UHGV virus genome: UHGV-0370399 | Strand: one strand, 5' to 3' | Source of the DNA: a virus | Length of the DNA stretch: 64,000 nucleotides | Shown: positions 1 through 64,000 of the stretch, one piece after another | Layout of the letters: every line of letters begins with the position of its first letter | Position numbering within the stretch: position 1 is the first letter of the stretch | The notes under the pieces: model-generated | Told to the model about the DNA's origin: nothing | Databases searched by the model: none | The model's input: the letters and a program-made list of their open reading frames with translations, nothing else | Position numbers and translations under genes: made by a program

Positions 1-254
1 ACCCAACGGCAGACCCTACAGCAAATAAGGTTACTCAGCCAGTGGCTATTTATTTTTCTGAACCGGATAATGGCTTAATTGCCTCAGAAGATACAGTTAA
101 TATTACTGTTCCAGCTTCTGCAACGGTCTCACACTATAGCTTGTGGGATGCTAACGATAAATGCGTGGCAACTGGTGCTCTTAGCAAACCTCAATTCTTC
201 GCTGAAGAAGGTATCTATGTTATCTCTTCAGTCTCTGTAGATTTAAACAAATAG
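1..254 (+). CDS. 3' end of an upstream structural gene (partial; possibly portal protein by position)
   Basis: Frame is open from the window edge to TAG at 252-254; lies immediately upstream of the protease/scaffold gene. Confidence 0.4.
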   Translation, partial: PTADPTANKVTQPVAIYFSEPDNGLIASEDTVNITVPASATVSHYSLWDANDKCVATGALSKPQFFAEEGIYVISSVSVDLNK

Positions 255-265
255 GGTGAGTAAAA

Positions 266-1612
266 ATGAGTTCGAATATCTTCAGACTTGCTGATAGATT
301 ATTCAACCAACCTTTACTAGCCACTGAATCATTAGCTCACTCAGCAGCAACTTATGTGAATAACAGATTGCTGGGTGATGTCCAAGCAGCAGTAAACTTT
401 GATAAACCCAAAGGTGAAGCAAGAAGTCTTTTAAAAGTGAAAGATGACATTGCTATTATCCCTATTATGGGTGGTTTAACCCATCGTATGACATTCATTG
501 ATGCAATGTGTACAGGTGGATTAAGCTCTTATGAAGGTTTGCGTAGAGGCTTTGACGAAGCTTTAGCAGATGAGTCAATCAAGACTATTGTTCTGCACAT
601 CGATTCTGGTGGTGGTGAAGCTTCAGGTTGCTTTGAATTAGCACGTCACATTATGGCTTCAAGAGGCCAAAAGAAAATTATTGCTTATGTAGATGAGTTC
701 GCTTGTTCCGCTGCATACGCTCTTGCATCTTCTGCTGAAGAAATTATTGCATCACCAGATGCAGATGTTGGTTCTATCGGTGTAATCATGGTTCATCAGG
801 AATTAACTAAGGCATTTGAAAAGAATGGCGTAACAATTAACGTCATCAAAGCTGGTGAGTTTAAAGGTATGGGTTCACCATTCCAAGCACTCTCAGAAGA
901 AAGCAAAGAAAGACTTCAAAAGAGAATTAATGATACCTACGCAACCTTTACAGGTTTTGTAGCTGAATCTCGTAATCTCTCTGAAGAAGCTGTAAAGAAT
1001 ACTGAGGCGAATGTTTATTCTGCTCAGGAAGCTCTTGAACTTGGTTTAATTAACTCAATCATGTCTCAAGATGATTTCTTAAATTACTTACAAGGTTCTG
1101 AAGAGGCTCCTGTAAGTTTAAACGTTAACAATTCAGGTGAAGAAATGACTGAACAAGAAAAGCAAGAACTAGAAGCTTTGCGTCTTCAGGTTGCTCAAAT
1201 GAAAGCTAAAGAACAGGAAGCTGCTTTGTCAGATTTGACTAATAAGATTTCTGCTTCTGCTGAAGCTTTTGGATTTGATGCAAAAGAAGCTGCAACGACT
1301 ATTTTAGGTGCTGGTCTTGATAACCCTCTGAGTGTTCTGTTTATGAATGCTATGGAAGGTGCTAACCAGAAACTTAATGAAACTATCGCGTCCCATGCTT
1401 CTGCAATGGAAGAAAAAGAATCAGAAATTACCAAGCTGAAAGAAACTGCTGGTGCTGTTCTTGAACATTCTAATGCTATGGAAGAAATGGGTAATGACGG
1501 CGAAGCTGATTTGGTTGAAGAAGAAAAAGAACCAGCTAAGAATGCTTCCGAAGACACCGCTGAACAACGCAAACTGGCTCTCCAGAATGCTCTAAAATCT
1601 CTTATCAAATAA
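266..1612 (+). CDS. prohead protease / scaffold fusion (S49/ClpP-like serine peptidase N-terminus, acidic coiled-coil C-terminus)
   Basis: ATG with SD agggtgag; motifs HIDSGGGEASGC and ACSAAYALASS resemble the S49 peptidase core; C-terminal half is E/K/A-rich and helical like scaffold domains. Confidence 0.8.
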   Translation: MSSNIFRLADRLFNQPLLATESLAHSAATYVNNRLLGDVQAAVNFDKPKGEARSLLKVKDDIAIIPIMGGLTHRMTFIDAMCTGGLSSYEGLRRGFDEALADESIKTIVLHIDSGGGEASGCFELARHIMASRGQKKIIAYVDEFACSAAYALASSAEEIIASPDADVGSIGVIMVHQELTKAFEKNGVTINVIKAGEFKGMGSPFQALSEESKERLQKRINDTYATFTGFVAESRNLSEEAVKNTEANVYSAQEALELGLINSIMSQDDFLNYLQGSEEAPVSLNVNNSGEEMTEQEKQELEALRLQVAQMKAKEQEAALSDLTNKISASAEAFGFDAKEAATTILGAGLDNPLSVLFMNAMEGANQKLNETIASHASAMEEKESEITKLKETAGAVLEHSNAMEEMGNDGEADLVEEEKEPAKNASEDTAEQRKLALQNALKSLIK

Positions 1613-1623
1613 GGAACACAATA

Positions 1624-2001
1624 ATGGCATATCAAGGTTTTACTAAGTTAGGTAACAGAGAACCTCTGAATGATATCATTCTTTGGGAACAGATTACCCC
1701 AACAGGCCACTCTCGTAAAGAGTACACTCCACAGGCATCTACAGAGTATCGTGTAGGTGAAGTTCTGAAAGCAGATGGTACTAAGGTACAAGCTGGAGAA
1801 GAAGCCCAAGCAGACTCTGTATGTATCGTTAATTTCTACGCAGACCTGCAACTGTCTTATCATGGTCAGTTGAAAGTAGTAGGTATCCACCGTGATGCAG
1901 AACTGAAAGACCTGCTAACTCTTGAATCAAGAGTTGATGCTACTAAAGTCAAGAAAGCTCTGGCTGCTAAAGGTATTGATTTCGTACCAACTGGCCTGTA
2001 A
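1624..2001 (+). CDS. putative head decoration or accessory capsid protein
   Basis: 125 aa ORF between protease/scaffold and major capsid genes; call is by position only. Confidence 0.35.
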   Translation: MAYQGFTKLGNREPLNDIILWEQITPTGHSRKEYTPQASTEYRVGEVLKADGTKVQAGEEAQADSVCIVNFYADLQLSYHGQLKVVGIHRDAELKDLLTLESRVDATKVKKALAAKGIDFVPTGL

Positions 2002-2034
2002 TAACAATAATAAGACATTCTGGAGAATTTTACA

Positions 2035-3141
2035 ATGTTGACTAATTCTGAAAAAAGCAGATTTTTCCTTGCTGACCTGACTGGTGAAGTCCAGTCTATC
2101 CCAAATACTTATGGGTATATTTCCAACTTAGGTCTGTTCCGTTCAGCACCAATCACCCAAACTACTTTCCTTATGGACTTGACTGATTGGGATGTTAGCT
2201 TGCTTGATGCGGTAGACCGTGATAGCCGTAAAGCAGAGACTAGCGCACCTGAGCGTGTTCGTCAAATCAGCTTCCCAATGATGTACTTCAAAGAAGTTGA
2301 AAGCATCACTCCTGATGAAATTCAGGGTGTACGTCAGCCAGGCACTGCAAACGAACTGACTACTGAAGCTGTAGTACGTGCTAAGAAGCTGATGAAGATT
2401 CGTACCAAGTTCGATATTACTCGTGAGTTCCTGTTTATGCAAGCTCTGAAGGGTAAAGTTGTTGATGCTCGTGGTACTCTGTACGCTGACCTGTACAAGC
2501 AGTTCGACGTTGAGAAGAAGACTATTTACTTCGACCTTGACAATCCTAATGCTGATATCGACGCTTCTATTGAAGAACTGCGTATGCACATGGAAGATGA
2601 AGCTAAGACTGGCACTGTAATCAACGGTGAAGAGATTCACGTAGTTGTTGACCGTGTATTCTTCAGCAAACTGGTTAAGCATCCTAAGATTCGTGACGCT
2701 TATCTTGCACAGCAGACTCCACTGGCTTGGCAACAGATTACTGGTTCTCTGAGAACTGGTGGTGCTGACGGCGTTCAGGCTCATATGAATACTTTCTACT
2801 ACGGTGGTGTTAAGTTTGTCCAGTACAACGGTAAGTTCAAAGACAAGCGTGGTAAGGTTCACACTCTGGTTAGCATTGACAGCGTAGCAGACACTGTTGG
2901 TGTTGGTCATGCTTTCCCTAACGTAGCTATGCTGGGTGAAGCTAACAACATCTTCGAAGTTGCATATGGTCCATGTCCTAAGATGGGTTACGCAAATACA
3001 CTTGGTCAGGAACTGTACGTATTCGAATACGAAAAAGACCGTGACGAAGGTATTGACTTCGAAGCTCACTCTTACATGCTGCCATACTGTACTCGTCCTC
3101 AGTTGCTGGTAGATGTTCGCGCTGACGCTAAAGGCGAATGA
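2035..3141 (+). CDS. major capsid protein
   Basis: 368 aa ORF with SD ggag directly after protease/scaffold and decoration-like genes; size and order typical of HK97-fold capsid proteins. Confidence 0.7.
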   Translation: MLTNSEKSRFFLADLTGEVQSIPNTYGYISNLGLFRSAPITQTTFLMDLTDWDVSLLDAVDRDSRKAETSAPERVRQISFPMMYFKEVESITPDEIQGVRQPGTANELTTEAVVRAKKLMKIRTKFDITREFLFMQALKGKVVDARGTLYADLYKQFDVEKKTIYFDLDNPNADIDASIEELRMHMEDEAKTGTVINGEEIHVVVDRVFFSKLVKHPKIRDAYLAQQTPLAWQQITGSLRTGGADGVQAHMNTFYYGGVKFVQYNGKFKDKRGKVHTLVSIDSVADTVGVGHAFPNVAMLGEANNIFEVAYGPCPKMGYANTLGQELYVFEYEKDRDEGIDFEAHSYMLPYCTRPQLLVDVRADAKGE

Positions 3142-3162
3142 TATTCTTAAGGAGGGTTATGA

Positions 3163-3612
3163 ATGTGTTATACAGGCGACCCAGCCAATAACCCTCTTGA
3201 TAGAGTAAGAATCCTCTGCACAGACACCAATAATGATGAAATTCTTATTGAACAGTCTGTGCTAGAGTGGTTCTATCTAGAATCTGGAAAGGATGAAAAG
3301 AAAGCAGCCATCAAAGCTCTTAAATATTTACTCTTTCAAGTAGCCAAGATGGGAGATGAGAAGGTTGGTGGTGTTTATTTACGTAATTCTTCCAGATTCA
3401 AATCTCTGAAAGCTGTTTATGACGACCTTGTTAAAAGCTCTGTTTCAGGACTACCCTATGCAGGTGGTATTAATCAGTGTGATATTGACATGCGTCGTCA
3501 GAATCCTTGCTCTGTCAAGAAATACACAGAATATGGTGATGCTGCCAGATACGAAGGCAGAGATTACTGCAACCGTGTTAATGGCGTATTTATTATCGAG
3601 CGAGATGAATAA
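3163..3612 (+). CDS. hypothetical head completion / head-tail joining protein
   Basis: ATG 3163 with SD aggaggg; position between capsid and tail genes. Confidence 0.3.
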   Translation: MCYTGDPANNPLDRVRILCTDTNNDEILIEQSVLEWFYLESGKDEKKAAIKALKYLLFQVAKMGDEKVGGVYLRNSSRFKSLKAVYDDLVKSSVSGLPYAGGINQCDIDMRRQNPCSVKKYTEYGDAARYEGRDYCNRVNGVFIIERDE

Positions 3613-4094
3613 TGGTTAAAAGGGTTATTCACCCCGCGAGAGCAAAATTAGTCGGGGCTATGAAGAACTTGCAAACGGCTAATGCTCAAGTTGGGTATTT
3701 TCAAGAACAAGGTCAACATAGCTCTGGTTTTTCTTATCCTGCTTTAATGTATTTACAAGAAGTTATTGGGGTTCCTTCAGCTTCTGGTAAAGTATATCGT
3801 AGGTTGTTTGAAATCACTATGATGCTAAACAAACAGACCTTGTTAGAGCAGACTAAGAAGAATCTATATAAGCAACTTAGCAGTCTCAACACAGACCCTT
3901 CAAATACCTTAGAAGCATTTGCAAAGAATGCTCAAAAGGCAATTAAAAGAGGTTTTGGTAATTCTGCTATCCTCCCTCCTAACGCACCTTCCACAGTCAA
4001 GAAAAAAGGCTTTAACGCACCTCTTGTTGAGACAGGTGACTTAAGAGATAACCTTGCTTATAAAATTTCTACTAAGAAGGGTATTAAAAAATGA
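3612..4094 (+). CDS. hypothetical head-tail connector protein
   Basis: ATG overlaps the upstream stop (translational coupling); structural module position. Confidence 0.3.
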   Translation: MVKRVIHPARAKLVGAMKNLQTANAQVGYFQEQGQHSSGFSYPALMYLQEVIGVPSASGKVYRRLFEITMMLNKQTLLEQTKKNLYKQLSSLNTDPSNTLEAFAKNAQKAIKRGFGNSAILPPNAPSTVKKKGFNAPLVETGDLRDNLAYKISTKKGIKK

Positions 4095-4492
4095 GACTCT
4101 TAAACAGACACAGCTTTGTAGTAAAGCGTAAAGTCTCTGAAGATGGTTATTATAATGCTGATGGTGATTGGGTAGCTTCACAAGATATTGTAGAGGTTAA
4201 CTGTAAAGGTAATATTCAGCCATATATCAAAGGTTCTGTAAAGAATGGTACACAGATTGCTTTACCGGAAGGTATTAGGCTTACCGATACAAGAATCCTG
4301 TATACCACATATAAACTTAGAACTTCAGATGATGTAGAGTGGAATGAGTCTGATATTGTTATGATTGATGGTCATGAGTATGAAGTATTTATGACTATGG
4401 ATTGGTCACAGCAATTAGCCCATACGTCCCATTATGAATATATCATTATTAGAAGGGATAAAATGAATGCAGTTAGAAACAGCAGAACTTGA
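4091..4492 (+). CDS. hypothetical tail completion protein
   Basis: ATGA overlap with upstream gene; structural module position. Confidence 0.3.
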   Translation: MRLLNRHSFVVKRKVSEDGYYNADGDWVASQDIVEVNCKGNIQPYIKGSVKNGTQIALPEGIRLTDTRILYTTYKLRTSDDVEWNESDIVMIDGHEYEVFMTMDWSQQLAHTSHYEYIIIRRDKMNAVRNSRT

Positions 4493-5066
4493 AAAAGGTC
4501 TAGTTAGAACCTTAGTGGATGTTATTGGTCACAGACTAGCTCGTGATAAAAATAATAGACCAAATGTAATTAGAGCTTACCCTTCTGATAACTCAAATGA
4601 CAAAGGTTTAAAACCTGACCAGCCATTTATTACCGTATATTGTCAAGATGCTGCAACACCTTATGGTTGGGTTCTTGATAAGTTTGTTGAGGATGATGTA
4701 GTTTGCTACAGAATTGCTTTTCAGATTCCAGTATTAATTACGGTGAATGGTAAAGGTGCTCACAGTATTATGCTTGAGCTTAAACAACGATTAGAGATGA
4801 GTTCAGTCAGGGATTTAATTCTTGAAGAGACAGGAGCTACAGTACTAGACACTGGAGCCATCCCAAATGACTACACTTATCTCAATACAGATTTCGAAAA
4901 TTCTGCGCCTCTTGTTGTAACTCTTGTAAAAAATTCAGTCCTGAAAGATGAACGTGGAAGTATTATTGAGCGTGTCATTGTTGATGGTGAGTTGGTTTAT
5001 GAAGAAGGACAAGAGCCACCAGAATATACTATCCATCTAGATGTAGACTCCAAAGGGGTAAAATAA
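4467..5066 (+). CDS. hypothetical tail completion / sheath terminator protein
   Basis: ATG 4467 with SD aggga; lies directly before the sheath-like gene. Confidence 0.3.
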   Translation: MQLETAELEKGLVRTLVDVIGHRLARDKNNRPNVIRAYPSDNSNDKGLKPDQPFITVYCQDAATPYGWVLDKFVEDDVVCYRIAFQIPVLITVNGKGAHSIMLELKQRLEMSSVRDLILEETGATVLDTGAIPNDYTYLNTDFENSAPLVVTLVKNSVLKDERGSIIERVIVDGELVYEEGQEPPEYTIHLDVDSKGVK

Positions 5067-6419
5067 ATGTGGAATCCAATTGTTAATGTAGATATTACAT
5101 TGAACACCGCAGGAACTACAAGAGAAGGTTTTGGTTTGCCACTATTCTTAGCTTCAACAGATAACTTTGAAGAAAGAGTCCGTGGTTACACTTCCTTAAC
5201 TGAAGTTGCTGAAGATTTCGATGAAAACTCTGCTGCATATAAGGCTGCTAAACAACTTTGGAGTCAGACTCCTAAAGTAACTCAGCTTTATATTGGTAGA
5301 CGTGCTATGCAGTACACTGTATCAATTCCTAATGCCGTTGCTGAAAGTACAGACTACTCAATTACTGTAGCTGCTGGCGGTGGAATTTCTCAACCATATC
5401 AGTATACAGCGCAAGCTGAAGACACTGCTGAAAACGTGTTGCAACAGTTTAAAACACAGATTGAAGCTGACCCAACAATCAAAGATAAGGTTTCTGTGAA
5501 CGTAACTGGTAGCAATGGCTCTGCCACAATGATTATTACCAAAGCTGGTGATAATGACTTTGTGAAAGTAACAACTACAGCACAGACTGTGTATATTGCA
5601 AGTACAACTGCCGATACAGCATCAACTGCTCTGGCAGCTATCGAAGCTTACTCTACTGACTGGTATTTCATTGCAGCAGAAGACAGAACTCAACAGTTTG
5701 TCTTAGCAATGGCTTCTGAGATTCAGGCTCGCAAGAAAATCTTCTTTACAGCTAACTCCGATGTAACAGCCCTGCAAGGTACAGAATTAGCCAGTGCAAA
5801 TGATGTTCCAGCACAGCTTGCTAAGAGTATGTACACTCGTACAGTTTGCTTGTGGCATCACGCAGCAGCAGAAGACTACCCAGAGATGGCATACATTGCT
5901 TATGGTGCTCCATATGATGCAGGTTCAATTGCTTGGGGTAATGCTCAGCTAACTGGTGTAGCAGCTTCTCTACAACCATCTAATCAGAGACCTCTGACAA
6001 GTATTCAGAAGTCTGCTTTAGATGTACGTCACTGTAACTTTATTGACCTTGATGGTGGTGTTCCAGTGGTTCGTAGAGGGATTACTTCTGGTGGGGAATG
6101 GATTGATATCGTCCGTGGCGTTGACTGGTTAGAATCAGACCTGAAAACTTCTCTGAGAGACTTGCTAATTAACCAGAAGGGTGGTAAGATTACTTATGAT
6201 GATACTGGTATTACCCGTATTCGTCAAGTCATTGAAACCTCTCTACAAAGAGCAGTCAACAGAAACTTCCTGTCATCTTACACAGTTAATGTTCCTAAAG
6301 CCTCTCAAGTTGCTTTGGCAGACAAGAAAGCTCGTATCCTGAAAGATGTTACCTTCGCAGGTATCTTAGCAGGGGCTATCTTGGATGTTGACTTGAAAGG
6401 TACAGTGGCTTACGAATAA
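5067..6419 (+). CDS. putative tail sheath protein
   Basis: 450 aa ORF immediately upstream of a 148 aa tube-like gene, chaperone pair and tape measure gene, the canonical contractile-tail order. Confidence 0.5.
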   Translation: MWNPIVNVDITLNTAGTTREGFGLPLFLASTDNFEERVRGYTSLTEVAEDFDENSAAYKAAKQLWSQTPKVTQLYIGRRAMQYTVSIPNAVAESTDYSITVAAGGGISQPYQYTAQAEDTAENVLQQFKTQIEADPTIKDKVSVNVTGSNGSATMIITKAGDNDFVKVTTTAQTVYIASTTADTASTALAAIEAYSTDWYFIAAEDRTQQFVLAMASEIQARKKIFFTANSDVTALQGTELASANDVPAQLAKSMYTRTVCLWHHAAAEDYPEMAYIAYGAPYDAGSIAWGNAQLTGVAASLQPSNQRPLTSIQKSALDVRHCNFIDLDGGVPVVRRGITSGGEWIDIVRGVDWLESDLKTSLRDLLINQKGGKITYDDTGITRIRQVIETSLQRAVNRNFLSSYTVNVPKASQVALADKKARILKDVTFAGILAGAILDVDLKGTVAYE

Positions 6420-6434
6420 TAGAGGTAAATTGGA

Positions 6435-6881
6435 ATGGCTATGTATCAGCAATATTCCCCTAAAGACGTTGTATGTAGCTGGAATGGTATTGCCATTGAA
6501 GGCTTTGCCCCAGATTCATTCTTGCGTCTACAGAGAACATCACCGCTTGTGACACCAGTTGTTGGTGCAGGTGGTCAAGTTGCTCTGACAAGAAATGCAG
6601 ACAAGACAGGTACTATTGAGATTGAGTTAATGCAGACTTCTCTCTCTAACCAGATGCTTTCTGCAATTCAAGCTAAACAAGACAATATGGAACTTGAAGA
6701 AGATATCTCTTCTAACTTCGTAATCTACGACCCATCAGGCTCTGTTCTGGCAACTGGTATTAATGCTTGGTTGCAGGAATTACCACAGATTGAACTTGGT
6801 CGTGACCAGAACTCTAAAACTTGGATTTTTGGTTGTGAGAAGCTAGACTACACTTCTACAATTCCAGCGTCAAGTGTTTAA
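6435..6881 (+). CDS. putative tail tube protein
   Basis: 148 aa ORF after the sheath-like gene; followed by a strong intrinsic terminator. Confidence 0.5.
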   Translation: MAMYQQYSPKDVVCSWNGIAIEGFAPDSFLRLQRTSPLVTPVVGAGGQVALTRNADKTGTIEIELMQTSLSNQMLSAIQAKQDNMELEEDISSNFVIYDPSGSVLATGINAWLQELPQIELGRDQNSKTWIFGCEKLDYTSTIPASSV

Positions 6882-6893
6882 TAAATCCTATAA

Positions 6894-6925
6894 GGGGGAG
6901 ACTTTAAAAGGTCTTCCCCTTTTTT
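6894..6925 (+). terminator. intrinsic terminator after the tail tube gene
   Basis: GGGGGAGAC ... GTCTTCCCC stem (one G-U) with 8 nt loop, followed by TTTTTT. Confidence 0.8.
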
Positions 6926-6954
6926 GTTTCTTTTAAAAGTATTAAGGAATCACA

Positions 6955-7353
6955 ATGAAAACAGAATCTAGAGTAATTAATGGTAAGAAAGTAAATATCG
7001 TTCTGCTTGGGGCAAGAGATGGTATTAAGATGTCTATGAAGTTGGGTAAAATTGTTGTTCCAACTTTTGCACAGATGCTGTCAAGTCTGACTGACAAGGG
7101 TAAGAAAGAAGCTCCAATGGTTCCATTTAAAGAACTTGTTGAAGCTTGTTTTGACAGAATTGAAGAAATTAACCTTGAAGAAATGGCTACCCTGTTATTT
7201 CAAGGAGCAACTGTTGATGACTTCCCACTTAATATTGATACATACTTCCAAGCAAACTATGGTGAATTTATTGATTACTTAGCATTTGCGCTGGAGGCAA
7301 ACTTCGGAAGTTTTTTCGAAGCAAGCATTTTCAAAAGCCTAACTTCTCAGTAA
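6955..7353 (+). CDS. tail assembly chaperone (upstream frame)
   Basis: 132 aa acidic ORF directly upstream of the tape measure gene; SD aaggaa. Confidence 0.5.
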   Translation: MKTESRVINGKKVNIVLLGARDGIKMSMKLGKIVVPTFAQMLSSLTDKGKKEAPMVPFKELVEACFDRIEEINLEEMATLLFQGATVDDFPLNIDTYFQANYGEFIDYLAFALEANFGSFFEASIFKSLTSQ

Positions 7354-7594
7354 ACATGGGTAACACTCTACAGACACCACTGACTGATGCTGCTGTAGAG
7401 GCAACCTATGAAGAAGCAGACGAGATGAAATTTGTGCTTGCTATTTATGGTATGGAAGGGTGTAAAGAAACACTTGACCAACTCTTTGCTATGACATTCT
7501 CTGATTTATTATCATTGAGACAATTTCTTGAAATTCAGAGGTCGTATAAAGAGGAAATTGCTTACAACGAACTTAGAAGAGCAGGAAAAATGTA

Positions 7595-7595
<1 letters not shown>
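7275..7595 (+). CDS. tail assembly chaperone -1 frame extension (expressed as fusion by programmed frameshift)
   Basis: The -1 frame is open from 7275 to 7595 and overlaps the 3' end of 6955-7353; slippery heptamer T TTT TTC at 7311-7317 in the zero frame; the ATG at 7356 has no SD. Confidence 0.45.
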
Positions 7596-15611
<8,016 letters not shown>

Positions 15612-15613
15612 TA

Positions 15614-16801
15614 ATGGCGGTAGGTGAAATTCAAATTAGTGCCTTGCCTCAAGCAGCCTTACCAATTGACCTTAGTGATATCTTCCATCTTAAGCAGGGT
15701 ATTGAGGATAAGAGATGTACTCTTGAGCAATTACTTGCTCCACACTCAAGCCTAAGAAATAACCCTCATGGTGTTACTAAAACACAAATTGGTTTAGATA
15801 ACGTTATCAATGCTCTTCAGTTAGTTGCTGCAAATAACTTATCAGACGTTACTAATGTAGCTCAGGCAAGAGCAAATCTACAGATTATGTCTTCAGAAGA
15901 GGTTAATAATCTTGTTCAACAGCATATTCAGGACAAGAGCAACCCACATAATACAACTAAGGTACAGGTAGGATTGAGTAATGTTCAGAACTGGACAACA
16001 TCTAACCTTTATAACGAAGATGCAGATAAGTATGCTACAGCAAGAGCAGTAAATAACTTGTACAAGGCTGTTCAGGCTTCCTATCCAGTAGGTACTATCC
16101 ATCTTTCCATGAACTCTGCAAACCCTTCTACATATTTAATTTGTGGAGGAACTTGGGAGTTAGTTTCAAAAGGTAGAGCATTGGTTGGTTATGACTCTGA
16201 TACAAGACCAACAGGCTCTGTATTTGGTGCTTCAACTGTCACTTTGTCAGTTAATAACATGCCACAACACTCACACTCTGTGTCTCTTAGTGGTGGTGGT
16301 CACACCCATAATGCAACGGTGTCAATTTCAGCTTTTGATTATGGAACTAAGACTACCAACTCTTTTGACTATGGAACAAAGACCACTAACACGACTGGTA
16401 ACCACAACCATGTGGGCAGTGGGTCAACAAATGCGGCTGGTGCTCACAACCATAGATTGACCTATGAAGCAGGTGGTGGTTTATCGGAAAGACCTGCAAT
16501 GGTTTGGTCTACAAGGAATGACCAATCATGGTACTCAGCAGATGCTGTCTGTGAAGTCGCTGGTTCACACACTCACTCTTTCAGTGTTACCACTAACACG
16601 ACTGGTAACCACAGCCACACGGTTGGTATTGGTGCTCACAGCCACACGGTTGGTATTGGTTCACATACACACAATGGTACTGTAACAGTTTCTTCTTCTG
16701 AGCATACGCATAGCGGGAACACTAACAGTATTGGTGGTGGACAAGCTTTTAACATTGAGCAGCCATCCTTCGTACTGTATGTATGGCAGAGAACAGCTTA
16801 A
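15614..16801 (+). CDS. tail fibre protein with His-x-His repeat tip
   Basis: C-terminal 200 aa carry eight H-x-H motifs (SHTHSFS, GNHNHVG, GAHSHTV ...) and end VLYVWQRTA, paralogous to the C-terminus of the next gene. Confidence 0.7.
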   Translation: MAVGEIQISALPQAALPIDLSDIFHLKQGIEDKRCTLEQLLAPHSSLRNNPHGVTKTQIGLDNVINALQLVAANNLSDVTNVAQARANLQIMSSEEVNNLVQQHIQDKSNPHNTTKVQVGLSNVQNWTTSNLYNEDADKYATARAVNNLYKAVQASYPVGTIHLSMNSANPSTYLICGGTWELVSKGRALVGYDSDTRPTGSVFGASTVTLSVNNMPQHSHSVSLSGGGHTHNATVSISAFDYGTKTTNSFDYGTKTTNTTGNHNHVGSGSTNAAGAHNHRLTYEAGGGLSERPAMVWSTRNDQSWYSADAVCEVAGSHTHSFSVTTNTTGNHSHTVGIGAHSHTVGIGSHTHNGTVTVSSSEHTHSGNTNSIGGGQAFNIEQPSFVLYVWQRTA

Positions 16802-16811
16802 TTTCTTTACA

Positions 16812-16831
16812 GGGGCTTGATAGCCCCTTTT
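16812..16831 (+). terminator. intrinsic terminator between the two fibre genes
   Basis: GGGGC ttgata GCCCC followed by TTTT; preceded by TTTACA as in the B-type cassette modules. Confidence 0.6.
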
Positions 16832-16847
16832 AAGAGGAAAATTTATA

Positions 16848-19235
16848 ATGGCAGATTACAAGTTGAGTGAATTAAACTCAATCAATACAATCCGTTCAGA
16901 TGACCTTCTTCATGTCAGAGTTAAAAAGAGACCTGAAATGCTGGGTGATGAAGACCGTCGAATGACCTATCAAGACTTCTTAGCATCTTTTAAACTTGAA
17001 AGGTTTGTTCAGATTGCTGGTAGCACTATGACGGGTGACTTAGGAATTGTTAAGTTACTTTATGGTGGTAAGGTAGTATTTAACCCAACAGGCTCTTCTG
17101 AGATTACTATTGGGGATGTTTTAAAGACTTTTAAAATCAACGCAAACGGCCTTAGATTAACTATTGCAGATGCTTCAAGGTCGGCAACTGTTTATCATAC
17201 TCTGAATAAGCCAAGCCCTAATGAGCTTGGGATGAGAACTAATGAAGAGAATGATGCAAGATATGCAAGGTTGGCTGTAAATAACACCTTTAGAGGCACT
17301 CAAGCTATTCTCTCTGACAATGAAGCTCTTATTGCTAAGAATATTACACAAGGGATGCCACTCTATATTCGTGGTCAAGATGCAGATGGTACTAACAGGT
17401 GGTATCTAGGTAATGATAACAAGGGTACAGACAATCTTGTTTTAAAAAACGTTAAATCTGGTGCATATGTAGCTATTTTAGCTAACCTAATCTCCGTGAA
17501 CAAATCAATCCAAATCACTGGGCAAGTTCAACCTTCTGATTGGACTAACTTAGATGCTAGGTATTTTACTCAGACAGCAGCTAATCAGAGGTTTGCACAG
17601 TTAGCTGGTAATAATACCTTTAGAGGCGTGAATACATTTAATCAAATCCTATCAATTAAGACGAATAGTGCAGCCTTAAGGTTAAAAAACACTGTAGCTA
17701 ATGGTGCACTGTACATTAAAGCCGAAGCTAATGATGGCTCTGGTAAGTGGTATGTAGGTAATGGTGATAATACACCTGCTGTATTAATCCACAACTATAC
17801 GTATGGTTCTAATCTTAGACTCGACAATGGTTATGTTGAGGTTAATAAGCAACTTAAAGTCGTTGGTCAAGTTCAACCTTCTGATTGGACTAACATTGAC
17901 TCTAGATATATTCCGGCAGGAACTTTGAGTAATCTTGCCAAGCTGAGTGATGCAAACACTTTCAGGTCTACACAGGTTATCAATCTGAATGGCTCATTGT
18001 TACAGCTAAAGAACACTACACAAGACAGAGAGCTTTACTTTGCTGGCCATAATGCTGATGGTGTTAGAAGGTGGTACATCGGTAATGGGGAACCATCCAA
18101 CCCAACAAGATTTACTATCCGCAACGACAGAACTGCAACTACGCTTTATATGCAAGACGATTTCTTGTTGGATAAAACTGTCAGAATTACTGGTCAAGTT
18201 CAACCTTCAGATTTCTCTAACTTAGATGCTAGATATTTCTTAAAAACAAAACTGTTAAACCAATCTTTAATGACAAGGACAGCTAATAGACTGGATGACC
18301 CATCATCATTCAACAAAGATTGTTCAGGGTTTGTAAGAAACAACGCTATTGAGCAGGGTCTGAAAGATTTAGCCATCCATGTAGCACATTCTGCTGGTAT
18401 TGCTCATGCCAGAGGTATTGCTTTTACATATGGGTCTAAAGGTCTTGATGTCTTCACATACGCTTATGGGTCAGATGGAGCATATGTTGGAGAGGCACAG
18501 TTGTATTCAACGGCATTTAAACCAACCCCTTCAGGTATTGGTGCATATACTAAAGCTGAAACTGACCAGAAGATTGCACAGGCAGTAAGTGACTCTACAG
18601 ACCTTAATAAAATCTATCCAGTAGGTATTGTGACATGGTTTAACAGCAATGTTGACCCTAATACAGCACTTCCTGGTCTAACTTGGACGTACCTGAACAA
18701 TGGTGTTGGTAGAACTATCAGAATTGCAGCAGCAAACGGTTCAGATGTTGCTACAACTGGTGGTTCAGATTCTGTAACGTTATCTGTTGGCAACTTACCA
18801 TCACACACCCATAGTTTCTCTGCTACCACTTCATCTTTTGATTATGGTACGAAGAACACTAATAGCACTGGTGGTCATACTCACTCTGTAAGTGGCACAA
18901 CAAGTGCTGCTGGTAAACACGCTCACCACTTAGGTCTGCTATTGGTTAATGGTGGTGATGCTCAGTACGGTTATACAACTGTTAGCAATAACAAGACGAG
19001 AACTCTTGACTGGCTTGACAGAACTGATAACAAGTTCCCTAACACTAACACAACTGGTAACCATACACACACATGGTCTGGTACTACAAGTAACACTGGT
19101 GCTCACACCCACTCTGTAGGTATTGGTGCTCACACCCATACAGTTAGGGGTAACACTGGTGGTACAGGTTCTGGTTCAGCATTTAGTGTCACTAACCAGT
19201 TCTACAAGTTGATGGCTTGGGTGAGAACTGCTTAA
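16848..19235 (+). CDS. long tail fibre protein with triplicated internal repeat and His-x-His tip
   Basis: 795 aa; three repeats of about 110 aa each ending [16 protein letters not shown]; C-terminal H-x-H motifs; ends KLMAWVRTA. Confidence 0.75.
17521..18238 (+). repeat. three direct repeats inside the long fibre gene (period about 330-345 nt)
   Basis: ggtcaagttcaaccttctgattggactaac recurs at 17521, 17865 and 18192. Confidence 0.8.
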
Positions 19236-19242
19236 TTCCTTG

Positions 19243-19271
19243 TTGACTGATTGTTAAGATGGTGTTAATAT
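19243..19271 (+). promoter_or_regulatory. sigma70-like promoter upstream of the post-fibre membrane protein genes
   Basis: TTGACT, 17 bp spacer, TAATAT. Confidence 0.5.
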
Positions 19272-19314
19272 TCTTTATGGGTATTCTCACCATCTTGGCT
19301 GATGAGGTGATTAA

Positions 19315-19512
19315 ATGCCTACAATCCTAGCAATTCTTCTAAAAAATCTAGGTAGCTTCTTCTGGAAACTCATTTTATCCCTTCTAAGTGAATACATGAT
19401 TGAGAAAGTGTTCTTTAGGCTTGCAAGATACCTTGCGAGTAAAACAGACACACCTATTGATGATGAGTTCGTAGATAACTTAGAAAAAGCTTTTAAGGGG
19501 GAGAATAAATGA
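19315..19512 (+). CDS. small hydrophobic protein (possible holin-like membrane protein)
   Basis: 65 aa with hydrophobic N-terminal segment; SD gaggtga. Confidence 0.3.
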   Translation: MPTILAILLKNLGSFFWKLILSLLSEYMIEKVFFRLARYLASKTDTPIDDEFVDNLEKAFKGENK

Positions 19513-19880
19513 AGTGGCTAGAGGAAGCTTTTAAAAATAATATTGGTGCAATTGTAGTTGGTATTTTTAGTGTTATTGGGATGTTTACCACGATGCAAGT
19601 TTCAAGTGGTAAACAAGAAGTGTCTGTCACAACAAAGTTACAGCAGCTAGATAATTATTCCAAAAGTAACTATTCAGCTATTCGTGATTTACAGTCTGAC
19701 ATGAGACTGATTCAGCTAGGGATGGAGAACCAGAAAGTTCAGTTAGAGAATGTTAAGGGTGAAAACGCAAAACTTACCAAAACTCTTGATAAATTCTCTG
19801 ACAGTGTGAATAATCTGGCTCAATCAGTATCAGCCCTCCAAGCTATTACTGAAAAGAACACAAAGAATACTGAAAAATAA
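19509..19880 (+). CDS. membrane-anchored coiled-coil protein
   Basis: N-terminal transmembrane segment GAIVVGIFSVIGMF then helical Q/K/E-rich domain; SD aggggg. Confidence 0.35.
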   Translation: MKWLEEAFKNNIGAIVVGIFSVIGMFTTMQVSSGKQEVSVTTKLQQLDNYSKSNYSAIRDLQSDMRLIQLGMENQKVQLENVKGENAKLTKTLDKFSDSVNNLAQSVSALQAITEKNTKNTEK

Positions 19881-19886
19881 AGTTTA

Positions 19887-19913
19887 AGGCTCCTTTTTAC
19901 GGGAGCCTTTTTT
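19887..19913. terminator. bidirectional intrinsic terminator between convergent operons
   Basis: AGGCTCC ... GGAGCCT perfect stem flanked by an A-run and a T-run, between 19509-19880 (+) and thymidylate synthase (-). Confidence 0.8.
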
Positions 19914-19917
19914 GTTT

Positions 19918-20817
19918 TTACTTGCCTACTGACAGAGGTGCTTCAATCTTTCCTGCATGTTGGTAGTTGTTAATGCCACCAATAAAATCACTTGCAGTAA
20001 GATGTTTCAGGTCACTTAAAGTATTAAGTGGTAGACCAATCTCAAAAGTTGGTGCATGGAACTCTTCATTGTTCAGTAGTTCATAAACCTGTTTCATGTG
20101 GTTCTGATAAATCTGAGTATCTCCAAAGACACCTATCAAGTACCGTGGAGTGTATCCAGTCATCTTACAAAGAACTTCCAGAATAAAACCATAAGATGCA
20201 ATATTAAACGGGAGTCCTAAAAAGGTGTCTACTGAACGCTGATACCATTGTAAGTCAACTTCACCCTCGTTAGTGATATAAATCTGAAACAGAACATGAC
20301 AAGGTGCTAAAGCCATTGAGTTTGCTGCAATATCTGCTGCATTCCAAGCATTAACAAGCATGTAACGGTCTGTGATATCACCCTTCATCTTCGTTACTAA
20401 GGTCTCTAGTTGGTCTACAACACAGCCATTATGACCTTCAAAGTTTCTCCACTGAACCCCATAGATTCTTCCACCTGCATCCTCTAACCAATCTTGTTCA
20501 GAAGAATAATTAGAGCTTAACCAGCGTTTAAAATCATCTGACCAGATAGTCCAGCGTTCTCCGTCATTTTCACCCCAAGTACGGTAACGAAGTTCACCAA
20601 GCTTATTCTCGCCATTCAGGAACCATAAAGCTTCCCCAATAACTTGCCGTGTAAACACCTGTTTAGATGTTAAGAGCGGGAAACCAGTTCGCATATCAAA
20701 ACGAAACTGAGGTGGAGCAAATGCAGATATAACATCTCCAGTTCGTGTAGTACGCAGTTCACCAACGGATAAAACATGGTTCAGGATATTTTTGTAACTT
20801 GTATCTGCTTGTGACAT
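19918..20817 (-). CDS. thyA: thymidylate synthase
   Basis: Active-site signature LAPCHVLFQIYI and FLGLPFNIASYGF match the ThyA family. Confidence 0.9.
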   Translation of the reverse strand: MSQADTSYKNILNHVLSVGELRTTRTGDVISAFAPPQFRFDMRTGFPLLTSKQVFTRQVIGEALWFLNGENKLGELRYRTWGENDGERWTIWSDDFKRWLSSNYSSEQDWLEDAGGRIYGVQWRNFEGHNGCVVDQLETLVTKMKGDITDRYMLVNAWNAADIAANSMALAPCHVLFQIYITNEGEVDLQWYQRSVDTFLGLPFNIASYGFILEVLCKMTGYTPRYLIGVFGDTQIYQNHMKQVYELLNNEEFHAPTFEIGLPLNTLSDLKHLTASDFIGGINNYQHAGKIEAPLSVGK

Positions 20818-20818
20818 A

Positions 20819-21364
20819 TCAAAAGTGTCCTTTCACTTGTGGAACATAAATTTCAAAAGTTGCTTTACCATCCTCTGATGGTTTTGACTGTACCTTTGTA
20901 AATACACGGTTATCATACAGCTTCTCAAAGAAGTTTTCAAAAGGTAAATGCACAGTGGCCTCTTCAGTAACTTTATGGAAAACTGTATGGAAAACTACAC
21001 CAGCATACGGTAAAGCATTGACAAGGACACCTGCACCACCAATTACAAAGACATCTTCATCAATAGAGCTATCAAGATAGTTCAAAAATGCTCCAAATGA
21101 CTCTTTACTGGCTTTAGCATACATTACATCATCTTTGCCAAAGTCTATACCTAAGTATGGTACAGAATTTGTTAAGATGAGGTTTGCACGTTCTGGTAGA
21201 GGTTTACTACCCAGAGTCTTAAAAGTCTCATTACCCATGACTACTAAGTTATTTTTAGTGAGTCTCTTAAACTCTTGCATGTCCTGTTTATGTCGAGGCC
21301 ACGGCATACCAGTTGGAGTACCAAACTCCCCATTTTCACCACTTGCAAAGATTAATTTAATCAT
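20819..21364 (-). CDS. folA: dihydrofolate reductase
   Basis: MIKLIFA..G.PW.., LVVMG..TF..L motifs typical of DHFR; adjacent to thymidylate synthase. Confidence 0.85.
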   Translation of the reverse strand: MIKLIFASGENGEFGTPTGMPWPRHKQDMQEFKRLTKNNLVVMGNETFKTLGSKPLPERANLILTNSVPYLGIDFGKDDVMYAKASKESFGAFLNYLDSSIDEDVFVIGGAGVLVNALPYAGVVFHTVFHKVTEEATVHLPFENFFEKLYDNRVFTKVQSKPSEDGKATFEIYVPQVKGHF

Positions 21365-21621
21365 TTTGTAAATCCTTTCTTAATGAACCAGTTGATAACA
21401 TTCTTCACAGCTTTATTGCTATGGTAGATTAAGTGTGGTGTAGGTTGGTATGAACCATAAGCCCAGAAAGCAATGATTTCATTACATCCTGTACACCTTG
21501 TACTCTCTTCAGCAATATGACCGTTGACTATTTCACTTACCTCGCCTTGTAAGTCTGTACACCCACAATGTGGACATCGGATAGGTGTTCCATCAGACTC
21601 ATAGCAGTGTTCAATTTTCAT
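21361..21621 (-). CDS. small zinc-ribbon protein
   Basis: 86 aa with CPHCGC and CTGCNE Cys pairs; ATGA overlap with DHFR. Confidence 0.4.
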   Translation of the reverse strand: MKIEHCYESDGTPIRCPHCGCTDLQGEVSEIVNGHIAEESTRCTGCNEIIAFWAYGSYQPTPHLIYHSNKAVKNVINWFIKKGFTK

Positions 21622-22137
21622 CTATTTAACCTCAAAAACTGGCTCAAGAACCAATATAAAGTCTACACAGTCATCTTCTTCATCCAGAATACCATCAAAG
21701 TTCTTAGGAACGAAGTCGAAGAGGCTCATCACAAAGCAGTCAGAAGTGACCTTGATAGTTCCTCCCATGTTCTCTACAGTTAACACTGTACGACTTTCTT
21801 TTACCTCCCTCAGAAGATTACCCACAAAGTCATCTAAGAAGTACTTCATCAGTGACTTAAAACCTTTAGGATAATCTGTACCAGAGTATGTTTCAATCTG
21901 AGGCACAAGCTTAACATTTATACTAGTCTTTGTTAAGAACGTGTTAGAGAACATACTATCAGGTAACTTACAAACACTCTTTCCAGTACCTTCATGTTCA
22001 ATCTCAACAAAACCAGCTTCGTCGCCACATGTAACTATTTTAAAAGATGCTTCATTCTCATACTGTGAAGCCATAAACTTTTTAAGCATCTCTTTAAGGA
22101 AATCTGCATGAGCATCTTGTAAGTAGATATCAATCAT
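21622..22137 (-). CDS. hypothetical protein
   Basis: 171 aa ATG-initiated ORF in the leftward operon. Confidence 0.4.
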   Translation of the reverse strand: MIDIYLQDAHADFLKEMLKKFMASQYENEASFKIVTCGDEAGFVEIEHEGTGKSVCKLPDSMFSNTFLTKTSINVKLVPQIETYSGTDYPKGFKSLMKYFLDDFVGNLLREVKESRTVLTVENMGGTIKVTSDCFVMSLFDFVPKNFDGILDEEDDCVDFILVLEPVFEVK

Positions 22138-22150
22138 AGTTAATCACCTA

Positions 22151-22510
22151 TTATGGGAACAAACACTTAATGTCATCGTTTTTGAAAACGAAACTTGTGT
22201 AGTTATGACCATCAACATCCAACCAAACAGCCTGAACATCTACACCATCAAGATTCTGGTAAAGCTCTTTGATGAAGTGGTCTTTCACAATCTGGCTACT
22301 AGTGGTTTCCAGCTTGATGTTTGAGATTGCTGAACCTACAGCCATATAGCCCATGACACGTTTCTTCTCAGTATGCTTAATCTTACCATCTTTGTAAGCC
22401 ATAATGAGATTGGAAAGAATCTTTACACCATAATACTTTTCAAGGTGAGTAGGTACACCATAAAAGCCTAATGCGAAGTTTTCAGAGTGGATAATGTTTT
22501 CACGTTTCAT
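22151..22510 (-). CDS. hypothetical protein
   Basis: 119 aa ATG-initiated ORF in the leftward operon. Confidence 0.4.
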   Translation of the reverse strand: MKRENIIHSENFALGFYGVPTHLEKYYGVKILSNLIMAYKDGKIKHTEKKRVMGYMAVGSAISNIKLETTSSQIVKDHFIKELYQNLDGVDVQAVWLDVDGHNYTSFVFKNDDIKCLFP

Positions 22511-22511
22511 A

Positions 22512-22811
22512 TTAGTCTGCCAACCTTAAATTGAAATTAACACCAAATTTTTCACATACTTCCAACATATACTCAAGGGAAACATTACCAGTGAGGTGGA
22601 TTATGTTGGATACACGAGCCTGAGAGATACCACAAATTTTAGCAACTTGCTCTTGAGAAAGACCTCTGGATTTAATCTCTCTCTTAAAACGATGTGCAAC
22701 GAAGTCTCTCATTTCGTCTACATCCATTGGACAAATATAACTCTCCATTTCAGCCTCTCTATCAGCCTCCCAATCATCTTGTGGGGCATAAGGGTCAAAA
22801 ACCTCATTCAT
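22512..22811 (-). CDS. helix-turn-helix (XRE/Cro-type) DNA-binding protein
   Basis: GLSQEQVAKICGISQARVSNI is a classic HTH; ORF-track start is TTG, moved to ATG at 22811 which overlaps the upstream stop (ATGAATGA). Confidence 0.55.
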   Translation of the reverse strand: MNEVFDPYAPQDDWEADREAEMESYICPMDVDEMRDFVAHRFKREIKSRGLSQEQVAKICGISQARVSNIIHLTGNVSLEYMLEVCEKFGVNFNLRLAD

Positions 22812-23016
22812 CTTTCTTCTTCCGTTTGCGTGAAGTGTCAATCAATGAATCTATGTTTGTAGCCCTAACCTTTTCACGTTCATCATTAAGATAATCATCA
22901 AGAGCCTTTTCAATCTGTGAATCATCTTGACAGATAACTGTAAAGACTGTAAATCCGTCTGTATCGTCAATTATCTTACCATAACCGCTTCTGGGATGTA
23001 ACTTTTTAAGAGCCAT
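22804..23016 (-). CDS. small acidic protein translationally coupled to the HTH gene
   Basis: 70 aa, acidic core, basic tail; stop lies inside the HTH start region. Confidence 0.4.
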   Translation of the reverse strand: MALKKLHPRSGYGKIIDDTDGFTVFTVICQDDSQIEKALDDYLNDEREKVRATNIDSLIDTSRKRKKKDE

Positions 23017-23017
23017 A

Positions 23018-23401
23018 TCAAATACCTGTGCAGCTTCTGTTTTCTAAGAAATACTCCACACCATACATAGCTTTTTGCATCAAATCTTCTTTAAACTGGA
23101 TACGGTGGTTGAGCATCGCCTGTACATCAATATCGTCATGGTGTTTCTCTTTAATGTTTGCAGATTGCAGGAAATACTCTGCAAGAACACGATACTGGTA
23201 GTCAGTCACCTTATCAGTCATCTCTGTCAAAGACTCTTCAGAGATGGGTTTCAGTAGCTCACCATTAGCTAGAGCAACACCTTTTACAATCTGGCAAGTA
23301 TCTTCTGGAACACCTGACAAGTCCACATTTGGGAGTTCTGTTGCATTGACTGGTAAATTCATTGCCATAACCATTGCAGCAGCTAATAAAATCTTTTTCA
23401 T
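23018..23401 (-). CDS. secreted or periplasmic protein with signal peptide
   Basis: MKKILLAAAMVMAMNLPVNA signal-like N-terminus; SD gagg; first gene after the large noncoding region. Confidence 0.45.
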   Translation of the reverse strand: MKKILLAAAMVMAMNLPVNATELPNVDLSGVPEDTCQIVKGVALANGELLKPISEESLTEMTDKVTDYQYRVLAEYFLQSANIKEKHHDDIDVQAMLNHRIQFKEDLMQKAMYGVEYFLENRSCTGI

Positions 23402-23518
23402 AATGACCTCAAAGTTATATTAAATTTTGTATTACATTGAGTATAAAAATAAGCTATAACACCTGACTTGTCAACAGATTTTATAGCTTATTTGGCAGAT
23501 TTTTTATAAGGCTACTGC

Positions 23519-23734
23519 CATCCTTCCATACCAAACCTCACCTGACCTCGCCTAACCCTACCTTACCCCACCATACAGCACCTTATTAAAACACCCTGTT
23601 TAAAGACCTTTTAAAAAGGTAAGTCTCATTTTAATGTAGCTGAGACTAACTACCCATACCGAACCTCACCGCACCATACTACACCTGACACCACCTTACA
23701 CCACCGCACCATACCTGACCGAGCTACACATCAC
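23519..23734. repeat. two G-free CA-rich repeat blocks flanking a hairpin
   Basis: Blocks about 23519-23583 and 23651-23734 share ccataccRaacctcacc, caccatac and acctgac motifs; inverted repeat GTCTCA/TGAGAC at 23623-23646 between them. Confidence 0.7.
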
Positions 23735-24009
23735 TTAAAAACCCTTTTCAAAGACTCTTAAGTGATGCTGGTGAGTACCCGTTGGTTTATGCTGCTCAGC
23801 ATACTCACCAAATTTTCTATGTCAACAACTTTCTAATAAAGTTTTATGAAGATTTTGCTTAACAACCCGCCTCACATGCCTGTGCTCTTTCTTAATAAAG
23901 AGTGACCTCTTCTTGATAGAGCGCCTATTCTTGTAAGTATTACTAGGATACTTATCATGAACCGGACAACAGCTACCCGGATTGGTAAACTTGATAATCT
24001 CTCTTTTCA

Positions 24010-25110
24010 CTATTCATAATCCCTAATAACTAACCCGACAGGGAACTGTAAAGAACCCTTACGAGTCATCTTCTGAAACTGAACCGTTAAAGGCTTCCCG
24101 ATAAACTCTTCAGGATGTTCAGCAAGATACTGTTTCTTCTCGTGTGTAGTCTTCCATGAGACATCTACAAAGACGTTAGGAAGCGTCTCTACAACGAACT
24201 TACCATGACCACGTTTATCGGTCTTGACACCAGTAACTTTAAACTCTTCAGTGTGCATCTTCTTGTGCTTAATCAAGAAGTATGAACGGTGACTACACTC
24301 GTAGAAAGATTCTTCAGAGATTGAACGGTACATTGCACCTTCAAACTTAGCTTCAACCCACTTATCATGGGCTTCATCAAACTCTTCCCAAGAATTTACA
24401 CGGATAGTCTGTACAGGAACAACTCTACAGGTATCCCCAAGCTCAACAATTGGTGAATTATCAATAACTTCACGACGCTCAGGCCAAGTTTTTGAATTGT
24501 CGCAGATATCATACCAGTAGAATTTAAGAAGGTGACGGTCTGGATTGTCAGCATTCTTAATCATAGATACAATATCTTCTAAGTCCCAACCATGAGCATA
24601 AATCTCTCCATCAAAGTCTTCCACTTGCGGATGTAATTTAAGCAACAAAAGCAAATCTGGGATTAGTTCTGTTGGAACGTTGTAAACAGTATTCTCACGA
24701 GAATAGGCTGTGAAACTAACTGAATCAGCATCTCTTGAAATCCTACAACGTACACCATCAAGTTTTGGTTGAGCATCAGCAGGGAACTTCAGATACTTTG
24801 CATGGCTAACCTTTGCAGCATCATGAGCAAGCTGTACACCTACCTTCTCAGTATTCTGTGCAGATTCTTTTGTATAAGCATAACCTTTACGGTCAACTTG
24901 CTTTTTATACTTAGCAGCAACTTCAAAGAGAGCTTGCTGTTCAGCGTTACGCTCATTCTTTTTACCGATGTTCTTAGGCTCTGCTGTATACTCTTCAAAC
25001 ATCATCTTGCCATTCTCTTTACCGTAGGTTGTAATAACTTTGTCACCTACAGCAACACATGACCAGACGTTAAAAGAGCCGTCTTTATTTTGTTTGTACA
25101 GAATTGTCAT
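24010..25110 (-). CDS. ATP-dependent DNA ligase
   Basis: Adenylation motif KLDGVRC (KxDG) and size about 366 aa typical of phage ATP ligases. Confidence 0.85.
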   Translation of the reverse strand: MTILYKQNKDGSFNVWSCVAVGDKVITTYGKENGKMMFEEYTAEPKNIGKKNERNAEQQALFEVAAKYKKQVDRKGYAYTKESAQNTEKVGVQLAHDAAKVSHAKYLKFPADAQPKLDGVRCRISRDADSVSFTAYSRENTVYNVPTELIPDLLLLLKLHPQVEDFDGEIYAHGWDLEDIVSMIKNADNPDRHLLKFYWYDICDNSKTWPERREVIDNSPIVELGDTCRVVPVQTIRVNSWEEFDEAHDKWVEAKFEGAMYRSISEESFYECSHRSYFLIKHKKMHTEEFKVTGVKTDKRGHGKFVVETLPNVFVDVSWKTTHEKKQYLAEHPEEFIGKPLTVQFQKMTRKGSLQFPVGLVIRDYE

Positions 25111-25313
25111 TTTCTCTTACCACCAATCTCTACGTCGATAACTTGAACATCGCCAGCAACATCAAACTTATGTATGATGCTTTCCACAGTATAAGTCCAA
25201 CCATCAATGCGAACCATCTCACCTTCTCGTGGAACTATTGGATTACGTTGAGCTACAGTTGTAGTGGAGTGAACAACATCATAACGATAGATATAGTTTA
25301 CTAGGACTTCCAT
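25107..25313 (-). CDS. hypothetical protein
   Basis: ORF-track start 25412 is TTG; the ATG at 25313 has SD gagtgagg and avoids overlap with the lipoprotein gene; start is uncertain. Confidence 0.3.
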   Translation of the reverse strand: MEVLVNYIYRYDVVHSTTTVAQRNPIVPREGEMVRIDGWTYTVESIIHKFDVAGDVQVIDVEIGGKRK

Positions 25314-25323
25314 CGTGAAAACC

Positions 25324-25560
25324 TCACTCAATAACCGTAGTATGTGATTGTCCATTTTTGCCATAGCTGTAAGATGTTGTTGTTTGAGAGTTTGGACATC
25401 TGACAACAACAATATCTCTGCTTATAGCATCACCATGTAACTTGTATACTCTGCAATCTTGCATCTCTGGTGGGAGGCTATAAGAAGCATTTTTATCTTC
25501 ATAAGAAGGGTTGCAGCCAGATAGAAAAATAACACCAAGCGCAATTACCACTTTCCACAT
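25324..25560 (-). CDS. small lipoprotein
   Basis: MWKVVIALGVIFLSGC has a signal peptide with lipobox LSGC; SD aggag; ORF-track GTG start replaced by the ATG at 25560. Confidence 0.45.
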   Translation of the reverse strand: MWKVVIALGVIFLSGCNPSYEDKNASYSLPPEMQDCRVYKLHGDAISRDIVVVRCPNSQTTTSYSYGKNGQSHTTVIE

Positions 25561-25573
25561 AACACTACTCCTA

Positions 25574-25729
25574 TTACTGTTCACGATGTTCTACTTCTCT
25601 GTACGTTCGTCGATAGTATATAATAAGCTGTGCTAACTCGTTGCTTTTAACATCTGAACGTAGCAGTTGCCAATCAAAACCTTTACCGACTCTTCCATAT
25701 AAACTAAACAGTTTTACTTTGCGTTTCAT
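25574..25729 (-). CDS. hypothetical small basic protein
   Basis: ORF-track start is TTG; first in-frame ATG is at 25729. Confidence 0.25.
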   Translation of the reverse strand: MKRKVKLFSLYGRVGKGFDWQLLRSDVKSNELAQLIIYYRRTYREVEHREQ

Positions 25730-25745
25730 TTTGGTATACCAATAC

Positions 25746-25958
25746 TCAGAAGTCAATATTAATACGTTCGCCCTTAAGGACTCCAGTACGGTCTCTTGCA
25801 ATCTTGCCGTCAACAATAAGGATATGTGCAGCCCTTAAAGAGTCACTATTAAAAGCTTTTACGAACTTACTAGGCATCACTACAATGGGCATCTCCTGAA
25901 TCAACTCTGGAGTATAGCAATTGTCGTGAAGTTGCTGAATAACGTCTGCAAGTGTCAT
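25746..25958 (-). CDS. hypothetical protein
   Basis: ORF-track start is TTG; ATG at 25958 has SD ggaga. Confidence 0.3.
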   Translation of the reverse strand: MTLADVIQQLHDNCYTPELIQEMPIVVMPSKFVKAFNSDSLRAAHILIVDGKIARDRTGVLKGERINIDF

Positions 25959-26164
25959 TTTTGATGTCTCCAATACTCAATGTCAATAAGTTCTTGTGCA
26001 ATGCTTTTAAGGTTACCTTTCAAGAAAACCTTCTCAGAACCTGAAAGAGATGAATTGTCAATTAACCTGTTCATTCTCTCAAACAACTTCTGCTTACGAT
26101 TTTTGATAGTCTCCTTTGAAGCACCTTTCATCATTGCTGCATGGGTTCTTCCACGATGGCTCAT
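25955..26164 (-). CDS. hypothetical small basic protein
   Basis: ATG with SD aggaggg; 69 aa, K/R-rich. Confidence 0.35.
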   Translation of the reverse strand: MSHRGRTHAAMMKGASKETIKNRKQKLFERMNRLIDNSSLSGSEKVFLKGNLKSIAQELIDIEYWRHQK

Positions 26165-26215
26165 AATCCCTCCTATACAAGATGTAGTATAAGGTACTCT
26201 TCCCTGAGCACCTTG

Positions 26216-26740
26216 TCAACTTAGTTTTGCAAACTCTCCGTGGAGTTTAATAGCAGCTTCACAGTAAGCTTTATGGGCTTCTTCTGGTGTGTCAAACATA
26301 CCAAGATGATAGTTTTTACCTTGTAAACGTATCATTGCTCGAAACCTTTTACTTATCTTCTGTACACCTTTTGGCAACCCAGATGGGGACTTTCTTGACC
26401 GATTGCAAGAGTTTTGTGAAGCTGTACAAACCCTTAAATTCAAGTACCTATTGTCCCAACCGTCCCCATTCTTATGGTCAACCTGTAAGTTTTTATCAGG
26501 CAGGTATCCATCCACATATAGTATTGCTAGACGGTTAGCTTGGTAGCCTTTACCATCAAGCAATAACTGAACAGACTTGTGACCATCTGTGTTTATCCTA
26601 TAATTTCCTGCCTTTTTACCTCCAAAACGAGAGTTGAAGTTCTTATTGCCTCGTGATACCGGCTCTCTAAACTTCCAAGTAAAGACCCCTGTTTCGGGGT
26701 CGTAGTCCAATAGCTCCTTAAGACGAATTTCTGTAATCAT
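26216..26740 (-). CDS. HNH homing endonuclease with AP2-type DNA-binding domain
   Basis: YDPETGVFTW, HKNGDGWDNRYLNLRVCTASQN (HNH) and GKNYHLGMFDTPEEA (AP2-like); paralogue of 36343-36843; sits immediately 3' of the DNA polymerase gene. Confidence 0.8.
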   Translation of the reverse strand: MITEIRLKELLDYDPETGVFTWKFREPVSRGNKNFNSRFGGKKAGNYRINTDGHKSVQLLLDGKGYQANRLAILYVDGYLPDKNLQVDHKNGDGWDNRYLNLRVCTASQNSCNRSRKSPSGLPKGVQKISKRFRAMIRLQGKNYHLGMFDTPEEAHKAYCEAAIKLHGEFAKLS

Positions 26741-26750
26741 TTCAACACCA

Positions 26751-29450
26751 TCAATGTACTTCCAACCAGCTCTTACCAACCTTACCTGTGCCAGTTACAA
26801 GCGTCTCACTCTTCAAACCTAAATTCTTAGATGCCTGACCATACATCCAGTCAGTTATGGCTTTCACTTCTTGAGTCATACTTTCTGGACATTCCCAACT
26901 GTTTTCATCGTGGTATGCCAGCAAAAGCCTAGCACCAATTGCTGGTTTTCGTCCATTTAATTTTGTCAACCCTTCTTCACATGCTCTTCTACAAGCAAGG
27001 TTAATTGCCTCATTTTGAATCTGAGCCTCCGAACCCATGAGCAAATAATTCAATAACTTATGTGGAGATTTACACCACAACCAAGCTCCAGCAACCTTTA
27101 CAAAACCCCCTTTAGAGATTGCAGCAGTCTTACCAAACACCTCTTCAAGTGCCTTTTTAGTTGCTTTGTAGTCAGCTTCCAAGTCATCTAACAGCTTCTT
27201 AATTTTAGGCAAACGGATAAAGTAAGTCTGTTTAGTCAGCGCACCTTCCTGAGTAGTTGCAGCCTTAATCGTCTTAGCAAACTTCTCATCACCTGCACCG
27301 AACAGCAGTGCATAGATACCATTCTTAGCTTTCTTACGGCCTTTGCTAATCTCATGAAGAAGATTCTCATCCTGAGTAGCTCGACAAGTCAAGATATCCT
27401 GCTCATCATTCAAGCTAAAGTAAATACTGTTCAATGTATGTGCATCAGTCCCTGAATAGACAACGTACAGGTCATTCTCAGAGTCATAGCGAAGGTACTT
27501 ATCAATCTCTGGGTTGAGGTACTCATCAAAATGTTTGCAGTAATAGCGTCCATCTTCTTGACGAATGAACTCAATTTCTTCTTTACCTTGCGTTACCGCT
27601 TTGGTGAAGTCTTTATCACCCATAAAGTTACAAAGAAGAACTAGCTGGGCTGAGTTCATATCTACAGAGACAACGTTAGTACCTTCCTCACAAATCCATA
27701 CTGCCCTCATTGGTTCTCCATAGACAGCAGCACCAGACGGTACGTTTACAATACCATACTGTGTCATACGTCCAGTTGAAGTACCAAACACCATTGCACC
27801 AGCACTAAGGCGACCATCAGGACGAATCTGGTTAAGCCAACCTTTTTCATCATCCTTTGAGTTCTCAATAGTTCTGCGTCGGTGCATCAAAGTATAGTAC
27901 TTAGCAATCTTCTGTCCAAGCTCACCTTCAATCGTATCATAAGATGATTCAGTAAGTTTTGGTGAAGTACGGATTAAGCAAGGTTCAAGCAAATCTGTGT
28001 ATTTCTTCACAGACCAGTTATGCTCGATGTACTGTACACCTTCATGTTCAACATAACTCAAACCACACCGCTCAACCATTTCCTGCCACTTAGGATGCTT
28101 TGTAATCATCTTTTTATTGTCTTTGAAACGACAAACTTTGACAGGGCGACCATCTGAGTCTTTCTTGTAATTCCAGTCATCTGGAACCCAACCAACTGAT
28201 TTCAAGTAGTCTTTAACAACTGCTACCTGAGTCATACGAGAAACTTCAAACTCAATTGGTGTATATGGCGCATCAATCAAACCTGTGTAGCGACTTGACT
28301 CAAGTTCAAAGTGGTTAACAACGTGGCTGTTATAGTACTTCACAGTTTTGACTGTTTTTACTGGTTTCCAGTCTTTGCATTTCTTACCAATCTTTGCGTT
28401 CAACTCATTGCAAATTGCACGAGCATCCTTCATTGCTACAAAACCCTCCTTGTACTCTTCACCAGTTACAGAGTTGGTTGGTGTATAGCAATTTCTCTTT
28501 TCAATGTTAAAAATCTTTGTAGTTGGCTTACCAAATGGTTTGATTTCATAAGTCTGCATCTCACCATTACGCACCTGCTGACGATACTTCGTCTTAGGGT
28601 ACTTGGTAATTCTTTTCAGTCCATCTGCATGACCAAATGCTTCAACATACTCATTCCAAGCTTTTGCAAACTCTTCTCCAGTGACTTTACCTTTGGTCTT
28701 AATAGTTGGAGGTAGATGCGGTTCAACTTCTGAAGCAAGCTCATTAGTCAACTTGTCAAGTTCCTTTACATGGAACTCCATAAGCTCTTTATCAGCTTTC
28801 CAGCCATTGATAGCTTGTTGACTCATCCAGAAAGATGTTTCTTTAGCTCGCATGTAGGTTTCATAAGTGTCTATGCCACACTTCTTAAGCTTGAGATATT
28901 CATTATCAAGTGCCCGTTTAGTTTTGGCGTTAATACGGATATCTTCTACAACACGAGTGAAGATTTCTGCATTCCACACACCCCAATGTTCAATCTCTGG
29001 TTTACGAACACCAACACGAGCACCCCATGCAGCCAAACCATGAGCACCTTTATAGCCCTTTGGAGTTGGTCTATCCATCCACTGAACACGAGACTGGATA
29101 AGAGAATCCTGAAAGAAATTACTCCACGGTTTACACTTTGGATTATCAAAGTTCCATAAATCAGGTGCAATGTGATTGAAAACCCACCAGTCATAACCGA
29201 GACCATTATGGATGCAAAGACGTTTTGCCTTTAACGCAAACTCAATGCCTTCACGTAAGCCACCCTTAATGTACTTGGTATACTTGTGACCGAGGATAGG
29301 CTCATCTGTAAAGACCCATACAGGCGGCTCTTCATCGTCAGATTTATAGTCTGCGAAAGCCATTACGTGCACTTTAGTGAACTCAAGGAGTAAACCATCA
29401 GTTTCTGTATCACCAACTAAATGTAAGTTTTTAAAATCTACGTTTTCCAT
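26751..29450 (-). CDS. family A DNA polymerase with 3'-5' exonuclease domain
   Basis: Exo motif VGDTETDGL near the N-terminus; polymerase motifs DMNSAQL, K..YG and YHDE; start placed at the ATG with SD gagggag (ORF-track start is 10 codons upstream). Confidence 0.9.
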   Translation of the reverse strand: MENVDFKNLHLVGDTETDGLLLEFTKVHVMAFADYKSDDEEPPVWVFTDEPILGHKYTKYIKGGLREGIEFALKAKRLCIHNGLGYDWWVFNHIAPDLWNFDNPKCKPWSNFFQDSLIQSRVQWMDRPTPKGYKGAHGLAAWGARVGVRKPEIEHWGVWNAEIFTRVVEDIRINAKTKRALDNEYLKLKKCGIDTYETYMRAKETSFWMSQQAINGWKADKELMEFHVKELDKLTNELASEVEPHLPPTIKTKGKVTGEEFAKAWNEYVEAFGHADGLKRITKYPKTKYRQQVRNGEMQTYEIKPFGKPTTKIFNIEKRNCYTPTNSVTGEEYKEGFVAMKDARAICNELNAKIGKKCKDWKPVKTVKTVKYYNSHVVNHFELESSRYTGLIDAPYTPIEFEVSRMTQVAVVKDYLKSVGWVPDDWNYKKDSDGRPVKVCRFKDNKKMITKHPKWQEMVERCGLSYVEHEGVQYIEHNWSVKKYTDLLEPCLIRTSPKLTESSYDTIEGELGQKIAKYYTLMHRRRTIENSKDDEKGWLNQIRPDGRLSAGAMVFGTSTGRMTQYGIVNVPSGAAVYGEPMRAVWICEEGTNVVSVDMNSAQLVLLCNFMGDKDFTKAVTQGKEEIEFIRQEDGRYYCKHFDEYLNPEIDKYLRYDSENDLYVVYSGTDAHTLNSIYFSLNDEQDILTCRATQDENLLHEISKGRKKAKNGIYALLFGAGDEKFAKTIKAATTQEGALTKQTYFIRLPKIKKLLDDLEADYKATKKALEEVFGKTAAISKGGFVKVAGAWLWCKSPHKLLNYLLMGSEAQIQNEAINLACRRACEEGLTKLNGRKPAIGARLLLAYHDENSWECPESMTQEVKAITDWMYGQASKNLGLKSETLVTGTGKVGKSWLEVH

Positions 29451-29511
29451 TTTTACTCCCTCTAAAATCATTAACCTCATACATTACTGCAAAAAATTAT
29501 AAAAAGCAAGT

Positions 29512-29540
29512 TGACAATGCACTTGACAAGGTGTTAATCT
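29512..29540 (+). promoter_or_regulatory. sigma70-like promoter in the divergent control region
   Basis: TTGACA, 17 bp spacer, TAATCT; a second TTGACA lies 12 bp downstream. Confidence 0.4.
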
Positions 29541-29645
29541 TTGCGAAGTGGGTTTTTACTTAAAAGGTTACTTAACAGTTTAACTATACAGATACTTTAA
29601 AACTCTTAAAAGATTATTTAATAGCTTTTAAAAAGCTTTAAAGTA

Positions 29646-29664
29646 TAACGTATAGAATACGTTA
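29646..29664. promoter_or_regulatory. perfect 8-3-8 palindrome, operator-like
   Basis: TAACGTAT aga ATACGTTA centred on a TAGAAT -10-like hexamer, 45 bp upstream of the ATG at 29708. Confidence 0.5.
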
Positions 29665-29707
29665 AGATAAAAGATTAAAACTTAATAGTTACTTAAAAGA
29701 GGCTTAC

Positions 29708-30130
29708 ATGCAGAAAATGTTTGTTCACCCAGACATAGCTGACTTTGTTAGAGCTTTGCAGAAGTTGGAAGAACTTGACATTGCTGCTCAACGGGAATAT
29801 GCTCACCATCACAGGAGAATGGTTGATATACAACATGAAATAGAGTTGTCTGAAAACTATGAAGATGACTTAAAATGCTCTGTATTTGAGCATATGAAAG
29901 ATGTTGCTACAGCTAGACGTAAAGCTAAAGACACAGTTGCTTTACTAGATTCTCTTAAAAAGAGGTTGCAAAGTGGTACAGACTTGTGTAATCTAGCGTC
30001 ACTGATTAACGATGTTGAAACTTCTTGGGATAGGCACTATTATCCACGTTCTGAAAAGACACTTGACTTTTCTTCATCAGAAAACTTAAAATGTTCTAGA
30101 AAGAAACTTAACCAACTGAGAGAGAAATAA
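29708..30130 (+). CDS. hypothetical early protein
   Basis: 140 aa ATG-initiated ORF, first gene of the rightward block. Confidence 0.4.
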   Translation: MQKMFVHPDIADFVRALQKLEELDIAAQREYAHHHRRMVDIQHEIELSENYEDDLKCSVFEHMKDVATARRKAKDTVALLDSLKKRLQSGTDLCNLASLINDVETSWDRHYYPRSEKTLDFSSSENLKCSRKKLNQLREK

Positions 30131-30131
30131 T

Positions 30132-30932
30132 ATGAATATCAATGTAGAAAAGATGCTTGAAGAAAAAGGTATTAACGAAGCATTTTTAATCAATGCCGTA
30201 GAAAGCATGGCTATGATTCTTCGTGGGAACAACTACACAGAACAGTTTATGCCTGCAAGCTACAACTTGCCTGAAGACAAGTCTGATAACGGTGCTTTTG
30301 CAGAACAGGTCAACATGATGCTTTGTGACAAAAAACTTGCTTTAGCATCTATTGTTGTAGGTGTCGATGCTCTTGCAGAGTTCATTTTTTATGAGATGCA
30401 GAAAAATGACTATATTGCCATGACCTCTGAAGAAAAAGACTCACTACTGCTCTTAGATAATAATGAGCTAATTGACCTGTTAATTTCGTCAACGAGTGCT
30501 GTTATGGCTGCGCTTGAGAAGCGCATGGAAGAGAAACTTTCACGATATGAAAAACTTGATTGGGGCGTAGAAGAATTAAACCCACGAATCAAAGAGATTA
30601 TACAGCAAACTAAAGAGTCTTTGGAAGAAGCTGTTGAAAATGACTCTGTAGCTGATATAGAACCACTTCAGGTGAAAGTTACACTGATGATTCCAGCTAT
30701 CTCCACGATGATGAAAATCGTTGCACTAATCCAACTTTCACAGATGATGGGTGTGAGTATTGAGTTAATTGAGGAGATGACTGGTGGCGTTAGTATGCAA
30801 GCAATCAATGATGTTTTGGTGAACATTGGTGCTTCAATCATTGAAGAGAAACTACGCATTAACTTCGGTGATGATTTTGTGAAGCAAATCTCAGCTATGG
30901 CTGAAAAAGAGTCTGCTGAGCAACTGCACTAA
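30132..30932 (+). CDS. hypothetical acidic protein
   Basis: 266 aa, coupled to the upstream ORF, followed by a terminator. Confidence 0.4.
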   Translation: MNINVEKMLEEKGINEAFLINAVESMAMILRGNNYTEQFMPASYNLPEDKSDNGAFAEQVNMMLCDKKLALASIVVGVDALAEFIFYEMQKNDYIAMTSEEKDSLLLLDNNELIDLLISSTSAVMAALEKRMEEKLSRYEKLDWGVEELNPRIKEIIQQTKESLEEAVENDSVADIEPLQVKVTLMIPAISTMMKIVALIQLSQMMGVSIELIEEMTGGVSMQAINDVLVNIGASIIEEKLRINFGDDFVKQISAMAEKESAEQLH

Positions 30933-30950
30933 GTCTTTATAAATCTTACA

Positions 30951-30974
30951 AGCCTCCTTAGTTGGGGGCTTTTT
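30951..30974 (+). terminator. intrinsic terminator
   Basis: AGCCTCC ttagtt GGGGGCT (one G-U) followed by TTTT. Confidence 0.6.
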
Positions 30975-30993
30975 AGTAATTAAGGGAGATAAA

Positions 30994-31737
30994 ATGAGTA
31001 ATATTATCGCATTTACTGGAAAGGCACGTTCTGGAAAAGACACCTCATGTTCTATTGTGAAGAACATCTTAGAGGATGAGTATGGCTACAATGTTGCTGT
31101 AATGGCCTTTGCAGACAACCTTAAACTATCTGCATCAAAGATATTTGACTTGACTTGGAATGACCTGTACGGTGAAACTAAAGAGACTCCACAGGTTTTT
31201 GACTTATCATACTCTGAACTGATGTTTAAAGTTACGGAAGCTATGGAGTTCACCTTCAGAGATGAACGTTACCATATGGACTTCAAGCTTATGTCAGAGT
31301 TAACCGGACGATTAATCATGGAGCTTAAGAAGGTTGCTAAACCGACTCTATTGACACGTCTGGGGTTTAGTAAAAAGTATAAATTCTCATCAAGACAAAT
31401 TCAACAGATTTGGGGTACTGAAGTTGTCCGTAAAGTAATGGGCGACAAGTTCTGGTCTAAAGACCTTGAAAAAAGAATGGTTAGATTCCATGAAATGTGC
31501 TCACTTAGAAATCAATATGGTTTTGTCTTAATCAGTGATTTAAGATTTGACTCTGAAGCTGAATGGCTGAGTAGATTTGCACACCAAACTATTGAAGTAA
31601 AAAGAGACAATGTGGACAAAGTTTCATCACATGTTTCAGAAAATGGGATTTCTACAAAATATGAGCGTGACATTATTCATAATAATGGTACTCTTGCAGA
31701 CCTTGAGAACAAGCTAAGAGCCATCATTAAAGTTTAA
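30994..31737 (+). CDS. deoxynucleoside monophosphate kinase-like P-loop kinase
   Basis: N-terminal FTGKARSGKDT P-loop and overall layout recalled as similar to T4 gene 1 dNMP kinase; SD aagggag. Confidence 0.6.
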   Translation: MSNIIAFTGKARSGKDTSCSIVKNILEDEYGYNVAVMAFADNLKLSASKIFDLTWNDLYGETKETPQVFDLSYSELMFKVTEAMEFTFRDERYHMDFKLMSELTGRLIMELKKVAKPTLLTRLGFSKKYKFSSRQIQQIWGTEVVRKVMGDKFWSKDLEKRMVRFHEMCSLRNQYGFVLISDLRFDSEAEWLSRFAHQTIEVKRDNVDKVSSHVSENGISTKYERDIIHNNGTLADLENKLRAIIKV

Positions 31738-31745
31738 AAGAGAGA

Positions 31746-31946
31746 ATGAAGATGAGAGTAAAAGACAATTTTAAAGTTATTGACCACCGTTTAGTGGAAC
31801 TCTCATCTCTTTCCAATGAGGTAATGATTGAACGTCTTAAGAGAGTTGAATCACGAAGGAAAGAGATTGCAGATGAAATTCATGAACTGGACAAGATTGA
31901 AAATGGATTGAAGGCAGAACTACAACGAAGAGGTGCTAATGTCTAA
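31746..31946 (+). CDS. hypothetical small coiled-coil protein
   Basis: 66 aa ORF overlapping the primase-helicase start. Confidence 0.3.
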   Translation: MKMRVKDNFKVIDHRLVELSSLSNEVMIERLKRVESRRKEIADEIHELDKIENGLKAELQRRGANV

Positions 31947-33924
31947 AGGTCGTAAATTGAAAGAGGCTGGTCAGTTTGTTGGTCATTGCGCATGTCCACG
32001 TTGTGGTTCATCAGATGCTGGTTCAATCTATCATCATGACGATGATTCTTATTCAATGACTTGCTTTAGTTGTAACAAAGGTTTCCCAGAGTGGGATTTT
32101 GATAAAGGACAAATCGTGAGCACTTATTCTACTGGTTCAGACAATAAAAACCGTACTTTCCGTGGAATGGATTTAGACGATGTGAAAGAAAACCTTGAAG
32201 CAATGGACTTAAAGGATAGGAAGATTCCTGCAAAAGTCCTTGAACGCTTAGGTATCAAGGTTGACATTGACAGTGACGGTGAAATTGATGCGCACTTCTA
32301 TCCAACTTACAAACGTAATGAAGATGGTAAGCTAGAACATGTTGGCTACCGTGTTCGTCACCGTTACCCAGAAGACCATCCAAAAGAGCACCTACGTGGT
32401 AAGTTAAAAGACTTTTCTGGTGGTGTTGGAGACATTAAAGGTGAACTAGCAATGTTCGGTTCATGGATTGCTCCAGAAGGTGGTAACCGTCTATTCATCT
32501 GGGAAGGTGAGATGGAATGTGCGACAGCAATCTATATGACTTCTCTTGCGATTAAGGACAAGTCTCGTCGTAAGAATTACTGTCACGTATCTGTTCCATC
32601 AGGTGCAAACATTAAGTCTATCAAAGACAACTATCAGTACATCACATCATTTGATGAGATTTACTTGTGCTTTGATAACGATGAAGCAGGTGCTAAAGCT
32701 ACCAAAGAGGCTGCTGGTATCCTACCTATTGAGAAGGTTCGCTTATTCCAGTATCCAGAAGGTGTAAAAGACCTTAACGAGTGGTGGACAAAGTTCTATA
32801 AAGAGAAAGATACAGTTCTGGAAGGATTTAAGCAGCGTATCTACAATGCACCTCGTTACTGTCCTGCTGGTATCAAGAACTTTGCAGACGGTTTTGAGGC
32901 AATGAAGAATCGTGGTCAGATTCCATTGATTCCTTTCCCAGAATCTTTCGGGGATTTGAACAGGCTGACTTATGGTGGTTACGGTTTAGGTGAGATTACA
33001 ACTCTGGCAGCACCATCTTCAGTGGGTAAATCTGCATACACTCGTGAAATGATTTATACTGCTTGGAAGGAAACCGATTACAATATTGGTGTAATTCCAG
33101 TTGAAGATACCTATGAAGAGTTGATGGAGATGCTCTGTGCAATTCACCTGAGCAAGCAGATTTCTGAGATTCCTTATGACGAACGTGATTGGGATGAATT
33201 GAAGGAAGCACACGCAGAACTATCTAAAGGTCGTCGTATCCACATCGTAGACCATCAAGGGGCAATTGACCAAGATAACTTGCTGGAGTTTGTTGACTAT
33301 CTTGTTAATAGTTTAGACTGTAAGATTATTATTCTTGACCCTATTACATTGGCCCTGTCACGTTCAGATACGGATGAAGAGGAAGTTTTATCTGAGCTAT
33401 TGCGTCGTTGCAAACGCTACCAGTACGCACAGGTGAACGTCTGTCACGTTCGTAAGAGTGCAGGTGGTCAGAAGGCTAACTCCGAAGGTGGAGATATCTC
33501 TGAAGAGGATATTAAAGGTTCTGGTGCGTATTTCCAGATTTCTATGAACAACATTCTGTTAATGCGTAACAAGGTTGACCCAGACCCTGTTAAGAAAAAC
33601 TTGACAAAAATCAAGTTAACTAAGTGTCGTCGTCATGGTAAGTCAACAGGTATTGCTGGTCATACTTGGTACAATCCAGATACAGGACGTCTTATCAAAG
33701 CTTCTGGATGTGGTGTTGATATTGATGGTGCAGCAGAAAATATTCGCCAGCAGTTTGGTATTGGTGAAGCTGAAGACCATTACGATGACTCTTTGCCACA
33801 TTATGAGGACGAAGTGTTTGACCGTGAGACTGGTGAAGTCTATACTGAAGAGCAGCGTCAAAGCTCAACGATTCCACCTGTATTAAGTGAGGATGCAGAT
33901 GACTGCCCGTTCGAAACTGAGTGA
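31939..33924 (+). CDS. DNA primase-helicase (zinc-finger primase plus DnaB-like helicase)
   Basis: N-terminal CACPRCG...CFSCN zinc ribbon; Walker A AAPSSVGKSAYT and Walker B IIILDP; start moved from GTG to the ATG at 31939. Confidence 0.9.
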   Translation: MSKGRKLKEAGQFVGHCACPRCGSSDAGSIYHHDDDSYSMTCFSCNKGFPEWDFDKGQIVSTYSTGSDNKNRTFRGMDLDDVKENLEAMDLKDRKIPAKVLERLGIKVDIDSDGEIDAHFYPTYKRNEDGKLEHVGYRVRHRYPEDHPKEHLRGKLKDFSGGVGDIKGELAMFGSWIAPEGGNRLFIWEGEMECATAIYMTSLAIKDKSRRKNYCHVSVPSGANIKSIKDNYQYITSFDEIYLCFDNDEAGAKATKEAAGILPIEKVRLFQYPEGVKDLNEWWTKFYKEKDTVLEGFKQRIYNAPRYCPAGIKNFADGFEAMKNRGQIPLIPFPESFGDLNRLTYGGYGLGEITTLAAPSSVGKSAYTREMIYTAWKETDYNIGVIPVEDTYEELMEMLCAIHLSKQISEIPYDERDWDELKEAHAELSKGRRIHIVDHQGAIDQDNLLEFVDYLVNSLDCKIIILDPITLALSRSDTDEEEVLSELLRRCKRYQYAQVNVCHVRKSAGGQKANSEGGDISEEDIKGSGAYFQISMNNILLMRNKVDPDPVKKNLTKIKLTKCRRHGKSTGIAGHTWYNPDTGRLIKASGCGVDIDGAAENIRQQFGIGEAEDHYDDSLPHYEDEVFDRETGEVYTEEQRQSSTIPPVLSEDADDCPFETE

Positions 33925-33994
33925 TAGCTATAAAAGAGAGGGGTTCACACCCTTCTTTGAAGAAAAAAGTTTAAATAAATTTCATGAAGAGTGT

Positions 33995-34023
33995 TTGACA
34001 AAGATTGATAGGTTCTATAGAAT
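33995..34023 (+). promoter_or_regulatory. near-consensus sigma70 promoter
   Basis: gtgTTTGACAaag, 17 bp spacer, TAGAAT. Confidence 0.55.
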
Positions 34024-34333
34024 GCTCCACATGAAATGCGATGGAGAAGTTGAAATAGAACAACAGTTCCATCAAAGTATGATTACAGTCATCATTACAC
34101 TGCCTCAGCATAATATTGGTTGGCTGTTTATAATGAAAGAAAATGTGTTTGAATATCAAGTATATCGGAGAATATCATGAAACACTCTAAAGCATTTGAA
34201 AAAGTTTTTGGGGATTCCTTAAAAGCCACTGCTGGAAAACCAGCAAAATACTATGAAGAAAAACGTGTAAGAACTGGAAAAACTGCACGTAAAGCAGCTT
34301 CTAAAGATAAGCACAACTTCCAGTAATTAGTAT

Positions 34334-34362
34334 TTGACAATAGAGTATCAACAAATTAGAAT
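34334..34362 (+). promoter_or_regulatory. near-consensus sigma70 promoter upstream of the SSB-like gene
   Basis: TTGACA, 17 bp spacer, TAGAAT, 36 bp before the ATG at 34399. Confidence 0.6.
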
Positions 34363-34398
34363 TGGTACTCTTCATAAATTGAGATAGAGGTTTAAATA

Positions 34399-35256
34399 AT
34401 GTCTAAAGTTGTTAAAATGAAAGCTCCGGTAGAGAAGTACAACGGTACTGAACGTCAAACTCTGCGTTACCTGCTGAAAGATGTCTGGTTTTATTACCTG
34501 AACACTTCACCACGTCCGGGTAAAGGTAAATCTATTGACAAGAAATTCCCAGGAAAAGATTGTAACTACAGCGTATCAATTCTGGCAGAAGACGGTAACA
34601 AACTCTTTAAAGAGTTTACTAAGTCTAAGAAGAACCCAGAAGGTTGGGATAAAGTTACTACTGAAGCAGTTGATGCAGATGACTTCGAAGAGAAGTTTGG
34701 TTGCAAACCACCTTTTGAAGCAGACACTTACTACATCTTGAAAGTAAGTCGTGCAGCAGCTTATAAAGATGGTGCTGTATGGACAGCTAAACAGTCATTC
34801 CCTGTTATGCTTATTGAAGAAGTAAATGGTAAGCGTGTAGCTGTTAAACAGCCGATGAAGAAAATTAAAGCTCAAGCATCTGATAAACACGAAGATGACA
34901 AGAACTATGATGTAATTCATCCAGATATTGCAGTTGGTAACGGTTCTTTTGGTAGTGTGATTCTTTCTACTCACTTCTACACTTTTGAGAACAATGTTCT
35001 GACAAAACCTATTCAGGAACAGTTTATCATTGATACTCTTGTACCTTACACTGGTGGTAACGGTGCTAATGGTGAACCTGAACTGGATGAAGATGAACTG
35101 GCTATGCTTGGTCTTGATGGTGTTGAAGATAACGGTGAAATCACTGAAGAAGACGCAACAGACCATAAATCTTCGAATGATTCTGATGATGGTGATGATG
35201 AAGACTTGCCAGACCCAGATGACGAAGAAGATGAAGACTTCGATACAGAAGACTAA
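34399..35256 (+). CDS. putative single-stranded DNA-binding protein
   Basis: 285 aa with very acidic C-terminal tail (DEDLPDPDDEEDEDFDTED), as in phage SSBs; located between the helicase and flap endonuclease genes. Confidence 0.5.
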   Translation: MSKVVKMKAPVEKYNGTERQTLRYLLKDVWFYYLNTSPRPGKGKSIDKKFPGKDCNYSVSILAEDGNKLFKEFTKSKKNPEGWDKVTTEAVDADDFEEKFGCKPPFEADTYYILKVSRAAAYKDGAVWTAKQSFPVMLIEEVNGKRVAVKQPMKKIKAQASDKHEDDKNYDVIHPDIAVGNGSFGSVILSTHFYTFENNVLTKPIQEQFIIDTLVPYTGGNGANGEPELDEDELAMLGLDGVEDNGEITEEDATDHKSSNDSDDGDDEDLPDPDDEEDEDFDTED

Positions 35257-35276
35257 TCTCTAAAAGTTACTTTAAA

Positions 35277-35304
35277 GCCCTGTACTTAGTATGGGGCTTT
35301 TTCA
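35277..35304 (+). terminator. putative intrinsic terminator
   Basis: AAGCCC ... GGGCTT stem with 13 nt loop followed by TTTT. Confidence 0.5.
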
Positions 35305-35318
35305 TATGGAGAGCCATA

Positions 35319-36365
35319 ATGGAGAAGTACACATTAACAAAACTTCCCGATTCAGTTACACATGTTTTTATTGACTCTGACAGTATTGCCTATAAAGGCG
35401 CTTGTGTAGTTGAGAAAGCAAAATATAAATATGTCAATAAACTCACAGCAGAAGAATCTGAATCATTTGATAATGCAAAAGATGCTGCAAGATGGTTAGC
35501 AGACCAGAGAATCCTTGTGGAAGAGCTTGGCCTGACATTTGATGAAGATGAATGGGAAAGACAGACTTGGAAAGAAGCTAAGAGTGAAAAAGAAGCTATC
35601 ATGGCTACTCAACAGGTGCTTCAGGAATGGCTTAAGATTGTTGGTAAAGAGAGAACTTGGGTAGGTTATTTAACAGAGAAAGGTGTGCATAAACATAAAG
35701 ACATTAAAGGTCTTGAGCACCAATATCAAGGTAACCGCAAAGATGCTGTCACACCAACACACTTAGTTGCTTGTCGTGAGTATCTTCTGTCAAGACCAGA
35801 GTTTAAATTGATTCTTGATGGATTTGAAGCTGACTCTATCGTTATCGCTAAAGCTGAAAAGATGGGAAAAAAGGCTGCCTTAATGAGTATTGATAAAGAC
35901 CTTCGCCAAGCTGAAGGTACTTACTGCATTGATATGACCTATGAAAAATCACCTTTAATTTTCATTGCTGATAACAACGTTGGTGAAATTTGGGATTGTC
36001 CAATAAAATCGACACCAAAAGCTAAGAAGACAGTTGGTGTAGGTTTTAAATTTCTTTGTTATCAAGCTGTGGCTGGTGATAATGCGGATAATTACTTTGG
36101 TTTAAAGGGTGTTGGCAAAGCTGCTGTGATGAAGGCTCTTGAAGGGAAAACAACTTACAAAGAGTGTCTTGATGCAATTTACGAGCTATATGCTAAGAAA
36201 GACTCCTACACTTATGTATCATGGGATGGTCAAACAATTACCAGAACACCTTTAGAATTAATGCAGCAACACTTTTTCTTAGCTTATCAGGAAAGAAATA
36301 AAAAAGACGATTTTACTTTTGATAAGTATGGGTGGACACCAAATGTTAACTCAACAAACTCTTAA
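35319..36365 (+). CDS. 5'-3' exonuclease / flap endonuclease
   Basis: N-terminal VFIDSDSIAY PIN-like motif and GDNADNYFGLKGVGKAA helix-3-turn-helix motif typical of the FEN / Pol I 5' exonuclease family. Confidence 0.85.
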   Translation: MEKYTLTKLPDSVTHVFIDSDSIAYKGACVVEKAKYKYVNKLTAEESESFDNAKDAARWLADQRILVEELGLTFDEDEWERQTWKEAKSEKEAIMATQQVLQEWLKIVGKERTWVGYLTEKGVHKHKDIKGLEHQYQGNRKDAVTPTHLVACREYLLSRPEFKLILDGFEADSIVIAKAEKMGKKAALMSIDKDLRQAEGTYCIDMTYEKSPLIFIADNNVGEIWDCPIKSTPKAKKTVGVGFKFLCYQAVAGDNADNYFGLKGVGKAAVMKALEGKTTYKECLDAIYELYAKKDSYTYVSWDGQTITRTPLELMQQHFFLAYQERNKKDDFTFDKYGWTPNVNSTNS

Positions 36366-36843
36366 AGAATACCTGCACTATGACCCCGAAACAGGGGTCT
36401 TTACTTGGTTAGTTGGTAGAAGAGGTAAGGCCAAAGCTGGCTCAGTAGCAGGTCTTAAACACCATAGTGGTTATATCTATATAAAACTCTTCGGAAAAAG
36501 ATATGCAGCACACAGACTGGCAGTCTTGTATATGAAAGGCTACCTCCCAAAATTTGTTGACCACAAGAATGGTATCAGGCACGACAACTGGTTCGACAAT
36601 TTGAGAGAGTGTAGCAGGTCAGACAACAACTGCAATGCAGTCAAAAGAAAAGATAATAAGTCTGGTGTGAAGGGTGTATATTACCACAAGCAAAGAGGTA
36701 GATGGGCTGCACAAGTCAAGCATAATAAAGTATGCTACCATCTAGGTTTATTTGACTCTATCACTGAGGCTGAATCAGTTGTCAAAAAGAAAAGAGAAGA
36801 ACTACATAAAGAGTTTTCAAATCACGGAGAAGCTTATGAATGA
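36343..36843 (+). CDS. HNH homing endonuclease with AP2-type domain
   Basis: YDPETGVFTW, HKNGIRHDNWFDNLRECSRSDN and GVKGVYYHK..GRWAAQV; ORF-track start is TTG, ATG at 36343 (or 36328) is more likely; overlaps the 3' end of the FEN gene. Confidence 0.8.
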   Translation: MLTQQTLKEYLHYDPETGVFTWLVGRRGKAKAGSVAGLKHHSGYIYIKLFGKRYAAHRLAVLYMKGYLPKFVDHKNGIRHDNWFDNLRECSRSDNNCNAVKRKDNKSGVKGVYYHKQRGRWAAQVKHNKVCYHLGLFDSITEAESVVKKKREELHKEFSNHGEAYE

Positions 36844-37337
36844 AGATTAAAGGATTTGGCAATTGCCCTACCTATGGTCATTGGGTGTCTTTATGTGGGG
36901 AAGTTGACCCCACTAAACATTTTGGCTTTGTCTATTTAGTGCACTGTAAGAAGACTGGACAATATTATATCGGAAAGAAACAGCTTAACAGTGTGACCAA
37001 AAGAAAAGTTGCTGGGAAGACTCGGAAGAAGGTAGTCACTAAGGAAAGTGATTGGATGACTTACGAAACCTCTTCTGAGTATATTAAAAAAGATATTGAG
37101 AGCTTTGGAAAAGAATTTTTTGACTTTTACATTATCCAAACCTACTACACAAAAGGTGGCCTAGTCTATGGTGAAGCAAACCTTCAACATAAATTCGATG
37201 TAATGACAAAAAGGATTGACTCTAAGCTCAGACTCTTCTACAATGCCAATATTGCAGCAATTAAGTTTATTACTAAAGAAACTTATGAAGATGCTGAAAA
37301 AAGAATCCATAAGGTAATGAAAGCAAATTGTGCTTGA
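36840..37337 (+). CDS. putative GIY-YIG endonuclease domain protein
   Basis: FGFVYLVHCKKTGQYYIGK resembles the GIY...YIG motif pair; ATGA overlap with the preceding HNH gene. Confidence 0.5.
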   Translation: MKIKGFGNCPTYGHWVSLCGEVDPTKHFGFVYLVHCKKTGQYYIGKKQLNSVTKRKVAGKTRKKVVTKESDWMTYETSSEYIKKDIESFGKEFFDFYIIQTYYTKGGLVYGEANLQHKFDVMTKRIDSKLRLFYNANIAAIKFITKETYEDAEKRIHKVMKANCA

Positions 37338-37358
37338 TAACTATTGAGAGAGAATAAA

Positions 37359-37589
37359 ATGTTTAACAAAAGCAAAGCTGTGAGTCATGTAGCAAAAGTT
37401 GACAGTAAGATTGAAGAACTTGAGCGCATTCTTGCAAATGCTAGAGAGTCAATAATTAAAGAAGTTGAAGCTGTTGAATCACAAATGCAGCATCTAATAC
37501 TTAAACGCCAAGAGCTACGTGAGCATCTGGAATATATTGAAACACGAGAGCTAAAGGTTAACAGATTTTTAAGGAGTCCAAATGTTTAA
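37359..37589 (+). CDS. hypothetical coiled-coil protein
   Basis: ORF-track start is TTG; ATG at 37359 has SD gagagag. Confidence 0.35.
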   Translation: MFNKSKAVSHVAKVDSKIEELERILANARESIIKEVEAVESQMQHLILKRQELREHLEYIETRELKVNRFLRSPNV

Positions 37590-38337
37590 CTCAAGAGAAG
37601 CAGTAAAAAACTGGAATCTTCGTTGTGGAAACACTCAAAAGCAACCTTACAGTGATGAGTATTGGGAATCTTTAAAATCCCAGTCTCTGTGTATGCTGGA
37701 AGAAGCAAAAGAGCTTGTAAAAGCAATTGAAGAGAAAGACCCCATTGAGACACTGGATGCTCAGGCAGATTTGCAATATGTTCTTGACGGTTTGATTTAC
37801 CTGTCACAACATGACCATAACGGTGCTATGAAAGCTGTTTGCCGTAATAATGACCTGAAGTACACAGATGACTATGAAGAAGCTTTAAAACGTCTTGCAG
37901 ATATTGAGAAGCGTACTGGTCAAGAGTGTATTATCAGAATGTCAGTAGTTGATGGTAAAGAGTGGTATGCCATTGTTCGTGCAGCAGATGGGAAGATTAT
38001 GAAGCAATCGAATCTCCCTAAAGTACAGCTTGGTGAATACATTGTAGAACTTGAAAGCCAAGAACTTTTTGTGGTAGTATCTGAGACATGCGTTATCTGC
38101 AAAGGTATTGTAGATAGTTTAAAGGATTTAGGTGTAGATGGTTTTGTAGAAGTTAATCCAATTACCTCTAAAGCAGATAAAGACTTCTGTAAAGAGAATG
38201 GACTATGGATTGCAGACATTATCTACTATGATGGTGAGCAGTTCCATGTAACCTCATACCCGAAACTGAATTATGATGCTAATAACCTGAAGTGCTGGTT
38301 AAAAGGGGTTGGTTATAATGGATTCACAGAACATTAA
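37582..38337 (+). CDS. hypothetical protein with MazG-like N-terminus and CxxC thioredoxin-like C-terminus
   Basis: EEAKELVKAIEEKD...DLQYVLDGL resembles the MazG pyrophosphohydrolase EExxE/D motifs; C-terminal VVVSETCVICKG; SD aaggag. Confidence 0.4.
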   Translation: MFNSREAVKNWNLRCGNTQKQPYSDEYWESLKSQSLCMLEEAKELVKAIEEKDPIETLDAQADLQYVLDGLIYLSQHDHNGAMKAVCRNNDLKYTDDYEEALKRLADIEKRTGQECIIRMSVVDGKEWYAIVRAADGKIMKQSNLPKVQLGEYIVELESQELFVVVSETCVICKGIVDSLKDLGVDGFVEVNPITSKADKDFCKENGLWIADIIYYDGEQFHVTSYPKLNYDANNLKCWLKGVGYNGFTEH

Positions 38338-38641
38338 TAAAGAGGGTGTGGCTCAGAAGAGCCACTTCTCAAACTACAATATTTCTATGACGGTGTTTAT
38401 GAATGACCCGTTACTAGAAAAATATGGTGAGACTCCAGATACACTTCTGGACAATGAACAAGTTTTAAAAGCAGTCCTGTACAAATACGGGATTGATATT
38501 GAGAAAGAATATTCCTTTGAAATCTGCCAACACAGGAATACTTTCGGTAAAGTTGTGATGGCTCCACTCTTTATGGGTGTAGAAAGGACTGACTATGGTT
38601 GGTTGTATCTAAAAAGAAACTTGGAGAAATACCGTGTCTAA
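38318..38641 (+). CDS. hypothetical protein
   Basis: ORF-track start is TTG; ATG at 38318 has SD aagggg. Confidence 0.3.
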   Translation: MDSQNINKEGVAQKSHFSNYNISMTVFMNDPLLEKYGETPDTLLDNEQVLKAVLYKYGIDIEKEYSFEICQHRNTFGKVVMAPLFMGVERTDYGWLYLKRNLEKYRV

Positions 38642-38972
38642 AGCAAAAAAGCTATCTTATGATGATATTGTCTCAGGTGCTAAGTTAGGCGTTGACAGCC
38701 TCGGACAAGATGTTAAGCACGGGGACACAGTTATGTACTGTGATGACCGAAGAGGTAGAAGTGCAATCTTGTTTGGAAGAATTGTTTGCAAGATGCGAGG
38801 CAATTACGTTGTTGCAGACATGGATGTGAACGTTACACAAAAACTTGAAACACTTATGGATGATAATACATCATCATGGTTCTCCCTGAATTGTATGCAC
38901 ACTTCTTCAGTCACAAAAGTAAGTGATAAGTTTTACGATATGTGGCAGAATGAGCAAATTTTCAAGATTTAA
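38634..38972 (+). CDS. hypothetical protein
   Basis: GTG start with SD ggag; followed by a strong terminator. Confidence 0.35.
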   Translation: MSKAKKLSYDDIVSGAKLGVDSLGQDVKHGDTVMYCDDRRGRSAILFGRIVCKMRGNYVVADMDVNVTQKLETLMDDNTSSWFSLNCMHTSSVTKVSDKFYDMWQNEQIFKI

Positions 38973-38977
38973 ACTAG

Positions 38978-39000
38978 GGAGCCTCTTCGGAGGCTCTTTT
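38978..39000 (+). terminator. intrinsic terminator with UUCG tetraloop
   Basis: GAGCCTC ttcg GAGGCTC followed by TTTT. Confidence 0.85.
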
Positions 39001-39018
39001 CATCTGTAGGATTCAAAA

Positions 39019-41253
39019 ATGATTAAGACAATTAAAAAATCAAACGGTACAGTAGTAAGCTTTGACCCAGAAAGACTGAATAAGTGGGCATCATGGGCAG
39101 ATAAACGTGGAATTATCTGGTCAGAAGTCACTATGGAAGCTATGAAACGTGTCTATGAGGGTTGCACTACAAAAGAGATGCACCAAGCCATGATTGATGT
39201 TTGTGTTGATAAACAAACTCAAGAGTACTCAGATATGGCTGGACGGCTACTTCTAGGAATTATCTACAAAGAAGCCTTTGGAGGCTTTACTAAGGTTCCT
39301 ACGCTGGTTACCTTCGTTAAAAATATGGAGAGAGCAGGACTTTGGGAGAAGATGGACTATTCCCAGGAAGAGCTTGAATACCTGCAAGGGTACATTGTGC
39401 ACTCAAAAGATATCTCTTATGGTTATGCAGTCCTGAAACAGTTCAGAGACAAGTATGGTATCCGTGATATTAAAACGGGAAGACTTTTTGAGTCACCACA
39501 GTTTATGTTTATGGGTATGGCTATGAAAGCCTTTGAGAAGCAACCAAAGCACCGTAGACTGCAAGATGTTATCAAGCTGTACACTTACCTATCTGACCTG
39601 AAGATTAACGCTCCTACGCCTTATTTAAACGGTTTGAGGGCAACTAAATCAGGTTATGCGTCATGCTGCTTGATTAAGGCAAACGATACTGCTGAATCAC
39701 TTGGTATTGCTGCAAAGGTTGCTTATGATATGACTACAAAGCAAGCTGGTATCGGTATGCTGATGGAGACTCGCACTATTGGTGATGGTATCCGTCAAAA
39801 CACTATCGAACACATGGGTAAACTGCCTTATTACAAGCTTGTACGTTCATCTGTAGAGGCAAACAAACAGAAGAGTCGTGGTGGTTCAGCTAATAACTTC
39901 TACACTGCTCTAGACCCGCAGATTGAAGATTTACTGCGTTTGAAGCACCCTACAACGGTTCCTTCTAAACGTATTAATGAGATGGACTACTCATTCGGCA
40001 CAAACGATTATTTCTGGCAGTGTGTTCAGTATGATACAGATTGGTTGCTATTCTCTTACAAAGATGCACCAAAACTCTATGACATGTTCTACACAGCATC
40101 TGCTGATGAGTTTGCTATGGCAGTTGGTCACGCAGTACATTCAGGAGTTAAGCACAGACGAGTCAAGGCTCGTGAAATTGCTAAGCTGTTTATTCAACAG
40201 CGTTATGCTACAGGTCGTGTGTATCCATTCTTCACTAACAACGCAAACACACATACACCATTTAAAGAACCATTGAAGATGTCAAATCTTTGTATGGAAA
40301 TTGTATTGCCAGTGTATGGTTTTGAGAAAGAGACAGACCTTTACAGAGACGATGCTGTGAAAGAGGATGGTGAGGTGGCTCTTTGCTTCCTAGCTAGTTT
40401 GGTTGCAGGGAGAATTTCAGAAGATGAATACGCTGACGTTGCTTATTATGCTCTTGCAATGGTTGACTCCGTTATTGACCTTATGGATTATCCGTATCCG
40501 TCGATGCGTAACCATGTTCAGAAGCGTCGTTCTGTTGGGATTGGCCTTACAAATGTGGCTCATTACCTTGCGAAGAACTACGTGAACTACTCTTCACGAG
40601 CAGGTAAAACGAAACTCCATGAACTGGCAGAGATGCACTCTTACTACTTACACGAAGCTTCTTTAAGACTTGCTAAAGAACGTGGTGTACCTGAGTATAT
40701 GCAGTTCACTAAGTACCCTGAAGGTTGGGTTCCTCCAAAGACAGCCAACAAGAAGATTGATGAGAAGCATGATGCAAAACTAAGATATGATTGGGATGAC
40801 TTAGCACAACGTATCAAAGAAAATGGTGGAATCCGAAACTCTGTATTAGAAGCTTACATGCCTAATGAGAGTTCTTCACTAGCAACTAATACGACAAACG
40901 GCTTGTACCCAATTCGTGACTTTATTTTAACTAAAAAGTCTGCAACTGGTAACGTGCTGTTTATTGTTCCAGATTATGAAGAGTTGAAGTATGTATATGA
41001 AATTGCTTGGGGTATTGACACCTTTGACCTGATTGATTGTTATGCAATTGTTCAAAAGTTCACTGGTCAAGCTATCTCTTCAGATTTCTATGTTGACTAC
41101 GCAAAAGCTAAGAAGGTATCATTGGCTCAAGCTTTGAAGTACATGATTTATGCCAACTCGGTAGGTATGAAAACCATGTACTACCTTAACAGTCGCATTG
41201 GTGTAGGTAAATCTGCACTGCAAGATGCTTATTGCGAGGGTTGTGGTGTTTAG
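39019..41253 (+). CDS. nrdA: ribonucleotide reductase class Ia large subunit
   Basis: N-terminal ATP-cone-like region, 744 aa, C-terminal Cys pair CEGCG; followed by the nrdB and nrdH genes. Confidence 0.9.
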   Translation: MIKTIKKSNGTVVSFDPERLNKWASWADKRGIIWSEVTMEAMKRVYEGCTTKEMHQAMIDVCVDKQTQEYSDMAGRLLLGIIYKEAFGGFTKVPTLVTFVKNMERAGLWEKMDYSQEELEYLQGYIVHSKDISYGYAVLKQFRDKYGIRDIKTGRLFESPQFMFMGMAMKAFEKQPKHRRLQDVIKLYTYLSDLKINAPTPYLNGLRATKSGYASCCLIKANDTAESLGIAAKVAYDMTTKQAGIGMLMETRTIGDGIRQNTIEHMGKLPYYKLVRSSVEANKQKSRGGSANNFYTALDPQIEDLLRLKHPTTVPSKRINEMDYSFGTNDYFWQCVQYDTDWLLFSYKDAPKLYDMFYTASADEFAMAVGHAVHSGVKHRRVKAREIAKLFIQQRYATGRVYPFFTNNANTHTPFKEPLKMSNLCMEIVLPVYGFEKETDLYRDDAVKEDGEVALCFLASLVAGRISEDEYADVAYYALAMVDSVIDLMDYPYPSMRNHVQKRRSVGIGLTNVAHYLAKNYVNYSSRAGKTKLHELAEMHSYYLHEASLRLAKERGVPEYMQFTKYPEGWVPPKTANKKIDEKHDAKLRYDWDDLAQRIKENGGIRNSVLEAYMPNESSSLATNTTNGLYPIRDFILTKKSATGNVLFIVPDYEELKYVYEIAWGIDTFDLIDCYAIVQKFTGQAISSDFYVDYAKAKKVSLAQALKYMIYANSVGMKTMYYLNSRIGVGKSALQDAYCEGCGV

Positions 41254-41308
41254 TTTTAACAATTATGAGGGTCGTAAAAGACCCTCTAAAAATAACTTTG
41301 GAGAGACC

Positions 41309-41566
41309 ATGAAAGATTTAATAGAAAAACATGAGCGACCTATATACTTGCTCCACAAGCCTCGGAAAACGATGTACTATGTGAGTAGCACAGACATGAT
41401 GATAAAACAAAATGATGACTCATGGGTTGCTGGTATCTCTTACATCTCTACAGCAGATGGTAAAATCTACGCAAGACCTTATGAGATGTTTAACAAAGAA
41501 AATTGGGAAGTTTTAGACAGAAAACAAGCCTTAGAAATGATAAAGAAAGGAGAAATCACGCTATGA
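41309..41566 (+). CDS. hypothetical small protein between nrdA and nrdB
   Basis: ATG at 41309 with SD ggagag; stop overlaps the nrdB ATG; preceded by perfect hairpin GAGGGTC/GACCCTC at 41267-41286. Confidence 0.35.
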   Translation: MKDLIEKHERPIYLLHKPRKTMYYVSSTDMMIKQNDDSWVAGISYISTADGKIYARPYEMFNKENWEVLDRKQALEMIKKGEITL

Positions 41567-42636
41567 TTAACCAGCACCCAATCTTTTTAGGTGGTGAGAG
41601 AAAAACTTTTGACTCACTTAATAAACACTACCCAAAAATCTTTGAACTTTATAAACAACAAAAAGCACAAGACTGGTCAGAAGATGAGTTTCCTTTTGAA
41701 CAATCACGTCTTGATTTTGAGAGTGTTCCAGCATCAATGTCAGGTGTAATGCTTGAGATTCTTAAGTGGCAATGGGAAGCAGACACTCAAGTTGCTAAGA
41801 GCTTGGCATTTGCCTTTGCACCTTTTATCTCTGATGACATTTATGCAACTGCAATTATGAAGCAGTCTGAGATTGAAAACCTACATGCTCTTACTTACTC
41901 AGAGATTGTAAGACAATGTATTAAAAACCCTGAAACAATCTTAGATGAGATTAACCAGAATGTTGCTGTGCAAGACCGATTAAAAACTGTGAATCGTGTT
42001 CTTGAAGAATTACTGGATGAAGGGATAAACTACCGACTGAGTTATGTCCGTGATTCACTTCTGGACAAAGACCCTTTACACTTCCATAAAGTGATTTTAA
42101 AAGGTCTATTTGCAGTGACTGCACTTGAAGGTATATCTTTTATGGCATCCTTTGCATGTACTTTTGCACTTGATGCTCAAGATAAATTTCAGGGTATTGC
42201 TCAAGCTGTCCAGAAAATTATGCTTGACGAAATCCTTCACACTAAAATTGATATTGAAGTTTTAAAAGAAACTTTAAGAGATGATGAGTGGCAGAAAGCT
42301 TTTCAACAAATTCTTCCAGAGATTAAAGTAATCTTAGATGAAGTAGTTGAAAGTGAAGAGAAATGGTCGTATTATATCTTCTCCGAAGGACGTGCTGTAG
42401 TTGGCTTAAATACAAAGCTTCTCCATGAGTGGGTTTACTATAATGCTGCCCCACTGTATGACATGTTTGGCATTCCCAGAGATTTTGTAGCTCCTAAAGA
42501 ACCACCTTTGAAGTACATGATTAAGAAGATGGAAATTGATAAAGAGCAGAATGCTAATCAGGAGCAACAGAACGGTGCGTACCTGTTGAATACTGTTGTA
42601 GATGATTTGAATAGTGGATTTTTAGAGGTTCCTTAA
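41563..42636 (+). CDS. nrdB: ribonucleotide reductase class Ia small subunit
   Basis: 357 aa directly after nrdA; start moved to the ATG at 41563 with SD aaggag. Confidence 0.9.
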   Translation: MINQHPIFLGGERKTFDSLNKHYPKIFELYKQQKAQDWSEDEFPFEQSRLDFESVPASMSGVMLEILKWQWEADTQVAKSLAFAFAPFISDDIYATAIMKQSEIENLHALTYSEIVRQCIKNPETILDEINQNVAVQDRLKTVNRVLEELLDEGINYRLSYVRDSLLDKDPLHFHKVILKGLFAVTALEGISFMASFACTFALDAQDKFQGIAQAVQKIMLDEILHTKIDIEVLKETLRDDEWQKAFQQILPEIKVILDEVVESEEKWSYYIFSEGRAVVGLNTKLLHEWVYYNAAPLYDMFGIPRDFVAPKEPPLKYMIKKMEIDKEQNANQEQQNGAYLLNTVVDDLNSGFLEVP

Positions 42637-42878
42637 TGACTTATGTAATTTACTCCAAAACTGGATGCCCTCAGTGTGAGACTGCAAAGAATTTTGCAAA
42701 AGCTCGTGGTATTGACCATGTTGTGAGAATGTTAGGGCAGGACTATGAACTATCAGACCTGATGGATATTGCACAGATGCCAGTTCGTCAGATGCCGTTC
42801 ATCATGAAAACTGATGGACAAAACCTAAAACCTGTTGGGACGCTACAGAATTTTATGGCAGAGGTGAATAATGCTTAA
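42636..42878 (+). CDS. nrdH: glutaredoxin-like protein (NrdH-type)
   Basis: 80 aa with CPQC active site near the N-terminus; ATGA-coupled to nrdB. Confidence 0.75.
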   Translation: MTYVIYSKTGCPQCETAKNFAKARGIDHVVRMLGQDYELSDLMDIAQMPVRQMPFIMKTDGQNLKPVGTLQNFMAEVNNA

Positions 42879-43077
42879 ACGCATTTGGGAAGGTTTGGTT
42901 GTCGATGCACCAGCTATTGTGATTGGTATGCTGATTGTTAACCTATTTACTGATTTTGAACAAGGTTCATTGTTTGGGGCCATGTTACTATGGGTTATCT
43001 TTGAAATATTAGAGATACAGCTAGGCATCACTGAAAAACTGAGAAAACTCGTTTCTAAGTTTTCTAAAAAGATTTAA
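42871..43077 (+). CDS. small two-helix membrane protein
   Basis: 68 aa with two hydrophobic segments; followed by a terminator. Confidence 0.3.
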   Translation: MLKRIWEGLVVDAPAIVIGMLIVNLFTDFEQGSLFGAMLLWVIFEILEIQLGITEKLRKLVSKFSKKI

Positions 43078-43084
43078 AATGAAA

Positions 43085-43106
43085 GGGTCTCTTCGGAGAC
43101 CTTTTT
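43085..43106 (+). terminator. intrinsic terminator with UUCG tetraloop
   Basis: GGTCTC ttcg GAGACC followed by TTTTT. Confidence 0.85.
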
Positions 43107-43125
43107 AGCATGTAAAGGGGCAATA

Positions 43126-45270
43126 ATGAACAAAGTACAGATTATTAAAAAGAATGGCTCACTTGAAGAACCTAATATCAAAAAAGTTTTAGCAGCAGTC
43201 ACAAAGTCAGCTAACAGAGTTGGTTATAAAGAGCTTCCACCAGATGTTACTCAAGCTCTTGAGTCAGCATTTATGAGGATTCTGGTAAAGTCCACTAAGC
43301 AGAATAATTTGCTAATTTCGGTAAATGATATTCACAGTATTGTTGAGGGTGCTTTGGCAGAAGTCAATCACGAGATTTATGAGTCTTACTCAACATATAG
43401 AAATTACCGTAAAGAGGTTGCTCAAAATTGGGATGAGCTTTACAAAAAGACTAGAGACACGCTCTTCTTAGGTGACCGTGAAAACGCTAACTTTGACAGC
43501 AGTTTAATTTCTACAAAAGGTTCAATTATTCGTGGTTACCTGACTAAAGAAATCTTTAAGCAGTACCATTTAACACCAGAGGAACTTGAAGCCATTGAAA
43601 AAGGGTTTATCTATATCCACGATTTAAGAGACCTGATTTTTGGCGGCATTAACTGTTGCTTGTTTGACATTGGTAAAGTACTGAAAGGTGGCTTTGAGAT
43701 GTCTGGCATCGAATACTGTGAACCGAAGTCTGTGCTGTCAGCCTTACAGGTTATTGGTGATGTAGTTCTTTCAGCAACTGCACAGCAATTTGGTGGATTT
43801 ACTTTAGCAGAGATTGATAAGGTGCTTGTACCGTATGCTAAAAAGTCTCTACGCTACCATGCTGAGAAAGCAGCATCTTACGGTATTCCTAAAGAACATT
43901 ACCACAATTATGTCATGGAGCAGCTACAGCTTGAATTAACTCAGGGTTTCCAGTCACTCGAAATGAAACTGAACACTGTACCTTGTAGCCGTGGTGATTT
44001 TGCATTTACAACTTTGACATTTGGATTACTTGACTCAGATATGTCTAATGAAGACAACCGACTGCAATACATGATTGCAAACACCATTCTTGATGTTCGC
44101 ATGAATGGACAAGGTAAGAGTAAGAAGCCTGTTGTATTCCCTAAACTGGTTTATATTCATGACCAGAAGAGACACGATGAGAATATCTGTCAAGGCCAAC
44201 TGTACAGCAAAGCTATTGAGTGTTGCTCTAAAGCGATGTATCCAGATTTCTTAAGTGTATCTGGTCATGGTGCTGTAGCAGAAGCTTTTGAGCGTTCTGG
44301 CAAGGTAATTTCACCGATGGGTTGCAGAGCTTTCTTATCCCCATATCTTAACGAGAATGGAGAAGAGTTCTACGTTGGTCGTGCTAATATTGGTGCTGTA
44401 TCTTTGAACTTACCAATGATTTACCAGTATTCTAAAGAGAATGGTTTAGATTTCTGGAAAGAGCTTGATAAGTACCTAGAAATGATTCGCAGCTTCCATA
44501 AGAAACGTTACGAAATGATTGCCAATATGCCAGCAAGTTCTAACCCTCTTGCATTCACACAAGGTGGTCTGTATAAAGGGACTAAGAAGCCTACTGACAA
44601 GGTTGGTTGGGATATTGTGAAGTCCTTCACAGCTTCTTTTGGGGTTACTGCTCTTGATGAGTTATCTGTTCTTGCTGAAGGTAAACGACTTCATGAAGTT
44701 GGAAGTTCCAGTTTTGCATACGATGTTCTGGCATACATTAACATGAAAACTGAAGAGTTTAAGAATGAAGATGGCTTCCTGTATGCAGTATATGGCACTC
44801 CAGCAGAGTCATTGTGTGGAACTCAGCTAAAACAGTTCAGAGATATGTTTGGTGTTATTAAAGGCGTTTCTGACAAGGAATACTTTACAAACAGTTTCCA
44901 TATGAATGTTGCAGCAAACATCTCACCATTTGAGAAGCAGGACTTAGAAGAGCCATTCTTCCATATCTGTAGAGGTGGCAGAATCCAGTATGTAAGGGTA
45001 GCTAACCCAGAAAACTTACCAGCACTTAAAAGTTGTATTACCAGAGGGATGTTGAAGGGTTTTTATCAGGGGCTTAACTTTGACTTAGCAATCTGTGAAC
45101 ATTGTGGTAACAGACCAAAGGCTGATGTTGAAGAATGTGAGGTTTGTCATTCACATGATATCTCTGTGATTAACAGGGTGTGCGGATATCTGGGATGGAC
45201 TAAGATTAAAGGTGAATCCCGAATGAACGATGCAAAAATCGCTGAGATTCGTGATAGAATATCTATGTAA
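43126..45270 (+). CDS. nrdD: anaerobic ribonucleoside-triphosphate reductase (class III)
   Basis: C-terminal glycyl-radical motif NRVCGYLG preceded by Cys cluster CEHCG...CEVCH; 714 aa. Confidence 0.9.
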   Translation: MNKVQIIKKNGSLEEPNIKKVLAAVTKSANRVGYKELPPDVTQALESAFMRILVKSTKQNNLLISVNDIHSIVEGALAEVNHEIYESYSTYRNYRKEVAQNWDELYKKTRDTLFLGDRENANFDSSLISTKGSIIRGYLTKEIFKQYHLTPEELEAIEKGFIYIHDLRDLIFGGINCCLFDIGKVLKGGFEMSGIEYCEPKSVLSALQVIGDVVLSATAQQFGGFTLAEIDKVLVPYAKKSLRYHAEKAASYGIPKEHYHNYVMEQLQLELTQGFQSLEMKLNTVPCSRGDFAFTTLTFGLLDSDMSNEDNRLQYMIANTILDVRMNGQGKSKKPVVFPKLVYIHDQKRHDENICQGQLYSKAIECCSKAMYPDFLSVSGHGAVAEAFERSGKVISPMGCRAFLSPYLNENGEEFYVGRANIGAVSLNLPMIYQYSKENGLDFWKELDKYLEMIRSFHKKRYEMIANMPASSNPLAFTQGGLYKGTKKPTDKVGWDIVKSFTASFGVTALDELSVLAEGKRLHEVGSSSFAYDVLAYINMKTEEFKNEDGFLYAVYGTPAESLCGTQLKQFRDMFGVIKGVSDKEYFTNSFHMNVAANISPFEKQDLEEPFFHICRGGRIQYVRVANPENLPALKSCITRGMLKGFYQGLNFDLAICEHCGNRPKADVEECEVCHSHDISVINRVCGYLGWTKIKGESRMNDAKIAEIRDRISM

Positions 45271-45280
45271 AACTTGACAA

Positions 45281-45318
45281 GGTGATGTAGGTCTTGATAG
45301 GCTTACATCACCTTTTTT
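45281..45318 (+). terminator. intrinsic terminator after nrdD
   Basis: GGTGATGT ... ACATCACC stem followed by TTTTTT. Confidence 0.7.
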
Positions 45319-45424
45319 ATTGGATGTTAGATATGGCAGAGAGTATTATTGGATTGTTCATAGGTTCTGTCTTACTAGGGTTCTTTTTAGGACTCTCTTA
45401 TTGTGAATTGAAAGGTAAGTTAAA

Positions 45425-45625
45425 ATGTTTAAGATATCAAAAGCGTTGATATACATACTCCATATTCTAGTCTTCTTCTTTGGGGTTAGCGTTATGGTAT
45501 GGGGCTTTTCAGACCCACAATGGGGTTTCTCATATCATGGTCAGATGGATTTATGGTCATGCTTCAAACCATTTTTAGGGTTAGCTATAGCATTCAGTGC
45601 ATTACCAACTAAGGTGAAATTATGA
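45425..45625 (+). CDS. small membrane protein
   Basis: 66 aa with hydrophobic segment ALIYILHILVFFFGVSVMVWGF. Confidence 0.3.
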   Translation: MFKISKALIYILHILVFFFGVSVMVWGFSDPQWGFSYHGQMDLWSCFKPFLGLAIAFSALPTKVKL

Positions 45626-46017
45626 TTAAGTTGAGCCAAAAACAGTTAGAGTGGATTAAAGATTACGCCTCAGAGTGTGGCTCTTGCGAAAAGAATCACG
45701 TAAGATACTCAACATTCCACACGACCTTCACATTGTATATTGGCGACAATGTTCTAAGTGATTCTGTAGAAGATGGCGTAGCATTGCCTAACGAATTGCT
45801 TGACAAATTAGCTGTAGTCACTGGAACTTGGTCTGAAGAAGACGGTCATGAACTATCTAATGATATTGTCTTCTACAGTCTTGAAAACATTATGAATCCA
45901 GAGTACATTATGCTAATGACTTGTGCACAAGACTGTGTGCCATTACAAAGCTTCATTAAAGAGCACTGCGAAGAGTTTATTACTAAACAGGTTCCCTGTC
46001 AGGTGGTGTTTGAATGA
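45622..46017 (+). CDS. hypothetical Cys-rich protein
   Basis: 131 aa, coupled ATGA overlap. Confidence 0.35.
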   Translation: MIKLSQKQLEWIKDYASECGSCEKNHVRYSTFHTTFTLYIGDNVLSDSVEDGVALPNELLDKLAVVTGTWSEEDGHELSNDIVFYSLENIMNPEYIMLMTCAQDCVPLQSFIKEHCEEFITKQVPCQVVFE

Positions 46018-46313
46018 GTAAAACAATTCGAAGAAAAGGTTTAAAGAACGTTCATGGACTCTATGAGTGGAGAAATGAGGTACGTAACAGAGAAAATGCT
46101 TCAGATGTCTACTTCCATTCTGATATGATGTCCAGAAAAGGTGGCTCTTACGACTTCACAAGCCAGCCTTGTAGAGAGATTAAGAAGGCCACTAAACGTC
46201 TTACAAGAACACAAATAAGGCAGCTTTCTAAGACATCCTTCTTAGATGAAGACTTTGATATTGATAGCAAGTCTCCAAAGAAAGCCGCTAAGAACACTTA
46301 TATGTATTGGTGA
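46014..46313 (+). CDS. hypothetical basic protein
   Basis: 99 aa, coupled ATGA overlap. Confidence 0.35.
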   Translation: MSKTIRRKGLKNVHGLYEWRNEVRNRENASDVYFHSDMMSRKGGSYDFTSQPCREIKKATKRLTRTQIRQLSKTSFLDEDFDIDSKSPKKAAKNTYMYW

Positions 46314-46322
46314 GGTAACTAG

Positions 46323-46808
46323 ATGAATTACATGGAGATTAGGCCATTTGACACAGCTAATGGTGAAGGGGTTCGTGTAAGCCTCTTCGTAGCTGGTTGT
46401 AAGCATCACTGTGAAGGCTGCTTTAACAGGGAGTCTTGGAAGTTTAATGCTGGTAAAGTATTTACTTATGCAAACCTCTACGGCATCATTAAGCTAATGG
46501 ATGATGAGGCCATCAGTGGGTTGTCAATACTTGGTGGGGAGCCTCTGGATGATAGAAACATTCAAGAGGTCACCAACATATGCAAGCGTATTAAAACTGT
46601 TTATCCAGAAAAGTCTATATGGCTTTGGACAGGTTTTCAACTGCACGAAAAAATCCACTTAGATGTGATGAAATATGTTGACGTGGTGATTGATGGTAAG
46701 TATGATTCATCTAAACCAACAGTTAAACCATATCGTGGTTCTGATAACCAAAACCTCTGGAGAAAAGAGTATGGGTGGCAAGGTGATTGCCAATGGCGAG
46801 CAGAATGA
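46323..46808 (+). CDS. nrdG: anaerobic ribonucleotide reductase activating protein (radical SAM)
   Basis: CKHHCEGC is a CxxxCxxC radical-SAM cluster motif; size 161 aa; same block as nrdD. Confidence 0.85.
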   Translation: MNYMEIRPFDTANGEGVRVSLFVAGCKHHCEGCFNRESWKFNAGKVFTYANLYGIIKLMDDEAISGLSILGGEPLDDRNIQEVTNICKRIKTVYPEKSIWLWTGFQLHEKIHLDVMKYVDVVIDGKYDSSKPTVKPYRGSDNQNLWRKEYGWQGDCQWRAE

Positions 46809-47046
46809 TTATTCTGGTAAGTGGACTTATGACATCAACAAGTTAGATGCCTGGATGATTTATACGAGAGAAAAATTTGGTGCACGTTCATTATGTGCTC
46901 TTGCAACGATGGTGAAGAACGTTACCTTTGAAATTCATGAATCAGATAAGTTTGGAGACTTCTACAGGATTCAAAACATCAGAGAAGGTATAACTCCAAT
47001 CGGTATCACTGAAGAAGAACTTCATAAGTTCTGTATTAAACTTTAA
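46771..47046 (+). CDS. hypothetical protein
   Basis: ORF-track start is TTG inside nrdG; ATG at 46771 has SD ggagaaaagag. Confidence 0.3.
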   Translation: MGGKVIANGEQNDYSGKWTYDINKLDAWMIYTREKFGARSLCALATMVKNVTFEIHESDKFGDFYRIQNIREGITPIGITEEELHKFCIKL

Positions 47047-47060
47047 TGAGAGAGACTAAA

Positions 47061-47327
47061 ATGGGAATTTTAGGCAATATTAAAGCTGGCTTTTTGAAGG
47101 CACTGGCAAAAGCAGCAGCAATCATTTCTATGACTGGGAAGCAGGTTGGTGTAGATGCTTCAGCAATTGCACAGGTTCTTGCAAGCCAAATTGAACAGCA
47201 GCCTTACATCCACGTTGGACGTGGTAAAGGTGGTAAAAAACAAGCACATCGACCAACTGGTGCAGCAGCAATTAAACGTGCAGCTAAGAAAGCTCGTAAC
47301 CGTAAACGTAATAAGAAGGCTAAATAA
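47061..47327 (+). CDS. small highly basic protein
   Basis: C-terminus KRAAKKARNRKRNKKAK; ATG at 47061 has SD gagagag (the upstream ATG at 47046 has none). Confidence 0.35.
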   Translation: MGILGNIKAGFLKALAKAAAIISMTGKQVGVDASAIAQVLASQIEQQPYIHVGRGKGGKKQAHRPTGAAAIKRAAKKARNRKRNKKAK

Positions 47328-47329
47328 TC

Positions 47330-47641
47330 ATGAGCAAAGTTTATAACACTCGTAAGATTCAGATTGCAGTTCTGTGTCAGTTTATGGTTGAGCAACATAA
47401 CGCACATTATTGTGGTACGGGATTTCTAACCTTTGGTGGCGAACACATCCCATTTAAGAAAGCTGTGAAGATGTACAACGAATCTCTTGATGGTAGTAAA
47501 GAGCTAGAACAGCTTAAACTAACTTACAATAAGAAAGACAAGAAGATTGTATGTCTAAACCACTCTATTAAACCTACAAATTACATTATAAGCAACATTG
47601 GCGAAGAAGGCTTCCTCAAAGTGTTGAAAATCTCACAGTAA
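47330..47641 (+). CDS. hypothetical protein
   Basis: 103 aa followed by a terminator. Confidence 0.35.
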   Translation: MSKVYNTRKIQIAVLCQFMVEQHNAHYCGTGFLTFGGEHIPFKKAVKMYNESLDGSKELEQLKLTYNKKDKKIVCLNHSIKPTNYIISNIGEEGFLKVLKISQ

Positions 47642-47654
47642 TATTATATGATTA

Positions 47655-47678
47655 GGGAACTGTAAAGGTTCCCTTTTT
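47655..47678 (+). terminator. intrinsic terminator
   Basis: GGGAAC tgtaaag GTTCCC followed by TTTTT. Confidence 0.8.
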
Positions 47679-47692
47679 ATTTTGGAGATAAC

Positions 47693-48208
47693 ATGTATCT
47701 GTCAAACCTGAAACGTTCGGCTGCAATGTCAGTTCTAAGACTCAGCTTTGAGGAACGTCAAGAATTTATAGACTCCCACAAATATGACCCTTCAAATTCT
47801 AATCACATGGTTCTTTGGAATCGTGATAACTTCCGTGAAAGAGCACTTGTCCGTTATTACCCACACTACACAATAGATAACCTGTATGAATGGTGTGTTG
47901 TGAAGAACACCATTGCAACACTGAACAATCTTTGCAGGTATACGGGTAAGCAAACATTTACACTAGGCCACCACAAACCTGTTACAAAAGGTGGTGAACA
48001 TCACTGTGCGAACTGGTTTATCCAAACTAAAGCTGATAACCAGAAGCAAGGAGATAGCCTCCTAAGTATCCCTAAGATGACCTATGAAGAGCAAGAGAAA
48101 TATATCAAAAATAATATGCCAGATGTGCTTGACAACAACTATACAGATTTGGCAATATCTCTCCTGTTGAAGTTCGAGACAGTTTATAGGGCAACTTATA
48201 ATGGCTAA
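47693..48208 (+). CDS. hypothetical protein with HNH-like nuclease motif
   Basis: LGHHKPVTKGGEHHCANWFIQTKADNQKQGD resembles the HH...GG...N...N core of HNH nucleases; SD ggaga. Confidence 0.4.
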   Translation: MYLSNLKRSAAMSVLRLSFEERQEFIDSHKYDPSNSNHMVLWNRDNFRERALVRYYPHYTIDNLYEWCVVKNTIATLNNLCRYTGKQTFTLGHHKPVTKGGEHHCANWFIQTKADNQKQGDSLLSIPKMTYEEQEKYIKNNMPDVLDNNYTDLAISLLLKFETVYRATYNG

Positions 48209-48479
48209 AGAAAAGTGGGAGATTTTACCATTAGTCAGTGAAGGAGGTAATGGTTGTGAAATGTACATGATACGTGGTCATGTTCCAGAGCCAATTGCAC
48301 TTGAGATGGTAAACAACTTTACAGATGGTTCTTACAAAGACTTAGGCGAACCAACTGTCAAGCAACAATGGGTTAAACCTGTACCAGACAGCACAGGTAA
48401 CTGTAGTGTACTTTATCACGTTGTAGACCCTGCAAAATGCAAATCTGCAATGGCAGTAACAAACGTAACTTTTGATTGA
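48201..48479 (+). CDS. hypothetical protein
   Basis: 92 aa ATG-initiated ORF. Confidence 0.35.
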   Translation: MAKEKWEILPLVSEGGNGCEMYMIRGHVPEPIALEMVNNFTDGSYKDLGEPTVKQQWVKPVPDSTGNCSVLYHVVDPAKCKSAMAVTNVTFD

Positions 48480-48490
48480 GAGAGAAAACT

Positions 48491-48826
48491 ATGAAAATCA
48501 AAGAGATGAACATCAACATTGTCTTAGAAGAACGTTGGGAGAACATCAAGAAGCCTGAAGATGGCCATAAGTTTCTTAACAAAATTTTAGTAGCAGCTAA
48601 AGAAGAACTAACTGGCAAGGTCGCAGCAGCAATTACAATAAAGGTCTGTGTAAAAGGTCTTCCAGATAATCACCAATTTGCACTTGACGAGTTTAAAGAA
48701 AGCTTCTACAATCCAAACAAACAGATGCTTGAAAGTAACTTTGCAGTGTCTACAAGTATCGTCCATGACAGAAGCTTTATCCTTTACAAGAATATGAGAG
48801 GTGAGTCATGCAAGCATATTGGATAG
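48491..48826 (+). CDS. hypothetical protein
   Basis: ORF-track start is TTG; ATG at 48491 has SD gagagag. Confidence 0.35.
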   Translation: MKIKEMNINIVLEERWENIKKPEDGHKFLNKILVAAKEELTGKVAAAITIKVCVKGLPDNHQFALDEFKESFYNPNKQMLESNFAVSTSIVHDRSFILYKNMRGESCKHIG

Positions 48827-48984
48827 AAATTTTACTGTCACTTGGTAGTGTAGCAGTATTTGTCTACCTCCTTTGTAAGTACTTTGCAGAGCACAAAAAA
48901 TGTGACTACTGTAATGGAGAGGGGTACATAAGGGCAGGTTGTTGCCCTATGTGTGGTGGTTCTGGTAAAATGTTTAATAAGTAA
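48808..48984 (+). CDS. small membrane-anchored DnaJ-type zinc-finger protein (absent from the ORF track)
   Basis: 58 aa: hydrophobic helix then CDYCNGEGY and CPMCGGSG (two CxxCxGxG motifs); SD gaggtga. Confidence 0.4.
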   Translation: MQAYWIEILLSLGSVAVFVYLLCKYFAEHKKCDYCNGEGYIRAGCCPMCGGSGKMFNK

Positions 48985-49012
48985 TTTAACAGTAAACTAA
49001 GAGGAAAGTATT

Positions 49013-51379
49013 ATGCGCATGGTAAACGACCACGCAGAAGTGATTAAGAGTTCAACTTCTTTAGAGACGTCTCAAGCACAGATTACAATGACACCTGAAA
49101 TGTTCAGCCTTTTGAGTTCCGGTGTATACACATTTAAAGAAAGGGCAGTGATTCGTGAACTGTCATGTAACGCAGTAGATGCTCAAAAAGAAGCTGGAAA
49201 AGAGAACATCCCGTTCCATGTGCATTTACCTACTCGATTTGAGCCTTACTTTGAAGTCCGTGACTTTGGAACTGGTTTAACCCATGACAAAGTAATGAGT
49301 TTGTATCTGAACTATGGGGCTTCTACGAAGAATGACTCTAATGACTACATTGGTGCAATGGGTATCGGCTCAAAGTCACCGTTTGCGATTGCTCAGTCAT
49401 TCACAGTGTCTAGCTATGTTGATGGTGTTGTTAATAAGTACTCTGTTTACCTTGAGAATGGTATTCCTCAAGTAACTAAGCTTACTACTAACCAAACAAA
49501 TGAACCTAATGGTTTAGCTGTACGTGTGGCAGTTGCTGACCACCGTATTTCAAAGTTCTTTGAAGAGGCTGGTAATGTATACTCATACTTTGCTGTAAAA
49601 CCAGAGAGTAATGTGGAGTATAATGATATATTAGCAGATATGGATGTGATTGCTCGTGAAGAAGGTGTCTATGATGCCATGACTCATAAGCATAGCTGGC
49701 GTTCAAGCAGCAATAGAACAGAGTTTAACGTGGTTATGGGTAATATTGCCTACCCAGTTAATATGGAGGTATTACTTGGTGATGATTTCTTCAAAGTATT
49801 ACCAGAATTTTTCCGCAGGAGCATAGACCTTGTAAACATCTACATGCCTATTGGTTCAGTTGCTTTTGCAGCTTCTCGTGAAGCATTGCAGATGAATGAC
49901 ACGACAAAAAATGTTATCATCGAGGCTACTAAAAAGATAACTGAAGCAATTACAAAGGATGTTATCAAGAAAGTTAATAGTCAACCTACACTCATGGATG
50001 CTGCACAGGCTTATGCTGAGTTACGCTTGAACTCACGAGAGATGTTTAATGTTGTGTGTCCAAAGCTAGAGTGGGGAGGTGTTAAGCTTGATTCTCTGGA
50101 AGAAGAATTACTAAACATTCGTTGTGGAATTATCTACGCAGAGGACGGCTCAGTCATCTATGAACGTGACGGCAAAGGTAATATTAAGGTTGACAGTAAA
50201 GGAAACAACATTCCTAAAGTGGACTACCTATACAATCCAGTTGCTTATGTTAAGTTCAACTCTTTAGAGAGTAAGATTCGTGCAACAGCACTTTCCTACA
50301 CTCAAGAGGCGAGCATGTTCAATATCTTTGGTGCAATGCGTAAAAGCCAAATTGAACAGTTTTTGTTCGTGATTAATGACCGTCGCAATAAAAACGGTAC
50401 TGAAAAGACTGTAGGCCGCAATCAGATTCTGCGTGATGCATGTCGAGACTACGCCAGTGAGTCAAGTCTGTTTCACAGATATAATGGTATTGTGTTTGTA
50501 TTCTCGACTGAAAAAGAGTTAGACGACCTAATCAATCTACACAAACTTGATAAAAGCTTGTTAAAGATTGTGAAGATGTCTGATAAGGAACATTACTATC
50601 AGCGTAAAGAAGCTGTAAGGGGTGTTGTAAAACTCTGGAAAGCTGTTCCAGCAGAAGGTGTAGCTTCCTATAAAGAGGTTTCAGAGGACTTCGATACAAT
50701 TGAAGAACCTCAGCTTTACATTAAGGCAGTTGGTGATACAGTTGATGGCGAATGTTTTTGCTCATCTCCAGAAGATGTAGCCAAGTCAGTTGCTAATGTT
50801 ACAGGGAAGACAGTCTATGTTTTCCGAAAAGCAAATTGGAAAAAGATACCAGAAGACTGGATTGAAGTAGATGAGAAGCTCTTGAACGACAGCTTAACTG
50901 ATGTTCACTGGATTAATCATAACAGGTATATGACACGTATCTATATGAATGGTGTTCTTGACCTTACAAGCAGTTGGATTATCGCCAGAAACTTTACATT
51001 CAATAACAGGAAGATTTCTCGTGGTTATTGCTATTCACGAGATACTAACAAAACTATCTTCCTAGAAGGCAATGAAGATGCTGTAGAGGCAATGTTCGGT
51101 AAAATCCAATACGTTGCTGCACCATTTGCATACACTTATACTGTTAGTGTATTGAAAACTTTGAAAGACTGTCTTGACAATGATACAAAGCTTTACAAGA
51201 AAATTAAGAAAGCTGGTGACCGCATGGTCATTAAGGTGACAAACTACCTTTCAAAAAGAAAACAAGAAAACTTCTTGCTTTCTCATTTAGATTGGAATAA
51301 AGTGTCACCTATCGAAGTGAGTAAGTTCTTAGGCTTTGATGTGAAGTGTGTTCCAGAAGGGACTACAATTTACGATTAA
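49013..51379 (+). CDS. rIIA: rIIA-like protein with GHKL-type ATPase N-terminus
   Basis: ELSCNAVDA (ExxxNxxD), RDFGTGL (DxGxG) and GAMGIGSKS (GxxGxG) are Bergerat-fold ATPase motifs; 788 aa followed by an rIIB-like gene. Confidence 0.65.
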   Translation: MRMVNDHAEVIKSSTSLETSQAQITMTPEMFSLLSSGVYTFKERAVIRELSCNAVDAQKEAGKENIPFHVHLPTRFEPYFEVRDFGTGLTHDKVMSLYLNYGASTKNDSNDYIGAMGIGSKSPFAIAQSFTVSSYVDGVVNKYSVYLENGIPQVTKLTTNQTNEPNGLAVRVAVADHRISKFFEEAGNVYSYFAVKPESNVEYNDILADMDVIAREEGVYDAMTHKHSWRSSSNRTEFNVVMGNIAYPVNMEVLLGDDFFKVLPEFFRRSIDLVNIYMPIGSVAFAASREALQMNDTTKNVIIEATKKITEAITKDVIKKVNSQPTLMDAAQAYAELRLNSREMFNVVCPKLEWGGVKLDSLEEELLNIRCGIIYAEDGSVIYERDGKGNIKVDSKGNNIPKVDYLYNPVAYVKFNSLESKIRATALSYTQEASMFNIFGAMRKSQIEQFLFVINDRRNKNGTEKTVGRNQILRDACRDYASESSLFHRYNGIVFVFSTEKELDDLINLHKLDKSLLKIVKMSDKEHYYQRKEAVRGVVKLWKAVPAEGVASYKEVSEDFDTIEEPQLYIKAVGDTVDGECFCSSPEDVAKSVANVTGKTVYVFRKANWKKIPEDWIEVDEKLLNDSLTDVHWINHNRYMTRIYMNGVLDLTSSWIIARNFTFNNRKISRGYCYSRDTNKTIFLEGNEDAVEAMFGKIQYVAAPFAYTYTVSVLKTLKDCLDNDTKLYKKIKKAGDRMVIKVTNYLSKRKQENFLLSHLDWNKVSPIEVSKFLGFDVKCVPEGTTIYD

Positions 51380-51384
51380 AGTGT

Positions 51385-51414
51385 TTGACAAGGGGCTTCA
51401 AAACCCCTTAGAAT
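51385..51414 (+). promoter_or_regulatory. sigma70-like promoter with hairpin in the spacer
   Basis: TTGACA, spacer aaGGGGcttcaaaaCCCCtt, TAGAAT. Confidence 0.5.
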
Positions 51415-51458
51415 AGCATCACAAAATGATTTATTAACTAACAAGAGAGAGTAATAAG

Positions 51459-52568
51459 ATGACTACCAAAACTAAAGCACAGATTGACGCAGAAATTTAC
51501 AAACTGGTTAAAGAAGGTAAGTTGACTAAAACAGCTATTGCACAGAAATTTAATACTTCAACCCGTTCAGTCGGTCGTGCTGTAGAGCGTCATGAAGCAA
51601 CCTTAAAAGGGAATAAGAAGGCAACTTCTACACCAGCTACGAAGACTTTGAAGCAAGTTGCTAAGACCTTTAAAAAGAAAGCTGACAAACCAGTTGAAAA
51701 GGTTGTTAAAGATGCTGTACAGAAAGCTCCGGTAAATAAACTGCATGAAGCTATGCAGAAAGATGACAAGATTGAGTACATGATTACTGGTGACTCTGTA
51801 ATTATGACTTATGGTTCAGAATCTGAAATTGTTGAGTCTACTCATCCGAACTATCAAGAGATTGTAGTTCATGTTGTGAAAGGTGAGTTCAAAAAAGCCT
51901 TTGAATTGATGAACATTCGTAAGTCTATCGAAAACTTCACTCAGGGCGCTATCACAATCAAAGGTGACAAGTTATTCTACGGTGCTGTTGAGATGCGTTC
52001 TACTCTGGTTGACCGTATTCTTCACATGATGAAGACTGGAGATAAAGGTTTCGAACGCCTTGTGATGTTCTTCGAAAAACTGATGGAAAACCCATCTAAA
52101 GACTCTGTAGAGCAACTTTGGGGCTTCGTATCTCACCTTGATGTTGAAATTGATGAAGAAGGCTACATCATTGGTTGGAAGAAAGTATCTACTCGTGAAG
52201 GCAAGCTGGTTGACTCCCACACCTACAGAGTACCTAATGATTTGGGTAACATTGTAGAAATGCCACGTTGGATGGTTGATAATAACCGTAACGTGACTTG
52301 CTCTCAAGGTCTTCATGTTGGTGCTTGGGATTATGTTCGTTGCTTCTCAGGTGATACAATTCTGAAGGTTCGTGTCCATCCACGAGACGTTGTATCCGTA
52401 CCAACTGATTACAACGATATGAAGATGCGCTCGTCTCGTTATGAAGTTGCAGCAATCGTTGATAATCAACGTAAAGTACTGAAAGCATGGGATGGCAAGA
52501 CTGAAGCTTTGCATGTCATCGTTGGCACTGCTGGGGAACTTATCTCTCAGCGTAAACGTGAAATCTAA
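51459..52568 (+). CDS. rIIB: rIIB-like protein
   Basis: 369 aa directly after the rIIA-like gene; N-terminal HTH-like segment laid out as in T4 rIIB. Confidence 0.6.
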   Translation: MTTKTKAQIDAEIYKLVKEGKLTKTAIAQKFNTSTRSVGRAVERHEATLKGNKKATSTPATKTLKQVAKTFKKKADKPVEKVVKDAVQKAPVNKLHEAMQKDDKIEYMITGDSVIMTYGSESEIVESTHPNYQEIVVHVVKGEFKKAFELMNIRKSIENFTQGAITIKGDKLFYGAVEMRSTLVDRILHMMKTGDKGFERLVMFFEKLMENPSKDSVEQLWGFVSHLDVEIDEEGYIIGWKKVSTREGKLVDSHTYRVPNDLGNIVEMPRWMVDNNRNVTCSQGLHVGAWDYVRCFSGDTILKVRVHPRDVVSVPTDYNDMKMRSSRYEVAAIVDNQRKVLKAWDGKTEALHVIVGTAGELISQRKREI

Positions 52569-52584
52569 TAAGTAATTTCTTAAA

Positions 52585-52607
52585 AGGCTGCTTCGGCGGC
52601 CTTTTTT
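52585..52607 (+). terminator. intrinsic terminator with UUCG tetraloop
   Basis: GGCTGC ttcg GCGGCC (one G-U) followed by TTTTTT. Confidence 0.75.
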
Positions 52608-52609
52608 AT

Positions 52610-52637
52610 TTGTATTTTGTGCAGAGTGCTGTATAAT
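52610..52637 (+). promoter_or_regulatory. sigma70-like promoter
   Basis: TTGTAT, 16 bp spacer, consensus TATAAT, 31 bp upstream of the ATG at 52669. Confidence 0.5.
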
Positions 52638-52668
52638 TGTTTTCACGATAAACTAAACAGGAGAACCA

Positions 52669-53217
52669 ATGAAGAAATTGATTCTAGGTTTGTGCTTAAT
52701 GTTTACAGCACACTTATCTTATGCAGTTGACTGCCCAGAGCTATCAATTAGCCAAAAAGTAAACATGTTAAAAGCTTACCAGTATGGTGAGAATAACATG
52801 GGTAAAGGTTGGGGTATCACTCTAGCTGCTATAGCCTTACAAGAGTCAGAGTTAGGTCTGAAGGTAGAGAATAAAAAGACCCATGACTATGGTATCTTCC
52901 AGAATCACTTGAAGACTGTTGTAAAGCGTAACAAAATTAGTCCTAATGTGGCTAAAAAGAAACTCTTAAAAGACTTTGACTATGCTGCGAAGGAAACTCA
53001 CAAAGAGCTTGAGTTTTGGACAAAGGTGCATGGTCAGCCAAAGTCAAAGAAGACTTTACAAAAAGTTTTAGCATCATATAATGCTGGGTATTCGTACAGA
53101 ATCCCTAAAGCTAAGAAATATTCTCAAGATGTCTATAACAACATGAAAGTTATTGCTCAATGTGAATTTGCAACAAACATTTCTAAGGTAAACCATGAAA
53201 AAATTAAAAAAGTCTGA
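52669..53217 (+). CDS. signal-peptide lytic transglycosylase (SLT domain), endolysin candidate
   Basis: N-terminal MKKLILGLCLMFTAHLSYA signal; catalytic-region motifs QESE, YGIFQ and AYNAGY match the SLT family. Confidence 0.55.
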   Translation: MKKLILGLCLMFTAHLSYAVDCPELSISQKVNMLKAYQYGENNMGKGWGITLAAIALQESELGLKVENKKTHDYGIFQNHLKTVVKRNKISPNVAKKKLLKDFDYAAKETHKELEFWTKVHGQPKSKKTLQKVLASYNAGYSYRIPKAKKYSQDVYNNMKVIAQCEFATNISKVNHEKIKKV

Positions 53218-53890
53218 TGAAGTACTGTGTCATGCTTACGACTTACATCCTCATGAGTTAGGTCTTGATTCCTGTGTATGGACTCCAGAACAGTGTAGGG
53301 ATTTTGAAGACACTGCAAGAGAAGTTGTATGTTCACTCGAAGAGTTCCACACATCAGAACCAATTGTGAATGTTGTAGATAAAGAGACTGGACAAACTAT
53401 AGGTGTAAGTCGTGATAGCTTAGTCATAGTCAATAAAGACCTTGTAGAAAAAGGGAATCTCATCTTAGCAGATATTGATGGTGTTCTTACAAATTTTAAT
53501 CACGAAGATTGTTCAACGGAATTGACTGACGGTTCATTCTCGCAGTACACTAATCTTCTTGACTCTGTAAGAGCAAAACCAACGTATGTTTTCAATATCA
53601 TTGATGCAATTGCTAATCATGCTGCTGTTGGACTCTTGACAGCGAGAGGTGAATCTCAGAGAATACCTACTGAGATGTTTTTAAGGCATAACACAGAGCA
53701 TGACTACATGCTTTTTATGCGTGGTTTTGGGACTAACTCTATAAGCGCAGAAAGTTTGAAAGTGAGGATGATTCAGTCTTGCATTCTGCCTTACTTTAAT
53801 ATAGTATGTTTTATAGAAGACACAGAGAAGAATGTGCAGAAGGTGAACAGAATCCTTCCACACATTAAAACCATGTTAGTTAAACATTGA
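53195..53890 (+). CDS. HAD-superfamily phosphatase-like protein (5'(3')-deoxyribonucleotidase-like)
   Basis: DIDGVLTNF matches HAD motif I as in NT5C-type nucleotidases; LLTARGE and FIEDTEKN fit motifs II and IV. Confidence 0.45.
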   Translation: MKKLKKSDEVLCHAYDLHPHELGLDSCVWTPEQCRDFEDTAREVVCSLEEFHTSEPIVNVVDKETGQTIGVSRDSLVIVNKDLVEKGNLILADIDGVLTNFNHEDCSTELTDGSFSQYTNLLDSVRAKPTYVFNIIDAIANHAAVGLLTARGESQRIPTEMFLRHNTEHDYMLFMRGFGTNSISAESLKVRMIQSCILPYFNIVCFIEDTEKNVQKVNRILPHIKTMLVKH

Positions 53891-53900
53891 GAGAAAACTT

Positions 53901-54365
53901 ATGAACAATATCATTACGGTAGCACTGGACGATACGGTAAACAAATCTGCAATAGTTCGTAAAATGATTCAAGGTAACTTTGAAGGTAAAATTTTTCGTG
54001 CTGTTAATGTAAAAGCTGATGGCAGCATTCGTGAATATCGTGCATTATTGAATGTTAAAAAACACGTAAAAGGTGCTGGTTCAACGACTGCACACAAAGA
54101 AAACCTGATGACTATCTATGATATGGGTAAGGCTTCAGAGTTAGGTGCTGAAGGTATCGTTAAAGAAGGTGCTCCGTATCGCTCTTTCAATCTGGAAACT
54201 ACTCTTATGCTTTCCTTTACAAGTGGTTCTAAAACAATCACTTATCTCTTTACTGATGCTGCAACGGTATCTGCTATTAAGGATAGCACTGTCAAAGCTG
54301 GCGTAGTTGCTGCTGCAAAAGCTTCTTCGATGGCTGCGAATATCCTTGCTAAAGTCCTCGGTTAA
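53901..54365 (+). CDS. hypothetical protein
   Basis: 154 aa; SD gagag; followed by a strong terminator. Confidence 0.4.
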   Translation: MNNIITVALDDTVNKSAIVRKMIQGNFEGKIFRAVNVKADGSIREYRALLNVKKHVKGAGSTTAHKENLMTIYDMGKASELGAEGIVKEGAPYRSFNLETTLMLSFTSGSKTITYLFTDAATVSAIKDSTVKAGVVAAAKASSMAANILAKVLG

Positions 54366-54376
54366 GGTTAAGATAC

Positions 54377-54398
54377 AGGCTCCTTCGGGAGCCTTTTT
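54377..54398 (+). terminator. intrinsic terminator with UUCG tetraloop
   Basis: AGGCTCC ttcg GGAGCCT followed by TTTT. Confidence 0.85.
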
Positions 54399-54417
54399 CA
54401 TTTTAGGAGATTGTTAA

Positions 54418-54765
54418 ATGACATTTAAAGAGTTCTGTCAAGCTACTTTCATAATTGTTTTCTTAGTTGGTGCAGGTGTCTGGGGAGGATACTCTTACAG
54501 AGACTATCAAGTTGCTGAAACTGAGCTAAATAATGAGAAACTAATAAGTGTTGCTAAAGATGCTTATCAGGAAGGTTTAGCCACACTCAGCACCAATTAC
54601 AAAAATGATTTGAAAGATGTGCTTGCTAAGAATAAGCATACAAAAGAGGTACTAACATATGAAAAAACTAAGCCAGAGTTTTATAATGTTTGTGTTACTG
54701 ATAACTATGTCAGGGTGTTCAACGAACAAAGTGAGCAGTACATTCAAAAACTCCCAAGTAAGTGA
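54418..54765 (+). CDS. putative i-spanin (Rz-like)
   Basis: N-terminal transmembrane helix FIIVFLVGAGVWGG then helical periplasmic domain; SD aggaga; the lipoprotein gene is overlapped in its 3' end. Confidence 0.45.
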   Translation: MTFKEFCQATFIIVFLVGAGVWGGYSYRDYQVAETELNNEKLISVAKDAYQEGLATLSTNYKNDLKDVLAKNKHTKEVLTYEKTKPEFYNVCVTDNYVRVFNEQSEQYIQKLPSK

Positions 54766-54928
54766 GAGTGATAAGTACACCCAAGAAGAATCACGGTATA
54801 TCATCAAAGGCAACACAGGCAGCGATGTAGCAGCAGCCCTTGAGTTCTATCGTGACGGCTTTTACCAGTGCACAATCAAAGCTAACAACCTTATTGACAT
54901 GATTTTATTAGGGAATAAGCAGCAATGA
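54659..54928 (+). CDS. putative o-spanin (Rz1-like lipoprotein) in overlapped architecture
   Basis: MKKLSQSFIMFVLLITMSGC has a signal peptide with lipobox-like MSGC; starts in the +1 frame inside 54418-54765. Confidence 0.45.
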   Translation: MKKLSQSFIMFVLLITMSGCSTNKVSSTFKNSQVSESDKYTQEESRYIIKGNTGSDVAAALEFYRDGFYQCTIKANNLIDMILLGNKQQ

Positions 54929-55194
54929 CAGAGAATCAAGATACTTTTTACGTAGAAGGGTACTTACTGTTACCACGACCAAAAGAGACTTATATGCGAA
55001 TTGATTTCTCACCAACCATTATGGATAATGTGATGTGCCATATCTTTATGCAAGGTGTCACAGCACAGCTTAAACATGTTGGTAAAGAGTGCAAAATAAA
55101 GGTTGACACTCATCCAGAAATCAAAGAGAATCACTACACATGGTTCTTACCAGATTCTAAAGAAATCTTAGCAGTTCTTAAAACGAGGAAGTAA
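54925..55194 (+). CDS. hypothetical protein
   Basis: 89 aa, ATGA-coupled. Confidence 0.35.
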   Translation: MTENQDTFYVEGYLLLPRPKETYMRIDFSPTIMDNVMCHIFMQGVTAQLKHVGKECKIKVDTHPEIKENHYTWFLPDSKEILAVLKTRK

Positions 55195-55196
55195 CT

Positions 55197-55518
55197 ATGC
55201 AGATTAATGGAAGAGACTTTGTAGCCGTTTACTATGAGAAAGGTAAAGAAGTTGGCGTAGCATAAGTATCTTATGGCAATGGTAAGTGGCTATATGGAAC
55301 AATCGCAGTAGTAGGAACAAGAAGTGATACAAAAACCTTTAAAGATTGTGTTGACCTTCTTGAAGAATCCATCCAGAATCATTGGTGTCTGATATGGATG
55401 ACTGACAACGAAGTGATAGAACGTTTCAAAAAGGTTGATATCAACATTGACAGTATTGAGCATGTTGATTTATATGAACTAACCGAAAAGGTAAGCTATG
55501 AAAGCTCTAGAGGTAATT
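55197..55518 (+). pseudogene. ORF interrupted by an in-frame TAA at codon 23 (possible nonsense pseudogene or readthrough gene)
   Basis: ATG at 55197 with SD gaggaag; TAA at 55263-55265; the same frame then stays open for 84 codons to TGA at about 55516 with no ATG/GTG/TTG until 55398. Confidence 0.3.
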
Positions 55519-55725
55519 GATAAAGACACTGGAGAAGTTACATCAGCATGTGTTTTCGTTAGTAACGACACAGTGATACCATTTTACAATCTCGATAGTT
55601 TTAGTTTTACAGGGATAACTCCAGAAGAATACTTTGAAGACCTTACCTTTGCCAGAATTTCTATAGATACATTCTATAAATGCTTCTATGATGAAGGTAA
55701 AGAATTACGAGAAACTGAACTATAA
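55498..55725 (+). CDS. hypothetical acidic protein
   Basis: 75 aa, ATG-initiated. Confidence 0.35.
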   Translation: MKALEVIDKDTGEVTSACVFVSNDTVIPFYNLDSFSFTGITPEEYFEDLTFARISIDTFYKCFYDEGKELRETEL

Positions 55726-55737
55726 GGTGTATATGAT

Positions 55738-55938
55738 ATGGCTGACTTCTGCAAAGACTGTTCTATCGAAATGTTCGGACGTGATACAGGTGACTTAAAA
55801 GGTCTTATCACTGAAGATGACTTTAAAGCTGGTTATGCAATGCCAGTAATCTGTGAAGGTTGTGGATGTATCTGGGTAGACCACGAAGGGCAACGTGTAA
55901 AGCCTTCAGAAGATAAAGAATCTTGGGAGAGATGTTAA
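55738..55938 (+). CDS. small zinc-ribbon protein
   Basis: CKDCS ... CEGCGC Cys pairs; SD aaggtg. Confidence 0.4.
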   Translation: MADFCKDCSIEMFGRDTGDLKGLITEDDFKAGYAMPVICEGCGCIWVDHEGQRVKPSEDKESWERC

Positions 55939-56724
55939 ATGGGTATTGTAAAAATCATCAATGGCGATATCTTTGCTGCATTTGATAAAGGTAAGTTTGA
56001 CATCATTGGTCATGGTTGTAACTGCATGAACCTAATGGGTGCAGGTATCGCTGACAAGATTTCTAAACTTTACCCAAAAGCATATGAGACCGATACAGAA
56101 GTTTATCTCTATGCAGGTGGTATAGGTCATAAACCCTGTGAGAATTTACTAGGTAATTTCTCTGTAGCACGCTTAAAACAAGGTCGTATAGCTAACCTTT
56201 ACACTCAGCTTAAGACTGGTAAAGATGCCCGATACAGTGCTTTAGAGTCATCTTTGAAGCAACTTAACAGATACTGTGAAGTTAATCAGTTGAAGAAAGT
56301 TGGTTTACCTATGATTGGTGCAGGTATCGGTGGACTTGACCCTCAAGCCGTCACAGTTATCATCAATCAGGTGATGAAGAGTGTAGATGTTTATCTATAT
56401 GTCTATGAAGGAGAGATGTACCACAAGTTACTCTCAGGTTGGAAGAACTACTGTGAACCAGAATACTTTGCAGGTGTAGCAGTGTTCACAGATAACGCAG
56501 TTACCCTCTTCAGACGAAGAAAAGGTAAGATACATCAAAGTAACCCTCCGGTTGAAAAGATGTCTCTGAGTAACGCTCTAGTTACCCACCTGTCGAAGAG
56601 CAATCACAGGATTGCAGTAACATTTGGCAGTGATGCAGATACTTATATCTATGCAAGAACTGATGAGGATATCGAGACAGTTTTCTCTTCACCAGAAGTT
56701 ACCTTCTTAGACGCAAAGAACTAA
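55939..56724 (+). CDS. macro-domain (ADP-ribose binding/processing) protein
   Basis: GDIF...DIIGHGCNCMNLMGAGIA and VGLPMIGAGIGGL parallel the macro-domain VNAAN..L.GGGV and glycine-rich loops. Confidence 0.6.
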   Translation: MGIVKIINGDIFAAFDKGKFDIIGHGCNCMNLMGAGIADKISKLYPKAYETDTEVYLYAGGIGHKPCENLLGNFSVARLKQGRIANLYTQLKTGKDARYSALESSLKQLNRYCEVNQLKKVGLPMIGAGIGGLDPQAVTVIINQVMKSVDVYLYVYEGEMYHKLLSGWKNYCEPEYFAGVAVFTDNAVTLFRRRKGKIHQSNPPVEKMSLSNALVTHLSKSNHRIAVTFGSDADTYIYARTDEDIETVFSSPEVTFLDAKN

Positions 56725-56791
56725 GAAACTCTGTAGGATATTCACAATAGCCTAAGCCTTTCTTATCTGGTAAATTTTTCAGGTAAGGAGG

Positions 56792-56975
56792 GCTTTTTCA
56801 TTTCAGAATTGTGCAGGTAGAGTTCTGTAGAGAAATCTGTAGAGAGAATTTTGAACTCCAAAGAGAAAATTCATTTTCAAACTGTGCAGATAATCTCCAA
56901 AGAGCTTTTTCATTTTCAAAACGTGCAGACCACACTCAGGTCGGGCAAGAAAAATCATTTTAGGATTGTGCAGGT
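56792..56975. repeat. four iteron-like copies of a 20 nt motif
   Basis: tcattt(t)cA(g/a)AAtTGTGCAG at about 56799, 56871, 56911 and 56956; tandem tctgtagaga x2 at 56821-56848. Confidence 0.7.
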
Positions 56976-57000
56976 AGGTTTTTATAGAGAGCCAGACCAA

Positions 57001-57031
57001 ACCCTCTCCCCCTCTTACTCCCCCTCTCCCC
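57001..57031. repeat. polypyrimidine C/T mirror-repeat tract
   Basis: accctctccccctcttactccccctctcccc, pure pyrimidine on the + strand. Confidence 0.7.
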
Positions 57032-57153
57032 AAAAGTCAAGAGAAAAATTTGTAGCGGATTGAAAAATAATTCTTGATTTGTGTTCTGTTTTGTGGTAGT
57101 CGTGTGCGCCCGTTTCATTACAGTTTTGCCAAAAATATTTTTAAAATTTTTTC

Positions 57154-57245
57154 TTGACTCTTTGAACGTGGTTATCTAGTATTTGCATCAACGGGGAGGG
57201 AATGACCTTCCCCACTAAATAAAGTCCTAAACTGGAGATTCAAAA
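57154..57245 (+). promoter_or_regulatory. cassette module A1: promoter, 5' stem-loop and RBS
   Basis: TTGACT-17-TAGTAT, then caacGGGGAGGGaatgaCCTTCCCCactaaataaagtcctaaactGGAGattcaaaaATG. Confidence 0.65.
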
Positions 57246-57629
57246 ATGGCATATCGTGCACCTAAATTCATCAACAAAGACAACTTTCGCAACGCACTGG
57301 AGAAGTCACTTGATGAGAATTTTAAAGGGAATAAAATTGTTGTTCACGCATTCAATTTTAAGTATGATATCAACGGGAATAAAATCAACCACTACACGGC
57401 AACTATGATAGATGGTACGCTTTCAAGCGAAAAAACTATTCTCAATGCACTTGCTGGACGTGGGAAAAACCTGATAAGATGCGATAAGAGACGTTATCAG
57501 GGCGGCGCATATGGTTATGATGATGCTGTCTATCATCTTGAAAATATGGGCTATTCAGTAGAAAAAGTTGGAGCGTCGCAAATCATCGGTAGTGATGGTT
57601 ATGTAACAATCCTCAAAATTAACAAATAA
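57246..57629 (+). CDS. cassette gene 1, hypothetical protein
   Basis: 127 aa; preceded by module A1; last codons (LKINK) lie inside the next module. Confidence 0.5.
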   Translation: MAYRAPKFINKDNFRNALEKSLDENFKGNKIVVHAFNFKYDINGNKINHYTATMIDGTLSSEKTILNALAGRGKNLIRCDKRRYQGGAYGYDDAVYHLENMGYSVEKVGASQIIGSDGYVTILKINK

Positions 57630-57715
57630 AGTACTTTACAAGGGGCTTATAGTTCGATAAAGTAAGCCCCAGATAAAGAGCTTTACCACTAAATCCTAAA
57701 TTGGAGAACTTAAAA
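57630..57715 (+). promoter_or_regulatory. cassette module B1: hairpin overlapping promoter, plus RBS
   Basis: aagtacTTTACA then GGGGCTTA-13 nt-TAAGCCCC hairpin (57642-57670) containing TAAAGT, then agataaagagctttaccactaaatcctaaattGGAGaacttaaaaATG. Confidence 0.6.
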
Positions 57716-58009
57716 ATGGCTATTATCAAAAACGTTGTAATTACCGCAAAGACTCGTGATGACGCTCGTATCATGGCTAAAAAGTTATGCGGGAAAGTGG
57801 TTGACAACGGAAAACAATCTGCTGTAAGGTGGGGCGTGAAGGTTGATAAACAGTTGAAGTTAAAAAATTCACCGATAAACCTTTTTACATGTGTAAACAC
57901 TATCGGGAAGACAAATGTATACACGAAAAAGGCATATATTAGACGCGTAGCATTAACATCCCCCATTCGCACAATGAGAAGTTATGCAAAGCTGAAAATT
58001 AACAAATAA
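57716..58009 (+). CDS. cassette gene 2, hypothetical basic protein
   Basis: ORF-track start is the TTG inside the module; ATG at 57716 follows the conserved GGAG; ends KLKINK. Confidence 0.5.
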   Translation: MAIIKNVVITAKTRDDARIMAKKLCGKVVDNGKQSAVRWGVKVDKQLKLKNSPINLFTCVNTIGKTNVYTKKAYIRRVALTSPIRTMRSYAKLKINK

Positions 58010-58094
58010 AGTACTTTACATGGGGTTTAAAAGTTGATATCTTAAGCCCCAGATAAAGAGCTTTACCACTCAATCCTAAACTGGAGATTCAAAA
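58010..58094 (+). promoter_or_regulatory. cassette module B2
   Basis: TTTACA, hairpin GGGGTTTAA ... TTAAGCCCC (58022-58050), conserved RBS segment. Confidence 0.6.
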
Positions 58095-58607
58095 ATGAAA
58101 ACTGTAGACGCTACCTTTGAAGTTGTAAAAGAAAAATTCACCATTATCTATGAAGCTGTTAATTGCTTTGAAGCAAGTCATAATCTTGACAATTGGAAGT
58201 TTACAGATGACCATCAAGGCGGTGTAACTGTTAAAAATCCTAACTGCCAGCATAATGAATTTAAATATGCAATCCCTTTACATTACAGCCTTAAACAGCT
58301 TTCTAGTGACTATGCAAAACAAGGCCGGGAAAATCCATCAAAAGAGGCTTACGCAAGCTTACAGAAAGAACTAGAAAGAGATTTAGAGGCGTCAGAGTAT
58401 AACCTTGCCGCGAAAGTTGTGGATGCAAACGGTAGCACGGTTTTAGAAAGTTTTTATCTTGGTTATGCTTTCGATTGGTGCTATCGTGACGGCGATGATT
58501 TAGAAGATAGACTAAAAGAAGAGGTGAACAACGCAGACGCAGAATCTGAAGTATTAGAACGTTTGGAATCGTTGAAAGACTCAGTGATGAATATCTTTAA
58601 GAACTAA
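58095..58607 (+). CDS. cassette gene 3, hypothetical acidic protein
   Basis: 170 aa after module B2. Confidence 0.5.
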   Translation: MKTVDATFEVVKEKFTIIYEAVNCFEASHNLDNWKFTDDHQGGVTVKNPNCQHNEFKYAIPLHYSLKQLSSDYAKQGRENPSKEAYASLQKELERDLEASEYNLAAKVVDANGSTVLESFYLGYAFDWCYRDGDDLEDRLKEEVNNADAESEVLERLESLKDSVMNIFKN

Positions 58608-58699
58608 ATAGATTTCTTTACACGGGGTTATCAAGCTGGTATGATAGCCCCAGATAAAGAGATTTATCAAATAAAGCCCTTAAACTAGGAGATTCTAAA
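58608..58699 (+). promoter_or_regulatory. cassette module B3
   Basis: TTTACA-17-TATGAT with hairpin GGGGTTATCA ... TGATAGCCCC (58624-58651); stem sequence covaries relative to B1. Confidence 0.6.
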
Positions 58700-58996
58700 A
58701 TGAAATTATCAAATCAAGTGCGTGAAAATCTAAGCAAATTACTCAACAAAATTGATTTCATTGAAACATCAAGGAATAGTCATGATGTTATGGAATGGTT
58801 ACACGGCAAAATAAAAGGTCGTCGTGTAGTGATTTGCTTATGGAATAGTTGTAGGGAATATAAAAAACCTGTATTGCAAGTCAATATTTATGATGATACT
58901 TTTAAAAGTCCTGTAAAGTCTAAAAGCGATTTATTAGAATCCTATGAGATAACTGTAAATGGCAAAGTATCACGTAAAGAGAAAACACCATGTTAA
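58700..58996 (+). CDS. cassette gene 4, hypothetical protein
   Basis: 98 aa after module B3. Confidence 0.45.
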   Translation: MKLSNQVRENLSKLLNKIDFIETSRNSHDVMEWLHGKIKGRRVVICLWNSCREYKKPVLQVNIYDDTFKSPVKSKSDLLESYEITVNGKVSRKEKTPC

Positions 58997-59322
58997 TGAT
59001 GGGTATCACTGCAATCATTGCCATTATAGCACTTTACAAGGCTTATAGCGCATATACTTTGGCAAGTAAGGCAATCACGCAACAGGTTAACAATAATCTC
59101 GTGATGAGCTTTCTAGAGCGTTTAAGTGATGAGCAAATAAAACGGTTAGAAATGAGCTTCAGATTCCAATCAAAAACTTATCAAATCAGCGACATTTTCA
59201 AAGATGATTTCCAGTTAGTCGATGATTATAACTCTCTGATAAATGCTTTAAATATCAGTGATTTAAAAGATTATCATGCTGTAATTGTTCAAGAATTGAG
59301 CAAACGAAAACAAAACTGTTGA
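58990..59322 (+). CDS. cassette gene 5, membrane-anchored hypothetical protein
   Basis: N-terminal hydrophobic helix; coupled to gene 4 with no module between; stop TGA lies inside the next TTGACA. Confidence 0.45.
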   Translation: MLMMGITAIIAIIALYKAYSAYTLASKAITQQVNNNLVMSFLERLSDEQIKRLEMSFRFQSKTYQISDIFKDDFQLVDDYNSLINALNISDLKDYHAVIVQELSKRKQNC

Positions 59323-59413
59323 CACTGATTTCTAGATAGATTAAATTACTAATCAACGGGGAGGGAATGACCTTCCCCACTAAATAAAGTCCTTAAACTA
59401 GGAGATTCAAAAA
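59319..59413 (+). promoter_or_regulatory. cassette module A2
   Basis: TTGACA-17-TAAATT then the conserved stem-loop leader and GGAG. Confidence 0.65.
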
Positions 59414-59686
59414 ATGTATACTACTAACAACGGTCGCACCTTAAATGTCACCTTGCGTCACTATGTAGACGGTGTGATGTGCTTTGAAGATTTACGGGCT
59501 GAGCAACACATCTTAAATTGGCAAGTTGCAGGACTCCAAAAAACTGCTACCGGATACGGTAAAAAGATTCCAACTAGCTGGAAAGTATACTACGAAGGCC
59601 GTTTGCGTAGAATTTATCAAGATGTACACAGCAATAGCGCAACAAGTTACATCATGGTAAAAGGTAAAAAGCTGCATTTAGTATAA
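59414..59686 (+). CDS. cassette gene 6, hypothetical protein
   Basis: 90 aa after module A2. Confidence 0.45.
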   Translation: MYTTNNGRTLNVTLRHYVDGVMCFEDLRAEQHILNWQVAGLQKTATGYGKKIPTSWKVYYEGRLRRIYQDVHSNSATSYIMVKGKKLHLV

Positions 59687-59772
59687 AGTACTTTACAAGG
59701 GGCTTATAGTTCGATAAAGTAAGCCCCAGATAAAGAGCTTTACCACTCAATCCTAAATTGGAGAACTTAAAA
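59687..59772 (+). promoter_or_regulatory. cassette module B4 (near-identical to B1)
   Basis: About 86 bp direct repeat of 57630-57715, hairpin 59699-59727. Confidence 0.6.
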
Positions 59773-60177
59773 ATGGCTATTAATAACCGTGAATTATCAA
59801 CCTTAAAAGCACGTTTGACCGTTAATCGAATCAACATTATGACATCATCAGCGCCTGATGAGACATTGCACAACATTATCGGAAAGATTCAAAGCGTTAT
59901 TTTAGACGTTGAAAACGTAAAAAATTCATTGGCTGACGTTGCAGCAGGTATCACGCTAGACGGTGCGCAATATGAAATGTCCGACATGTTAGGCAAATCT
60001 AAGGTAATGAATAAAGAGTTAGATTTGAAAATGTTCCGATTTGCTGTTAAAGTGTGGCTATCTGTCGAGTATGATGCTAACTTTGCAATCGCTGACTTTT
60101 TCGCCACTTGGTTGCAGCGTAATTTGACTAATCATGACTTCCGTAATATCTGTGATGCAATTTATGCAGAACTTTAA
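59773..60177 (+). CDS. cassette gene 7, hypothetical protein
   Basis: ATG at 59773 (ORF-track start is the TTG inside the module); N-terminus MAI as in genes 2 and 9. Confidence 0.45.
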   Translation: MAINNRELSTLKARLTVNRINIMTSSAPDETLHNIIGKIQSVILDVENVKNSLADVAAGITLDGAQYEMSDMLGKSKVMNKELDLKMFRFAVKVWLSVEYDANFAIADFFATWLQRNLTNHDFRNICDAIYAEL

Positions 60178-60186
60178 AAAATTTTG

Positions 60187-60278
60187 TTGACACTGATTTT
60201 TAGATAGGTTAAATTACACATCAACGGGGAGGGAATGACCTTCCCCACTAAATAAAGTCCTAAACTGGAGATTCTAAA
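60187..60278 (+). promoter_or_regulatory. cassette module A3
   Basis: TTGACA-17-TAAATT then the conserved stem-loop leader. Confidence 0.65.
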
Positions 60279-60527
60279 ATGATGAATTTTTTAAATATCC
60301 CTGATACTTGCCGACTGTTGACGCAACCAGAAAATTTAGGCAAACCTTTCCTGTACCATATGCCAGACAATACACCAAAAACATATAGCTACACGGTTAA
60401 CCGCTTTACGGGTTACGCTGCAAAAAACGGTTACAAGGTTACTACTCAAAAAGTAACACTATTTACAAATATCGAAGAGCTTCCAACAATCGCTGTAAAA
60501 CTAATATTTACGAAGAAGACGCAATAA
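60279..60527 (+). CDS. cassette gene 8, hypothetical protein
   Basis: 82 aa after module A3. Confidence 0.45.
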   Translation: MMNFLNIPDTCRLLTQPENLGKPFLYHMPDNTPKTYSYTVNRFTGYAAKNGYKVTTQKVTLFTNIEELPTIAVKLIFTKKTQ

Positions 60528-60613
60528 AGTACTTTACAGGGGGCTTGGAAGTTGATATCTTAAGCCCCAGATAAAGAGCTTTACCACTAAATCCTAAACT
60601 GGAGAACTTAAAA
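60528..60613 (+). promoter_or_regulatory. cassette module B5
   Basis: TTTACA, hairpin 60540-60568, conserved RBS segment. Confidence 0.6.
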
Positions 60614-60817
60614 ATGGCTATTATCAACGGCTTACACATTGAAACAACTCACATCAAAGATATTAAAGTTGGTGATGTAGTCCTTTCCCACGGCGTAGAG
60701 AAAACTGTCACTGCAAAGGATATTAAAGAGGATTCTTTCATGGGTAGGACTCTTTTCGGTGATTCTTATTGCTTAGGTTACCTTGCAGTTTTAAAAGTTG
60801 TCAAAAATAACAAATAA
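60614..60817 (+). CDS. cassette gene 9, hypothetical small protein
   Basis: 67 aa; starts MAII; ends KNNK inside the next module. Confidence 0.45.
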   Translation: MAIINGLHIETTHIKDIKVGDVVLSHGVEKTVTAKDIKEDSFMGRTLFGDSYCLGYLAVLKVVKNNK

Positions 60818-60902
60818 AGTACTTTACAAGGGGCTTAAAAGTTGATATCTTAAGCCCCAGATAAAGAGCTTTACCACTAAATCCTAAACTGGAGATTCAA
60901 AA
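60818..60902 (+). promoter_or_regulatory. cassette module B6
   Basis: TTTACA, perfect 9 bp hairpin GGGGCTTAA ... TTAAGCCCC (60830-60858). Confidence 0.6.
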
Positions 60903-61445
60903 ATGAAATGTTTTCACGGTACTACTCAAGAAAATTTCCTCAACCTGATTAATAACGGTGATAAACCATCAGGCGCATGGAATTGTTCGGATATGGACGG
61001 CAATTTTTACGTGTATCCAGAAAATAAAATCTATGGCGACGATGAGGAAGAAATAATCTCTGAAGGTATCCAGCAAGCTCTTGGCAATGCCACTATAACG
61101 GCAGCTTTTCAGATGAAAACTCAAAATATTGTTATCTTGGAACTTGATATTCCAGAGGATGAGTTGAATGATGATTATTCTTGTGATAATATGTCGAGCG
61201 TGGCAAGTTTTACAGAGTATTTTGATATAAGCTGGATTAAAAAGGTTTACATCACTGAATTTAATGCCATGTTTTCACCTTTTTGTCTTCCTTCATTGGA
61301 TAACCCAAATTTAAATTATCTTGATGAGTCTCTGGAGCTTCTTGCTAAAAGTGTTCAACAGTCGGACAGTATTCAGGTTTTTTGTGACATCATGGATACA
61401 CTAACAGGAAACATCACAGAAGAAGATTTAAAGAGCTTTTTCTAA
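60903..61445 (+). CDS. cassette gene 10, hypothetical acidic protein
   Basis: 180 aa after module B6; followed by a terminator. Confidence 0.45.
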   Translation: MKCFHGTTQENFLNLINNGDKPSGAWNCSDMDGNFYVYPENKIYGDDEEEIISEGIQQALGNATITAAFQMKTQNIVILELDIPEDELNDDYSCDNMSSVASFTEYFDISWIKKVYITEFNAMFSPFCLPSLDNPNLNYLDESLELLAKSVQQSDSIQVFCDIMDTLTGNITEEDLKSFF

Positions 61446-61477
61446 AAACCTATGCAATCACCTTATAAACACTAATC

Positions 61478-61497
61478 AGCCCCTCACAGGGGCTTTT
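61478..61497 (+). terminator. intrinsic terminator
   Basis: AGCCCCT cac AGGGGCT followed by TTT; same element as 63577-63598. Confidence 0.6.
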
Positions 61498-61511
61498 AGG
61501 GGGCTTAAATC

Positions 61512-61745
61512 ATGCTAACAACCATTTATCTCATCCTCTCAATTTGTAATGGCCATTCATGTGATTTTAAAGGGCTTGAGGAGTTCACAGGAAGTAAAGA
61601 AAATGCTATTCAAGTTTGCCAGATAGCAAGGCAAGACTACCCCGCAAGTGATGATATTCAGTGTTACTTTAAGACAGAAGATGACGACGGAATCTATTTC
61701 GATAGTGTTGATGGTCAGTATGAAATTATCATTGAAAAAGACTAG
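61512..61745 (+). CDS. cassette gene 11, small protein with hydrophobic N-terminus
   Basis: 77 aa; SD aggggg; stop TAG forms the first bases of the next -35 hexamer. Confidence 0.4.
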   Translation: MLTTIYLILSICNGHSCDFKGLEEFTGSKENAIQVCQIARQDYPASDDIQCYFKTEDDDGIYFDSVDGQYEIIIEKD

Positions 61746-61835
61746 ACAAGCCTGATAAAAATCTGTAAATTGTCAATCAACGGGGAGGGAATGACCTTCC
61801 CCACTAAATAAAGTCCTAAACTGGAGAATCTAAAA
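61743..61835 (+). promoter_or_regulatory. cassette module A4
   Basis: TAGACA-17-TAAATT then the conserved stem-loop leader. Confidence 0.6.
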
Positions 61836-62177
61836 ATGGCTTATGTAACCGTAATTACCGATAAAGCTGGCGCATCTTGGTCAACTCAGGTCAGTGATAA
61901 GATGTCACCTATGCAGTGCCTAAAATACTTTGAACAGTGGAATAAAGGCGAGGACACAAGCCCCTTTCAAGTGATGCAGATTATCCATGTAGACAATGAA
62001 GGGAATAAAACGACACTGAATAGTGAGTACTATGCAAGCCGTTTTGAAACGAGAAGTAAAACAATGAAACTTTTACGTGAATCCGGTTATGCCCATATCG
62101 CCGCGTTAATCTGGGATGACCTGCTAAAAAGTCAGCGTATCAGCTATGTAAAGCCTGAAAAAATATTCATCAGTTAA
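61836..62177 (+). CDS. cassette gene 12, hypothetical protein
   Basis: 113 aa after module A4. Confidence 0.45.
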   Translation: MAYVTVITDKAGASWSTQVSDKMSPMQCLKYFEQWNKGEDTSPFQVMQIIHVDNEGNKTTLNSEYYASRFETRSKTMKLLRESGYAHIAALIWDDLLKSQRISYVKPEKIFIS

Positions 62178-62209
62178 TCAATAACTTATAAAAAACTTTT
62201 AAAAAAGTG

Positions 62210-62238
62210 TTGACAATACCCATTGACATTGGTAACTT
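62210..62238 (+). promoter_or_regulatory. orphan sigma70-like promoter
   Basis: TTGACA-17-TAACTT with a second TTGACA inside the spacer; no ORF before the next module. Confidence 0.45.
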
Positions 62239-62307
62239 TGTTCGAGGGGGTTTATCTAAAAGGGATTCACTTAAAAGATTTCTTTATAGATAAGCTTAAA
62301 AAATTGC

Positions 62308-62429
62308 TTGCAATCAGATATCAAAACAAGTAAATTACTAATCAATGGGGAGGGAATGAACTTCCCCACTAAACAAAGCCCTTAAACTAGGAGATTCTAA
62401 AATTCAACTACATCCGTTCAATTCATGTC
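62308..62429 (+). promoter_or_regulatory. cassette module A5 (degenerate; start codon displaced)
   Basis: TTGCAA-17-TAAATT with stem-loop variant GGGGAGGGaatgaaCTTCCCC; the usual ATG position reads aaaattc and the gene ATG is 30 nt further. Confidence 0.5.
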
Positions 62430-62915
62430 ATGTCAAAGCCTGTTAAAGATACCTATGAATTCCGTTGTAATGGGGTACACTTTGCAACCATCACTAAGTC
62501 AGAAAACGGGGCTTATTATGTACATCGTCGTAATGTTGCAACCGTTGTAGTCTCTCACTTTATGCAAGCTGTAGCGGAATTATTACCGTTATTCTTAGAG
62601 ATTTACTTAGATGAGTGTAAAAACGTTCACAACCACGTTAAAAACCTTTTAAACGGTTATAAAATGGCTTATGAACGTTCTATTAAGTCACTGAATAAGT
62701 TTTACAATGCACCTGCAAATACTGTTTCAATGGCTTATGATGTAAACGGTGAGTTAGTTAGCCTCTTCGAAGTGGAAGGAATTAAGCTGTATAATTTACG
62801 TCCTAGCGGTTACTCTAAGACTCTTGGTGAAGGTTTATCCTTTAATATCAAGAACTTAGAAAAAACTTTAAAAGACATTGAAAAAGATATTGACGAGACA
62901 CTTAAAAGTCTGTAA
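62430..62915 (+). CDS. cassette gene 13, hypothetical protein
   Basis: 161 aa; ATG far from the module SD; stop TAA lies inside the next -10 hexamer. Confidence 0.4.
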   Translation: MSKPVKDTYEFRCNGVHFATITKSENGAYYVHRRNVATVVVSHFMQAVAELLPLFLEIYLDECKNVHNHVKNLLNGYKMAYERSIKSLNKFYNAPANTVSMAYDVNGELVSLFEVEGIKLYNLRPSGYSKTLGEGLSFNIKNLEKTLKDIEKDIDETLKSL

Positions 62916-62981
62916 ATTGTCAATCAACGGGGAGGGAATGACCTTCCCCACTAAGTAAAGTCCTAAACTGGAGTTATCAAG
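62890..62981 (+). promoter_or_regulatory. cassette module A6
   Basis: TTGACG-17-TAAATT then the conserved stem-loop leader. Confidence 0.6.
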
Positions 62982-63245
62982 ATGGAAAACGTAGAATTAA
63001 CCACACTTTTACAAATTGCAACCGACAAAGAAAACGTAGCTTTATTTCACCGCATCGAAAGTGATTTGTTCAATGGTGAAATCATCAAAGAGTCTTACGA
63101 GGTTGTTGGATTCAAAGATGGTAAAACATTTGGATTCTTTGACCTCGAAAAAGGCAACGCTGTTACAAAATATGATGTTTTATCTTGTGAGATTCTTACA
63201 AAATACAATGAAAAAAGGCTTGCAACATACGCCAATATGCAGTAA
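62982..63245 (+). CDS. cassette gene 14, hypothetical protein
   Basis: 87 aa; stop TAA coincides with the -10 TAAATT of the next module. Confidence 0.45.
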   Translation: MENVELTTLLQIATDKENVALFHRIESDLFNGEIIKESYEVVGFKDGKTFGFFDLEKGNAVTKYDVLSCEILTKYNEKRLATYANMQ

Positions 63246-63311
63246 ATTACTAATCAACGGGAGGCGATAACCTCCCCACTAAATAAAACCCTTAAACTAG
63301 GAGATTCAAAA
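63220..63311 (+). promoter_or_regulatory. cassette module A7 (stem-loop with compensatory changes)
   Basis: TTGCAA-17-TAAATT; leader hairpin GGGAGG cgataa CCTCCC replaces GGGGAGGG aatga CCTTCCCC while keeping base-pairing. Confidence 0.6.
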
Positions 63312-63725
63312 ATGGCAACTATCCGCGCTACTGTTAACGAGTTCGGTTTTTCCTCTCTGGATGTTAAATTTGACATTGCAGGCACTGATAACGCCTTTGA
63401 AATGGTGAAAGGTCTTATCAGTCAGACCATCAAAGACTATAATCCTTCTGATGAGTTCTGGAAAGAAACAAAACAGGAAGTTCTCAAAGAGGGTTATTCT
63501 TATCACTATTGGGGTGAAAAAATTGTCTCTCTGTACTACGACAAAGAAGGCACTATAGCCTCAGATACCTTTATACAGCCCCTCATAGGGGCTTTTTTAC
63601 GTCTATCCAATCCTTATACAATCCCTTTCCCTCACCTTTCCAGAATCTTATCAGACCTTAAAAGCAATAACTCTATAGTCTACTCTATAACCTCTTATCA
63701 AATCAACTTAAATAAAAGCCAATAA
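63312..63725 (+). CDS. cassette gene 15, hypothetical protein (3' end uncertain)
   Basis: 137 aa ORF after module A7; a terminator-like hairpin lies inside it about 130 nt before the stop. Confidence 0.4.
   Translation: MATIRATVNEFGFSSLDVKFDIAGTDNAFEMVKGLISQTIKDYNPSDEFWKETKQEVLKEGYSYHYWGEKIVSLYYDKEGTIASDTFIQPLIGAFLRLSNPYTIPFPHLSRILSDLKSNNSIVYSITSYQINLNKSQ
63577..63598 (+). terminator. terminator-like hairpin embedded in the last cassette ORF
   Basis: AGCCCCT cat AGGGGCT followed by TTTTT. Confidence 0.5.
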
Positions 63726-63943
63726 CCCCAGAAAGGGGATGGCCCATTTAAACGCTCTATAAAGCTCTATAACAGCCTTATCAACCTAACTTAAGGGATT
63801 GCATTAACCTATCTTAAAAAGCTCTTTACAGGGCTTTATAGAGGCTTAAAAGAATCTTATAAGGGTGTAAGCTTATAGGCTGGTTAGTATCTTGTGAATG
63901 GTTAAACAACCCCCTTGCTAGTCACTAAAAAGCATGTTATAGG

Positions 63944-64000
63944 GGCTATAAAGTTACTTCAAAGTTACGTAAAAAAGGCTATAAAGTTACTTCAAAGTTA
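63944..64000. repeat. tandem 33 bp repeat truncated by the window edge
   Basis: ggctataaagttacttcaaagtta at 63944 and 63977 separated by cgtaaaaaa; CTATAAAG-like motifs also at 63764-63784 and 63834-63845. Confidence 0.7.

Follow-up and report, generated by a model that had tools for sequence, protein, structure and literature searches.

A DUF4884 phage lipoprotein, a candidate stand-alone periplasmic binder distinct from T5 Llp

The window analysed here, a 64,000-nucleotide stretch of virus DNA, encodes a 78-residue protein that is very probably a real secreted, disulfide-bonded lipoprotein of the DUF4884/phrog_902 family. Our preferred explanation as a whole, to which we assign a probability of roughly 0.35, is that this protein works by itself in the periplasm, binding a conserved envelope component and possibly bringing about receptor-independent exclusion of other phages.

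The lipoprotein ORF lies on the minus strand, running from an ATG at 25560–25558 to a TGA at 25326–25324, and is 100% identical to an ORF of Felixounavirus LF82P3 (tblastn against phage records). The window is from a Felixounavirus. The 3 kb around the ORF are 98.6% identical to Felixounavirus LF82P2, and identity to many Felix O1-like phages that infect E. coli, Salmonella, Shigella and Citrobacter is 90–95%. The upstream gene ends with a TAA at 25576–25574, 13 nt ahead of the lipoprotein ATG, and the downstream gene begins with an ATG at 25313, 10 nt past the lipoprotein stop codon. Because both gaps are so short, the gene belongs to a tight co-directional string. This leftward string of replication genes is ordered DNA polymerase, HNH endonuclease, four small ORFs, DNA ligase and more small ORFs, with the lipoprotein gene between the polymerase and the ligase:

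25324–25560, minus strand: lipoprotein precursor coding sequence, 78 codons plus stop, 78 aa (from reading of the sequence)
25568–25572, minus strand: Shine–Dalgarno sequence AGGAG, 7 nt 5′ of the ATG (read directly from the sequence)
26751–29480, minus strand, leftward string: DNA polymerase
26216–26779, minus strand, leftward string: HNH endonuclease
24010–25110, minus strand, leftward string: DNA ligase

The earlier note had described a 78-aa ORF at 25324–25560 with a good Shine–Dalgarno sequence in a leftward operon. The ORF is confirmed, with further backing from the selection and family matches given below; the AGGAG at 25572–25568 bears out the second point, and the tight leftward string agrees with the third. 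We infer that the gene is transcribed alongside the replication genes, and its presumed early timing is deduced solely from its co-orientation with the DNA polymerase, HNH and ligase genes. A scan for sigma-70 promoters and terminators returned no more sites than in shuffled sequence.

The ORF is a genuine gene and not a chance reading frame. In a set of 21 Felixounavirus orthologues from IMG/VR together with the window copy (22 in total), median pairwise dN/dS was 0.055 for the mature part (residues 16–77) and 0.44 for the signal peptide. Thus, the mature domain is under strong purifying selection and the signal peptide is not. The stretch VVRCPNSQTTT is invariant in all the Felixounavirus orthologues compared. 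Two database clusters (P0013 and P0014) carry a frameshift after about residue 47 and represent 64-aa variants, so some isolates may be able to do without the gene, provided that the frameshifts are not sequencing errors.

The N-terminus has the features of a lipoprotein precursor, as the earlier note had claimed:

25516–25560, minus strand: signal peptide, residues 1–15 (MWKVVIALGVIFLSG), with predicted removal by signal peptidase II (from the sequence)
25513–25524, minus strand: lipobox L13-S14-G15-C16 (from the sequence; present in nearly all of about 200 homologues)

Lipoprotein precursors follow the pattern [LVI][ASTVI][GAS]C, with the cysteine at residues 15–35 and a lysine or arginine near the start. 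The N-terminus of the window protein (MWKVVIALGVIFLSGC) has a charged n-region with a single lysine (K3), a 10-residue uncharged hydrophobic core (VVIALGVIFL) and the lipobox LSGC, with Cys16 inside the 15–35 range. Cys16 is therefore the predicted acylated N-terminus of the mature lipoprotein. The strict lipobox pattern is passed by 173 of 184 homologues, and most of the others come close to it, for example with LFGC or LYGC. When the 64-kb window was scanned crudely for lipoboxes in all six frames, the only ORFs picked out were the lipoprotein ORF, one spurious ORF and the o-spanin of a separate spanin pair:

54418–54765: i-spanin, 115 aa, with an N-terminal transmembrane segment (phrog_1152 'Rz-like spanin', E=8e-42)
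54659–54928: o-spanin lipoprotein, 89 aa, overlapping the i-spanin gene (phrog_456 'Rz-like spanin', a weak match at 3e-4)

According to the +2 rule of Lol sorting, the residue after the lipidated cysteine predicts whether a lipoprotein is destined for the inner or the outer membrane. Applied by eye, this rule predicts outer-membrane sorting for the Felixounavirus protein, which begins C-N-P and thus has asparagine at +2. Homologues from E. coli jumbo phages (C-D-A) and from Serratia and Erwinia phages (C-D-G) carry inner-membrane retention signals, and that of E. coli phage A7_1 (C-D-Q) carries a strong one. Family-wide, D, S, N, E, G, T and A occur at position +2 with similar frequency, and the +2 and +3 residues vary even among homologues whose phages infect one host. 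Because the sorting residues differ in this way, a common outer-membrane target is doubtful: either the targets differ between subfamilies, or the target is accessible from both membranes, as a soluble periplasmic protein, the cell wall or a trans-envelope machine would be.

We assigned the protein to its family by profile comparison. The full-length protein matches phrog_902, a family without annotated function, at E=1.3e-16, and the mature part by itself matches at E=2.7e-10. Homologues bear the precomputed Pfam label PF16225:DUF4884. Searching our Pfam copy with hmmscan gave no match to PF16225 for the window protein or for 27 members at E<=1–10, and the model is apparently missing from that copy or changed. 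A profile search of 1.84 billion representative proteins returned 683 clusters (50% identity) at E<=1e-3, 116 of them at E<=1e-10, almost all with a length of 75–130 aa. Searches of Pfam, NCBIfam and PADLOC yielded nothing informative on the function of the lipoprotein, and the PDB, searched with the single sequence and with the profile, gave only signal-peptide matches, to PqiC, FlgP and Llp. We found no functional study in the literature on DUF4884, PF16225, phrog_902 or Felixounavirus lipoproteins.

The layout of the family is constant across 200 members: the lipid-bearing cysteine, about 20 residues, a cysteine, about 19 residues (median 19 between the first and second cysteine of the mature part) and a Cys-Pro pair. 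The window protein conforms, with C36 and C55-P56. The mature consensus reads Y-x-L-P-x-E-L-x-D-C-K-x-Y ... L-x-V-V-R-C-P-N-S-x-T-x-T ... G-K. Disulfide-bonded periplasmic proteins are expected to have paired cysteines. Beyond the lipidated cysteine, 161 of 212 members have two and 32 have four, and the number is even in 91%, several of the odd counts being artefacts of how the lipobox was picked. The corresponding features of the window protein are:

25327–25515, minus strand: mature domain, residues 16–78, predicted as a small antiparallel beta domain behind a tether of 11 residues (AlphaFold2 models and phrog_902 match)
25453–25455, minus strand: Cys36, invariant, predicted disulfide partner of Cys55 (alignments A3, A5 and A6)
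25396–25398, minus strand: Cys55, invariant, followed by invariant Pro56 (alignments)
25375–25401, minus strand: most conserved stretch, R54-C-P-N-S-Q-T-T-T62, invariant among Felixounavirus orthologues

We modelled the protein in two AlphaFold2 runs, one of the full precursor (27 sequences; mean pLDDT 69.8) and one of the mature part (49 sequences; mean pLDDT 68.2). Both runs gave five strands in the same topology: a short N-terminal strand, a helix turn at LPPEM and four antiparallel strands. Cys36 lies directly ahead of strand 2 and Cys55 directly behind strand 3, so that the two cysteines flank the beta2–beta3 hairpin in the model, and a disulfide between them would staple it. The R54–T62 stretch is a candidate binding surface. 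Foldseek identified no structural analogue of the model in the PDB at E<=0.001, and a structure search of BFVD returned family members alone.

The family extends across several unrelated phage lineages. By tblastn against 50,697 phage records we found it in 598. Most Felixounavirus records have the gene, and members also occur in Aeromonas Straboviridae (Ahp1), Vibrio Demerecviridae (JSF12 and 234P1), Vibrio phage MS02 and jumbo phages of Serratia, Erwinia and E. coli (BF and fEgEco12). Further members are found in E. coli phage A7_1, Serratia phage Kashira, Yersinia phage fHe-Yen9-03, Aeromonas phages Aeh1 and phiAS5, and Acinetobacter phage ME3; phage pSf-1, which we also examined, has none. 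In every annotated locus the gene sits amid small hypothetical genes in an early or nucleotide-metabolism part of the genome. All-against-all BLAST of the ORFs flanking 13 loci from different lineages revealed no gene common to them, and only dihydrofolate reductase (DHFR), thymidylate synthase and polynucleotide kinase recur sporadically beside the lipoprotein gene. Thus, the gene has no conserved partner among these loci.

We propose the following sequence of events. Sec would export the precursor, Cys16 would receive the lipid, and signal peptidase II would remove the signal peptide. Once in the periplasm, the protein would close a disulfide between its two invariant cysteines, Cys36 and Cys55, and so staple a beta hairpin; the outcome would be a beta domain of 62 residues, tethered by about 11 residues. 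The lipoprotein probably acts alone as a binding module, because it lacks a conserved partner gene. Through the invariant RCPNSxTTT region it would bind some component of the envelope that is exposed to the periplasm and conserved among Gammaproteobacteria. On balance, we think it somewhat probable that the lipoprotein is a stand-alone periplasmic binder of a conserved host target. The likeliest benefit to the phage would be an infected cell that is refractory, independently of the receptor, to envelope penetration by competing phages, or whose envelope is otherwise conditioned; in contrast to T5 Llp, the mechanism would not be allosteric masking of the phage's own receptor.

To our knowledge, the non-lysis small lipoproteins of virulent coliphages with known function (Llp, Cor and Rtp45) are all disulfide-bearing exclusion factors. 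Taking this precedent together with the distribution of the family, we tentatively guess that the outcome could be superinfection exclusion, or else another conditioning of the envelope. A receptor-independent mechanism of the kind proposed here is exemplified by T4 Sp (spackle), a small periplasmic protein of a virulent phage that excludes by inhibiting the tail lysozyme of the incoming phage and leaves the receptor untouched. T4 Sp is helical and is not a lipoprotein, and none of our searches returned a sequence or fold relation to it. The moderate confidence of the AlphaFold2 models and the lack of a structural analogue count against our preferred explanation.

T5 Llp shares its general format with the DUF4884 lipoprotein: both have a precursor of 77 aa or thereabouts, come from virulent enterobacterial phages, and have a mature part that contains a disulfide, predicted in our case, and faces the periplasm (PMC9586334). 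However, judged by sequence comparison the two are unrelated. Llp belongs to phrog_1119, the group of Llp/Cor exclusion lipoproteins, and Rtp45 to phrog_4281, not to phrog_902. BLASTP aligned the lipoprotein with Llp over the signal peptide and a short gapped stretch only, and the family profile, when searched against PDB sequences, matched Llp (8A60_B) at residues 1–18 only. After removal of the signal peptides each protein matches its own PHROG only, and hhalign with a mature-only family profile gave a probability of 0.9% against Llp and 0.05% against Rtp45. These mature-only comparisons agree with the earlier note, which had stated that no similarity to Llp was established. Foldseek against the PDB listed neither Llp (8A60) nor Rtp45 (9RPS) among the matches; because AlphaFold2 mispredicts free Llp, according to the authors of the Llp structure (PMC9586334), the missing fold match to Llp is weak evidence. 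A homologue in phage fEgEco12 (g526) is labelled 'lytic conversion lipoprotein', a label that we rejected, as its match to phrog_1119 vanishes without the signal peptide.

The genes also differ in their setting. In T5, llp adjoins the receptor-binding protein gene oad/pb5, and Llp is specific for FhuA (PMC9586334). Similarly, rtp45 adjoins the receptor-binding protein gene rtp44 (PMC12685063). The DUF4884 gene, unlike llp, is found among replication genes and in a phage group that uses the LPS core as its receptor: according to the literature on the genus, as distinct from this phage, felixounaviruses adsorb and plate via the LPS core oligosaccharide and not via an outer-membrane protein (PMC13196588). 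No tail-fibre or receptor-binding protein gene is annotated near the counterpart gene in the related phage Mushroom.

Phage Rtp allows a comparison of the two types of lipoprotein within one genome. Its exclusion lipoprotein Rtp45, which is about 6 kDa in size and has a disulfide, blocks LptDE (PMC12685063; PDB 9RPS), binding at the periplasmic interface of the outer membrane partly through beta-strand pairing (PMC12685063). Rtp45 differs from the DUF4884 lipoprotein in having no similarity to it, as well as in its position beside rtp44. Rtp additionally encodes rtp3, which belongs to phrog_6360 together with gp34 of phage vB_EcoS-95, a protein annotated as DUF4884 by its depositors. Like the DUF4884 lipoprotein, rtp3 and gp34 are early-region lipoproteins, of about 87 aa, with a Cys...Cys...G-K/R layout, but they are without the LPxE and RCPNS motifs. 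Compared with the mature-only family profile they reach a probability of 72.7% (E=3.2e-5) with both cysteines in register; the mature part of rtp3 has no direct match to phrog_902. These comparisons moderately support rtp3 as a remote relative of the DUF4884 family, and Rtp would therefore carry such a relative besides the experimentally proven Rtp45. Because Rtp has both, Rtp45 and the DUF4884 lipoproteins would not be equivalents. In phage Henu8, likewise, the annotation lists ORF6 as a DUF4884 protein and, separately, ORF45 as a Cor protein (PMC12210894). That Rtp and Henu8 already own a dedicated exclusion lipoprotein argues against an exclusion role for the DUF4884 family, which may therefore serve another function.

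These comparisons bear directly on the proposal in the earlier note that the lipoprotein masks a receptor as Llp does. In a mechanism of the Llp, Cor and Rtp45 type, the lipoprotein would attach from the periplasmic side to the outer-membrane receptor that its own phage uses and close the surface loops of this receptor allosterically, blocking adsorption of sister phages and protecting progeny from debris. Such a mechanism could account for the shared format of about 60 mature residues with predicted outer-membrane sorting, one disulfide and a virulent phage as the source (PMC9586334; PMC12685063). However, we consider it very unlikely, because felixounaviruses adsorb to the LPS core and use no protein receptor (PMC13196588), because the gene lies amid replication genes, whereas llp and rtp45 each adjoin the gene for a receptor-binding protein, and because DUF4884-type proteins co-occur in one genome with Rtp45 (Rtp) or, by annotation, with Cor (Henu8). 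The mature domain also has no similarity to Llp, Cor or Rtp45, the profile matches in the PDB being confined to signal peptides. Phages of Enterobacterales, Vibrio, Aeromonas and Acinetobacter retain this domain although they cannot have a receptor in common, and the strong purifying selection on it and its wide conservation are the opposite of what would be expected of a receptor-specific factor. Receptor masking is thus disfavoured. As for a part in lysis, o-spanin genes sit inside or beside the i-spanin gene. Rz1-type o-spanins resemble the DUF4884 lipoprotein in being small phage lipoproteins of the outer-membrane type, and one homologue (P0029) is annotated 'putative spanin'. However, the neighbours of the lipoprotein ORF have no spanin-family match, no transmembrane-like stretch on inspection of the sequence and no coiled coil, and we rejected the label because the window has its own canonical overlapping Rz/Rz1-like pair at 54418–54928. 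A two-gene spanin also features in a published Felixounavirus description (PMC12210895). A unimolecular spanin like T1 gp11 is ruled out by the lack of a C-terminal transmembrane segment, the C-terminus (...GKNGQSHTTVIE) being polar, and among the 62 residues of the mature part only 4 are prolines. That the lipoprotein is an Rz1-like outer-membrane spanin subunit, or another lysis component, is therefore highly improbable.

The main rival to exclusion is a role in the phage's own cycle, in which the lipoprotein would inhibit or modulate, from within the periplasm, an enzyme or machine of the host envelope, such as peptidoglycan hydrolases, proteases or the Tol-Pal, TonB or Lpt systems. Its purpose could be, for example, to keep the envelope stable until lysis or to time lysis, and not to exclude competitors. 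This explanation would accommodate the stand-alone nature of the gene, the highly conserved polar loop of its product and the occurrence of the gene in phages that infect many hosts, and it does not make the protein redundant with the known exclusion lipoproteins. The variation in predicted anchoring between inner and outer membrane would also fit a soluble or trans-periplasmic target. However, no known inhibitor family was matched in Pfam, NCBIfam, PADLOC or the PDB (sequence or fold), and the frameshifted variants suggest dispensability; we rate such a role as rather unlikely. The lipoprotein could instead counter a defence located in the envelope and encoded by the host or a prophage, for example prophage exclusion proteins or decoy vesicles, which would agree with a distribution restricted to virulent phages and with the location of the gene in variable early regions rich in small accessory genes. 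However, genes for counter-defence are usually patchy in distribution and evolve fast. The lipoprotein gene, in contrast, is highly conserved and occurs in most Felixounavirus records, and we judge counter-defence to be distinctly unlikely.

Llp, Cor and Rtp45 each revealed that an outer-membrane machine can be shut from its periplasmic side, and Rtp45 pointed to inhibition of the essential LptDE complex. The DUF4884 family is far more widespread than these three, occurring in Felix O1-like, T4-like, T5-like and jumbo phages and, as more distant relatives, in T1-like phages; it hardly occurs outside virulent phages and is strongly constrained. A broader reading, which we advance as a doubtful possibility, is that DUF4884 lipoproteins form a class of periplasmic effectors with which unrelated virulent phages act on one conserved machine of the Gram-negative envelope, for example Lpt, Bam, Tol-Pal, TonB or peptidoglycan remodelling. 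Such a class would be distinct from, and coexist with, the receptor-specific lipoproteins Llp, Cor and Rtp45, and would mediate either receptor-independent superinfection exclusion or a takeover step in the envelope without described precedent.

The sequence of the lipoprotein is already public in phage genomes as a 'hypothetical protein', and the family already has a DUF number. What is new is the recognition of a very large family of lipoproteins, restricted almost entirely to virulent phages, that stands apart from the known exclusion lipoproteins and occurs alongside them. To a specialist the DUF4884 lipoprotein would be a reasonable candidate for testing rather than a surprise. If a conserved envelope component is its target, it would reveal a general phage strategy and perhaps a vulnerable site in the Gram-negative envelope; if its role is merely a minor accessory one, the outcome would be the annotation of a DUF family. 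Felixounaviruses are common in therapy and biocontrol, and an exclusion factor would affect co-infection and hence the design of phage cocktails.

Outside phages, bacterial genomes and plasmids contain next to no members of the family, the scan of bacterial species having covered the VVRCPNS[QNS]T motif only. By blastn, 5,426 complete E. coli genomes contained no match to the lipoprotein gene and 72,556 plasmids contained one partial match. A scan of 185,579 species genomes, one for each species, with the VVRCPNS[QNS]T motif, and thus for that subfamily only, found a single locus, in Hylemonella gracilis. This copy lies in a variable island beside an XRE regulator and adjoins a protein with the C-terminal domain of an ABC-3C system, a context that, as a single case, is compatible with a conflict-related role.

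The leftward gene string that contains the gene for the lipoprotein (DUF4884, phrog_902) also encodes a second exported protein, which carries a signal peptide (MKKILLAAAMVMAMNLPVNA) without a lipobox and is likely to be a periplasmic protein that is produced together with the lipoprotein.

23018-23401, minus strand: exported protein of 127 aa, matching phrog_4332 (function unknown; E=3e-67)

We compared positions 24000-27000 with the corresponding regions of relatives, and for most related phages the alignment falls into two pieces, with the relatives' aligned span approximately 150-190 bp longer than that of the window. The interval between the ligase and lipoprotein genes holds two small genes in the related phage Mushroom (gp043 and gp044) but one in the window (25107-25313). 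This interval is a small indel hotspot.

In the same string, the 3' end of the DNA polymerase ORF is overlapped by an ORF for a homing endonuclease.

26216-26779, minus strand: HNH (AP2-domain type) homing endonuclease ORF
26751-29480, minus strand: DNA polymerase ORF, 909 aa, uninterrupted

The polymerase of Mushroom is annotated as two CDS with a gap between them, whereas the window has a single ORF. This difference suggests that the Mushroom gene contains an intervening element, or has been disrupted, in a way that is missing from the window.

Two database homologues of the lipoprotein from Felixounavirus-like contigs, P0013 and P0014, are 64-aa variants that are frameshifted past approximately residue 47 and have the out-of-frame tail …YCCCQMSKLSNNNIL in common. 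The frameshift is either natural, with the function of the gene lost, or the product of a sequencing error that recurs at a homopolymer.

Escherichia phage fEgEco12 encodes a small lipoprotein, g528, two genes away from its DUF4884 homologue g526, to which g528 is unrelated.

Locus L003 (fEgEco12), 3617-3892: g528, small lipoprotein of 91 aa with several cysteines

The fEgEco12 record names g528 'lytic conversion lipoprotein' too. We found nothing to back this label: the protein's match is to phrog_31263 (E=6.4e-65), and it has none to phrog_1119, the Llp/Cor family.

When one genome from each of 185,579 species was scanned for the core motif of the lipoprotein family, VVRCPNS[QNS]T, the only bacterial genome with a match was that of Hylemonella gracilis ATCC 19624.

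Locus L010 (H. gracilis ATCC 19624, NZ_AEGR01000062.1), 4956-5234: DUF4884 family member, 92 aa

This family member sits inside a variable island. Near it are a second ORF with a lipobox (257 aa), a member of the endonuclease/exonuclease/phosphatase family that is secreted, and a protein with an ABC-3C system CTD10 domain.

Elsewhere in the window, two overlapping ORFs form a canonical two-component spanin pair, and a further ORF for a putative secreted protein lies approximately 1.2 kb upstream of them.

52669-53217, plus strand: putative secreted protein, 182 aa, phrog_600 (E=1e-57)
54418-54765, plus strand: first spanin-pair member, 115 aa, with a transmembrane segment at the N-terminus; matches phrog_1152 'Rz-like spanin' (E=8e-42)
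54659-54928, plus strand: second spanin-pair member, 89-aa lipoprotein, lipobox MSGC, phrog_4180, weak match to phrog_456 'Rz-like spanin'

The signal peptide of the 182-aa protein (MKKLILGLCLMFTAHLSYA) looks cleavable, and the protein contains an 'ALQESELG' motif. The phrog_600 family is lysozyme-like by prediction (PMC9409062). The protein may act in lysis as a secreted enzyme of the transglycosylase type.

Follow-up and report, generated by a model that had tools for sequence, protein, structure and literature searches.

A perfect inverted repeat in the intergenic region between the two replication operons of a Felix O1-like phage is probably a real but ordinary candidate binding site for a dimeric regulator. 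We tentatively read it as a double-stranded DNA operator, with the phage's own 99-aa helix-turn-helix (HTH) protein as its predicted binder. Such a site would probably repress or roadblock rightward transcription, and is unlikely to act as a switch in two directions.

The inverted repeat, TAACGTAT-AGA-ATACGTTA (contiguously TAACGTATAGAATACGTTA), lies at positions 29646-29664 of the window, by which we mean the whole 64,000-nucleotide stretch of DNA that was analysed. The first-pass annotation had described it as a perfect 8-3-8 palindrome overlapping a TAGAAT hexamer and located 45 bp upstream of the ATG at 29708. The palindrome is indeed perfect and the hexamer occupies its centre (29653-29658), while the actual distance from the end of the palindrome to the ATG is 43 nt. 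The site is 19 bp long and the centres of its half-sites are 11 bp apart, a spacing that fits the operator geometry of a dimeric HTH protein. A search of the window allowing up to 3 mismatches bore out the earlier statement that there is no second copy. The full-genome search that the same annotation had called for likewise showed the palindrome to be single copy in Felix O1 (AF320576), where the nearest other match has 3 mismatches and falls within coding sequence. When up to 4 mismatches were allowed across the whole Felix O1 genome, only chance-level matches were found, in or overlapping annotated ORFs. The stem has G-C at 2 of its 8 pairs and is not followed by a T run on either strand. 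An intrinsic (rho-independent) terminator was rejected because the stem is not GC-rich, a U tract is absent and a terminator scan was silent on the palindrome. The occurrence of palindromes of this size was compared to a chance model consisting of first-order Markov random sequences of 64 kb with the composition of the window. Perfect palindromes whose arms span 8 nt or more around a loop of 0-10 nt number 9 in the window, compared to a random expectation of 16.3 +/- 4.6, and at least one 8-3-8 palindrome was present in 81% of the random sequences. By itself, the palindrome is no more than chance would supply.

The window represents a Felix O1-like genome in circularly permuted form: its position 1 matches Felix O1 34288, and from there it continues across the end of the Felix O1 sequence and through the first ~12.8 kb, up to about position 12,770 of Felix O1. 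The flanking region is 97.5-98.5% identical to many Felixounavirus genomes, and over the intergenic stretch 29440-29760 the identity to Salmonella phage Felix O1 (AF320576) is 100%. On the left, the first gene of the leftward operon encodes a family A DNA polymerase (26751-29450, minus strand). Its start is most likely at 29450 and not at the longest-ORF ATG at 29480, because of a GAGGGAG Shine-Dalgarno sequence, the annotation in relatives, and the indels and unconserved reading frame further upstream. Since the DNA polymerase starts at 29450, the intergenic region measures 257 bp, which corrects an earlier figure of 230 bp. On the right, the first gene encodes a 140-aa protein (29708-30130, plus strand; Felix O1 gp97, phrog_4039) and is followed in order by a 266-aa gene, a dNMP kinase and a primase/helicase, making up a block of replication and nucleotide-metabolism genes. 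With the family A DNA polymerase transcribed leftward and the dNMP kinase and primase/helicase rightward, both operons therefore serve replication and nucleotide metabolism. No ORF of at least 20 aa that might encode a leader peptide was found in 29503-29692. The product of the first rightward gene was considered as an autoregulator and rejected: gp97 has no Pfam match and its homologues occur in palindrome-less relatives, and its structural model is a helical hairpin (pLDDT 72) that matches no PDB fold significantly and has no DNA-binding fold.

The region contains one strong predicted promoter of sigma-70 type, designated P_R1 (29511-29540, plus strand). It consists of TTGACA (29511-16), an N18 spacer and TGt-TAATCT (29532-40), has the highest PWM score of the region (12.1) and carries a second, embedded TTGACA at 29523-28, so that it forms a "twin TTGACA" module. 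Transcription from P_R1 is predicted to start at ~29547. P_R1 is invariant in Felixounavirus, Suspvirus and Mooglevirus, and its TTGACA is also kept in Kolesnikvirus/Erwinia phages. It is annotated as a promoter in the record of phage ASO1A, and paralogous copies are present at window position 62210 and at Felix O1 21515. A candidate leftward promoter for the DNA polymerase operon, P_L (29481-29509, minus strand), has a -35 TTGCTT (29509-29504), an N17 spacer and a -10 TAATGT (29486-29481). The P_L hexamers are conserved (TTGCTT is invariant and the -10 follows TAnnGT), its spacer varies among genera and its PWM score is 5.7. The predicted P_L and P_R1 lie back to back and are the leading candidates for divergent core promoters. 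The Felix O1 genome paper presumed divergent promoters in this intergenic region and found none, and it stated the temporal regulation to be unknown (PMC3185647). No transcript-start mapping in Felix O1-type phages was found in a literature search.

P_R1 ends 106 bp upstream of the palindrome, and the divergent promoter cores lie ~110-170 bp to the left of it. Counted from the two predicted starts, the palindrome is at ~+100 to +118 of a ~160-nt rightward leader and ~170 bp from the leftward start. Because the main divergent promoters lie so far upstream, the palindrome falls within the rightward leader, over a weak proximal promoter, and it is very probably transcribed from the predicted P_R1. 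Given its distance from the leftward start, it could plausibly act on rightward expression only. The first-pass annotation had suggested that the palindrome could switch divergent transcription. With the divergent cores at 29481-29540 and nothing that points to an effect on the leftward promoter, this suggestion is not supported.

The credibility of the palindrome comes from comparison with relatives, and not from the palindrome itself. The region was aligned among Suspvirus, Mooglevirus, IMG/VR contigs, metagenome contigs and Logan contigs; ~45 sequences were inspected, and ~260 public genomes exist. Four sequence forms of the palindrome region were observed, in Felixounavirus, Suspvirus, Mooglevirus and one metagenomic lineage. 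The Felixounavirus form is TAACGTAT-AGA-ATACGTTA, that of the metagenomic lineage (L141/L193) is TTACGTAT-AGA-ATACGTAA, that shared by Suspvirus, Sf13-like phages and L077/L192 is TACGTAT-AGA-ATACGTA, and that of Mooglevirus is TATGTAT-AAC-ATACATA. Scans of IMG/VR and metagenomes for variants yielded one new form only. A dyad of 7-8 bp is retained in 4/4 forms, and the inner seven pairs are intact in every one of them. Compensatory double changes have occurred at 29647/29663 (A-T to T-A) and at 29649/29661 (C-G to T-A). In simulations that placed 7 random substitutions in the 19-mer, a stem of 7 bp or longer remained in 5e-4 of the runs. Because compensatory changes kept the pairing in four forms and the simulations seldom did so, we conclude that the dyad symmetry is under selection, as judged from only two covarying pairs in lineages that are few and related. 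At the same time, the palindrome is 65% identical to Mooglevirus, compared to 81-86% in the flanking leader, and is the most diverged stretch of an otherwise well-conserved intergenic region. Such high divergence would be expected of a specificity determinant. Watson-Crick covariation suits a hairpin in RNA or single-stranded DNA equally well as a symmetric DNA site.

The central hexamer TAGAAT (plus strand) agrees with the -10 consensus at 5/6 positions and is the -10-like element of a proposed proximal rightward promoter, P_R2. A PWM scan suggests TTAAAA at 29628-29633 (plus strand) as its weak -35-like element, which is spaced 19 bp from TAGAAT and 17 bp from TATAGA, and the P_R2 score, 5.6, does not rise above the background of this AT-rich DNA. 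The hexamer is conserved in distant relatives. In Pectobacterium phage Arno162, TAGAAT is found at the homologous place, preceded by TTAACA-N18 to give what is predicted to be a respectable promoter, and in Yersinia phage YenM_P778 it is also at the homologous place; the palindrome arms are absent from both phages. In Erwinia phages, a strong TTGACT-N18-TATGAT lies a few bases beyond the TAGAAT position. In Mooglevirus, where the loop has changed from AGA to AAC, the hexamer is TAACAT. The A at 29654 is kept despite this change and the hexamer therefore remains TA..AT. These comparisons make P_R2 plausible as an ancestral feature that has a poor -35 in the Felix group. In the Felix/Suspvirus/Mooglevirus clade the palindrome arms surround the -10. 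Since the arms are missing where TAGAAT alone is kept, they are not needed for the hexamer.

The candidate binder of the palindrome is encoded at 22512-22811 (minus strand) in the leftward operon. The first-pass annotation had named this product as an HTH protein, and it is a genuine member of the HTH_3/Cro-CI type (Pfam HTH_3, E = 4.9e-10), 99 aa in length and assigned to phrog_1373, whose PHROG class is transcriptional regulator. The closest solved relative by sequence is the HTH of the HigA2 antitoxin (PDB 7ewc), a weak match with E = 0.0013. The HTH gene was detected by tblastn in 259 phage records, together with two unrelated matches, and the intergenic DNA that carries the palindrome gave identical organism counts (about 259 records). 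No HTH homologue was detected in the Erwinia, Hafnia, Pectobacterium and Yersinia relatives (tblastn, E<=1e-3), in which the gene downstream of the palindrome is present and the palindrome is absent. The distributions of the HTH gene and the palindrome thus match exactly, in what is essentially one evolutionary split. The recognition helix, ISQ[A/S]RVSNI, is invariant across seven lineages and so is the inner GTAT..ATAC core of the palindrome. Outside this core, Lys58 is present in 5/5 lineages with C:G at 29649/29661, and Thr or Ile in 2/2 lineages with T:A, a perfect correlation that would have required one or two evolutionary events. As Felixounavirus, Suspvirus and Mooglevirus are one clade, the co-occurrence and the Lys58 correlation each amount to about one split. 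From an alignment with the 434 repressor, we take residue 58 to lie near the end of helix 2, presumably not at a usual base-contacting position. In phage SUSP1, the orthologue agp035 is the sole "transcription"-class gene in that part of the genome, and it was not among the fitness genes in a CRISPRi-ART screen (PMC11879866, supplements including supplementary discussion C and the annotation sheet). As agp035 was dispensable in the screen, any regulation by it is not essential in the laboratory. A literature search found no description of an operator for this HTH protein or of this palindrome.

The original proposal of an operator for a dimeric regulator thus gains from the apparent selection on the dyad, the 11-bp half-site spacing and the central TA..AT, and loses the divergent switch that was attached to it. 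From the features described above we infer protein binding, the identity of the binder, the promoter assignments and repression as follows. Host sigma-70 RNA polymerase would start early transcription leftward at P_L and rightward at P_R1, with a weak additional start at the proximal rightward promoter whose -10 is the TAGAAT of the palindrome centre. The HTH protein would then build up from the leftward operon, where it is encoded ~7 kb from the palindrome, and a dimer could settle on the two 8-bp half-sites with their centres 11 bp apart. The bound dimer would occlude the proximal -10 and start site and roadblock polymerases arriving from P_R1, and the rightward replication and nucleotide-metabolism operon would be turned down. 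Several features of the region argue against an operator. The site is single, with no auxiliary operators in the window or in the Felix O1 genome. It does not overlap P_R1, which is the sole strong promoter, and lies ~100 nt past the predicted P_R1 start. The promoter that it does overlap is weak by consensus, with a PWM score of 5.6 and a -35 at 19-bp spacing.

A hairpin in RNA is an alternative that predicts identical covariation, and we consider it rather unlikely. The palindrome would in that case act in the ~160-nt rightward 5' leader made from P_R1, 43 nt before the start codon, where its 7-8 bp stem and 3-nt loop could possibly stabilise the mRNA, direct its processing or bind a factor for translational control or antitermination. 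With P_R1 as the main promoter, transcripts would contain the palindrome at ~+100 to +118, as a leader hairpin requires. The RNAalifold consensus keeps the local hairpin, with 2 covarying pairs and 0 broken, and the isolated element is more stable than shuffled sequence (z = -2.7), but the hairpin is missing from the minimum-energy fold of the whole 185-nt leader, and the whole leader is no more stable than its shuffles (z = -1.6). The AU-rich stems of the variants are weak (-5.8, -5.8, -4.9 and -3.5 kcal/mol, the last in Mooglevirus). No variant has a G.U intermediate, the loop is unconserved save for the one base that is critical for the -10 hexamer, and an Rfam search of 29300-29900 at E <= 10 gave noise only. 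A paralogous leader before Felix O1 gene 41 has an invariant perfect palindrome, AGATATC-N6-GATATCT, ~50 nt from the start codon; as its sequence is different, what these leaders share may be the presence of a stem-loop in itself. The read-through of intrinsic terminators inside the operon, which is unexplained (PMC3185647), also speaks for an RNA element. A hairpin does not, however, explain why the palindrome is absent in exactly those relatives that have no HTH gene. Two other RNA elements were considered and rejected. Long-range structure in the leader RNA has one covarying pair outside the local hairpin, which is broken in 2/6 sequences, and its stability z-score is not significant. For a lambda-like nut site, CTCTTAAAA at about 29602-29611 resembles lambda boxA, but it is unconserved in Suspvirus/Mooglevirus and its spacing to the hairpin is wrong.

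The remaining explanations are each improbable. The palindrome might belong to a replication origin or other DNA-level hub, through initiator binding or cruciform extrusion in an AT-rich repeat region, with the adjacent strong promoter giving transcriptional activation as at the T7 primary origin; we give this little credence. Positions 29560-29700 are 78-82% A+T and sit between T7-like replication genes, and the DNA identity of the region to relatives is close to or above that of the flanking coding sequence. The palindrome is flanked by direct repeats of the CTTAAnAG type in three tandem pairs (29559/29571, 29605/29617 and 29681/29692, plus strand), and neither the window nor Felix O1 has a denser cluster of the motif than this one at 29559-29699. 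The same repeats also occur in relatives without the palindrome, which is therefore not obligatory for whatever the repeats do. The cumulative GC skew has its minimum here, at ~29-30 kb, but this is uninformative because the minimum coincides with the switch in gene orientation. No initiator protein was identified, and a literature search did not find experimental origin mapping for Felix O1. It is also very doubtful that the palindrome is an operator for a protein other than the HTH protein at 22512-22811, such as a host transcription factor or another phage protein. The evidence for a symmetric target is silent on which protein binds it, and the link to the HTH protein is phyletic only. The hosts of the three genera with the palindrome (Escherichia, Salmonella, Shigella, Citrobacter) are close relatives, and the palindrome-less phages infect Erwinia, Pectobacterium, Yersinia and Hafnia, so a host factor could yield the same distribution. 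Yet the site varies between phages of the same or close hosts, which a co-evolving phage protein explains more easily, and the gp97 model, lacking a DNA-binding fold, does not supply another phage binder. We know of no enterobacterial regulator with this half-site. Finally, the palindrome could have no function apart from being the -10 region of a weak promoter, its symmetry arising incidentally from AT-rich self-complementary ACGT/TATA words. Chance alone would supply palindromes of this size, short AT palindromes abound in the region, and the covariation comes from two pairs in few independent lineages. This explanation is nonetheless hard to reconcile with the retention of at least 7 pairs after 7 substitutions in just 5e-4 of random trials, and with the absence of the arms where TAGAAT alone is conserved, and we regard it as very unlikely.

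Considered as an operator for the HTH protein, the palindrome most resembles the Cro/CI systems of lambdoid phages (lambda, 434, P22). As in those systems, a small HTH_3 protein is encoded by the phage, and a dyad site of the 14-19 bp class, its half-sites separated by roughly one helical turn, covers a -10-like element. In lambdoid immunity specificities, operator sequences diverge while symmetry persists, and the site described here likewise diverges among relatives with its symmetry kept. The expected geometry of the site, the conservation of its symmetry and an HTH gene in the same genome were thus all found, and multiple operators were not. The differences are considerable. Felix O1-type phages are virulent and lack a lysogeny module. 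Their site stands alone where lambdoid phages have tripartite operators, although multiple or repeated operators are typical of lambdoid immunity regions and not universal. The regulator gene is ~7 kb away from the site (22.5 compared to 29.65 kb) and not adjacent to it, and the candidate site is downstream of the main promoter. The arrangement would work like a Cro-type repressor-operator pair, as a hypothetical one.

A second comparison is with the p4 switch of phi29. The dimeric p4 binds inverted repeats at the AT-rich divergent A2c and A2b-A3 promoters and times transcription. The Felix O1-type region resembles it in that a virulent phage carrying replication genes of its own has an AT-rich control region between divergent operons. 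In contrast, p4 is not an HTH_3 protein, acts at several sites with the histone-like p6, and both represses and activates, whereas the single site here lies ~110-170 bp to one side of the predicted promoter cores. Because this single site is off-centre, a two-way switch of the phi29 kind is unsupported. The HTH protein also shares some features with the HigA2 antitoxin (PDB 7ewc), which has 101 aa, an N-terminal extension and a C-terminal HTH. HigA2-type antitoxins bind palindromic operators as dimers. The resemblance, weak at E = 0.0013, indicates a small dimeric HTH protein and nothing more. Among RNA elements, the phage leader hairpins (lambda nut boxB, T4 translational operators, T7 RNase III sites) are likewise short stem-loops between a strong promoter and the first gene, and here the stem has covarying positions. 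Unlike lambda nut, the leader has no conserved boxA partner and its loop is unconserved, and the stem is far too short for a T7 RNase III site.

Among the classic typing phages for Salmonella are Felix O1 and its relatives, which also find wide use in biocontrol and therapy. The region is now mapped concretely, with two back-to-back predicted promoters, a leader, one dyad site that appears to be under selection and a candidate regulator, and this map makes its regulation testable. The conceptual gain is modest, as a phage repressor-operator pair is a familiar arrangement. A broader possibility, which we regard as unlikely, is that the specificities of the palindrome and the HTH protein co-evolve as a pair in this strictly virulent phage group, so that Lys58 would go with C:G and Thr/Ile58 with T:A at 29649/29661. 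This pair might sit inside a larger, previously undescribed control hub made up of the three-copy "twin TTGACA" module and genome-wide CTTAAnAG arrays, which would time early-to-middle replication genes and perhaps double as an origin. The intergenic region also contains a second, AT-only palindrome, AGCTTTTAAAAAGCT (7-1-7), which is located at 29624-29638, 8 bp upstream of the main palindrome, and is invariant except in Sf13-type phages.

The predicted strong rightward promoter that precedes gene 97 (P_R1, window 29511-29540) belongs to a "twin TTGACA" module, of which the Felix O1 genome carries three copies (window 29511-29540; Felix O1 (L014) 21515-21545; window 62210-62239). One copy lies before gene 97, another before gene 41 at the other divergent junction, and the third within the early region. 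In each, an A-tract is followed by TTGACAAnnnnCTTGACA, TAnnnT and GGGTTT..CTTAAAAGG, with 17-18 bp separating the first hexamer from TAnnnT. The 2010 Felix O1 genome paper listed the gene 41 copy alone (PMC3185647).

The gene 41 leader, which is paralogous to that of gene 97, contains two perfect palindromes, AGATATC-N6-GATATCT (Felix O1 21597-21616) and TCTTAAAAG-C-CTTTTAAGA (21625-21643). The first was compared across Suspvirus and Mooglevirus and, because it is invariant in both, it offers no covariation by which to judge it. In the gene 97 leader, an AT-rich perfect 7-1-7 palindrome, AGCTTTTAAAAAGCT (window 29624-29638), lies 8 bp upstream of the 8-3-8 palindrome at 29646-29664 and is unchanged across most relatives. 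Two further perfect palindromes in the window, AACTCTTGAATCAAGAGTT and AAACTCTTTAAAGAGTTT (1917-1935 and 34600-34617), share an AACTCTT/AAGAGTT arm, and a half-copy of these, AAACTCTTAAAAG, is found at 29600-29612.

The motif CTTAAnAG (reverse complement CTGTTAAG, with CTTGTTAG variants) is enriched in non-coding regions. Clusters were observed at window 29559-29699 in the gene 96-97 leader (n=7), at about 21564 of Felix O1 at the gene 40-41 junction (n=4), and at window 63590-64000, the last running on beyond the end of the window (Felix O1 about 12360-13935) as an ORF-free stretch of ~1.6 kb with dozens of copies. The homologous leader of the Erwinia, Pectobacterium and Yersinia relatives is also full of CTTAAnAG-like repeats. 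The repeats may represent iterons or an origin, or they may be sites for a conserved DNA-binding factor.

Within the replication operon, the 266-aa gene at window 30132-30932 is annotated as "minor tail protein" (phrog_4251). A Pfam search with its product returned no match, and the gene is missing from Yersinia phage YenM_P778. Its orthologue in phage SUSP1, agp048, was a fitness gene by CRISPRi-ART (PMC11879866). The tail assignment seems questionable. For the leftward DNA polymerase gene, the start given by the longest ORF (ATG at 29480) is probably not the true one; the ATG at 29450 is conserved, has a strong Shine-Dalgarno sequence and gives a product of 899 aa.

Follow-up and report, generated by a model that had tools for sequence, protein, structure and literature searches.

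Putative mobile HNH/AP2 homing endonuclease genes and a conserved GIY-YIG gene beside replication genes of a Felix O1-like phage

Gene content of the locus

The window, that is the whole stretch of 64,000 nt analysed here (UHGV-0370399), is the genome of a Felixounavirus, Felix O1-like. Its nuclease-related genes, the replication genes that flank two of them and the other features considered are collected in Table 1.

Table 1. Position of the genes and sequence features discussed in the text (window coordinates)
Feature	Position	Strand	Basis
Second putative free-standing HNH_3+AP2 homing endonuclease gene	26216..26740	-	Pfam, PHROG 99, site occupancy
Hairpin GACCCC-GAAACA-GGGGTC, identical to that at 36382..36399, near the 5' end of the coding sequence of the HNH gene beside the polymerase	26684..26701	-	
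Family A DNA polymerase gene, host gene beside the second HNH site	26751..29480	-	Pfam DNA_pol_A; uninterrupted in the window
5'-3' exonuclease (FEN-like) gene, flanking the insertion site	35319..36365	+	PHROG 107 (8e-66); Pfam 5_3_exonuc weak; junction alignments
Low-divergence (gene-conversion) tract	36315..36874	.	560 nt with a single mismatch to relative L008
Putative free-standing HNH_3+AP2 homing endonuclease gene, allele A, at the exonuclease/GIY junction	36343..36843	+	Pfam, PHROG, weak I-HmuI (1u3e) match
Perfect 6-bp GC hairpin GACCCC-GAAACA-GGGGTC, then TTTACTT, in the HNH 5' coding region	36382..36399	+	Codes DPETGV
GIY-YIG (SegE-type) single-domain protein gene, fixed Ounavirinae core gene	36840..37337	+	PF19835
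Conserved gene (PHROG 3500) with weak HNH-like similarity, not a mobile insertion	47693..48208	+	PHROG, record survey

Two genes, one at the end of the exonuclease gene and one beside the DNA polymerase gene, encode products that both belong to PHROG 99 'HNH endonuclease'. A first-pass annotation of this DNA had described them as HNH/AP2 paralogues, and domain searches agree: the product of 36343-36843 matches Pfam HNH_3 (4e-12, 46 bits, cut-off 24.8) and AP2 (4e-8, 33.8 bits, just above the cut-off of 33.3), and that of 26216-26740 matches HNH_3 (2e-12) and, at the same position as in its paralogue, AP2 with 28.2 bits, below the cut-off. The two proteins share 41% identity (E 2e-28); the N-terminal segment YDPETGVFTW is indeed common to both, as had been pointed out, and is encoded by an identical 27-nt stretch. 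The residues VDHKNG...DN..NLR...N of the 36343-36843 product align with I-HmuI, placing the HNH catalytic motif in this protein; the catalytic motifs of the HNH/AP2 genes are intact. No NCBIfam model was matched by any of the four proteins considered (the two HNH/AP2 products, the GIY-YIG-like one and the product of 47693-48208).

The upstream gene had been called a flap endonuclease; its identity as a 5'-3' exonuclease is given by PHROG 107, and the Pfam match to 5_3_exonuc is weak (E 0.002). The overlaps reported for this region are correct: the HNH ATG at 36343 leaves 23 nt shared with the 3' end of the exonuclease gene, and the HNH stop TGA (36841-36843) forms an ATGA with the start of the GIY-YIG-like gene (hereafter GIY-like), whose ATG is at 36840. 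The exonuclease and GIY-like reading frames are intact on both sides of the HNH gene, which is thus free-standing, and an Rfam search of the window for introns found none. The second HNH gene lies, as had been stated, beside the 3' end of the polymerase gene. It is placed in the interval from the polymerase stop to a promoter-like hexamer, TTGACA (26219-26214), that belongs to the next gene and contains the HNH stop TGA (26218-26216). In some relatives the polymerase gene is interrupted, at the equivalent of the boundary 27309/27308, by a group I intron that may or may not include an HNH reading frame.

Site occupancy and allelic diversity

Occupancy was compared at 28 IMG/VR loci for the exonuclease/GIY junction, where locus L005 is the window itself, and at 32 IMG/VR loci for the polymerase 3' site; for the former, about 260-270 GenBank records containing the locus were also considered, with occupancy estimated from allele-specific counts.

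The exonuclease/GIY junction is empty in 16 of the 28 loci, and also in ESCO45 and in Erwinia phage phiEa21-4; in the remaining 12 it is occupied by one of three HNH alleles, A, B or C, which have 55-59% protein identity. The GenBank counts are 43 for A, 21 for B and 18 for C, giving ~82 occupied records and, by this estimate, an empty junction in roughly 70% of the relatives. Felix O1 carries allele A (~95% identity). Occupancy is scattered over the clades, since occupied and empty genomes coexist both where the GIY-like genes are 87% identical and where they are 99% identical.

Empty sites are precise, and their structure is the same from clade to clade and in the Erwinia phage that serves as outgroup. 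In these genomes the exonuclease gene directly overlaps the GIY-like ATG (...TGGGAGCCGTGTATGAATGAAGATTAA), the junction in ESCO45 or UAB_Phi87 reading ...TGGGAGCCGTGTATGAATGAAGATTAAAGG..., and junction alignments show an exonuclease C-terminus, ...KKYNWEPCMNED followed by the stop, that is absent from occupied genomes. In the window, the last ~30 nt of the exonuclease gene (C-terminal ...DKYGWTPNVNSTNS, then the stop) come from the HNH element; the inserted or replaced segment spans ~36336-36835, with a net gain of 491 nt relative to the empty site. The HNH alleles that compete for this single site have conserved 5' and 3' ends around a divergent middle (~50% identical).

At the polymerase 3' site, 18 of the 32 loci are occupied, 12 are empty (...CACTAATTAGTATTGACAAGG...) and two are differently organised. 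At least four alleles occur here, with 39-54% protein identity to that of the window. Comparison of L056 with L034 gives 70% nucleotide identity for the polymerase gene and 94% for the HNH gene, which points to one HNH transfer across genera at this site. Within HNH alleles dN/dS is 0.05-0.19, indicating that the proteins are functional; one A-allele copy, that of L010 (phage Si3), lacks 1 nt of a C-run, which may reflect decay or an error of sequencing.

Gene conversion at the exonuclease site

The near-identical tract shared by the window and L008 is centred on the HNH gene, in flanks that are 4-9% diverged; the exonuclease gene of L008 differs from that of the window at ~50 sites per kb, and dS, which is 0.24 in the exonuclease gene and 0.11 in the GIY-like gene, falls to 0 in the HNH gene. 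A similar pattern is seen between L017 and L023 (7 mismatches in 633 nt, 13.6% divergence upstream), and between L006 and L011 the breakpoint coincides exactly with the HNH ATG. The restriction of such tracts to the HNH gene, in genomes otherwise 4-16% diverged, indicates recent gene conversion. The flanks are mosaic: the 3' end of the exonuclease gene and the 5' end of the GIY-like gene form haplotypes with 72-83% identity, in a background of 95-97%. Hence both polymorphic occupancy and lateral transfer with co-conversion are observed for the gene at 36343-36843, and polymorphic occupancy with lateral transfer for its paralogue. Not all occupancy is recent: between genera, allele B has an HNH dS of 1.5 against 1.4 for the exonuclease gene, and because the two values are alike, some of it must be old and vertically inherited.

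The GIY-YIG-like gene and the gene at 47693-48208

The GIY-like product, 165 residues long, matches Pfam SegE_GIY-YIG (PF19835) over residues 21-138 (9e-28, 97 bits). Residues Y32, Y43, G45, E112 and N135 show no variation and R62 a conservation of at least 90%, so that the catalytic domain is present; the catalytic residues are unchanged down to 47% identity. Support for the fold is weak. A comparison with PDB chain sequences gave nothing meaningful, and no separate DNA-binding domain appeared in Pfam even at E up to 10; it is possible that a small DNA-binding module was overlooked by this search. A literature search for PF19835 or SegE_GIY-YIG returned nothing.

At each of the 28 IMG/VR loci the gene occupies the same position, and it is found in 298 GenBank records by blastn (~297 at 60% or more by tblastn); it is present in every Ounavirinae genome examined, including phages of Erwinia, Hafnia and Yersinia, and in at least four genera. 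No empty site was seen among the 28 loci and the GenBank Ounavirinae relatives; the presence/absence polymorphism expected of a mobile gene is therefore lacking. Its divergence follows that of the flanking exonuclease gene, and its dN/dS, 0.03-0.055 at dS above 1.5, is at the level of that gene. The distribution and substitution pattern thus mark it as a fixed resident gene under strong purifying selection, not part of any recent insertion, and its product is most likely a housekeeping or domesticated nuclease; DNA processing beside the exonuclease, or attack on host DNA, are candidate roles. Translationally coupled to whatever reading frame lies upstream, the gene is joined to the exonuclease gene at empty sites and to the HNH gene at occupied ones. 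GenBank annotators often name it 'GIY-YIG homing endonuclease'. Both this label and 'NAD synthetase', which are widespread for the gene that follows the exonuclease, are probably misleading.

The gene at 47693-48208 had been listed as a further HNH-like protein. This similarity consists of a weak match to PHROG 2214 'HNH endonuclease' (2e-6, residues 58-124) and of an HNH-like motif seen by eye; a Pfam search of the product gave no HNH match, and a PDB search returned spurious matches to protein A repeats and none to HNH proteins. The gene is full-length in 241 of 255 records, with an identity that drops with taxonomic distance (78% in sister genera), and no empty site was seen; it is a core gene and shows no sign of mobility.

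The first-pass annotation had presented 36343-37337 as a cluster of recent mobile endonuclease insertions, to be checked by synteny with related phages. This comparison gives different results gene by gene: the HNH/AP2 junctions are polymorphic, while the positions of the GIY-like gene and of 47693-48208 are constant. Thus the supposed cluster would be one mobile HNH gene upstream of a fixed, adjoining GIY-YIG-domain gene. Recent mobile insertion holds for the two HNH/AP2 genes, with their polymorphic junctions, divergent alleles and near-identity tracts; it fails for 47693-48208 and is refuted for the GIY-like gene by its identical position and flank-like divergence in the relatives.

A conserved hairpin in the HNH/AP2 genes

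In the window the pattern GACCCC-N6-GGGGTC has exactly two occurrences, one in each HNH/AP2 gene; in shuffled sequences the expectation is 0. Located ~40 nt into the alleles, its stem is unchanged in all Felixounavirus HNH/AP2 alleles at both sites, and the loop has five variants. Four rare codons make up the stem: in 13 large genes of the window 1.8% of the Pro codons are CCC, and such a set of codons would jointly arise by chance with a probability of 6e-5. The folding energy is -11.4 kcal/mol, and a simple scan calls the hairpin terminator-like. A conservation test on the eight exonuclease-site haplotypes was underpowered (about p = 0.28) and was dropped; the argument is built on codon usage together with the full set of alleles from the two sites.

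These features suggest, only tentatively, that the hairpin has a function of its own in cis, rather than merely following from the conservation of the peptide YDPxTGV. One candidate role is that of an intragenic attenuator or terminator, which would limit endonuclease expression from read-through transcripts. Another is that of an operator for the AP2 domain of the endonuclease itself; AP2 domains are reported to prefer GC-rich DNA. As a third candidate, the hairpin may act as a shared homology or cleavage anchor for replacement by rival alleles, which would explain the conserved ends around a ~50%-identical middle.

Proposed mechanism and alternative explanations

Taken together, the two HNH/AP2 genes are very probably mobile, free-standing homing endonuclease genes, and the GIY-like gene and 47693-48208 fixed core genes. 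During mixed infection the HNH enzyme would nick or cut the genome of a relative without the gene, near the conserved overlap of exonuclease stop and GIY-like start or just 3' of the polymerase stop; the cleavage activity is a prediction, and its target is deduced from the comparison of junctions. For DNA binding the enzymes have the AP2 domain, and their catalytic motif is I-HmuI-like. Recombinational repair off the endonuclease-bearing genome would then copy in the HNH gene together with short flanks. The elements seem built to spare their neighbours: that at the exonuclease site brings its own exonuclease C-terminus and preserves the ATGA coupling downstream, and that at the polymerase site ends within the -35-like hexamer of the next gene.

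The polymorphism of the HNH genes could also be read as repeated loss of ancestral resident genes, decaying passengers that never gained ground by homing. The similar divergence of allele B and its flanks between genera, and the possibly frameshifted copy of L010, would fit this explanation; repeated deletion, however, would not regenerate precise, identical empty sites with a distinct exonuclease C-terminus, the near-identity HNH tracts and the 94% identical HNH gene beside a 70% identical polymerase gene require lateral transfer, and the low dN/dS within alleles speaks of maintained function, so that loss is a very unlikely account. That all four genes are recently inserted free-standing homing endonuclease genes is extremely unlikely: every one has some nuclease-type similarity, the GIY-like gene often carries the homing endonuclease label in GenBank and PF19835 is named for T4 SegE, but the GIY-like gene and 47693-48208 stay in place in essentially all relatives and diverge according to taxonomy, and the former combines the absence of empty sites and of a DNA-binding domain with strong constraint at high dS.

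It is less easy to dismiss, although still rather unlikely, that the GIY-like gene is a selfish homing endonuclease that became fixed in Ounavirinae and is still active, e.g. against more distant phages. Its SegE-type Pfam family, its intact catalytic residues and its place beside a replication gene, typical of homing endonucleases, agree with this, as do cyanomyovirus homologues in variable regions, such as syn9 gp202. A fixed selfish gene would be expected to decay, yet this gene, compared across genera in which dS is saturated, is under purifying selection as strong as the exonuclease gene; moreover, its 165 residues hold no recognisable DNA-binding module and occupancy is 100% over at least four genera. 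A functional two-gene nuclease unit, formed by the HNH and GIY-like proteins through their ATGA-coupled frames, is hardly credible. Single proteins with both H-N-H and GIY-YIG motifs are described, e.g. I-CreII, and the overlap would suit such a unit; most relatives, however, have the GIY-like gene without the HNH gene, coupled to the exonuclease gene instead, three unrelated HNH alleles accompany the same GIY-like gene, and the polymerase-site paralogue has no GIY partner. A two-subunit nuclease was rejected because the two genes are distributed independently.

Relation to known systems and significance

I-HmuI and I-HmuII are intron-encoded HNH nicking endonucleases from the DNA polymerase genes of Bacillus phages SPO1 and SP82. 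I-HmuI (PDB 1u3e) is the best match of the HNH region among proteins of solved structure (E 0.018), including DHK(N/D)G...N..NLR; unlike I-HmuI, which has a different C-terminal DNA-binding region, the genes described here are free-standing, lie in intergenic or 3'-overlapping positions and carry AP2. The free-standing Seg and Mob proteins of T-even phages (SegE, SegG, MobE) are homing endonucleases that act with co-conversion of flanking markers. The HNH/AP2 genes resemble them in their polymorphism among close relatives, in their insertion between or overlapping conserved genes, in short co-conversion tracts and in mosaic flanks, but belong to another phage lineage and have several divergent alleles competing for one site. 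The GIY-like product, for its part, has retained the motif residues of the T4 SegE family (PF19835), namely GIY/YIG, Arg, Glu and Asn; in distribution it differs from homing endonuclease genes, being fixed, under purifying selection and limited to a catalytic domain.

The combination of HNH and AP2 is a recognised homing endonuclease architecture, whose genes, in the account of Barth et al. 2023 (PMC10448857), cluster near polymerase genes; the same account, following Magnani et al. 2004, places it in phages, cyanobacteria and protists, and includes the 'IPA-HNH' of phage ICP1. The present proteins share with the enzymes described there the N-terminal HNH, the C-terminal AP2, the free-standing state and the frequent location beside polymerase or replisome genes; unlike the ICP1 genes they match the canonical Pfam HNH_3 directly. 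Felix O1 is reported to have six HNH endonuclease copies, and its relatives two to three or more, scattered over the genome (Whichard et al. 2010, PMC3185647; PMC8300805); the searched text of these two papers does not resolve which sites are occupied and by which alleles, nor the conversion tracts, the fixation of the GIY-like gene or the conserved hairpin.

The mobile HNH genes are thus an ordinary, already described kind of feature, conceptually the same as that known from T-even, SPO1-like and ICP1 phages. The 3' end of the exonuclease gene, the 5' end of the GIY-like gene and the polymerase 3' junction would be hot spots of endonuclease-driven recombination, best left out of trees of Felix O1-like phages used for therapy or typing. 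With three alleles at one site and natural empty sites, the exonuclease/GIY junction would make a convenient model, outside T4, for homing and for competition between alleles.

Probable homing endonuclease genes at two variable junctions

Megablast against GenBank phages revealed about 260 Felix O1-like genomes, members of Felixounavirus and sister genera of Ounavirinae, matching 34399-38641 and 24010-29480 at 90-98% identity; among the IMG/VR loci compared (L-numbers), L005 and L033 are the window's own, from contig IMGVR_UViG_3300045988_004931 (100% identical). Records named for unrelated hosts, Campylobacter phage A132/A126 (MG065664/MG065668) and Staphylococcus phage SA1 (GU169904), also match this Felixounavirus region at 90-95% identity and are likely to reflect contamination or chimeric assembly. 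An ORF map and direct reading confirmed the ORF positions and overlaps at 36343-37337 and 26216-26740. Pfam identified HNH_3 and AP2 domains in both small ORFs, whose products are 41% identical and fall together in phrog_99 (PHROGs), in agreement with the two paralogues proposed by the first-pass annotation.

Coordinates of the genes and sequence features at the two junctions
Feature	Position	Strand	Remarks
5'-3' exonuclease gene	35319-36365		ORF map, direct reading
Haplotype flank, exonuclease 3' end	36020-36335		
HNH ORF	ATG 36343, stop 36841-36843	+	23-nt overlap with exonuclease gene; ORF map, direct reading
Hairpin GACCCC-GAAACA-GGGGTC	36382-36399	+	perfect; HNH 5' coding region
GIY-like ORF	36840-37337		ATGA overlap with upstream HNH ORF; ORF map, direct reading
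Haplotype flank, GIY 5' end	36852-37020		
Family A polymerase gene	26751-29480		adjoins second HNH ORF
Second HNH ORF	26216-26740	-	starts 10 nt past polymerase stop
Hairpin GACCCC-GAAACA-GGGGTC	26701-26684	-	perfect; HNH 5' coding region
Polymerase-site HNH 3' end region	26214-26219 and downstream to 26164	-	

Whichard et al. 2010 (PMC3185647) counted six copies of HNH homing endonuclease genes in Felix O1, and later genus comparisons (PMC8300805) describe HNH numbers as variable across the genus. According to the BASEL paper, homing endonuclease "infestation" of larger phage genomes, and the gene conversion associated with it, generally hamper whole-genome alignment. Barth et al. 2023 (PMC10448857) describe the HNH+AP2 architecture and its frequent location close to polymerase genes, as well as recombination boundaries at which nuclease genes lie. 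The two HNH/AP2 genes are therefore a known kind of element, correctly recognised and annotated already.

At the junction between the exonuclease and GIY-like genes, representative GenBank records present four states: empty, with the exonuclease gene overlapping the GIY start (ESCO45, phiEa21-4), or occupied by HNH allele A (the window type), allele B, equal in size to A (typing phage 12 / wV8), or allele C (VpaE1). In GenBank just 43 records have a full-length allele A, and alleles B and C are found in 21 and 18, respectively. Among 28 sampled IMG/VR loci 12 are occupied (four by each allele) and 16 empty, and both the Felixounavirus clade and a clade with 87%-identical GIY genes hold occupied and empty genomes. 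In junction alignments the empty site reads ...AAATATAATTGGGAGCCGTGT-ATGAATGAAGATTAA and the occupied site ...AAGTATGGGTGG-ACACCAAATGTTAAC...(HNH)...GGAGAAGCTT-ATGAATGAAG, the inserted element spanning ~36336-36835 in the window, with a net gain of 491 nt; the element therefore provides the exonuclease with a replacement C-terminus and leaves the GIY-like gene translationally coupled.

At the polymerase site, an HNH/AP2 gene lies directly 3' of the polymerase in 18 of 32 IMG/VR loci, 12 being empty and two organised differently. Only three of the 18 are of the window type; the rest are 39-54% identical in protein and represent at least three further lineages. In the empty site the polymerase stop is followed by TTAGTA-TTGACAAGGTGCTC...., with a conserved promoter-like TTGACA hexamer 6 nt past the stop, and in the occupied site the HNH stop TGA falls within TTGACA (26219-26214, minus strand). 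The ~70-nt 3' end is nearly identical in all alleles, whose middles have the 39-54% protein identity; matches to this conserved 3' end or to more of the gene are found in about 159 of the 264 GenBank relatives.

The polymerase gene itself is interrupted in several relatives (L058-L063) at a point corresponding to ~27309/27308 on the minus strand, between codons ...KNGIYA and LLFGAGD...; L063 carries a ~270-nt group I intron without ORF (Rfam RF00028, 62 bits), and L058-L062 an ~800-nt insert with no Rfam match, which in L058, the locus for which ORFs were listed, holds a 160-aa EndoVII-type HNH ORF. In the window, the polymerase gene is intron-free.

Probable recent transfer and older occupancy

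The age assigned to the insertions by the first-pass annotation, which considered them recent, holds in part. Against a Felixounavirus background identity of 95-97%, the junction flanks (~300 nt at the exonuclease 3' end, ~175 nt at the 5' end of the GIY-like gene) occur as discrete haplotypes just 72-83% identical, which re-assort with the HNH alleles. In favor of recent transfer are tracts of near-identity centred on the HNH gene: L005 (the window) and L008 differ by one mismatch in 560 nt (36315-36874), whereas their exonuclease genes differ at ~50 sites per kb, with dS of 0 in HNH and 0.24 and 0.11 in the flanks. L017 and L023 have 7 mismatches in a 633-nt tract and are 13.6% diverged upstream of it. 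L006 and L011 have allele C in common and different exonuclease haplotypes, the breakpoint being the HNH ATG. At the polymerase site, L056 and the Felixounavirus locus L034 are only 70% identical in polymerase nucleotides and 94% in the HNH gene (L056 6051-6560), which is a case of transfer between genera, with insertion at the homologous position. However, allele B is as diverged between genera as the exonuclease gene (dS about 1.5), thus not all occupancy is recent. Within HNH alleles dN/dS is 0.05-0.19, indicating that the proteins are maintained.

Among the genomes compared, one GIY 5' haplotype was seen in occupied ones alone. In L010 (~5066; Salmonella phage Si3, allele A), the hairpin's CCCC run has lost 1 nt, a shift of the N-terminal frame that reflects either endonuclease gene decay or a homopolymer sequencing error.

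Two neighbouring core genes

The proposed homing endonuclease cluster had also included the GIY-like gene and the gene at 47693-48208, an over-extension to two neighbours that are both core genes. The synteny comparison supports insertion for the HNH/AP2 genes (occupied versus empty, 12/16 and 18/12) and opposes it for the GIY-like gene, found in 28/28 IMG/VR loci and in 298 GenBank records, Erwinia, Hafnia and Yersinia phage genera included; on these sequences it is universal in Ounavirinae. Its dN/dS (0.03-0.055) matches that of the exonuclease gene even at dS >1.5, so that a recent mobile insertion is contradicted by both position and divergence, the pattern that the first-pass annotation itself had named as refuting its reading.

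The GIY-like product belongs to SegE_GIY-YIG (PF19835, 9e-28; Pfam), and in orthologues down to 47% identity Y32, Y43, G45, E112 and N135 are invariant and R62 nearly so. The catalytic domain covers residues 21-138 of 165, and domain searches detected no further domain. The AlphaFold model is mediocre; the structures nearest to it, at low scores, are the catalytic domain of I-TevI and a restriction enzyme of the GIY-YIG type. The gene is best regarded as encoding a fixed, selected nuclease, whose role is inferred. By tblastn, homologues 30-37% identical are present in several hundred cyanomyovirus records, and the family (PF19835 / PHROG 447) has such members in certain phages of Vibrio, Stenotrophomonas and Klebsiella too. 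Cyanomyovirus and other homologues are commonly annotated "NAD synthetase" (GenBank hits H272-H299, locus L116), which looks like a propagated misannotation.

The 47693-48208 product lacks a Pfam HNH domain and matches PHROG 3500 (unknown function) and, weakly, the HNH family PHROG 2214. Being full-length in 241/255 relatives, with identity down to 78% in sister genera, it is a core gene, and its reading as a mobile insertion is not sustained.

A conserved hairpin in the HNH/AP2 coding sequence

Although their proteins are only 41% identical, the two HNH paralogues share an exact 27-nt stretch, within which lies the perfect hairpin GACCCC-GAAACA-GGGGTC. The hairpin motif GACCCC-N6-GGGGTC occurs twice in the window versus 0 in 100 shuffles. 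It is located in the 5' coding region of all Felixounavirus HNH/AP2 alleles, whichever the site, and none of them departs from its 12 stem bases, while the loop has five variants, some non-synonymous. Genome GC is 39% and the stem codons are rare (CCC 1.8% of Pro, GGG 8% of Gly, GTC 10% of Val); the probability of choosing all of them together is 6e-5. The hairpin has a folding energy of -11.4 kcal/mol and a terminator-like score in a simple scan. HNH_3/AP2 genes with the same coding hairpin were also found in unrelated phage contigs of 49-61% GC; in one homologue the peptide is encoded without it. The hairpin may serve as attenuator, as operator for the AP2 domain or as anchor in recombination.

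What the first reader, a model, noticed from the sequence alone, without database searches (positions are those of the whole stretch)
52669..54928. Dispersed lysis functions: signal-peptide lytic transglycosylase and an overlapped spanin-like pair
Seen in sequence: 52669-53217 encodes a protein with an N-terminal signal sequence and SLT-family motifs (QESE, YGIFQ, AYNAGY). About 1.2 kb downstream, 54418-54765 encodes an N-terminally anchored helical protein whose 3' end overlaps a lipoprotein gene (54659-54928, MSGC lipobox) in the +1 frame, which is the classic Rz/Rz1 overlapped architecture. Small membrane proteins that could be holins are located elsewhere (19315-19880, 42871-43077, 45425-45625). 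Inference: the lysis genes are not in a single cassette; the transglycosylase may be exported by the Sec system.
Basis: partly seen in the sequence, partly recalled or inferred. Interest (0 to 1): 0.4.

Follow-up and report, generated by a model that had tools for sequence, protein, structure and literature searches.

The report
Felix O1-type spanins plus exported Vs.1 transglycosylase
This stretch of a Felix O1-like phage genome carries a real, already catalogued pair of overlapping "spanin" lysis genes, plus a secreted cell-wall-cutting enzyme of the T4 Vs.1 family that is probably not the phage's main lysis enzyme; all of this is already in public annotations.

Summary
The window is a Felixounavirus (Felix O1-like myovirus), 96-98% identical in DNA to public genomes. 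All three ORFs exist at the stated coordinates. 54418-54765 and 54659-54928 form a genuine overlapped two-component spanin. The i-spanin has an N-terminal membrane anchor. The o-spanin has a lipobox, an outer-membrane sorting residue, a conserved periplasmic Cys, and strong purifying selection in its own frame. Both have homologs inside a canonical lysis cassette in phage Solent. Kongari et al. 2018 already list the Felix O1 pair as "overlapped", and a 2015 genome announcement already says Felix O1-type lysis genes are scattered. It is the homolog of T4 Vs.1, found in over 2,000 phage records whose genomes (T4, Felix O1 relatives and one metagenomic contig were checked) also carry a canonical endolysin. 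In this genus that endolysin is a 154-aa GH24 lysozyme (Felix O1 gp35), which lies outside the window. The SLT protein is therefore best read as an accessory periplasmic wall-remodelling enzyme of untested role. Verdict: observation confirmed, interpretation partly right, nothing new. Low interest.

The parts
52669..53217 (+). Vs.1-family exported GH23 (SLT / goose-lysozyme fold) protein, 182 aa; equals Felix O1 ORF3
52669..52725 (+). Predicted Sec signal peptide (aa 1-19, MKKLILGLCLMFTAHLSYA); predicted signal peptidase I cut after SYA
   Evidence: Hydropathy and the -3/-1 rule read from the sequence. A similar N-terminus occurs in 148 of 163 full-length family representatives. No SignalP was available, so this is a heuristic.
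52843..52845 (+). Codon GAG for Glu59, the predicted catalytic acid (E-S motif)
   Evidence: Invariant in 169/169 aligned family members; Ser/Thr follows in all 169. It aligns with the catalytic Glu region of EtgA and goose lysozyme.
54418..54765 (+). i-spanin (inner-membrane spanin subunit), 115 aa, TMD about aa 9-27, conserved periplasmic Cys92; equals Felix O1 ORF6
   Evidence: phrog_1152 'Rz-like spanin' E=8e-42. Hydropathy. Homolog of the Solent i-spanin in a canonical lysis cassette, E=9e-9. Annotated as i-spanin in public records. Listed in Kongari 2018.
54659..54928 (+). o-spanin (outer-membrane lipoprotein spanin subunit), 89 aa, +1 frame, overlaps the i-spanin gene by 107 nt; equals Felix O1 ORF7
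   Evidence: Lipobox and Cys20, Ser at +2, invariant Cys71. Purifying selection in its own frame. Homolog of the Solent o-spanin, E=2e-12. RBS AAGAGG lies upstream.
54707..54718 (+). Lipobox M-S-G-C of the o-spanin (Cys20 codon at 54716)
   Evidence: The Cys is invariant in five divergent homologs.
19509..19880 (+). Putative holin (123 aa, one N-terminal TMD and a long helical tail); equals Felix O1 gp79 and Moogle 'putative holin'. Untested.
   Evidence: ORF. 98% identical to GEC_vB_B1 gp094 'holin'. Annotated holin or putative holin in Moogle, Michonne, Sf13/14 and SUSP2. No holin family match in Pfam or PHROGs.
52582..52605 (+). Terminator-like hairpin between rIIB and the Vs.1-like gene
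   Evidence: sequence.
54377..54394 (+). Terminator-like hairpin ending 23 nt before the i-spanin start codon
   Evidence: sequence.

Best explanation
The window comes from a Felix O1-like virulent myovirus whose lysis genes are scattered, as is already known for this group.

(1) 54418-54765 and 54659-54928 encode a two-component spanin of the overlapped class. The i-spanin is anchored in the inner membrane by its N-terminal TMD. The o-spanin is lipidated at Cys20 and sorted to the outer membrane. Their periplasmic domains bind each other across the periplasm. Once the endolysin has removed the peptidoglycan, the complex fuses the inner and outer membranes, which is the last step of lysis. The topology, lipobox, conserved Cys residues, selection and homology are shown here. 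The membrane-fusion step is inferred from the lambda and T4 paradigms.

(2) 52669-53217 encodes a member of the T4 Vs.1 family. It is a small single-domain GH23 enzyme that is exported by Sec and cleaved after SYA19. It is probably stabilised by a Cys22-Cys165 disulfide in the periplasm, and uses Glu59 to cut the MurNAc-GlcNAc bond of peptidoglycan. It does not depend on a holin and is not the phage's main endolysin, which is a cytoplasmic GH24 lysozyme encoded outside the window. Its most likely role is accessory. It would pre-weaken or remodel the sacculus of the infected cell before holin triggering, much as small signal-peptide 'specialised' lytic transglycosylases such as EtgA open the wall locally. 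The fold, active-site conservation and export signal are shown in silico. Enzyme activity, the chemistry (lytic transglycosylase versus hydrolase) and the biological role are inferred.
For: Identity of the phage: 96-98% nucleotide identity to Felixounavirus genomes.

Spanins:
- PHROG 'Rz-like spanin' 8e-42 for the i-spanin, with weaker spanin and unnamed-family hits for the o-spanin.
- TMD, lipobox, Ser at +2, and one conserved periplasmic Cys in each subunit.
- The overlapped pair is kept in Moogle, SUSP2, Sf13 and phiEa21-4, in the unrelated siphovirus Solent, and in the unclassified 68-kb phage Bas92.
- In Solent both homologs (E 9e-9 and 2e-12) sit directly after holin-endolysin-holin.
- pN/pS is 0.11-0.15 in the o-spanin frame against 1.4-3.1 in the control frames, and synonymous change collapses in the overlap.
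- Kongari 2018 lists Felix01, phiEa21-4 and FSL_SP-010 as overlapped spanins.

Vs.1-like enzyme:
- phrog_600 1e-57.
- Homologs in 2128 phage records, including Tequatrovirus vs.1 next to regB/vs.
- E59, Y137, G140 and Y151 are invariant in 169/169 members. S60 and N138 are near-invariant, and position 78 is Q in 94 and H in 66 members.
- AF2 pLDDT 84.7.
- Best PDB sequence hit is the T3SS lytic transglycosylase EtgA.
- Signal-peptide-like N-terminus in 148/163 members, and the two Cys co-occur (72 both, 75 neither, 8+8 single; Fisher p=1.8e-27), as expected for a periplasmic disulfide.

Not the main endolysin:
- A GH24 Phage_lysozyme endolysin (E=4.7e-41) is present in 263 related records and absent from the window.
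- It is named as the lysin gp35 in the Felix O1 paper.
- A Vs.1-like gene also coexists with PF00959 on an unrelated metagenomic phage contig.
- In Felix O1 RT-PCR, ORF3, ORF6 and lysin ORF35 all peak at 25 min.
Against: - No experiment on any Vs.1-family protein was found in the searchable literature, so the activity and role are inference.
- The Pfam SLT score is below the gathering cut-off for this protein (19.2 vs 21.3 bits).
- The signal peptide was judged by a heuristic, not by SignalP.
- That this particular genome has the GH24 endolysin is inferred from close relatives, because the relevant part of the genome is outside the window.
- The spanins have not been tested by complementation for this family. 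The o-spanin has no proline at all, unlike lambda Rz1.
- A strong terminator-like hairpin sits 23 nt upstream of the i-spanin start, so how the pair is transcribed is unclear.
Confidence: 0.78

Rival explanations
1. The SLT-like protein is the phage's working endolysin. It would be a secreted (signal-peptide or SAR-type) endolysin that accumulates in the periplasm and is unleashed when a holin or pinholin collapses the membrane potential.
For: It has an N-terminal export signal, a GH23 fold and an invariant catalytic Glu. Several public records call it 'lysin' or 'putative lysin'. In Felix O1 its transcript peaks at 25 min, the same class as lysin gp35. Secreted endolysins are an established class (my knowledge: fOg44 Lys44, P1 Lyz, phage 21 R).
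Against: - Every complete relative examined carries a separate canonical GH24 endolysin, whose Felixounavirus form has been shown to be muralytic in vitro.
- The family is present in T4-type phages, whose endolysin is gpe and whose e mutants do not lyse despite vs.1 (T4 genetics from my knowledge).
- The gene always sits among early or middle genes (rII, pseT, nrd, regB), never next to a holin.
- The hydrophobic core has only 13 residues and is followed by an S-Y-A cleavage site. This fits a cleaved signal peptide, not a releasable SAR anchor.
Confidence: 0.08
2. The SLT-like protein is a periplasmic peptidoglycan-binding or regulatory protein rather than an active enzyme. For example, it could block host lytic transglycosylases, protect against lysis-from-without or superinfection, or signal in lysis inhibition.
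For: It sits right after rIIA/rIIB here, and in an Acinetobacter T4-like phage it sits in a run of periplasmic-signal proteins ending in rI. T4 is known to export small periplasmic proteins for such roles (Spackle, RI; my knowledge). No activity has ever been shown for the family.
Against: All catalytic-site residues of family-1 lytic transglycosylases (E-S, G-x-x-Q/H, S-Y-N-x-G, Tyr) are kept. E59, Y137, G140 and Y151 are invariant across 169 diverse members. That pattern is hard to explain for a non-enzyme. The neighbours are not consistent between phage groups.
Confidence: 0.1
3. The 115-aa and 89-aa pair is not a spanin but some other membrane-protein and lipoprotein pair, for example a superinfection-exclusion lipoprotein like T5 Llp or the phi80/N15 Cor protein with a membrane partner.
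For: The pair lies in an early/middle gene block far from the endolysin and the putative holin. The o-spanin lacks the proline-rich character of lambda Rz1. There is no detectable homology to the T4 spanins. No functional test exists for this family.
Against: Both proteins are homologous to the i- and o-spanin that close a canonical holin-endolysin-holin cassette in phage Solent. The overlapped arrangement, the TMD, the lipobox with an outer-membrane sorting residue and one conserved periplasmic Cys per subunit all fit the spanin definition. T4 shows that spanin genes can lie far from the holin and endolysin genes.
Confidence: 0.04

Closest known systems
Felix O1 ORF6/ORF7 (Felix01 family of overlapped two-component spanins, Kongari et al. 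2018)
   Same: Essentially the same genes. They have the same lengths (115 and 89 aa) and the same 107-nt overlap. Identity to Felixounavirus records is at least 96.5% for the i-spanin and at least 91% for the o-spanin.
   Different: Nothing of substance. Many public records mis-call the o-spanin start (65-73 aa versions that lack the lipobox).
Lambda Rz/Rz1 (paradigm two-component spanin)
   Same: A type II inner-membrane subunit and an outer-membrane lipoprotein subunit are encoded in different frames of shared DNA, with periplasmic Cys residues. The presumed role is the same: disruption of the outer membrane.
   Different: Lambda's Rz1 is fully embedded in Rz, whereas here the o-spanin gene runs 163 nt past the i-spanin stop (overlapped class). 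The mature o-spanin here is 70 aa with no proline, whereas Rz1 is about 40 aa and proline-rich (my knowledge). The genes are not in a lysis cassette. No lambda homology was detected or claimed.
T4 PseT.3/PseT.2 spanins
   Same: The spanin genes lie far from the holin and endolysin genes and within about 0.5 kb of the polynucleotide kinase gene pseT in both phages. The o-spanin is larger than lambda Rz1.
   Different: The T4 genes are separated rather than overlapped. There is no sequence or profile similarity beyond the signal and TMD regions. The order relative to pseT differs.
T4 Vs.1 (conserved ORF between regB and vs; phrog_600)
   Same: Homologous over about 85% of the length at about 32% identity. 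Both have a signal peptide and the same E-S, G-x-x-Q, S-Y-N-x-G and Tyr motifs, are about 180 aa, and sit among early or middle genes.
   Different: T4-type members lack the Cys22/Cys165 pair. The neighbours differ: regB/vs in T4, rIIB/pseT here.
Specialised small lytic transglycosylases of secretion systems (EtgA of the EPEC T3SS; GH23 family 1)
   Same: EtgA is the best PDB sequence match (8urn, E=7e-4). It is a single GH23 domain of similar size with a Sec signal peptide and the same catalytic motifs.
   Different: No partner machine or activator (such as EscI for EtgA) is known here. Sequence identity is only about 17-19%. This is an analogy of design, not membership.
Felix O1 gp35 / LysO1-type GH24 endolysin
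   Same: Both are peptidoglycan glycosidases encoded by the same phage group.
   Different: gp35 is a soluble PF00959 lysozyme without a signal peptide, encoded on the other strand about 15 kb away and outside this window. It is the accepted endolysin.

Membership tests
GH23 / family-1 lytic transglycosylase (Pfam SLT, PF01464) | Catalytic Glu followed by Ser (E-S motif) | tested here: met
   E59-S60. E is invariant in 169/169 and S/T follows in 169/169 aligned family members.
GH23 / family-1 lytic transglycosylase (Pfam SLT, PF01464) | Downstream motifs G-L-M-Q-like, A/S-Y-N-x-G and a conserved Tyr | tested here: met
   G75-I-F-Q78, S136-Y-N-A-G140 and Y151. Y137, G140 and Y151 are invariant. 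Q78 is Q or H in 160 of 169 members.
GH23 / family-1 lytic transglycosylase (Pfam SLT, PF01464) | Score above Pfam's curated gathering threshold | tested here: not met
   19.2 bits against a cut-off of 21.3, E=9e-4. The T4-type homolog from RB7 does pass, with 25.1 bits.
GH23 / family-1 lytic transglycosylase (Pfam SLT, PF01464) | Goose-lysozyme-like alpha-helical fold | tested here: met
GH23 / family-1 lytic transglycosylase (Pfam SLT, PF01464) | Non-hydrolytic cleavage giving 1,6-anhydroMurNAc (as opposed to lysozyme-type hydrolysis) | not testable with these tools
   This needs muropeptide analysis. Position 73 (Asp here) varies across the family (S 94, D 57, A 14), so the sequence cannot decide.
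T4 Vs.1 family (phrog_600) | Significant full-length sequence homology to Vs.1 proteins | tested here: met
   phrog_600 E=1e-57 over aa 1-170. tblastn to Tequatrovirus vs.1 gives about 32% identity over 85% of the length, E 1e-9 to 1e-11. Felix O1 ORF3 is annotated 'Vs.1 CHP'.
Phage endolysin (functional class) | It is the muralytic enzyme on which lysis depends; typically the only non-virion one, and often next to a holin | tested here: not met
   Relatives carry a separate GH24 endolysin. There is no holin next to the gene. Genetic dependence itself cannot be tested here.
SAR endolysin | Uncleaved, weakly hydrophobic, Gly/Ala/Ser-rich N-terminal TMD of about 18-20 residues that can leave the membrane | tested here: not met
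   The hydrophobic core LILGLCLMFTAHL has 13 residues and is followed by S-Y-A|V, a standard signal peptidase I site. This is a heuristic reading only.
Bacterial lipoprotein (for the SLT-like protein) | Lipobox [LVI][ASTVI][GAS]C | tested here: not met
   In L-G-L-C9 the residue at -1 is Leu, the leader would be only 8 residues long, and the Cys is absent from T4-type homologs.
Two-component spanin: i-spanin | Single N-terminal TMD with the bulk of the protein periplasmic | tested here: met
   The only hydrophobic segment is aa 9-27 (KD15 2.14). The remaining 88 residues are polar. Orientation was not predicted by a dedicated tool.
Two-component spanin: i-spanin | Homology to an i-spanin located in a lysis cassette | tested here: met
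   phrog_1152 'Rz-like spanin' 8e-42. BLASTP E=9e-9 to the Solent i-spanin, which lies after holin-endolysin-holin.
Two-component spanin: o-spanin | Signal peptidase II lipobox with Cys, and no Asp at +2 (outer-membrane sorting) | tested here: met
   I-T-M-S-G-C20-S21. The Cys is invariant and +2 is Ser or Thr in five divergent homologs.
Two-component spanin: o-spanin | Gene embedded in, overlapping, or directly following the i-spanin gene | tested here: met
   It starts 241 nt into the i-spanin gene in the +1 frame with a 107-nt overlap. The same arrangement is found in Moogle, phiEa21-4, Solent and Bas92.
Two-component spanin: o-spanin | The overlapping frame really is protein-coding | tested here: met
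   pN/pS is 0.11-0.15 in its own frame against 1.4-3.1 in the other frames for the non-overlapped part. pS falls from about 0.6-1.1 to 0.1-0.3 in the overlap.
Two-component spanin (both subunits) | At least one periplasmic Cys for intermolecular disulfide links (Kongari 2018) | tested here: met
   i-spanin Cys92 and o-spanin Cys71 are both invariant in the 5-sequence alignments.
Two-component spanin (both subunits) | Functional: complements an Rz/Rz1 defect; needed for outer-membrane disruption | not testable with these tools
   This needs a lambda Rz-am/Rz1-am complementation assay.
T4 PseT.3/PseT.2 spanin families | Sequence or profile homology | tested here: not met
   BLASTP E=18 and 0.04 (signal region only). 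hhalign probability 1% and 11%.
Holin (for 19509-19880) | Small membrane protein with a match to a holin family, or adjacency to an endolysin, or lethal hole formation | tested here: inconclusive
   It has one TMD and a charged helical tail. There is no holin family hit in Pfam, PHROGs or NCBIfam. It is called 'putative holin' only by annotation in related records.

The most novel reading that the evidence does not exclude
The Vs.1 family, of which 52669-53217 is a member, could be a distinct and so far unstudied class of phage wall enzyme. It is Sec-exported and holin-independent, has an invariant active site, and is carried alongside a canonical endolysin by thousands of large virulent phages of Gram-negative bacteria (T4-like, Felix O1-like, Kuttervirus, KVP40-like, and some jumbo phages). 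Its job would be something other than terminal lysis, for example remodelling the sacculus to allow cell enlargement or to tune lysis timing, or clearing peptidoglycan locally for an envelope-spanning phage complex.
Probability: 0.3. Interest if true: 0.5.

Novelty: already known. Interest (0 to 1): 0.13.

Why it matters
As a finding it matters little. The spanin pair, the scattered layout of the lysis genes and the Vs.1 homology of the SLT-like gene are all in print or in GenBank annotations for Felix O1 and its relatives.

Two practical points come out of the check:
- Many public Felixounavirus records label the Vs.1-like gene 'lysin' and mis-call the o-spanin start so that the lipobox is lost. 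Anyone mining these phages for endolysins or lysis modules should be aware of this.
- The Vs.1 family is very widespread (over 2,000 phage records and 1,265 cluster representatives). Its active site is invariant and its Cys pair co-varies, yet no functional study was found. It is a reasonable, cheap target for a knockout and enzymology study in T4 or Felix O1.

Tried and rejected
- Shared ancestry of this spanin pair with the T4 spanins, suggested by both lying next to pseT: no homology was found by BLASTP or hhalign, so the linkage is treated as coincidence or unresolved.
- A lipoprotein reading of the SLT-like protein (L-G-L-C9): rejected, because the -1 residue is wrong, the leader is too short and the Cys is not conserved.
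- A SAR-endolysin reading: rejected on the length of the hydrophobic core and the S-Y-A cleavage site.
- Bacterial (non-phage) homologs that might hint at a cellular role: the one hit labelled 'Campylobacter coli' lies on a 215-kb contig with a chimallin gene, so it is a jumbo phage. Another lies on a 67-kb phage contig that also has a PF00959 lysozyme.
- NCBIfam gave no meaningful family for any of the proteins.
- Literature searches for any functional work on Vs.1 returned only the 2006 comparative-genomics remark that vs.1 marginally matches SLT.
- A tandem-repeat search of 56600-58500, prompted by repetitive-looking ORF translations, found nothing.
- The sigma-70 promoter scan gave many weak matches and none convincing in front of the SLT-like gene or the i-spanin gene. 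I draw no conclusion on promoters.


Full report
**What the window is.** A 4-kb stretch around the finding is 96-98% identical in DNA to many Felixounavirus genomes (LF110P4, FSL SP-107, radambza, VSe11 and others). 278 phage records match it. The first 2 kb of the window align at position 34111 of Salmonella phage GEC_vB_B1. The last 2 kb match only patchily (about 87-91% identity), and their first part aligns near position 12600-12900. The window therefore covers about 64 kb of an 86-88-kb Felix O1-like genome and lacks about 22-24 kb.

**Observation.**
- 52669-53217, 182 aa
- 54418-54765, 115 aa
- 54659-54928, 89 aa; +1 frame relative to the 115-aa ORF, 107-nt overlap

The motifs QESE (aa 58-61) and YGIFQ (aa 74-78) are present. 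The third motif reads SYNAGY rather than AYNAGY. The flanking genes are rIIA (49013-51379), rIIB (51459-52568), a PseT-type polynucleotide kinase (53195-53890), a conserved 154-aa unknown (53901-54365) and, further on, a macro-domain protein homologous to T4 Tk.4 (55939-56724). Terminator-like hairpins on the + strand lie at 52582-52605, 54377-54394 and 56754-56795.

**The spanin pair: anatomy.** The 115-aa protein matches PHROG 1152 'Rz-like spanin' at E=8e-42. Its only hydrophobic segment is aa 9-27. The 89-aa protein has a signal sequence ending in the lipobox M-S-G-C20. Ser follows at +2, so there is no inner-membrane retention signal. Each subunit has one periplasmic Cys: Cys92 in the i-spanin and Cys71 in the o-spanin.

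**The spanin pair: conservation.** I aligned each subunit with homologs from Moogle, phiEa21-4, the siphovirus Solent and the unclassified 68-kb phage Bas92. The lipobox Cys and both periplasmic Cys residues are invariant. This fits the rule of Kongari et al. that two-component spanins need periplasmic Cys. In Solent the homologous pair closes a textbook cassette of holin, endolysin, holin, i-spanin, o-spanin. The pairwise E-values are 9e-9 for the i-spanin and 2e-12 for the o-spanin.

**The spanin pair: selection.** I compared the window with Moogle, SUSP2 and Sf13 (77-82% nucleotide identity). The part of the o-spanin gene lying beyond the i-spanin stop has pN/pS of 0.11-0.15 in its own frame. 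The other two frames give 1.4-3.1. Synonymous divergence drops from about 0.6-1.1 to 0.1-0.3 inside the overlap, as expected for dual coding. tblastn finds the ORF intact in 343 records.

**The spanin pair is not new.**
- Public records annotate the two genes as i-spanin and o-spanin.
- Kongari et al. 2018 list Felix01/FO1a/UAB_phi87, phiEa21-4 and FSL_SP-010 in the overlapped class.
- The 2010 Felix O1 paper already noted that holin-lysin cassettes are absent.

**The SLT-like protein: homology.** Pfam SLT is hit at E=9e-4, just under the gathering score. PHROG 600, of unknown function, is hit at 1e-57. tblastn finds homologs in 2128 phage records. In Tequatrovirus the homolog is the ORF vs.1, between regB and vs. 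phiEa21-4, ST-3 and the Acinetobacter phage Kimel annotate their copies as Vs.1. Supplementary Table 1 of the Felix O1 paper lists ORF3 (3582-4130, 182 aa) as 'Vs.1 CHP'. A 2006 comparison of T4-like genomes already remarked that vs.1 matches SLT marginally and might act in lysis.

**The SLT-like protein: active site and fold.** A profile search of 1.84 billion cluster representatives finds 1265 members at E<=1e-3, mostly single-domain proteins of 160-195 aa. I aligned 169 of them. Glu59, Tyr137, Gly140 and Tyr151 are invariant. Ser or Thr at position 60 is universal, and Gly63, Gly75 and Asn138 are near-invariant. Position 78 is Gln in 94 and His in 66 members. The AlphaFold model (pLDDT 84.7) matches GH23 enzymes:
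- All Foldseek top hits in the PDB are GH23, though their E-values are weak.
- The top viral models are phage 'SLT domain' proteins.
- The best PDB hit by sequence profile is EtgA, the small signal-peptide lytic transglycosylase of the EPEC type III secretion system.

**The SLT-like protein: export.** The N-terminus MKKLILGLCLMFTAHLSYA|VD has the layout of a cleaved Sec signal. By a simple heuristic, 148 of 163 full-length family members have the same kind of N-terminus. The family also carries a Cys just after the signal peptide (Cys22 here) and a Cys near the C-terminus (Cys165 here). These are present together in 72 members, absent together in 75, and single in only 16 (Fisher p=1.8e-27). 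This is the pattern expected for a structural disulfide, which fits a periplasmic protein. I could not run SignalP or measure the Cys-Cys distance in the model.

**The SLT-like protein is not the endolysin.**
- GEC_vB_B1 annotates a 154-aa endolysin on the other strand about 15 kb further on. It hits Pfam Phage_lysozyme at 4.7e-41.
- That protein is found in 263 phage records, essentially the same set of genomes.
- It has no match in the window.
- It is the protein the Felix O1 paper names as the lysin, gp35.
- The abstract of one study reports experimental validation, by turbidimetric assay, of a 'cd00737 endolysin_autolysin' lysin. The Felix O1-like origin of that lysin is inferred from the search that retrieved the paper.
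- T4-type phages carry vs.1 in addition to their endolysin gene e. From established T4 genetics (my knowledge), e mutants do not lyse.
- An unrelated 67-kb metagenomic phage contig also carries both a Vs.1-like gene and a PF00959 lysozyme.
- The one 'bacterial' homolog, labelled Campylobacter coli, sits on a 215-kb contig with a chimallin gene, so it belongs to a jumbo phage.
- The Vs.1-like gene is always found among early or middle genes, with varying neighbours: rIIB/pseT, regB/vs, nrd genes, gene 46, and Gad2.
- In Felix O1 RT-PCR, ORF3 (Vs.1-like), ORF6 (i-spanin) and ORF35 (lysin) all peak at 25 min. ORF7 was not tested.

**Most likely mechanism.** A holin permeabilises the inner membrane. 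The best candidate in the window is 19509-19880, which is untested. The cytoplasmic GH24 endolysin, encoded outside the window, then degrades the peptidoglycan. Finally the spanin complex of 54418-54765 and 54659-54928 fuses the two membranes. Separately, and earlier, the Vs.1-like protein is exported by Sec and processed. It then acts as a GH23 muramidase or lytic transglycosylase on the sacculus of the infected cell. I rate the biochemical reading (an exported, active GH23 enzyme) as likely. The specific role (pre-weakening or remodelling rather than terminal lysis) is the best guess only, because no experimental work on this family was found.

**Holin candidates.** 19509-19880 (123 aa, one TMD) is 98% identical to GEC gp094 'holin'. 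Moogle, Michonne, Sf13/14 and SUSP2 annotate it as a putative holin. It corresponds to Felix O1 gp79, one of the five candidates named in 2010. It has no holin family match. 42871-43077 and 45425-45625 match only PHROGs labelled unknown or 'membrane protein'.

**Rejected leads.**
- The spanins lie next to pseT here and in T4, but there is no homology to PseT.3/PseT.2.
- The L-G-L-C9 string in the SLT-like protein is not a lipobox.
- The signal is not SAR-like.

**Verdict.** It is wrong to cast the SLT-like protein as the lysis enzyme. Everything is already in the literature or in annotations, so novelty is 'already known' and interest is low. The only open question touched is the untested function of the very widespread Vs.1 family.

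Noticed in passing
window 54659-54928, compared with L002 4209-4430, L004 5644-5841 and L017 2814-3011: Many public Felixounavirus and Mooglevirus records call the o-spanin from a later start (65-73 aa instead of 89 aa), which removes the signal peptide and lipobox. SUSP2 does not annotate it at all. A 2021 paper reports that one phage has 'only the i-spanin', which is probably the same annotation artefact.
   Followed up: partly
window 54377-54417: A strong terminator-like hairpin (AGGCTCC-TTCG-GGAGCCT plus a T-run) ends only 23 nt before the i-spanin ATG. That leaves no room for a promoter of its own, so the spanin genes must be expressed by read-through or from a promoter upstream of the terminator. 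The Felix O1 paper raises the same general puzzle about its many terminators.
   Followed up: partly
window 49013-56724: This block is a string of homologs of scattered T4 early or middle genes: rIIA, rIIB, Vs.1, PseT and a Tk.4-like macro-domain protein (55939-56724; Pfam Macro 1e-7, phrog_335). In T4, vs.1 and tk.4 are also near neighbours.
   Followed up: partly
window 52732-52734 and 53161-53163 (Cys22 and Cys165 of the 182-aa protein): Across 163 family representatives these two Cys residues are either both present (72) or both absent (75), Fisher p=1.8e-27. This suggests a disulfide that ties the N- and C-termini together in part of the Vs.1 family. T4-type members lack both.
   Followed up: yes
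window 53901-54365: A conserved 154-aa protein of unknown function (phrog_2267, E=5.6e-49) lies between pseT and the spanins. It has an Ala-rich amphipathic C-terminal tail (AGVVAAAKASSMAANILAKVLG) and only a very weak WYL_2/SH3-like Pfam hint. It is conserved at the same position in phiEa21-4, Moogle and SUSP2.
   Followed up: no
window 19315-19512: A 65-aa membrane ORF (phrog_402, unknown function) ends 4 nt into the start of the putative holin gene. The two may form a holin/antiholin-type pair, but nothing supports this beyond position.
   Followed up: no
window 62001-64000: The last 2 kb of the window match GEC_vB_B1 only patchily (87-91% over short pieces, with rearranged order), whereas the rest is about 96-97% identical. 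This looks like a variable region of small early ORFs.
   Followed up: no
L018 (GCA_053226485.1 contig ACBEZJ010000004.1), gene at 8001-8582: A Vs.1-family protein named 'transglycosylase SLT domain-containing protein [Campylobacter coli]' lies on a 215-kb contig next to a PhiKZ-type chimallin gene. A jumbo phage genome is apparently filed inside a bacterial assembly.
   Followed up: partly
hits H104 (GU169904.1) and H126 (OK283618.1): Records named 'Staphylococcus phage SA1' and 'Listeria phage LPML1' carry the i-spanin at 100% and 38% identity respectively. Records named for Campylobacter also appear among the Felix O1-like hits. For SA1, and perhaps the others, the host label looks wrong or the record looks contaminated.
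   Followed up: no
L004 18921-19319 (GEC_vB_B1 gp042c; outside the window): The gene annotated 'D-alanyl-D-alanine carboxypeptidase' near the real endolysin has no Pfam match at E<=0.01, so that label is doubtful.
   Followed up: partly

Follow-up and report, generated by a model that had tools for sequence, protein, structure and literature searches.

A premature ochre codon in the wV8 gp009 orthologue of a Felixounavirus contig assembled from human faecal metagenomes

When a phage reading frame halts after 22 codons and then runs on without a stop for a further 84, is it a gene damaged by mutation, a gene misread by the assembler, a gene whose stop codon is decoded, or no single gene at all? 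The question is posed by positions 55197-55520 of a 64,000-nucleotide stretch of UHGV virus genome UHGV-0370399, referred to here in its entirety as the window. The original prediction, made from the letters of this DNA, had described an ATG with a Shine-Dalgarno sequence, a TAA after 22 codons, 84 further open codons and an absence of ATG, GTG or TTG until 55398, and had left the choice between a recent nonsense mutation, a sequencing error and programmed readthrough or suppression. In this study, we follow up that choice by comparing the locus with its relatives in public collections and by weighing the explanations against each other.

The interrupted frame and its gene family

Re-reading of the sequence recovers the predicted layout in each particular. 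The Shine-Dalgarno motif GAGGAAG lies at 55185-55191 and the start codon at 55197-55199; 22 sense codons lead to the stop at 55263-55265, after which 55266-55517 is stop-free and is closed by a TGA at 55518-55520 (Table 1). The ORF list and a codon scan of the same frame both uphold the lack of a canonical start between the TAA and the ATG at 55398, an interval in which the only non-canonical candidates are ATC at 55302, ATC at 55371, CTG at 55389 and ATA at 55392. The earlier judgement that so long an open stretch is unlikely to arise by chance is borne out as well, with P = 0.0026 for 84 stop-free codons at the composition of the window (38.8% GC, p(stop) = 0.068). Of the stop-to-stop stretches counted over all six frames, only 1.6% are at least 84 codons long, and most of these are real genes. 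On the minus strand, the longest ORF at the interrupted gene is 57 aa, and the distribution of variable sites agrees with the plus-strand frame.

The window belongs to a Felixounavirus, a genus of Felix O1-like myoviruses that infect Escherichia and Salmonella: a 2.4-kb segment surrounding the site matches 255 GenBank phage records with identities of up to 96.5%, nearly all of them Felixounavirus. Homology also supplies what we regard as the decisive argument for coding, as all 324 nt of the frame, from first to last, align with an intact CDS annotated in relatives. With glutamine restored at the stop, the predicted product matches PHROG 4453 over positions 1-106 of 108 (E = 3e-64), and at the nucleotide level the gene is 93-98% identical to 214 GenBank records. 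Each of the four annotated relatives that were read, namely Salmonella phage FGS030 (FGS030_11), Escherichia phage wV8 (RefSeq NC_012749; gp009, YP_002922790.1) and Salmonella phages Meda (Meda_123) and FSL SP-107 (SP107_00315), has one unbroken 324-nt CDS at exactly this position, with Shine-Dalgarno sequence, start and stop identical in the alignment. The wV8 annotation describes gp009 as 'similar to NP_944795.1 of Felix O1'. By these alignments, the interrupted frame is a single gene of 107 aa, the orthologue of wV8 gp009 and Felix O1 NP_944795 in PHROG 4453.

This family is confined to phages of the Ounavirinae. A tblastn search found a homologue in 257 GenBank phage records, 256 of which cover at least 80% of the protein, and the records are of Ounavirinae-type phages of Escherichia, Salmonella, Shigella and Citrobacter, with a few under other host names. 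An exhaustive HMMER profile search of 1.84 billion representative proteins yielded one full-length member, a 50%-identity representative, together with some fragments; large repetitive proteins that also matched in this search were set aside as spurious. The protein has only a sub-threshold PUA match in Pfam (E = 0.15), no match in NCBIfam and only a chance match among PDB sequences (E = 0.58). An AlphaFold2 model of it, built from an alignment of four sequences that are cluster representatives, reached a mean pLDDT of 47.7, which is insufficient for a fold search.

The gene sits within a unit of seven genes whose order is conserved with relatives and which is bounded by terminators on both sides. 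The order runs i-spanin, o-spanin, the orthologues of gp008, gp009, gp010 and gp011, and the macro-domain gene; besides the spanins, the unit thus comprises small genes of PHROGs 4391, 4453 and 13034, a 66-aa ORF and a gene for a macro-domain 'phosphatase'. Packing is tight around the interrupted frame. The upstream gene closes with a TAA at 55192-55194, three bases before the ATG, and the downstream gene begins 23 nt before the interrupted one ends while retaining an AAGG Shine-Dalgarno sequence of its own.

Table 1 Features of the interrupted gene and of the transcription unit around it
Feature	Position in window	Strand	Basis
Intrinsic-terminator-like hairpin ending the upstream unit; start of the seven-gene unit	54377..54394	+	Terminator annotated alike in wV8 and Meda
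Upstream gene, 89 aa, PHROG 4391, wV8 gp008 orthologue	54925..55194	+	ORF list, profile match
Shine-Dalgarno sequence GAGGAAG	55185..55191	+	Read in sequence; invariant in four-sequence alignment
Whole interrupted gene, wV8 gp009 orthologue, nonsense allele	55197..55520	+	PHROG 4453 match, synteny
Still-translated 22 codons, MQINGRDFVAVYYEKGKEVGVA	55197..55262	+	ORF list, re-read sequence
Ochre TAA; the invariant Gln23 codon is CAA, and its C is replaced by T55263	55263..55265	+	Orthologue comparison
84 codons and TGA left untranslated, free of further damage	55266..55520	+	Alignment with relatives
Downstream gene, 75 aa, PHROG 13034, wV8 gp010 orthologue	55498..55725	+	ORF list, profile match
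Macro-domain gene	55939-56724	+	Precedes closing hairpin of unit
Terminator-like hairpin closing the unit	56754..56795	+	Terminator annotated at the same place in wV8

In the relatives, the intact gene bears the marks of a conserved protein. Among 17 distinct relatives' alleles, the variable sites fall at codon positions 1, 2 and 3 in the proportion 9/7/49 and the mean dN/dS is approximately 0.076, the pattern of a protein-coding gene under strong purifying selection.

The state of codon 23 among relatives

The window copy agrees with wV8 gp009, Felix O1 NP_944795, Meda_123 and SP107_00315 in its position within the unit, its start, Shine-Dalgarno sequence, length and stop; in these four the frame is unbroken and codon 23 reads CAA (Gln), whereas the window has TAA. 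The same sense codon was found in 22/22 of the first relatives fetched. Across the 47 loci carrying the site in GenBank, IMG/VR and metagenome collections, the codon is CAA in 45, CAG in one and TAA in one, the last being contig IMGVR_UViG_3300045988_004931 (hereafter contig 004931), and Gln23 is kept throughout the protein family, even where identity falls to 54%. The sole CAG, on ERZ1643250 NODE-152, is a case in which a synonymous change, but nothing else, is tolerated at codon 23.

Contig 004931 (81,579 bp) is also the only contig in IMG/VR that contains the TAA pattern, and it is 100% identical to window positions 53052-56911 over the 3,860 nt compared; it is therefore the contig from which the window derives. 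The same pattern was absent from the metagenome contig collection. In GenBank, the site was probed with 41-mers centred on it and built on the 14 observed flank haplotypes, which were searched against the phage records by megablast; any 41-mer match includes the central base, because megablast needs a 28-base exact word. The 41-mers with T hit 0 GenBank phage records and those with C hit 167. T55263 is, moreover, the only base private to the contig within the first 306 nt of the gene.

From this distribution, the lesion is one C-to-T transition, unique to the contig, that turned CAA (Gln23) into TAA; the orthologues carry a sense codon that is one mutational step from a stop. The recent nonsense mutation and the sequencing error of the original prediction both draw support from this unique change against an ancestral CAA. 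A literature search for premature stop codons in Felixounavirus returned only host LPS mutations, which are irrelevant here.

Downstream of the TAA there is no second stop, no frameshift and no decay. The lesion is probably very recent; the rest of the gene is without a private change, a second stop or a frameshift. Since TAA stands at codon 23, the region is a disrupted allele rather than a functional member of its family: the unbroken frame of about 107 codons that is a feature of PHROG 4453 is absent in the window copy.

Mutation, consensus error or decoding of the stop

The reading that we favour, with a probability of roughly 0.6, is that CAA mutated very recently to the ochre codon TAA and left a null allele. 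Its chief rival is that the phage really carries CAA and that T55263 arose as an error of the consensus, or as a rare variant among the reads that the assembler fixed; this is possible but, in our estimation, rather unlikely. The provenance of the contig lends it some weight. IMG taxon 3300045988 is described in a preprint (10.1101/2023.07.31.550844) as a co-assembly of human faecal samples, many in number; the contig is the product of metagenome co-assembly, and the same assembly has at least 12 other distinct near-complete Felixounavirus contigs of 51-94 kb. The T allele is a singleton, otherwise without a match in IMG/VR, GenBank and the metagenome contigs. Furthermore, a true null is a priori unlikely given the strong constraint on the gene (dN/dS ~0.08). 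Strong conservation and an occurrence in essentially every member of the Ounavirinae lead one to expect that a null allele of the gene is costly and rare, and this expected cost gives more relative weight to an artefact or to a defective, non-propagating genome.

The remaining broken copies of the gene in the databases also look like artefacts. Truncated copies of 62-65 aa occur in isolated public records: MG969404.1, Logan ERR1097499 and ENA ERZ28668903. The first two leave the family right after TRSDTK, beside an A5 run (window 55330-55334), with products of 64-65 aa, as would be expected of a homopolymer frameshift; in the sister records MG969405/406/414 the match is 1-2 nt short of 324, and later GEC_vB re-sequencing records are intact. 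The third copy lies at the end of a contig of 3x coverage. All three are most likely sequencing artefacts. The window shares with them the truncation of the same gene, but its lesion, unlike theirs, is a base substitution outside a homopolymer.

Against an error at 55263 stands the quality of the consensus around it. Neither stops nor frameshifts disturb the alignments of the 97 other wV8-matching genes in the window, which argues for high consensus quality: 98 of the 106 translated annotated wV8 CDSs match the window, and the gp009 orthologue alone combines a full-length alignment with an in-frame stop, the one other flagged case being gp013, a doubtful 54-aa ORF in a repeat region. The site itself is outside any homopolymer. 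In the 3,530 nt from the polynucleotide-kinase-like gene to the macro-domain gene, there are four private bases, of which 53746 C, 54781 C and 56130 T are synonymous third-position transitions, the signature of real substitutions, and the fourth is the nonsense T55263. The other private changes of the contig thus look like real evolution and not random error. At normal consensus error rates, an error substitution that also creates a stop is expected, by estimate, in well under 1% of such windows. We infer that the T is probably a genuine base of the virus population and not an error of the consensus.

A different kind of explanation accepts the TAA and has it read through or suppressed, so that the full-length 107-aa protein is still made. 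Such suppression could proceed through an ochre suppressor tRNA of the phage or the host, or through near-cognate decoding of UAA by the phage tRNA-Gln(UUG), which could restore the glutamine. The 84 undamaged downstream codons are compatible with this explanation, but an intact downstream frame is equally expected after any very recent mutation. Felixounaviruses have about 23-26 tRNA genes, among them tRNA-Gln(UUG), which is near-cognate to UAA, and the tRNA cluster of contig 004931 falls outside the window. Within the 64-kb window there are no tRNA genes and hence no suppressor tRNA, because the Felixounavirus cluster sits elsewhere in the genome (wV8 25,986-31,556). In the clusters of wV8 and 12 IMG/VR relatives, however, no anticodon tta, cta or tca is found, and the TTG anticodon of tRNA-Gln(UUG) is kept in 25/25 copies fetched. 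UAA is the least leaky stop in enterobacteria, and near-cognate reading of it by tRNA-Gln would give only trace amounts of full-length protein.

Features of a dedicated recoding site are likewise missing at codon 23. The site is not conserved as such, since every relative has a Gln codon there and none has a stop. TAA is the commonest genuine terminator of the window, closing 58/94 long ORFs, and it also ends the adjoining upstream gene. The stop is TAA then G; the 55 nt after it, taken within a folded segment of 81 nt, give no better a structure than shuffled versions (z = 0.26), and Rfam has no match anywhere in the window. Phage Q-beta offers a resemblance in its A1 protein, where an in-frame stop is also followed by a long open, coding-looking extension; the leaky UGA of Q-beta is conserved among relatives, whereas the TAA of the window is unique and its relatives have a sense codon. 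Programmed readthrough is therefore not supported by the sequence comparisons, and we consider production of the full-length protein by any of these routes highly improbable. The third option of the original prediction, programmed readthrough or suppression, is accordingly not supported: the stop is not conserved, TAA is a normal terminator here, the window and the clusters of 13 relatives have no suppressor tRNA and the RNA past the stop has no unusual structure. A reassigned stop codon was also considered and rejected, as one interrupted gene in 98 and TAA at the end of 58/94 long ORFs rule against it.

Two further readings carry scarcely any weight. The first would have the ochre codon decoded as glutamine with full-length protein at a useful level, for which contig 004931 would need either a tRNA-Gln with a UUA anticodon in its 17.5 kb beyond the window or near-cognate decoding by the abundant tRNA-Gln(UUG) of the phage itself; if true, this would be a natural phage carrying a nonsense codon along with its own suppressor. 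The second and less exotic is an adaptive knock-out, for example one allowing escape from a host defence that senses the small protein. There is, finally, a negligible chance that no single gene exists here and that the 22-codon ORF and the stretch after it are independent short ORFs, or non-coding DNA open by chance, short ORFs being frequent in the AT-rich early region of the window: the comparison with orthologues refutes it, showing in all relatives a single uninterrupted CDS of 107-108 aa with Gln at the position of the TAA, and clearly neither two short ORFs nor a non-coding downstream frame, and the third-position bias and low dN/dS, the improbability of 84 open codons and the lack of a start codon until 55398 all tell against it.

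Predicted consequences and other features of the window

If the recent ochre mutation is real, the C-to-T change at 55263 would place a UAA in the message, and ribosomes starting at ATG 55197 would release a peptide of 22 residues. This 22-mer is presumably non-functional, and with the remaining 84 codons untranslated the allele would be null. A restart at ATG 55398 is possible and would give the last 40 residues only; that codon has no good Shine-Dalgarno sequence before it. Effects on the neighbouring gene may also be envisaged, in that the downstream gene at 55498-55725 might no longer be translationally coupled, and some polarity could follow from the 235 nucleotides left untranslated. The phage, if viable, would tolerate loss of the gene, which would then be dispensable; such loss is probably tolerated because the gene is small and accessory. 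A laboratory parallel is provided by the rII ochre mutants of phage T4: in them, as in the window, a CAA (Gln) to UAA transition stops the chain early and leaves the rest of the frame intact. The rII mutants were selected in the laboratory and grown on suppressor hosts, whereas the window allele comes from a gut metagenome assembly and has no known suppressor.

What the locus presents is an ordinary knock-out of a gene from a known phage family, or else an error in base calling. For annotation, the correct description is a single gene that has been disrupted, to be listed as a wV8 gp009-family pseudogene, and not a 22-aa ORF followed by a 40-aa ORF, nor a recoding site. Should the allele be real, it would be weak natural evidence that a strongly conserved Ounavirinae-specific gene can be lost, at least temporarily, in the human gut. 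Anyone separating essential genes from accessory ones in Felix O1-like therapeutic phages would find in it a modest lead. The case also shows that a nonsense call resting on one base of a co-assembled viral contig has to be confirmed at the level of reads.

Comparison with wV8 brought out several other differences along the window. The reverse case is found at 1624-2001, where the window has a single ORF of 125 aa and RefSeq wV8 has two overlapping CDSs, gp063 and gp064, both annotated as 'tail protease'; here the interruption is in the reference wV8 and not in the window. Two tail-fibre genes at 15614-19232 have only 61-75% protein identity to wV8 gp082 and gp083, while most other genes exceed 90%, a divergence that is usual for a host-range module. 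At 48476-48491, the NAD-salvage module of wV8, approximately 2.7 kb in length (NC_012749 85129-87837) and comprising prs (ribose-phosphate pyrophosphokinase) and nadV (nicotinamide phosphoribosyltransferase), is cleanly absent, and the flanking genes are only 14 nt apart. Counterparts of wV8 gp094/gp095 and gp097/gp098 are also absent from the window. At the very end of the window, 63944-64000 holds a tandem direct repeat of about 24 nt, two copies of GGCTATAAAGTTACTTCAAAGTTA, within the repeat-rich early region in which repeats DR_1 to DR_9 are annotated in wV8, and the 60 nt just before this repeat are identical in contig 3300045988_024527 of the same assembly.
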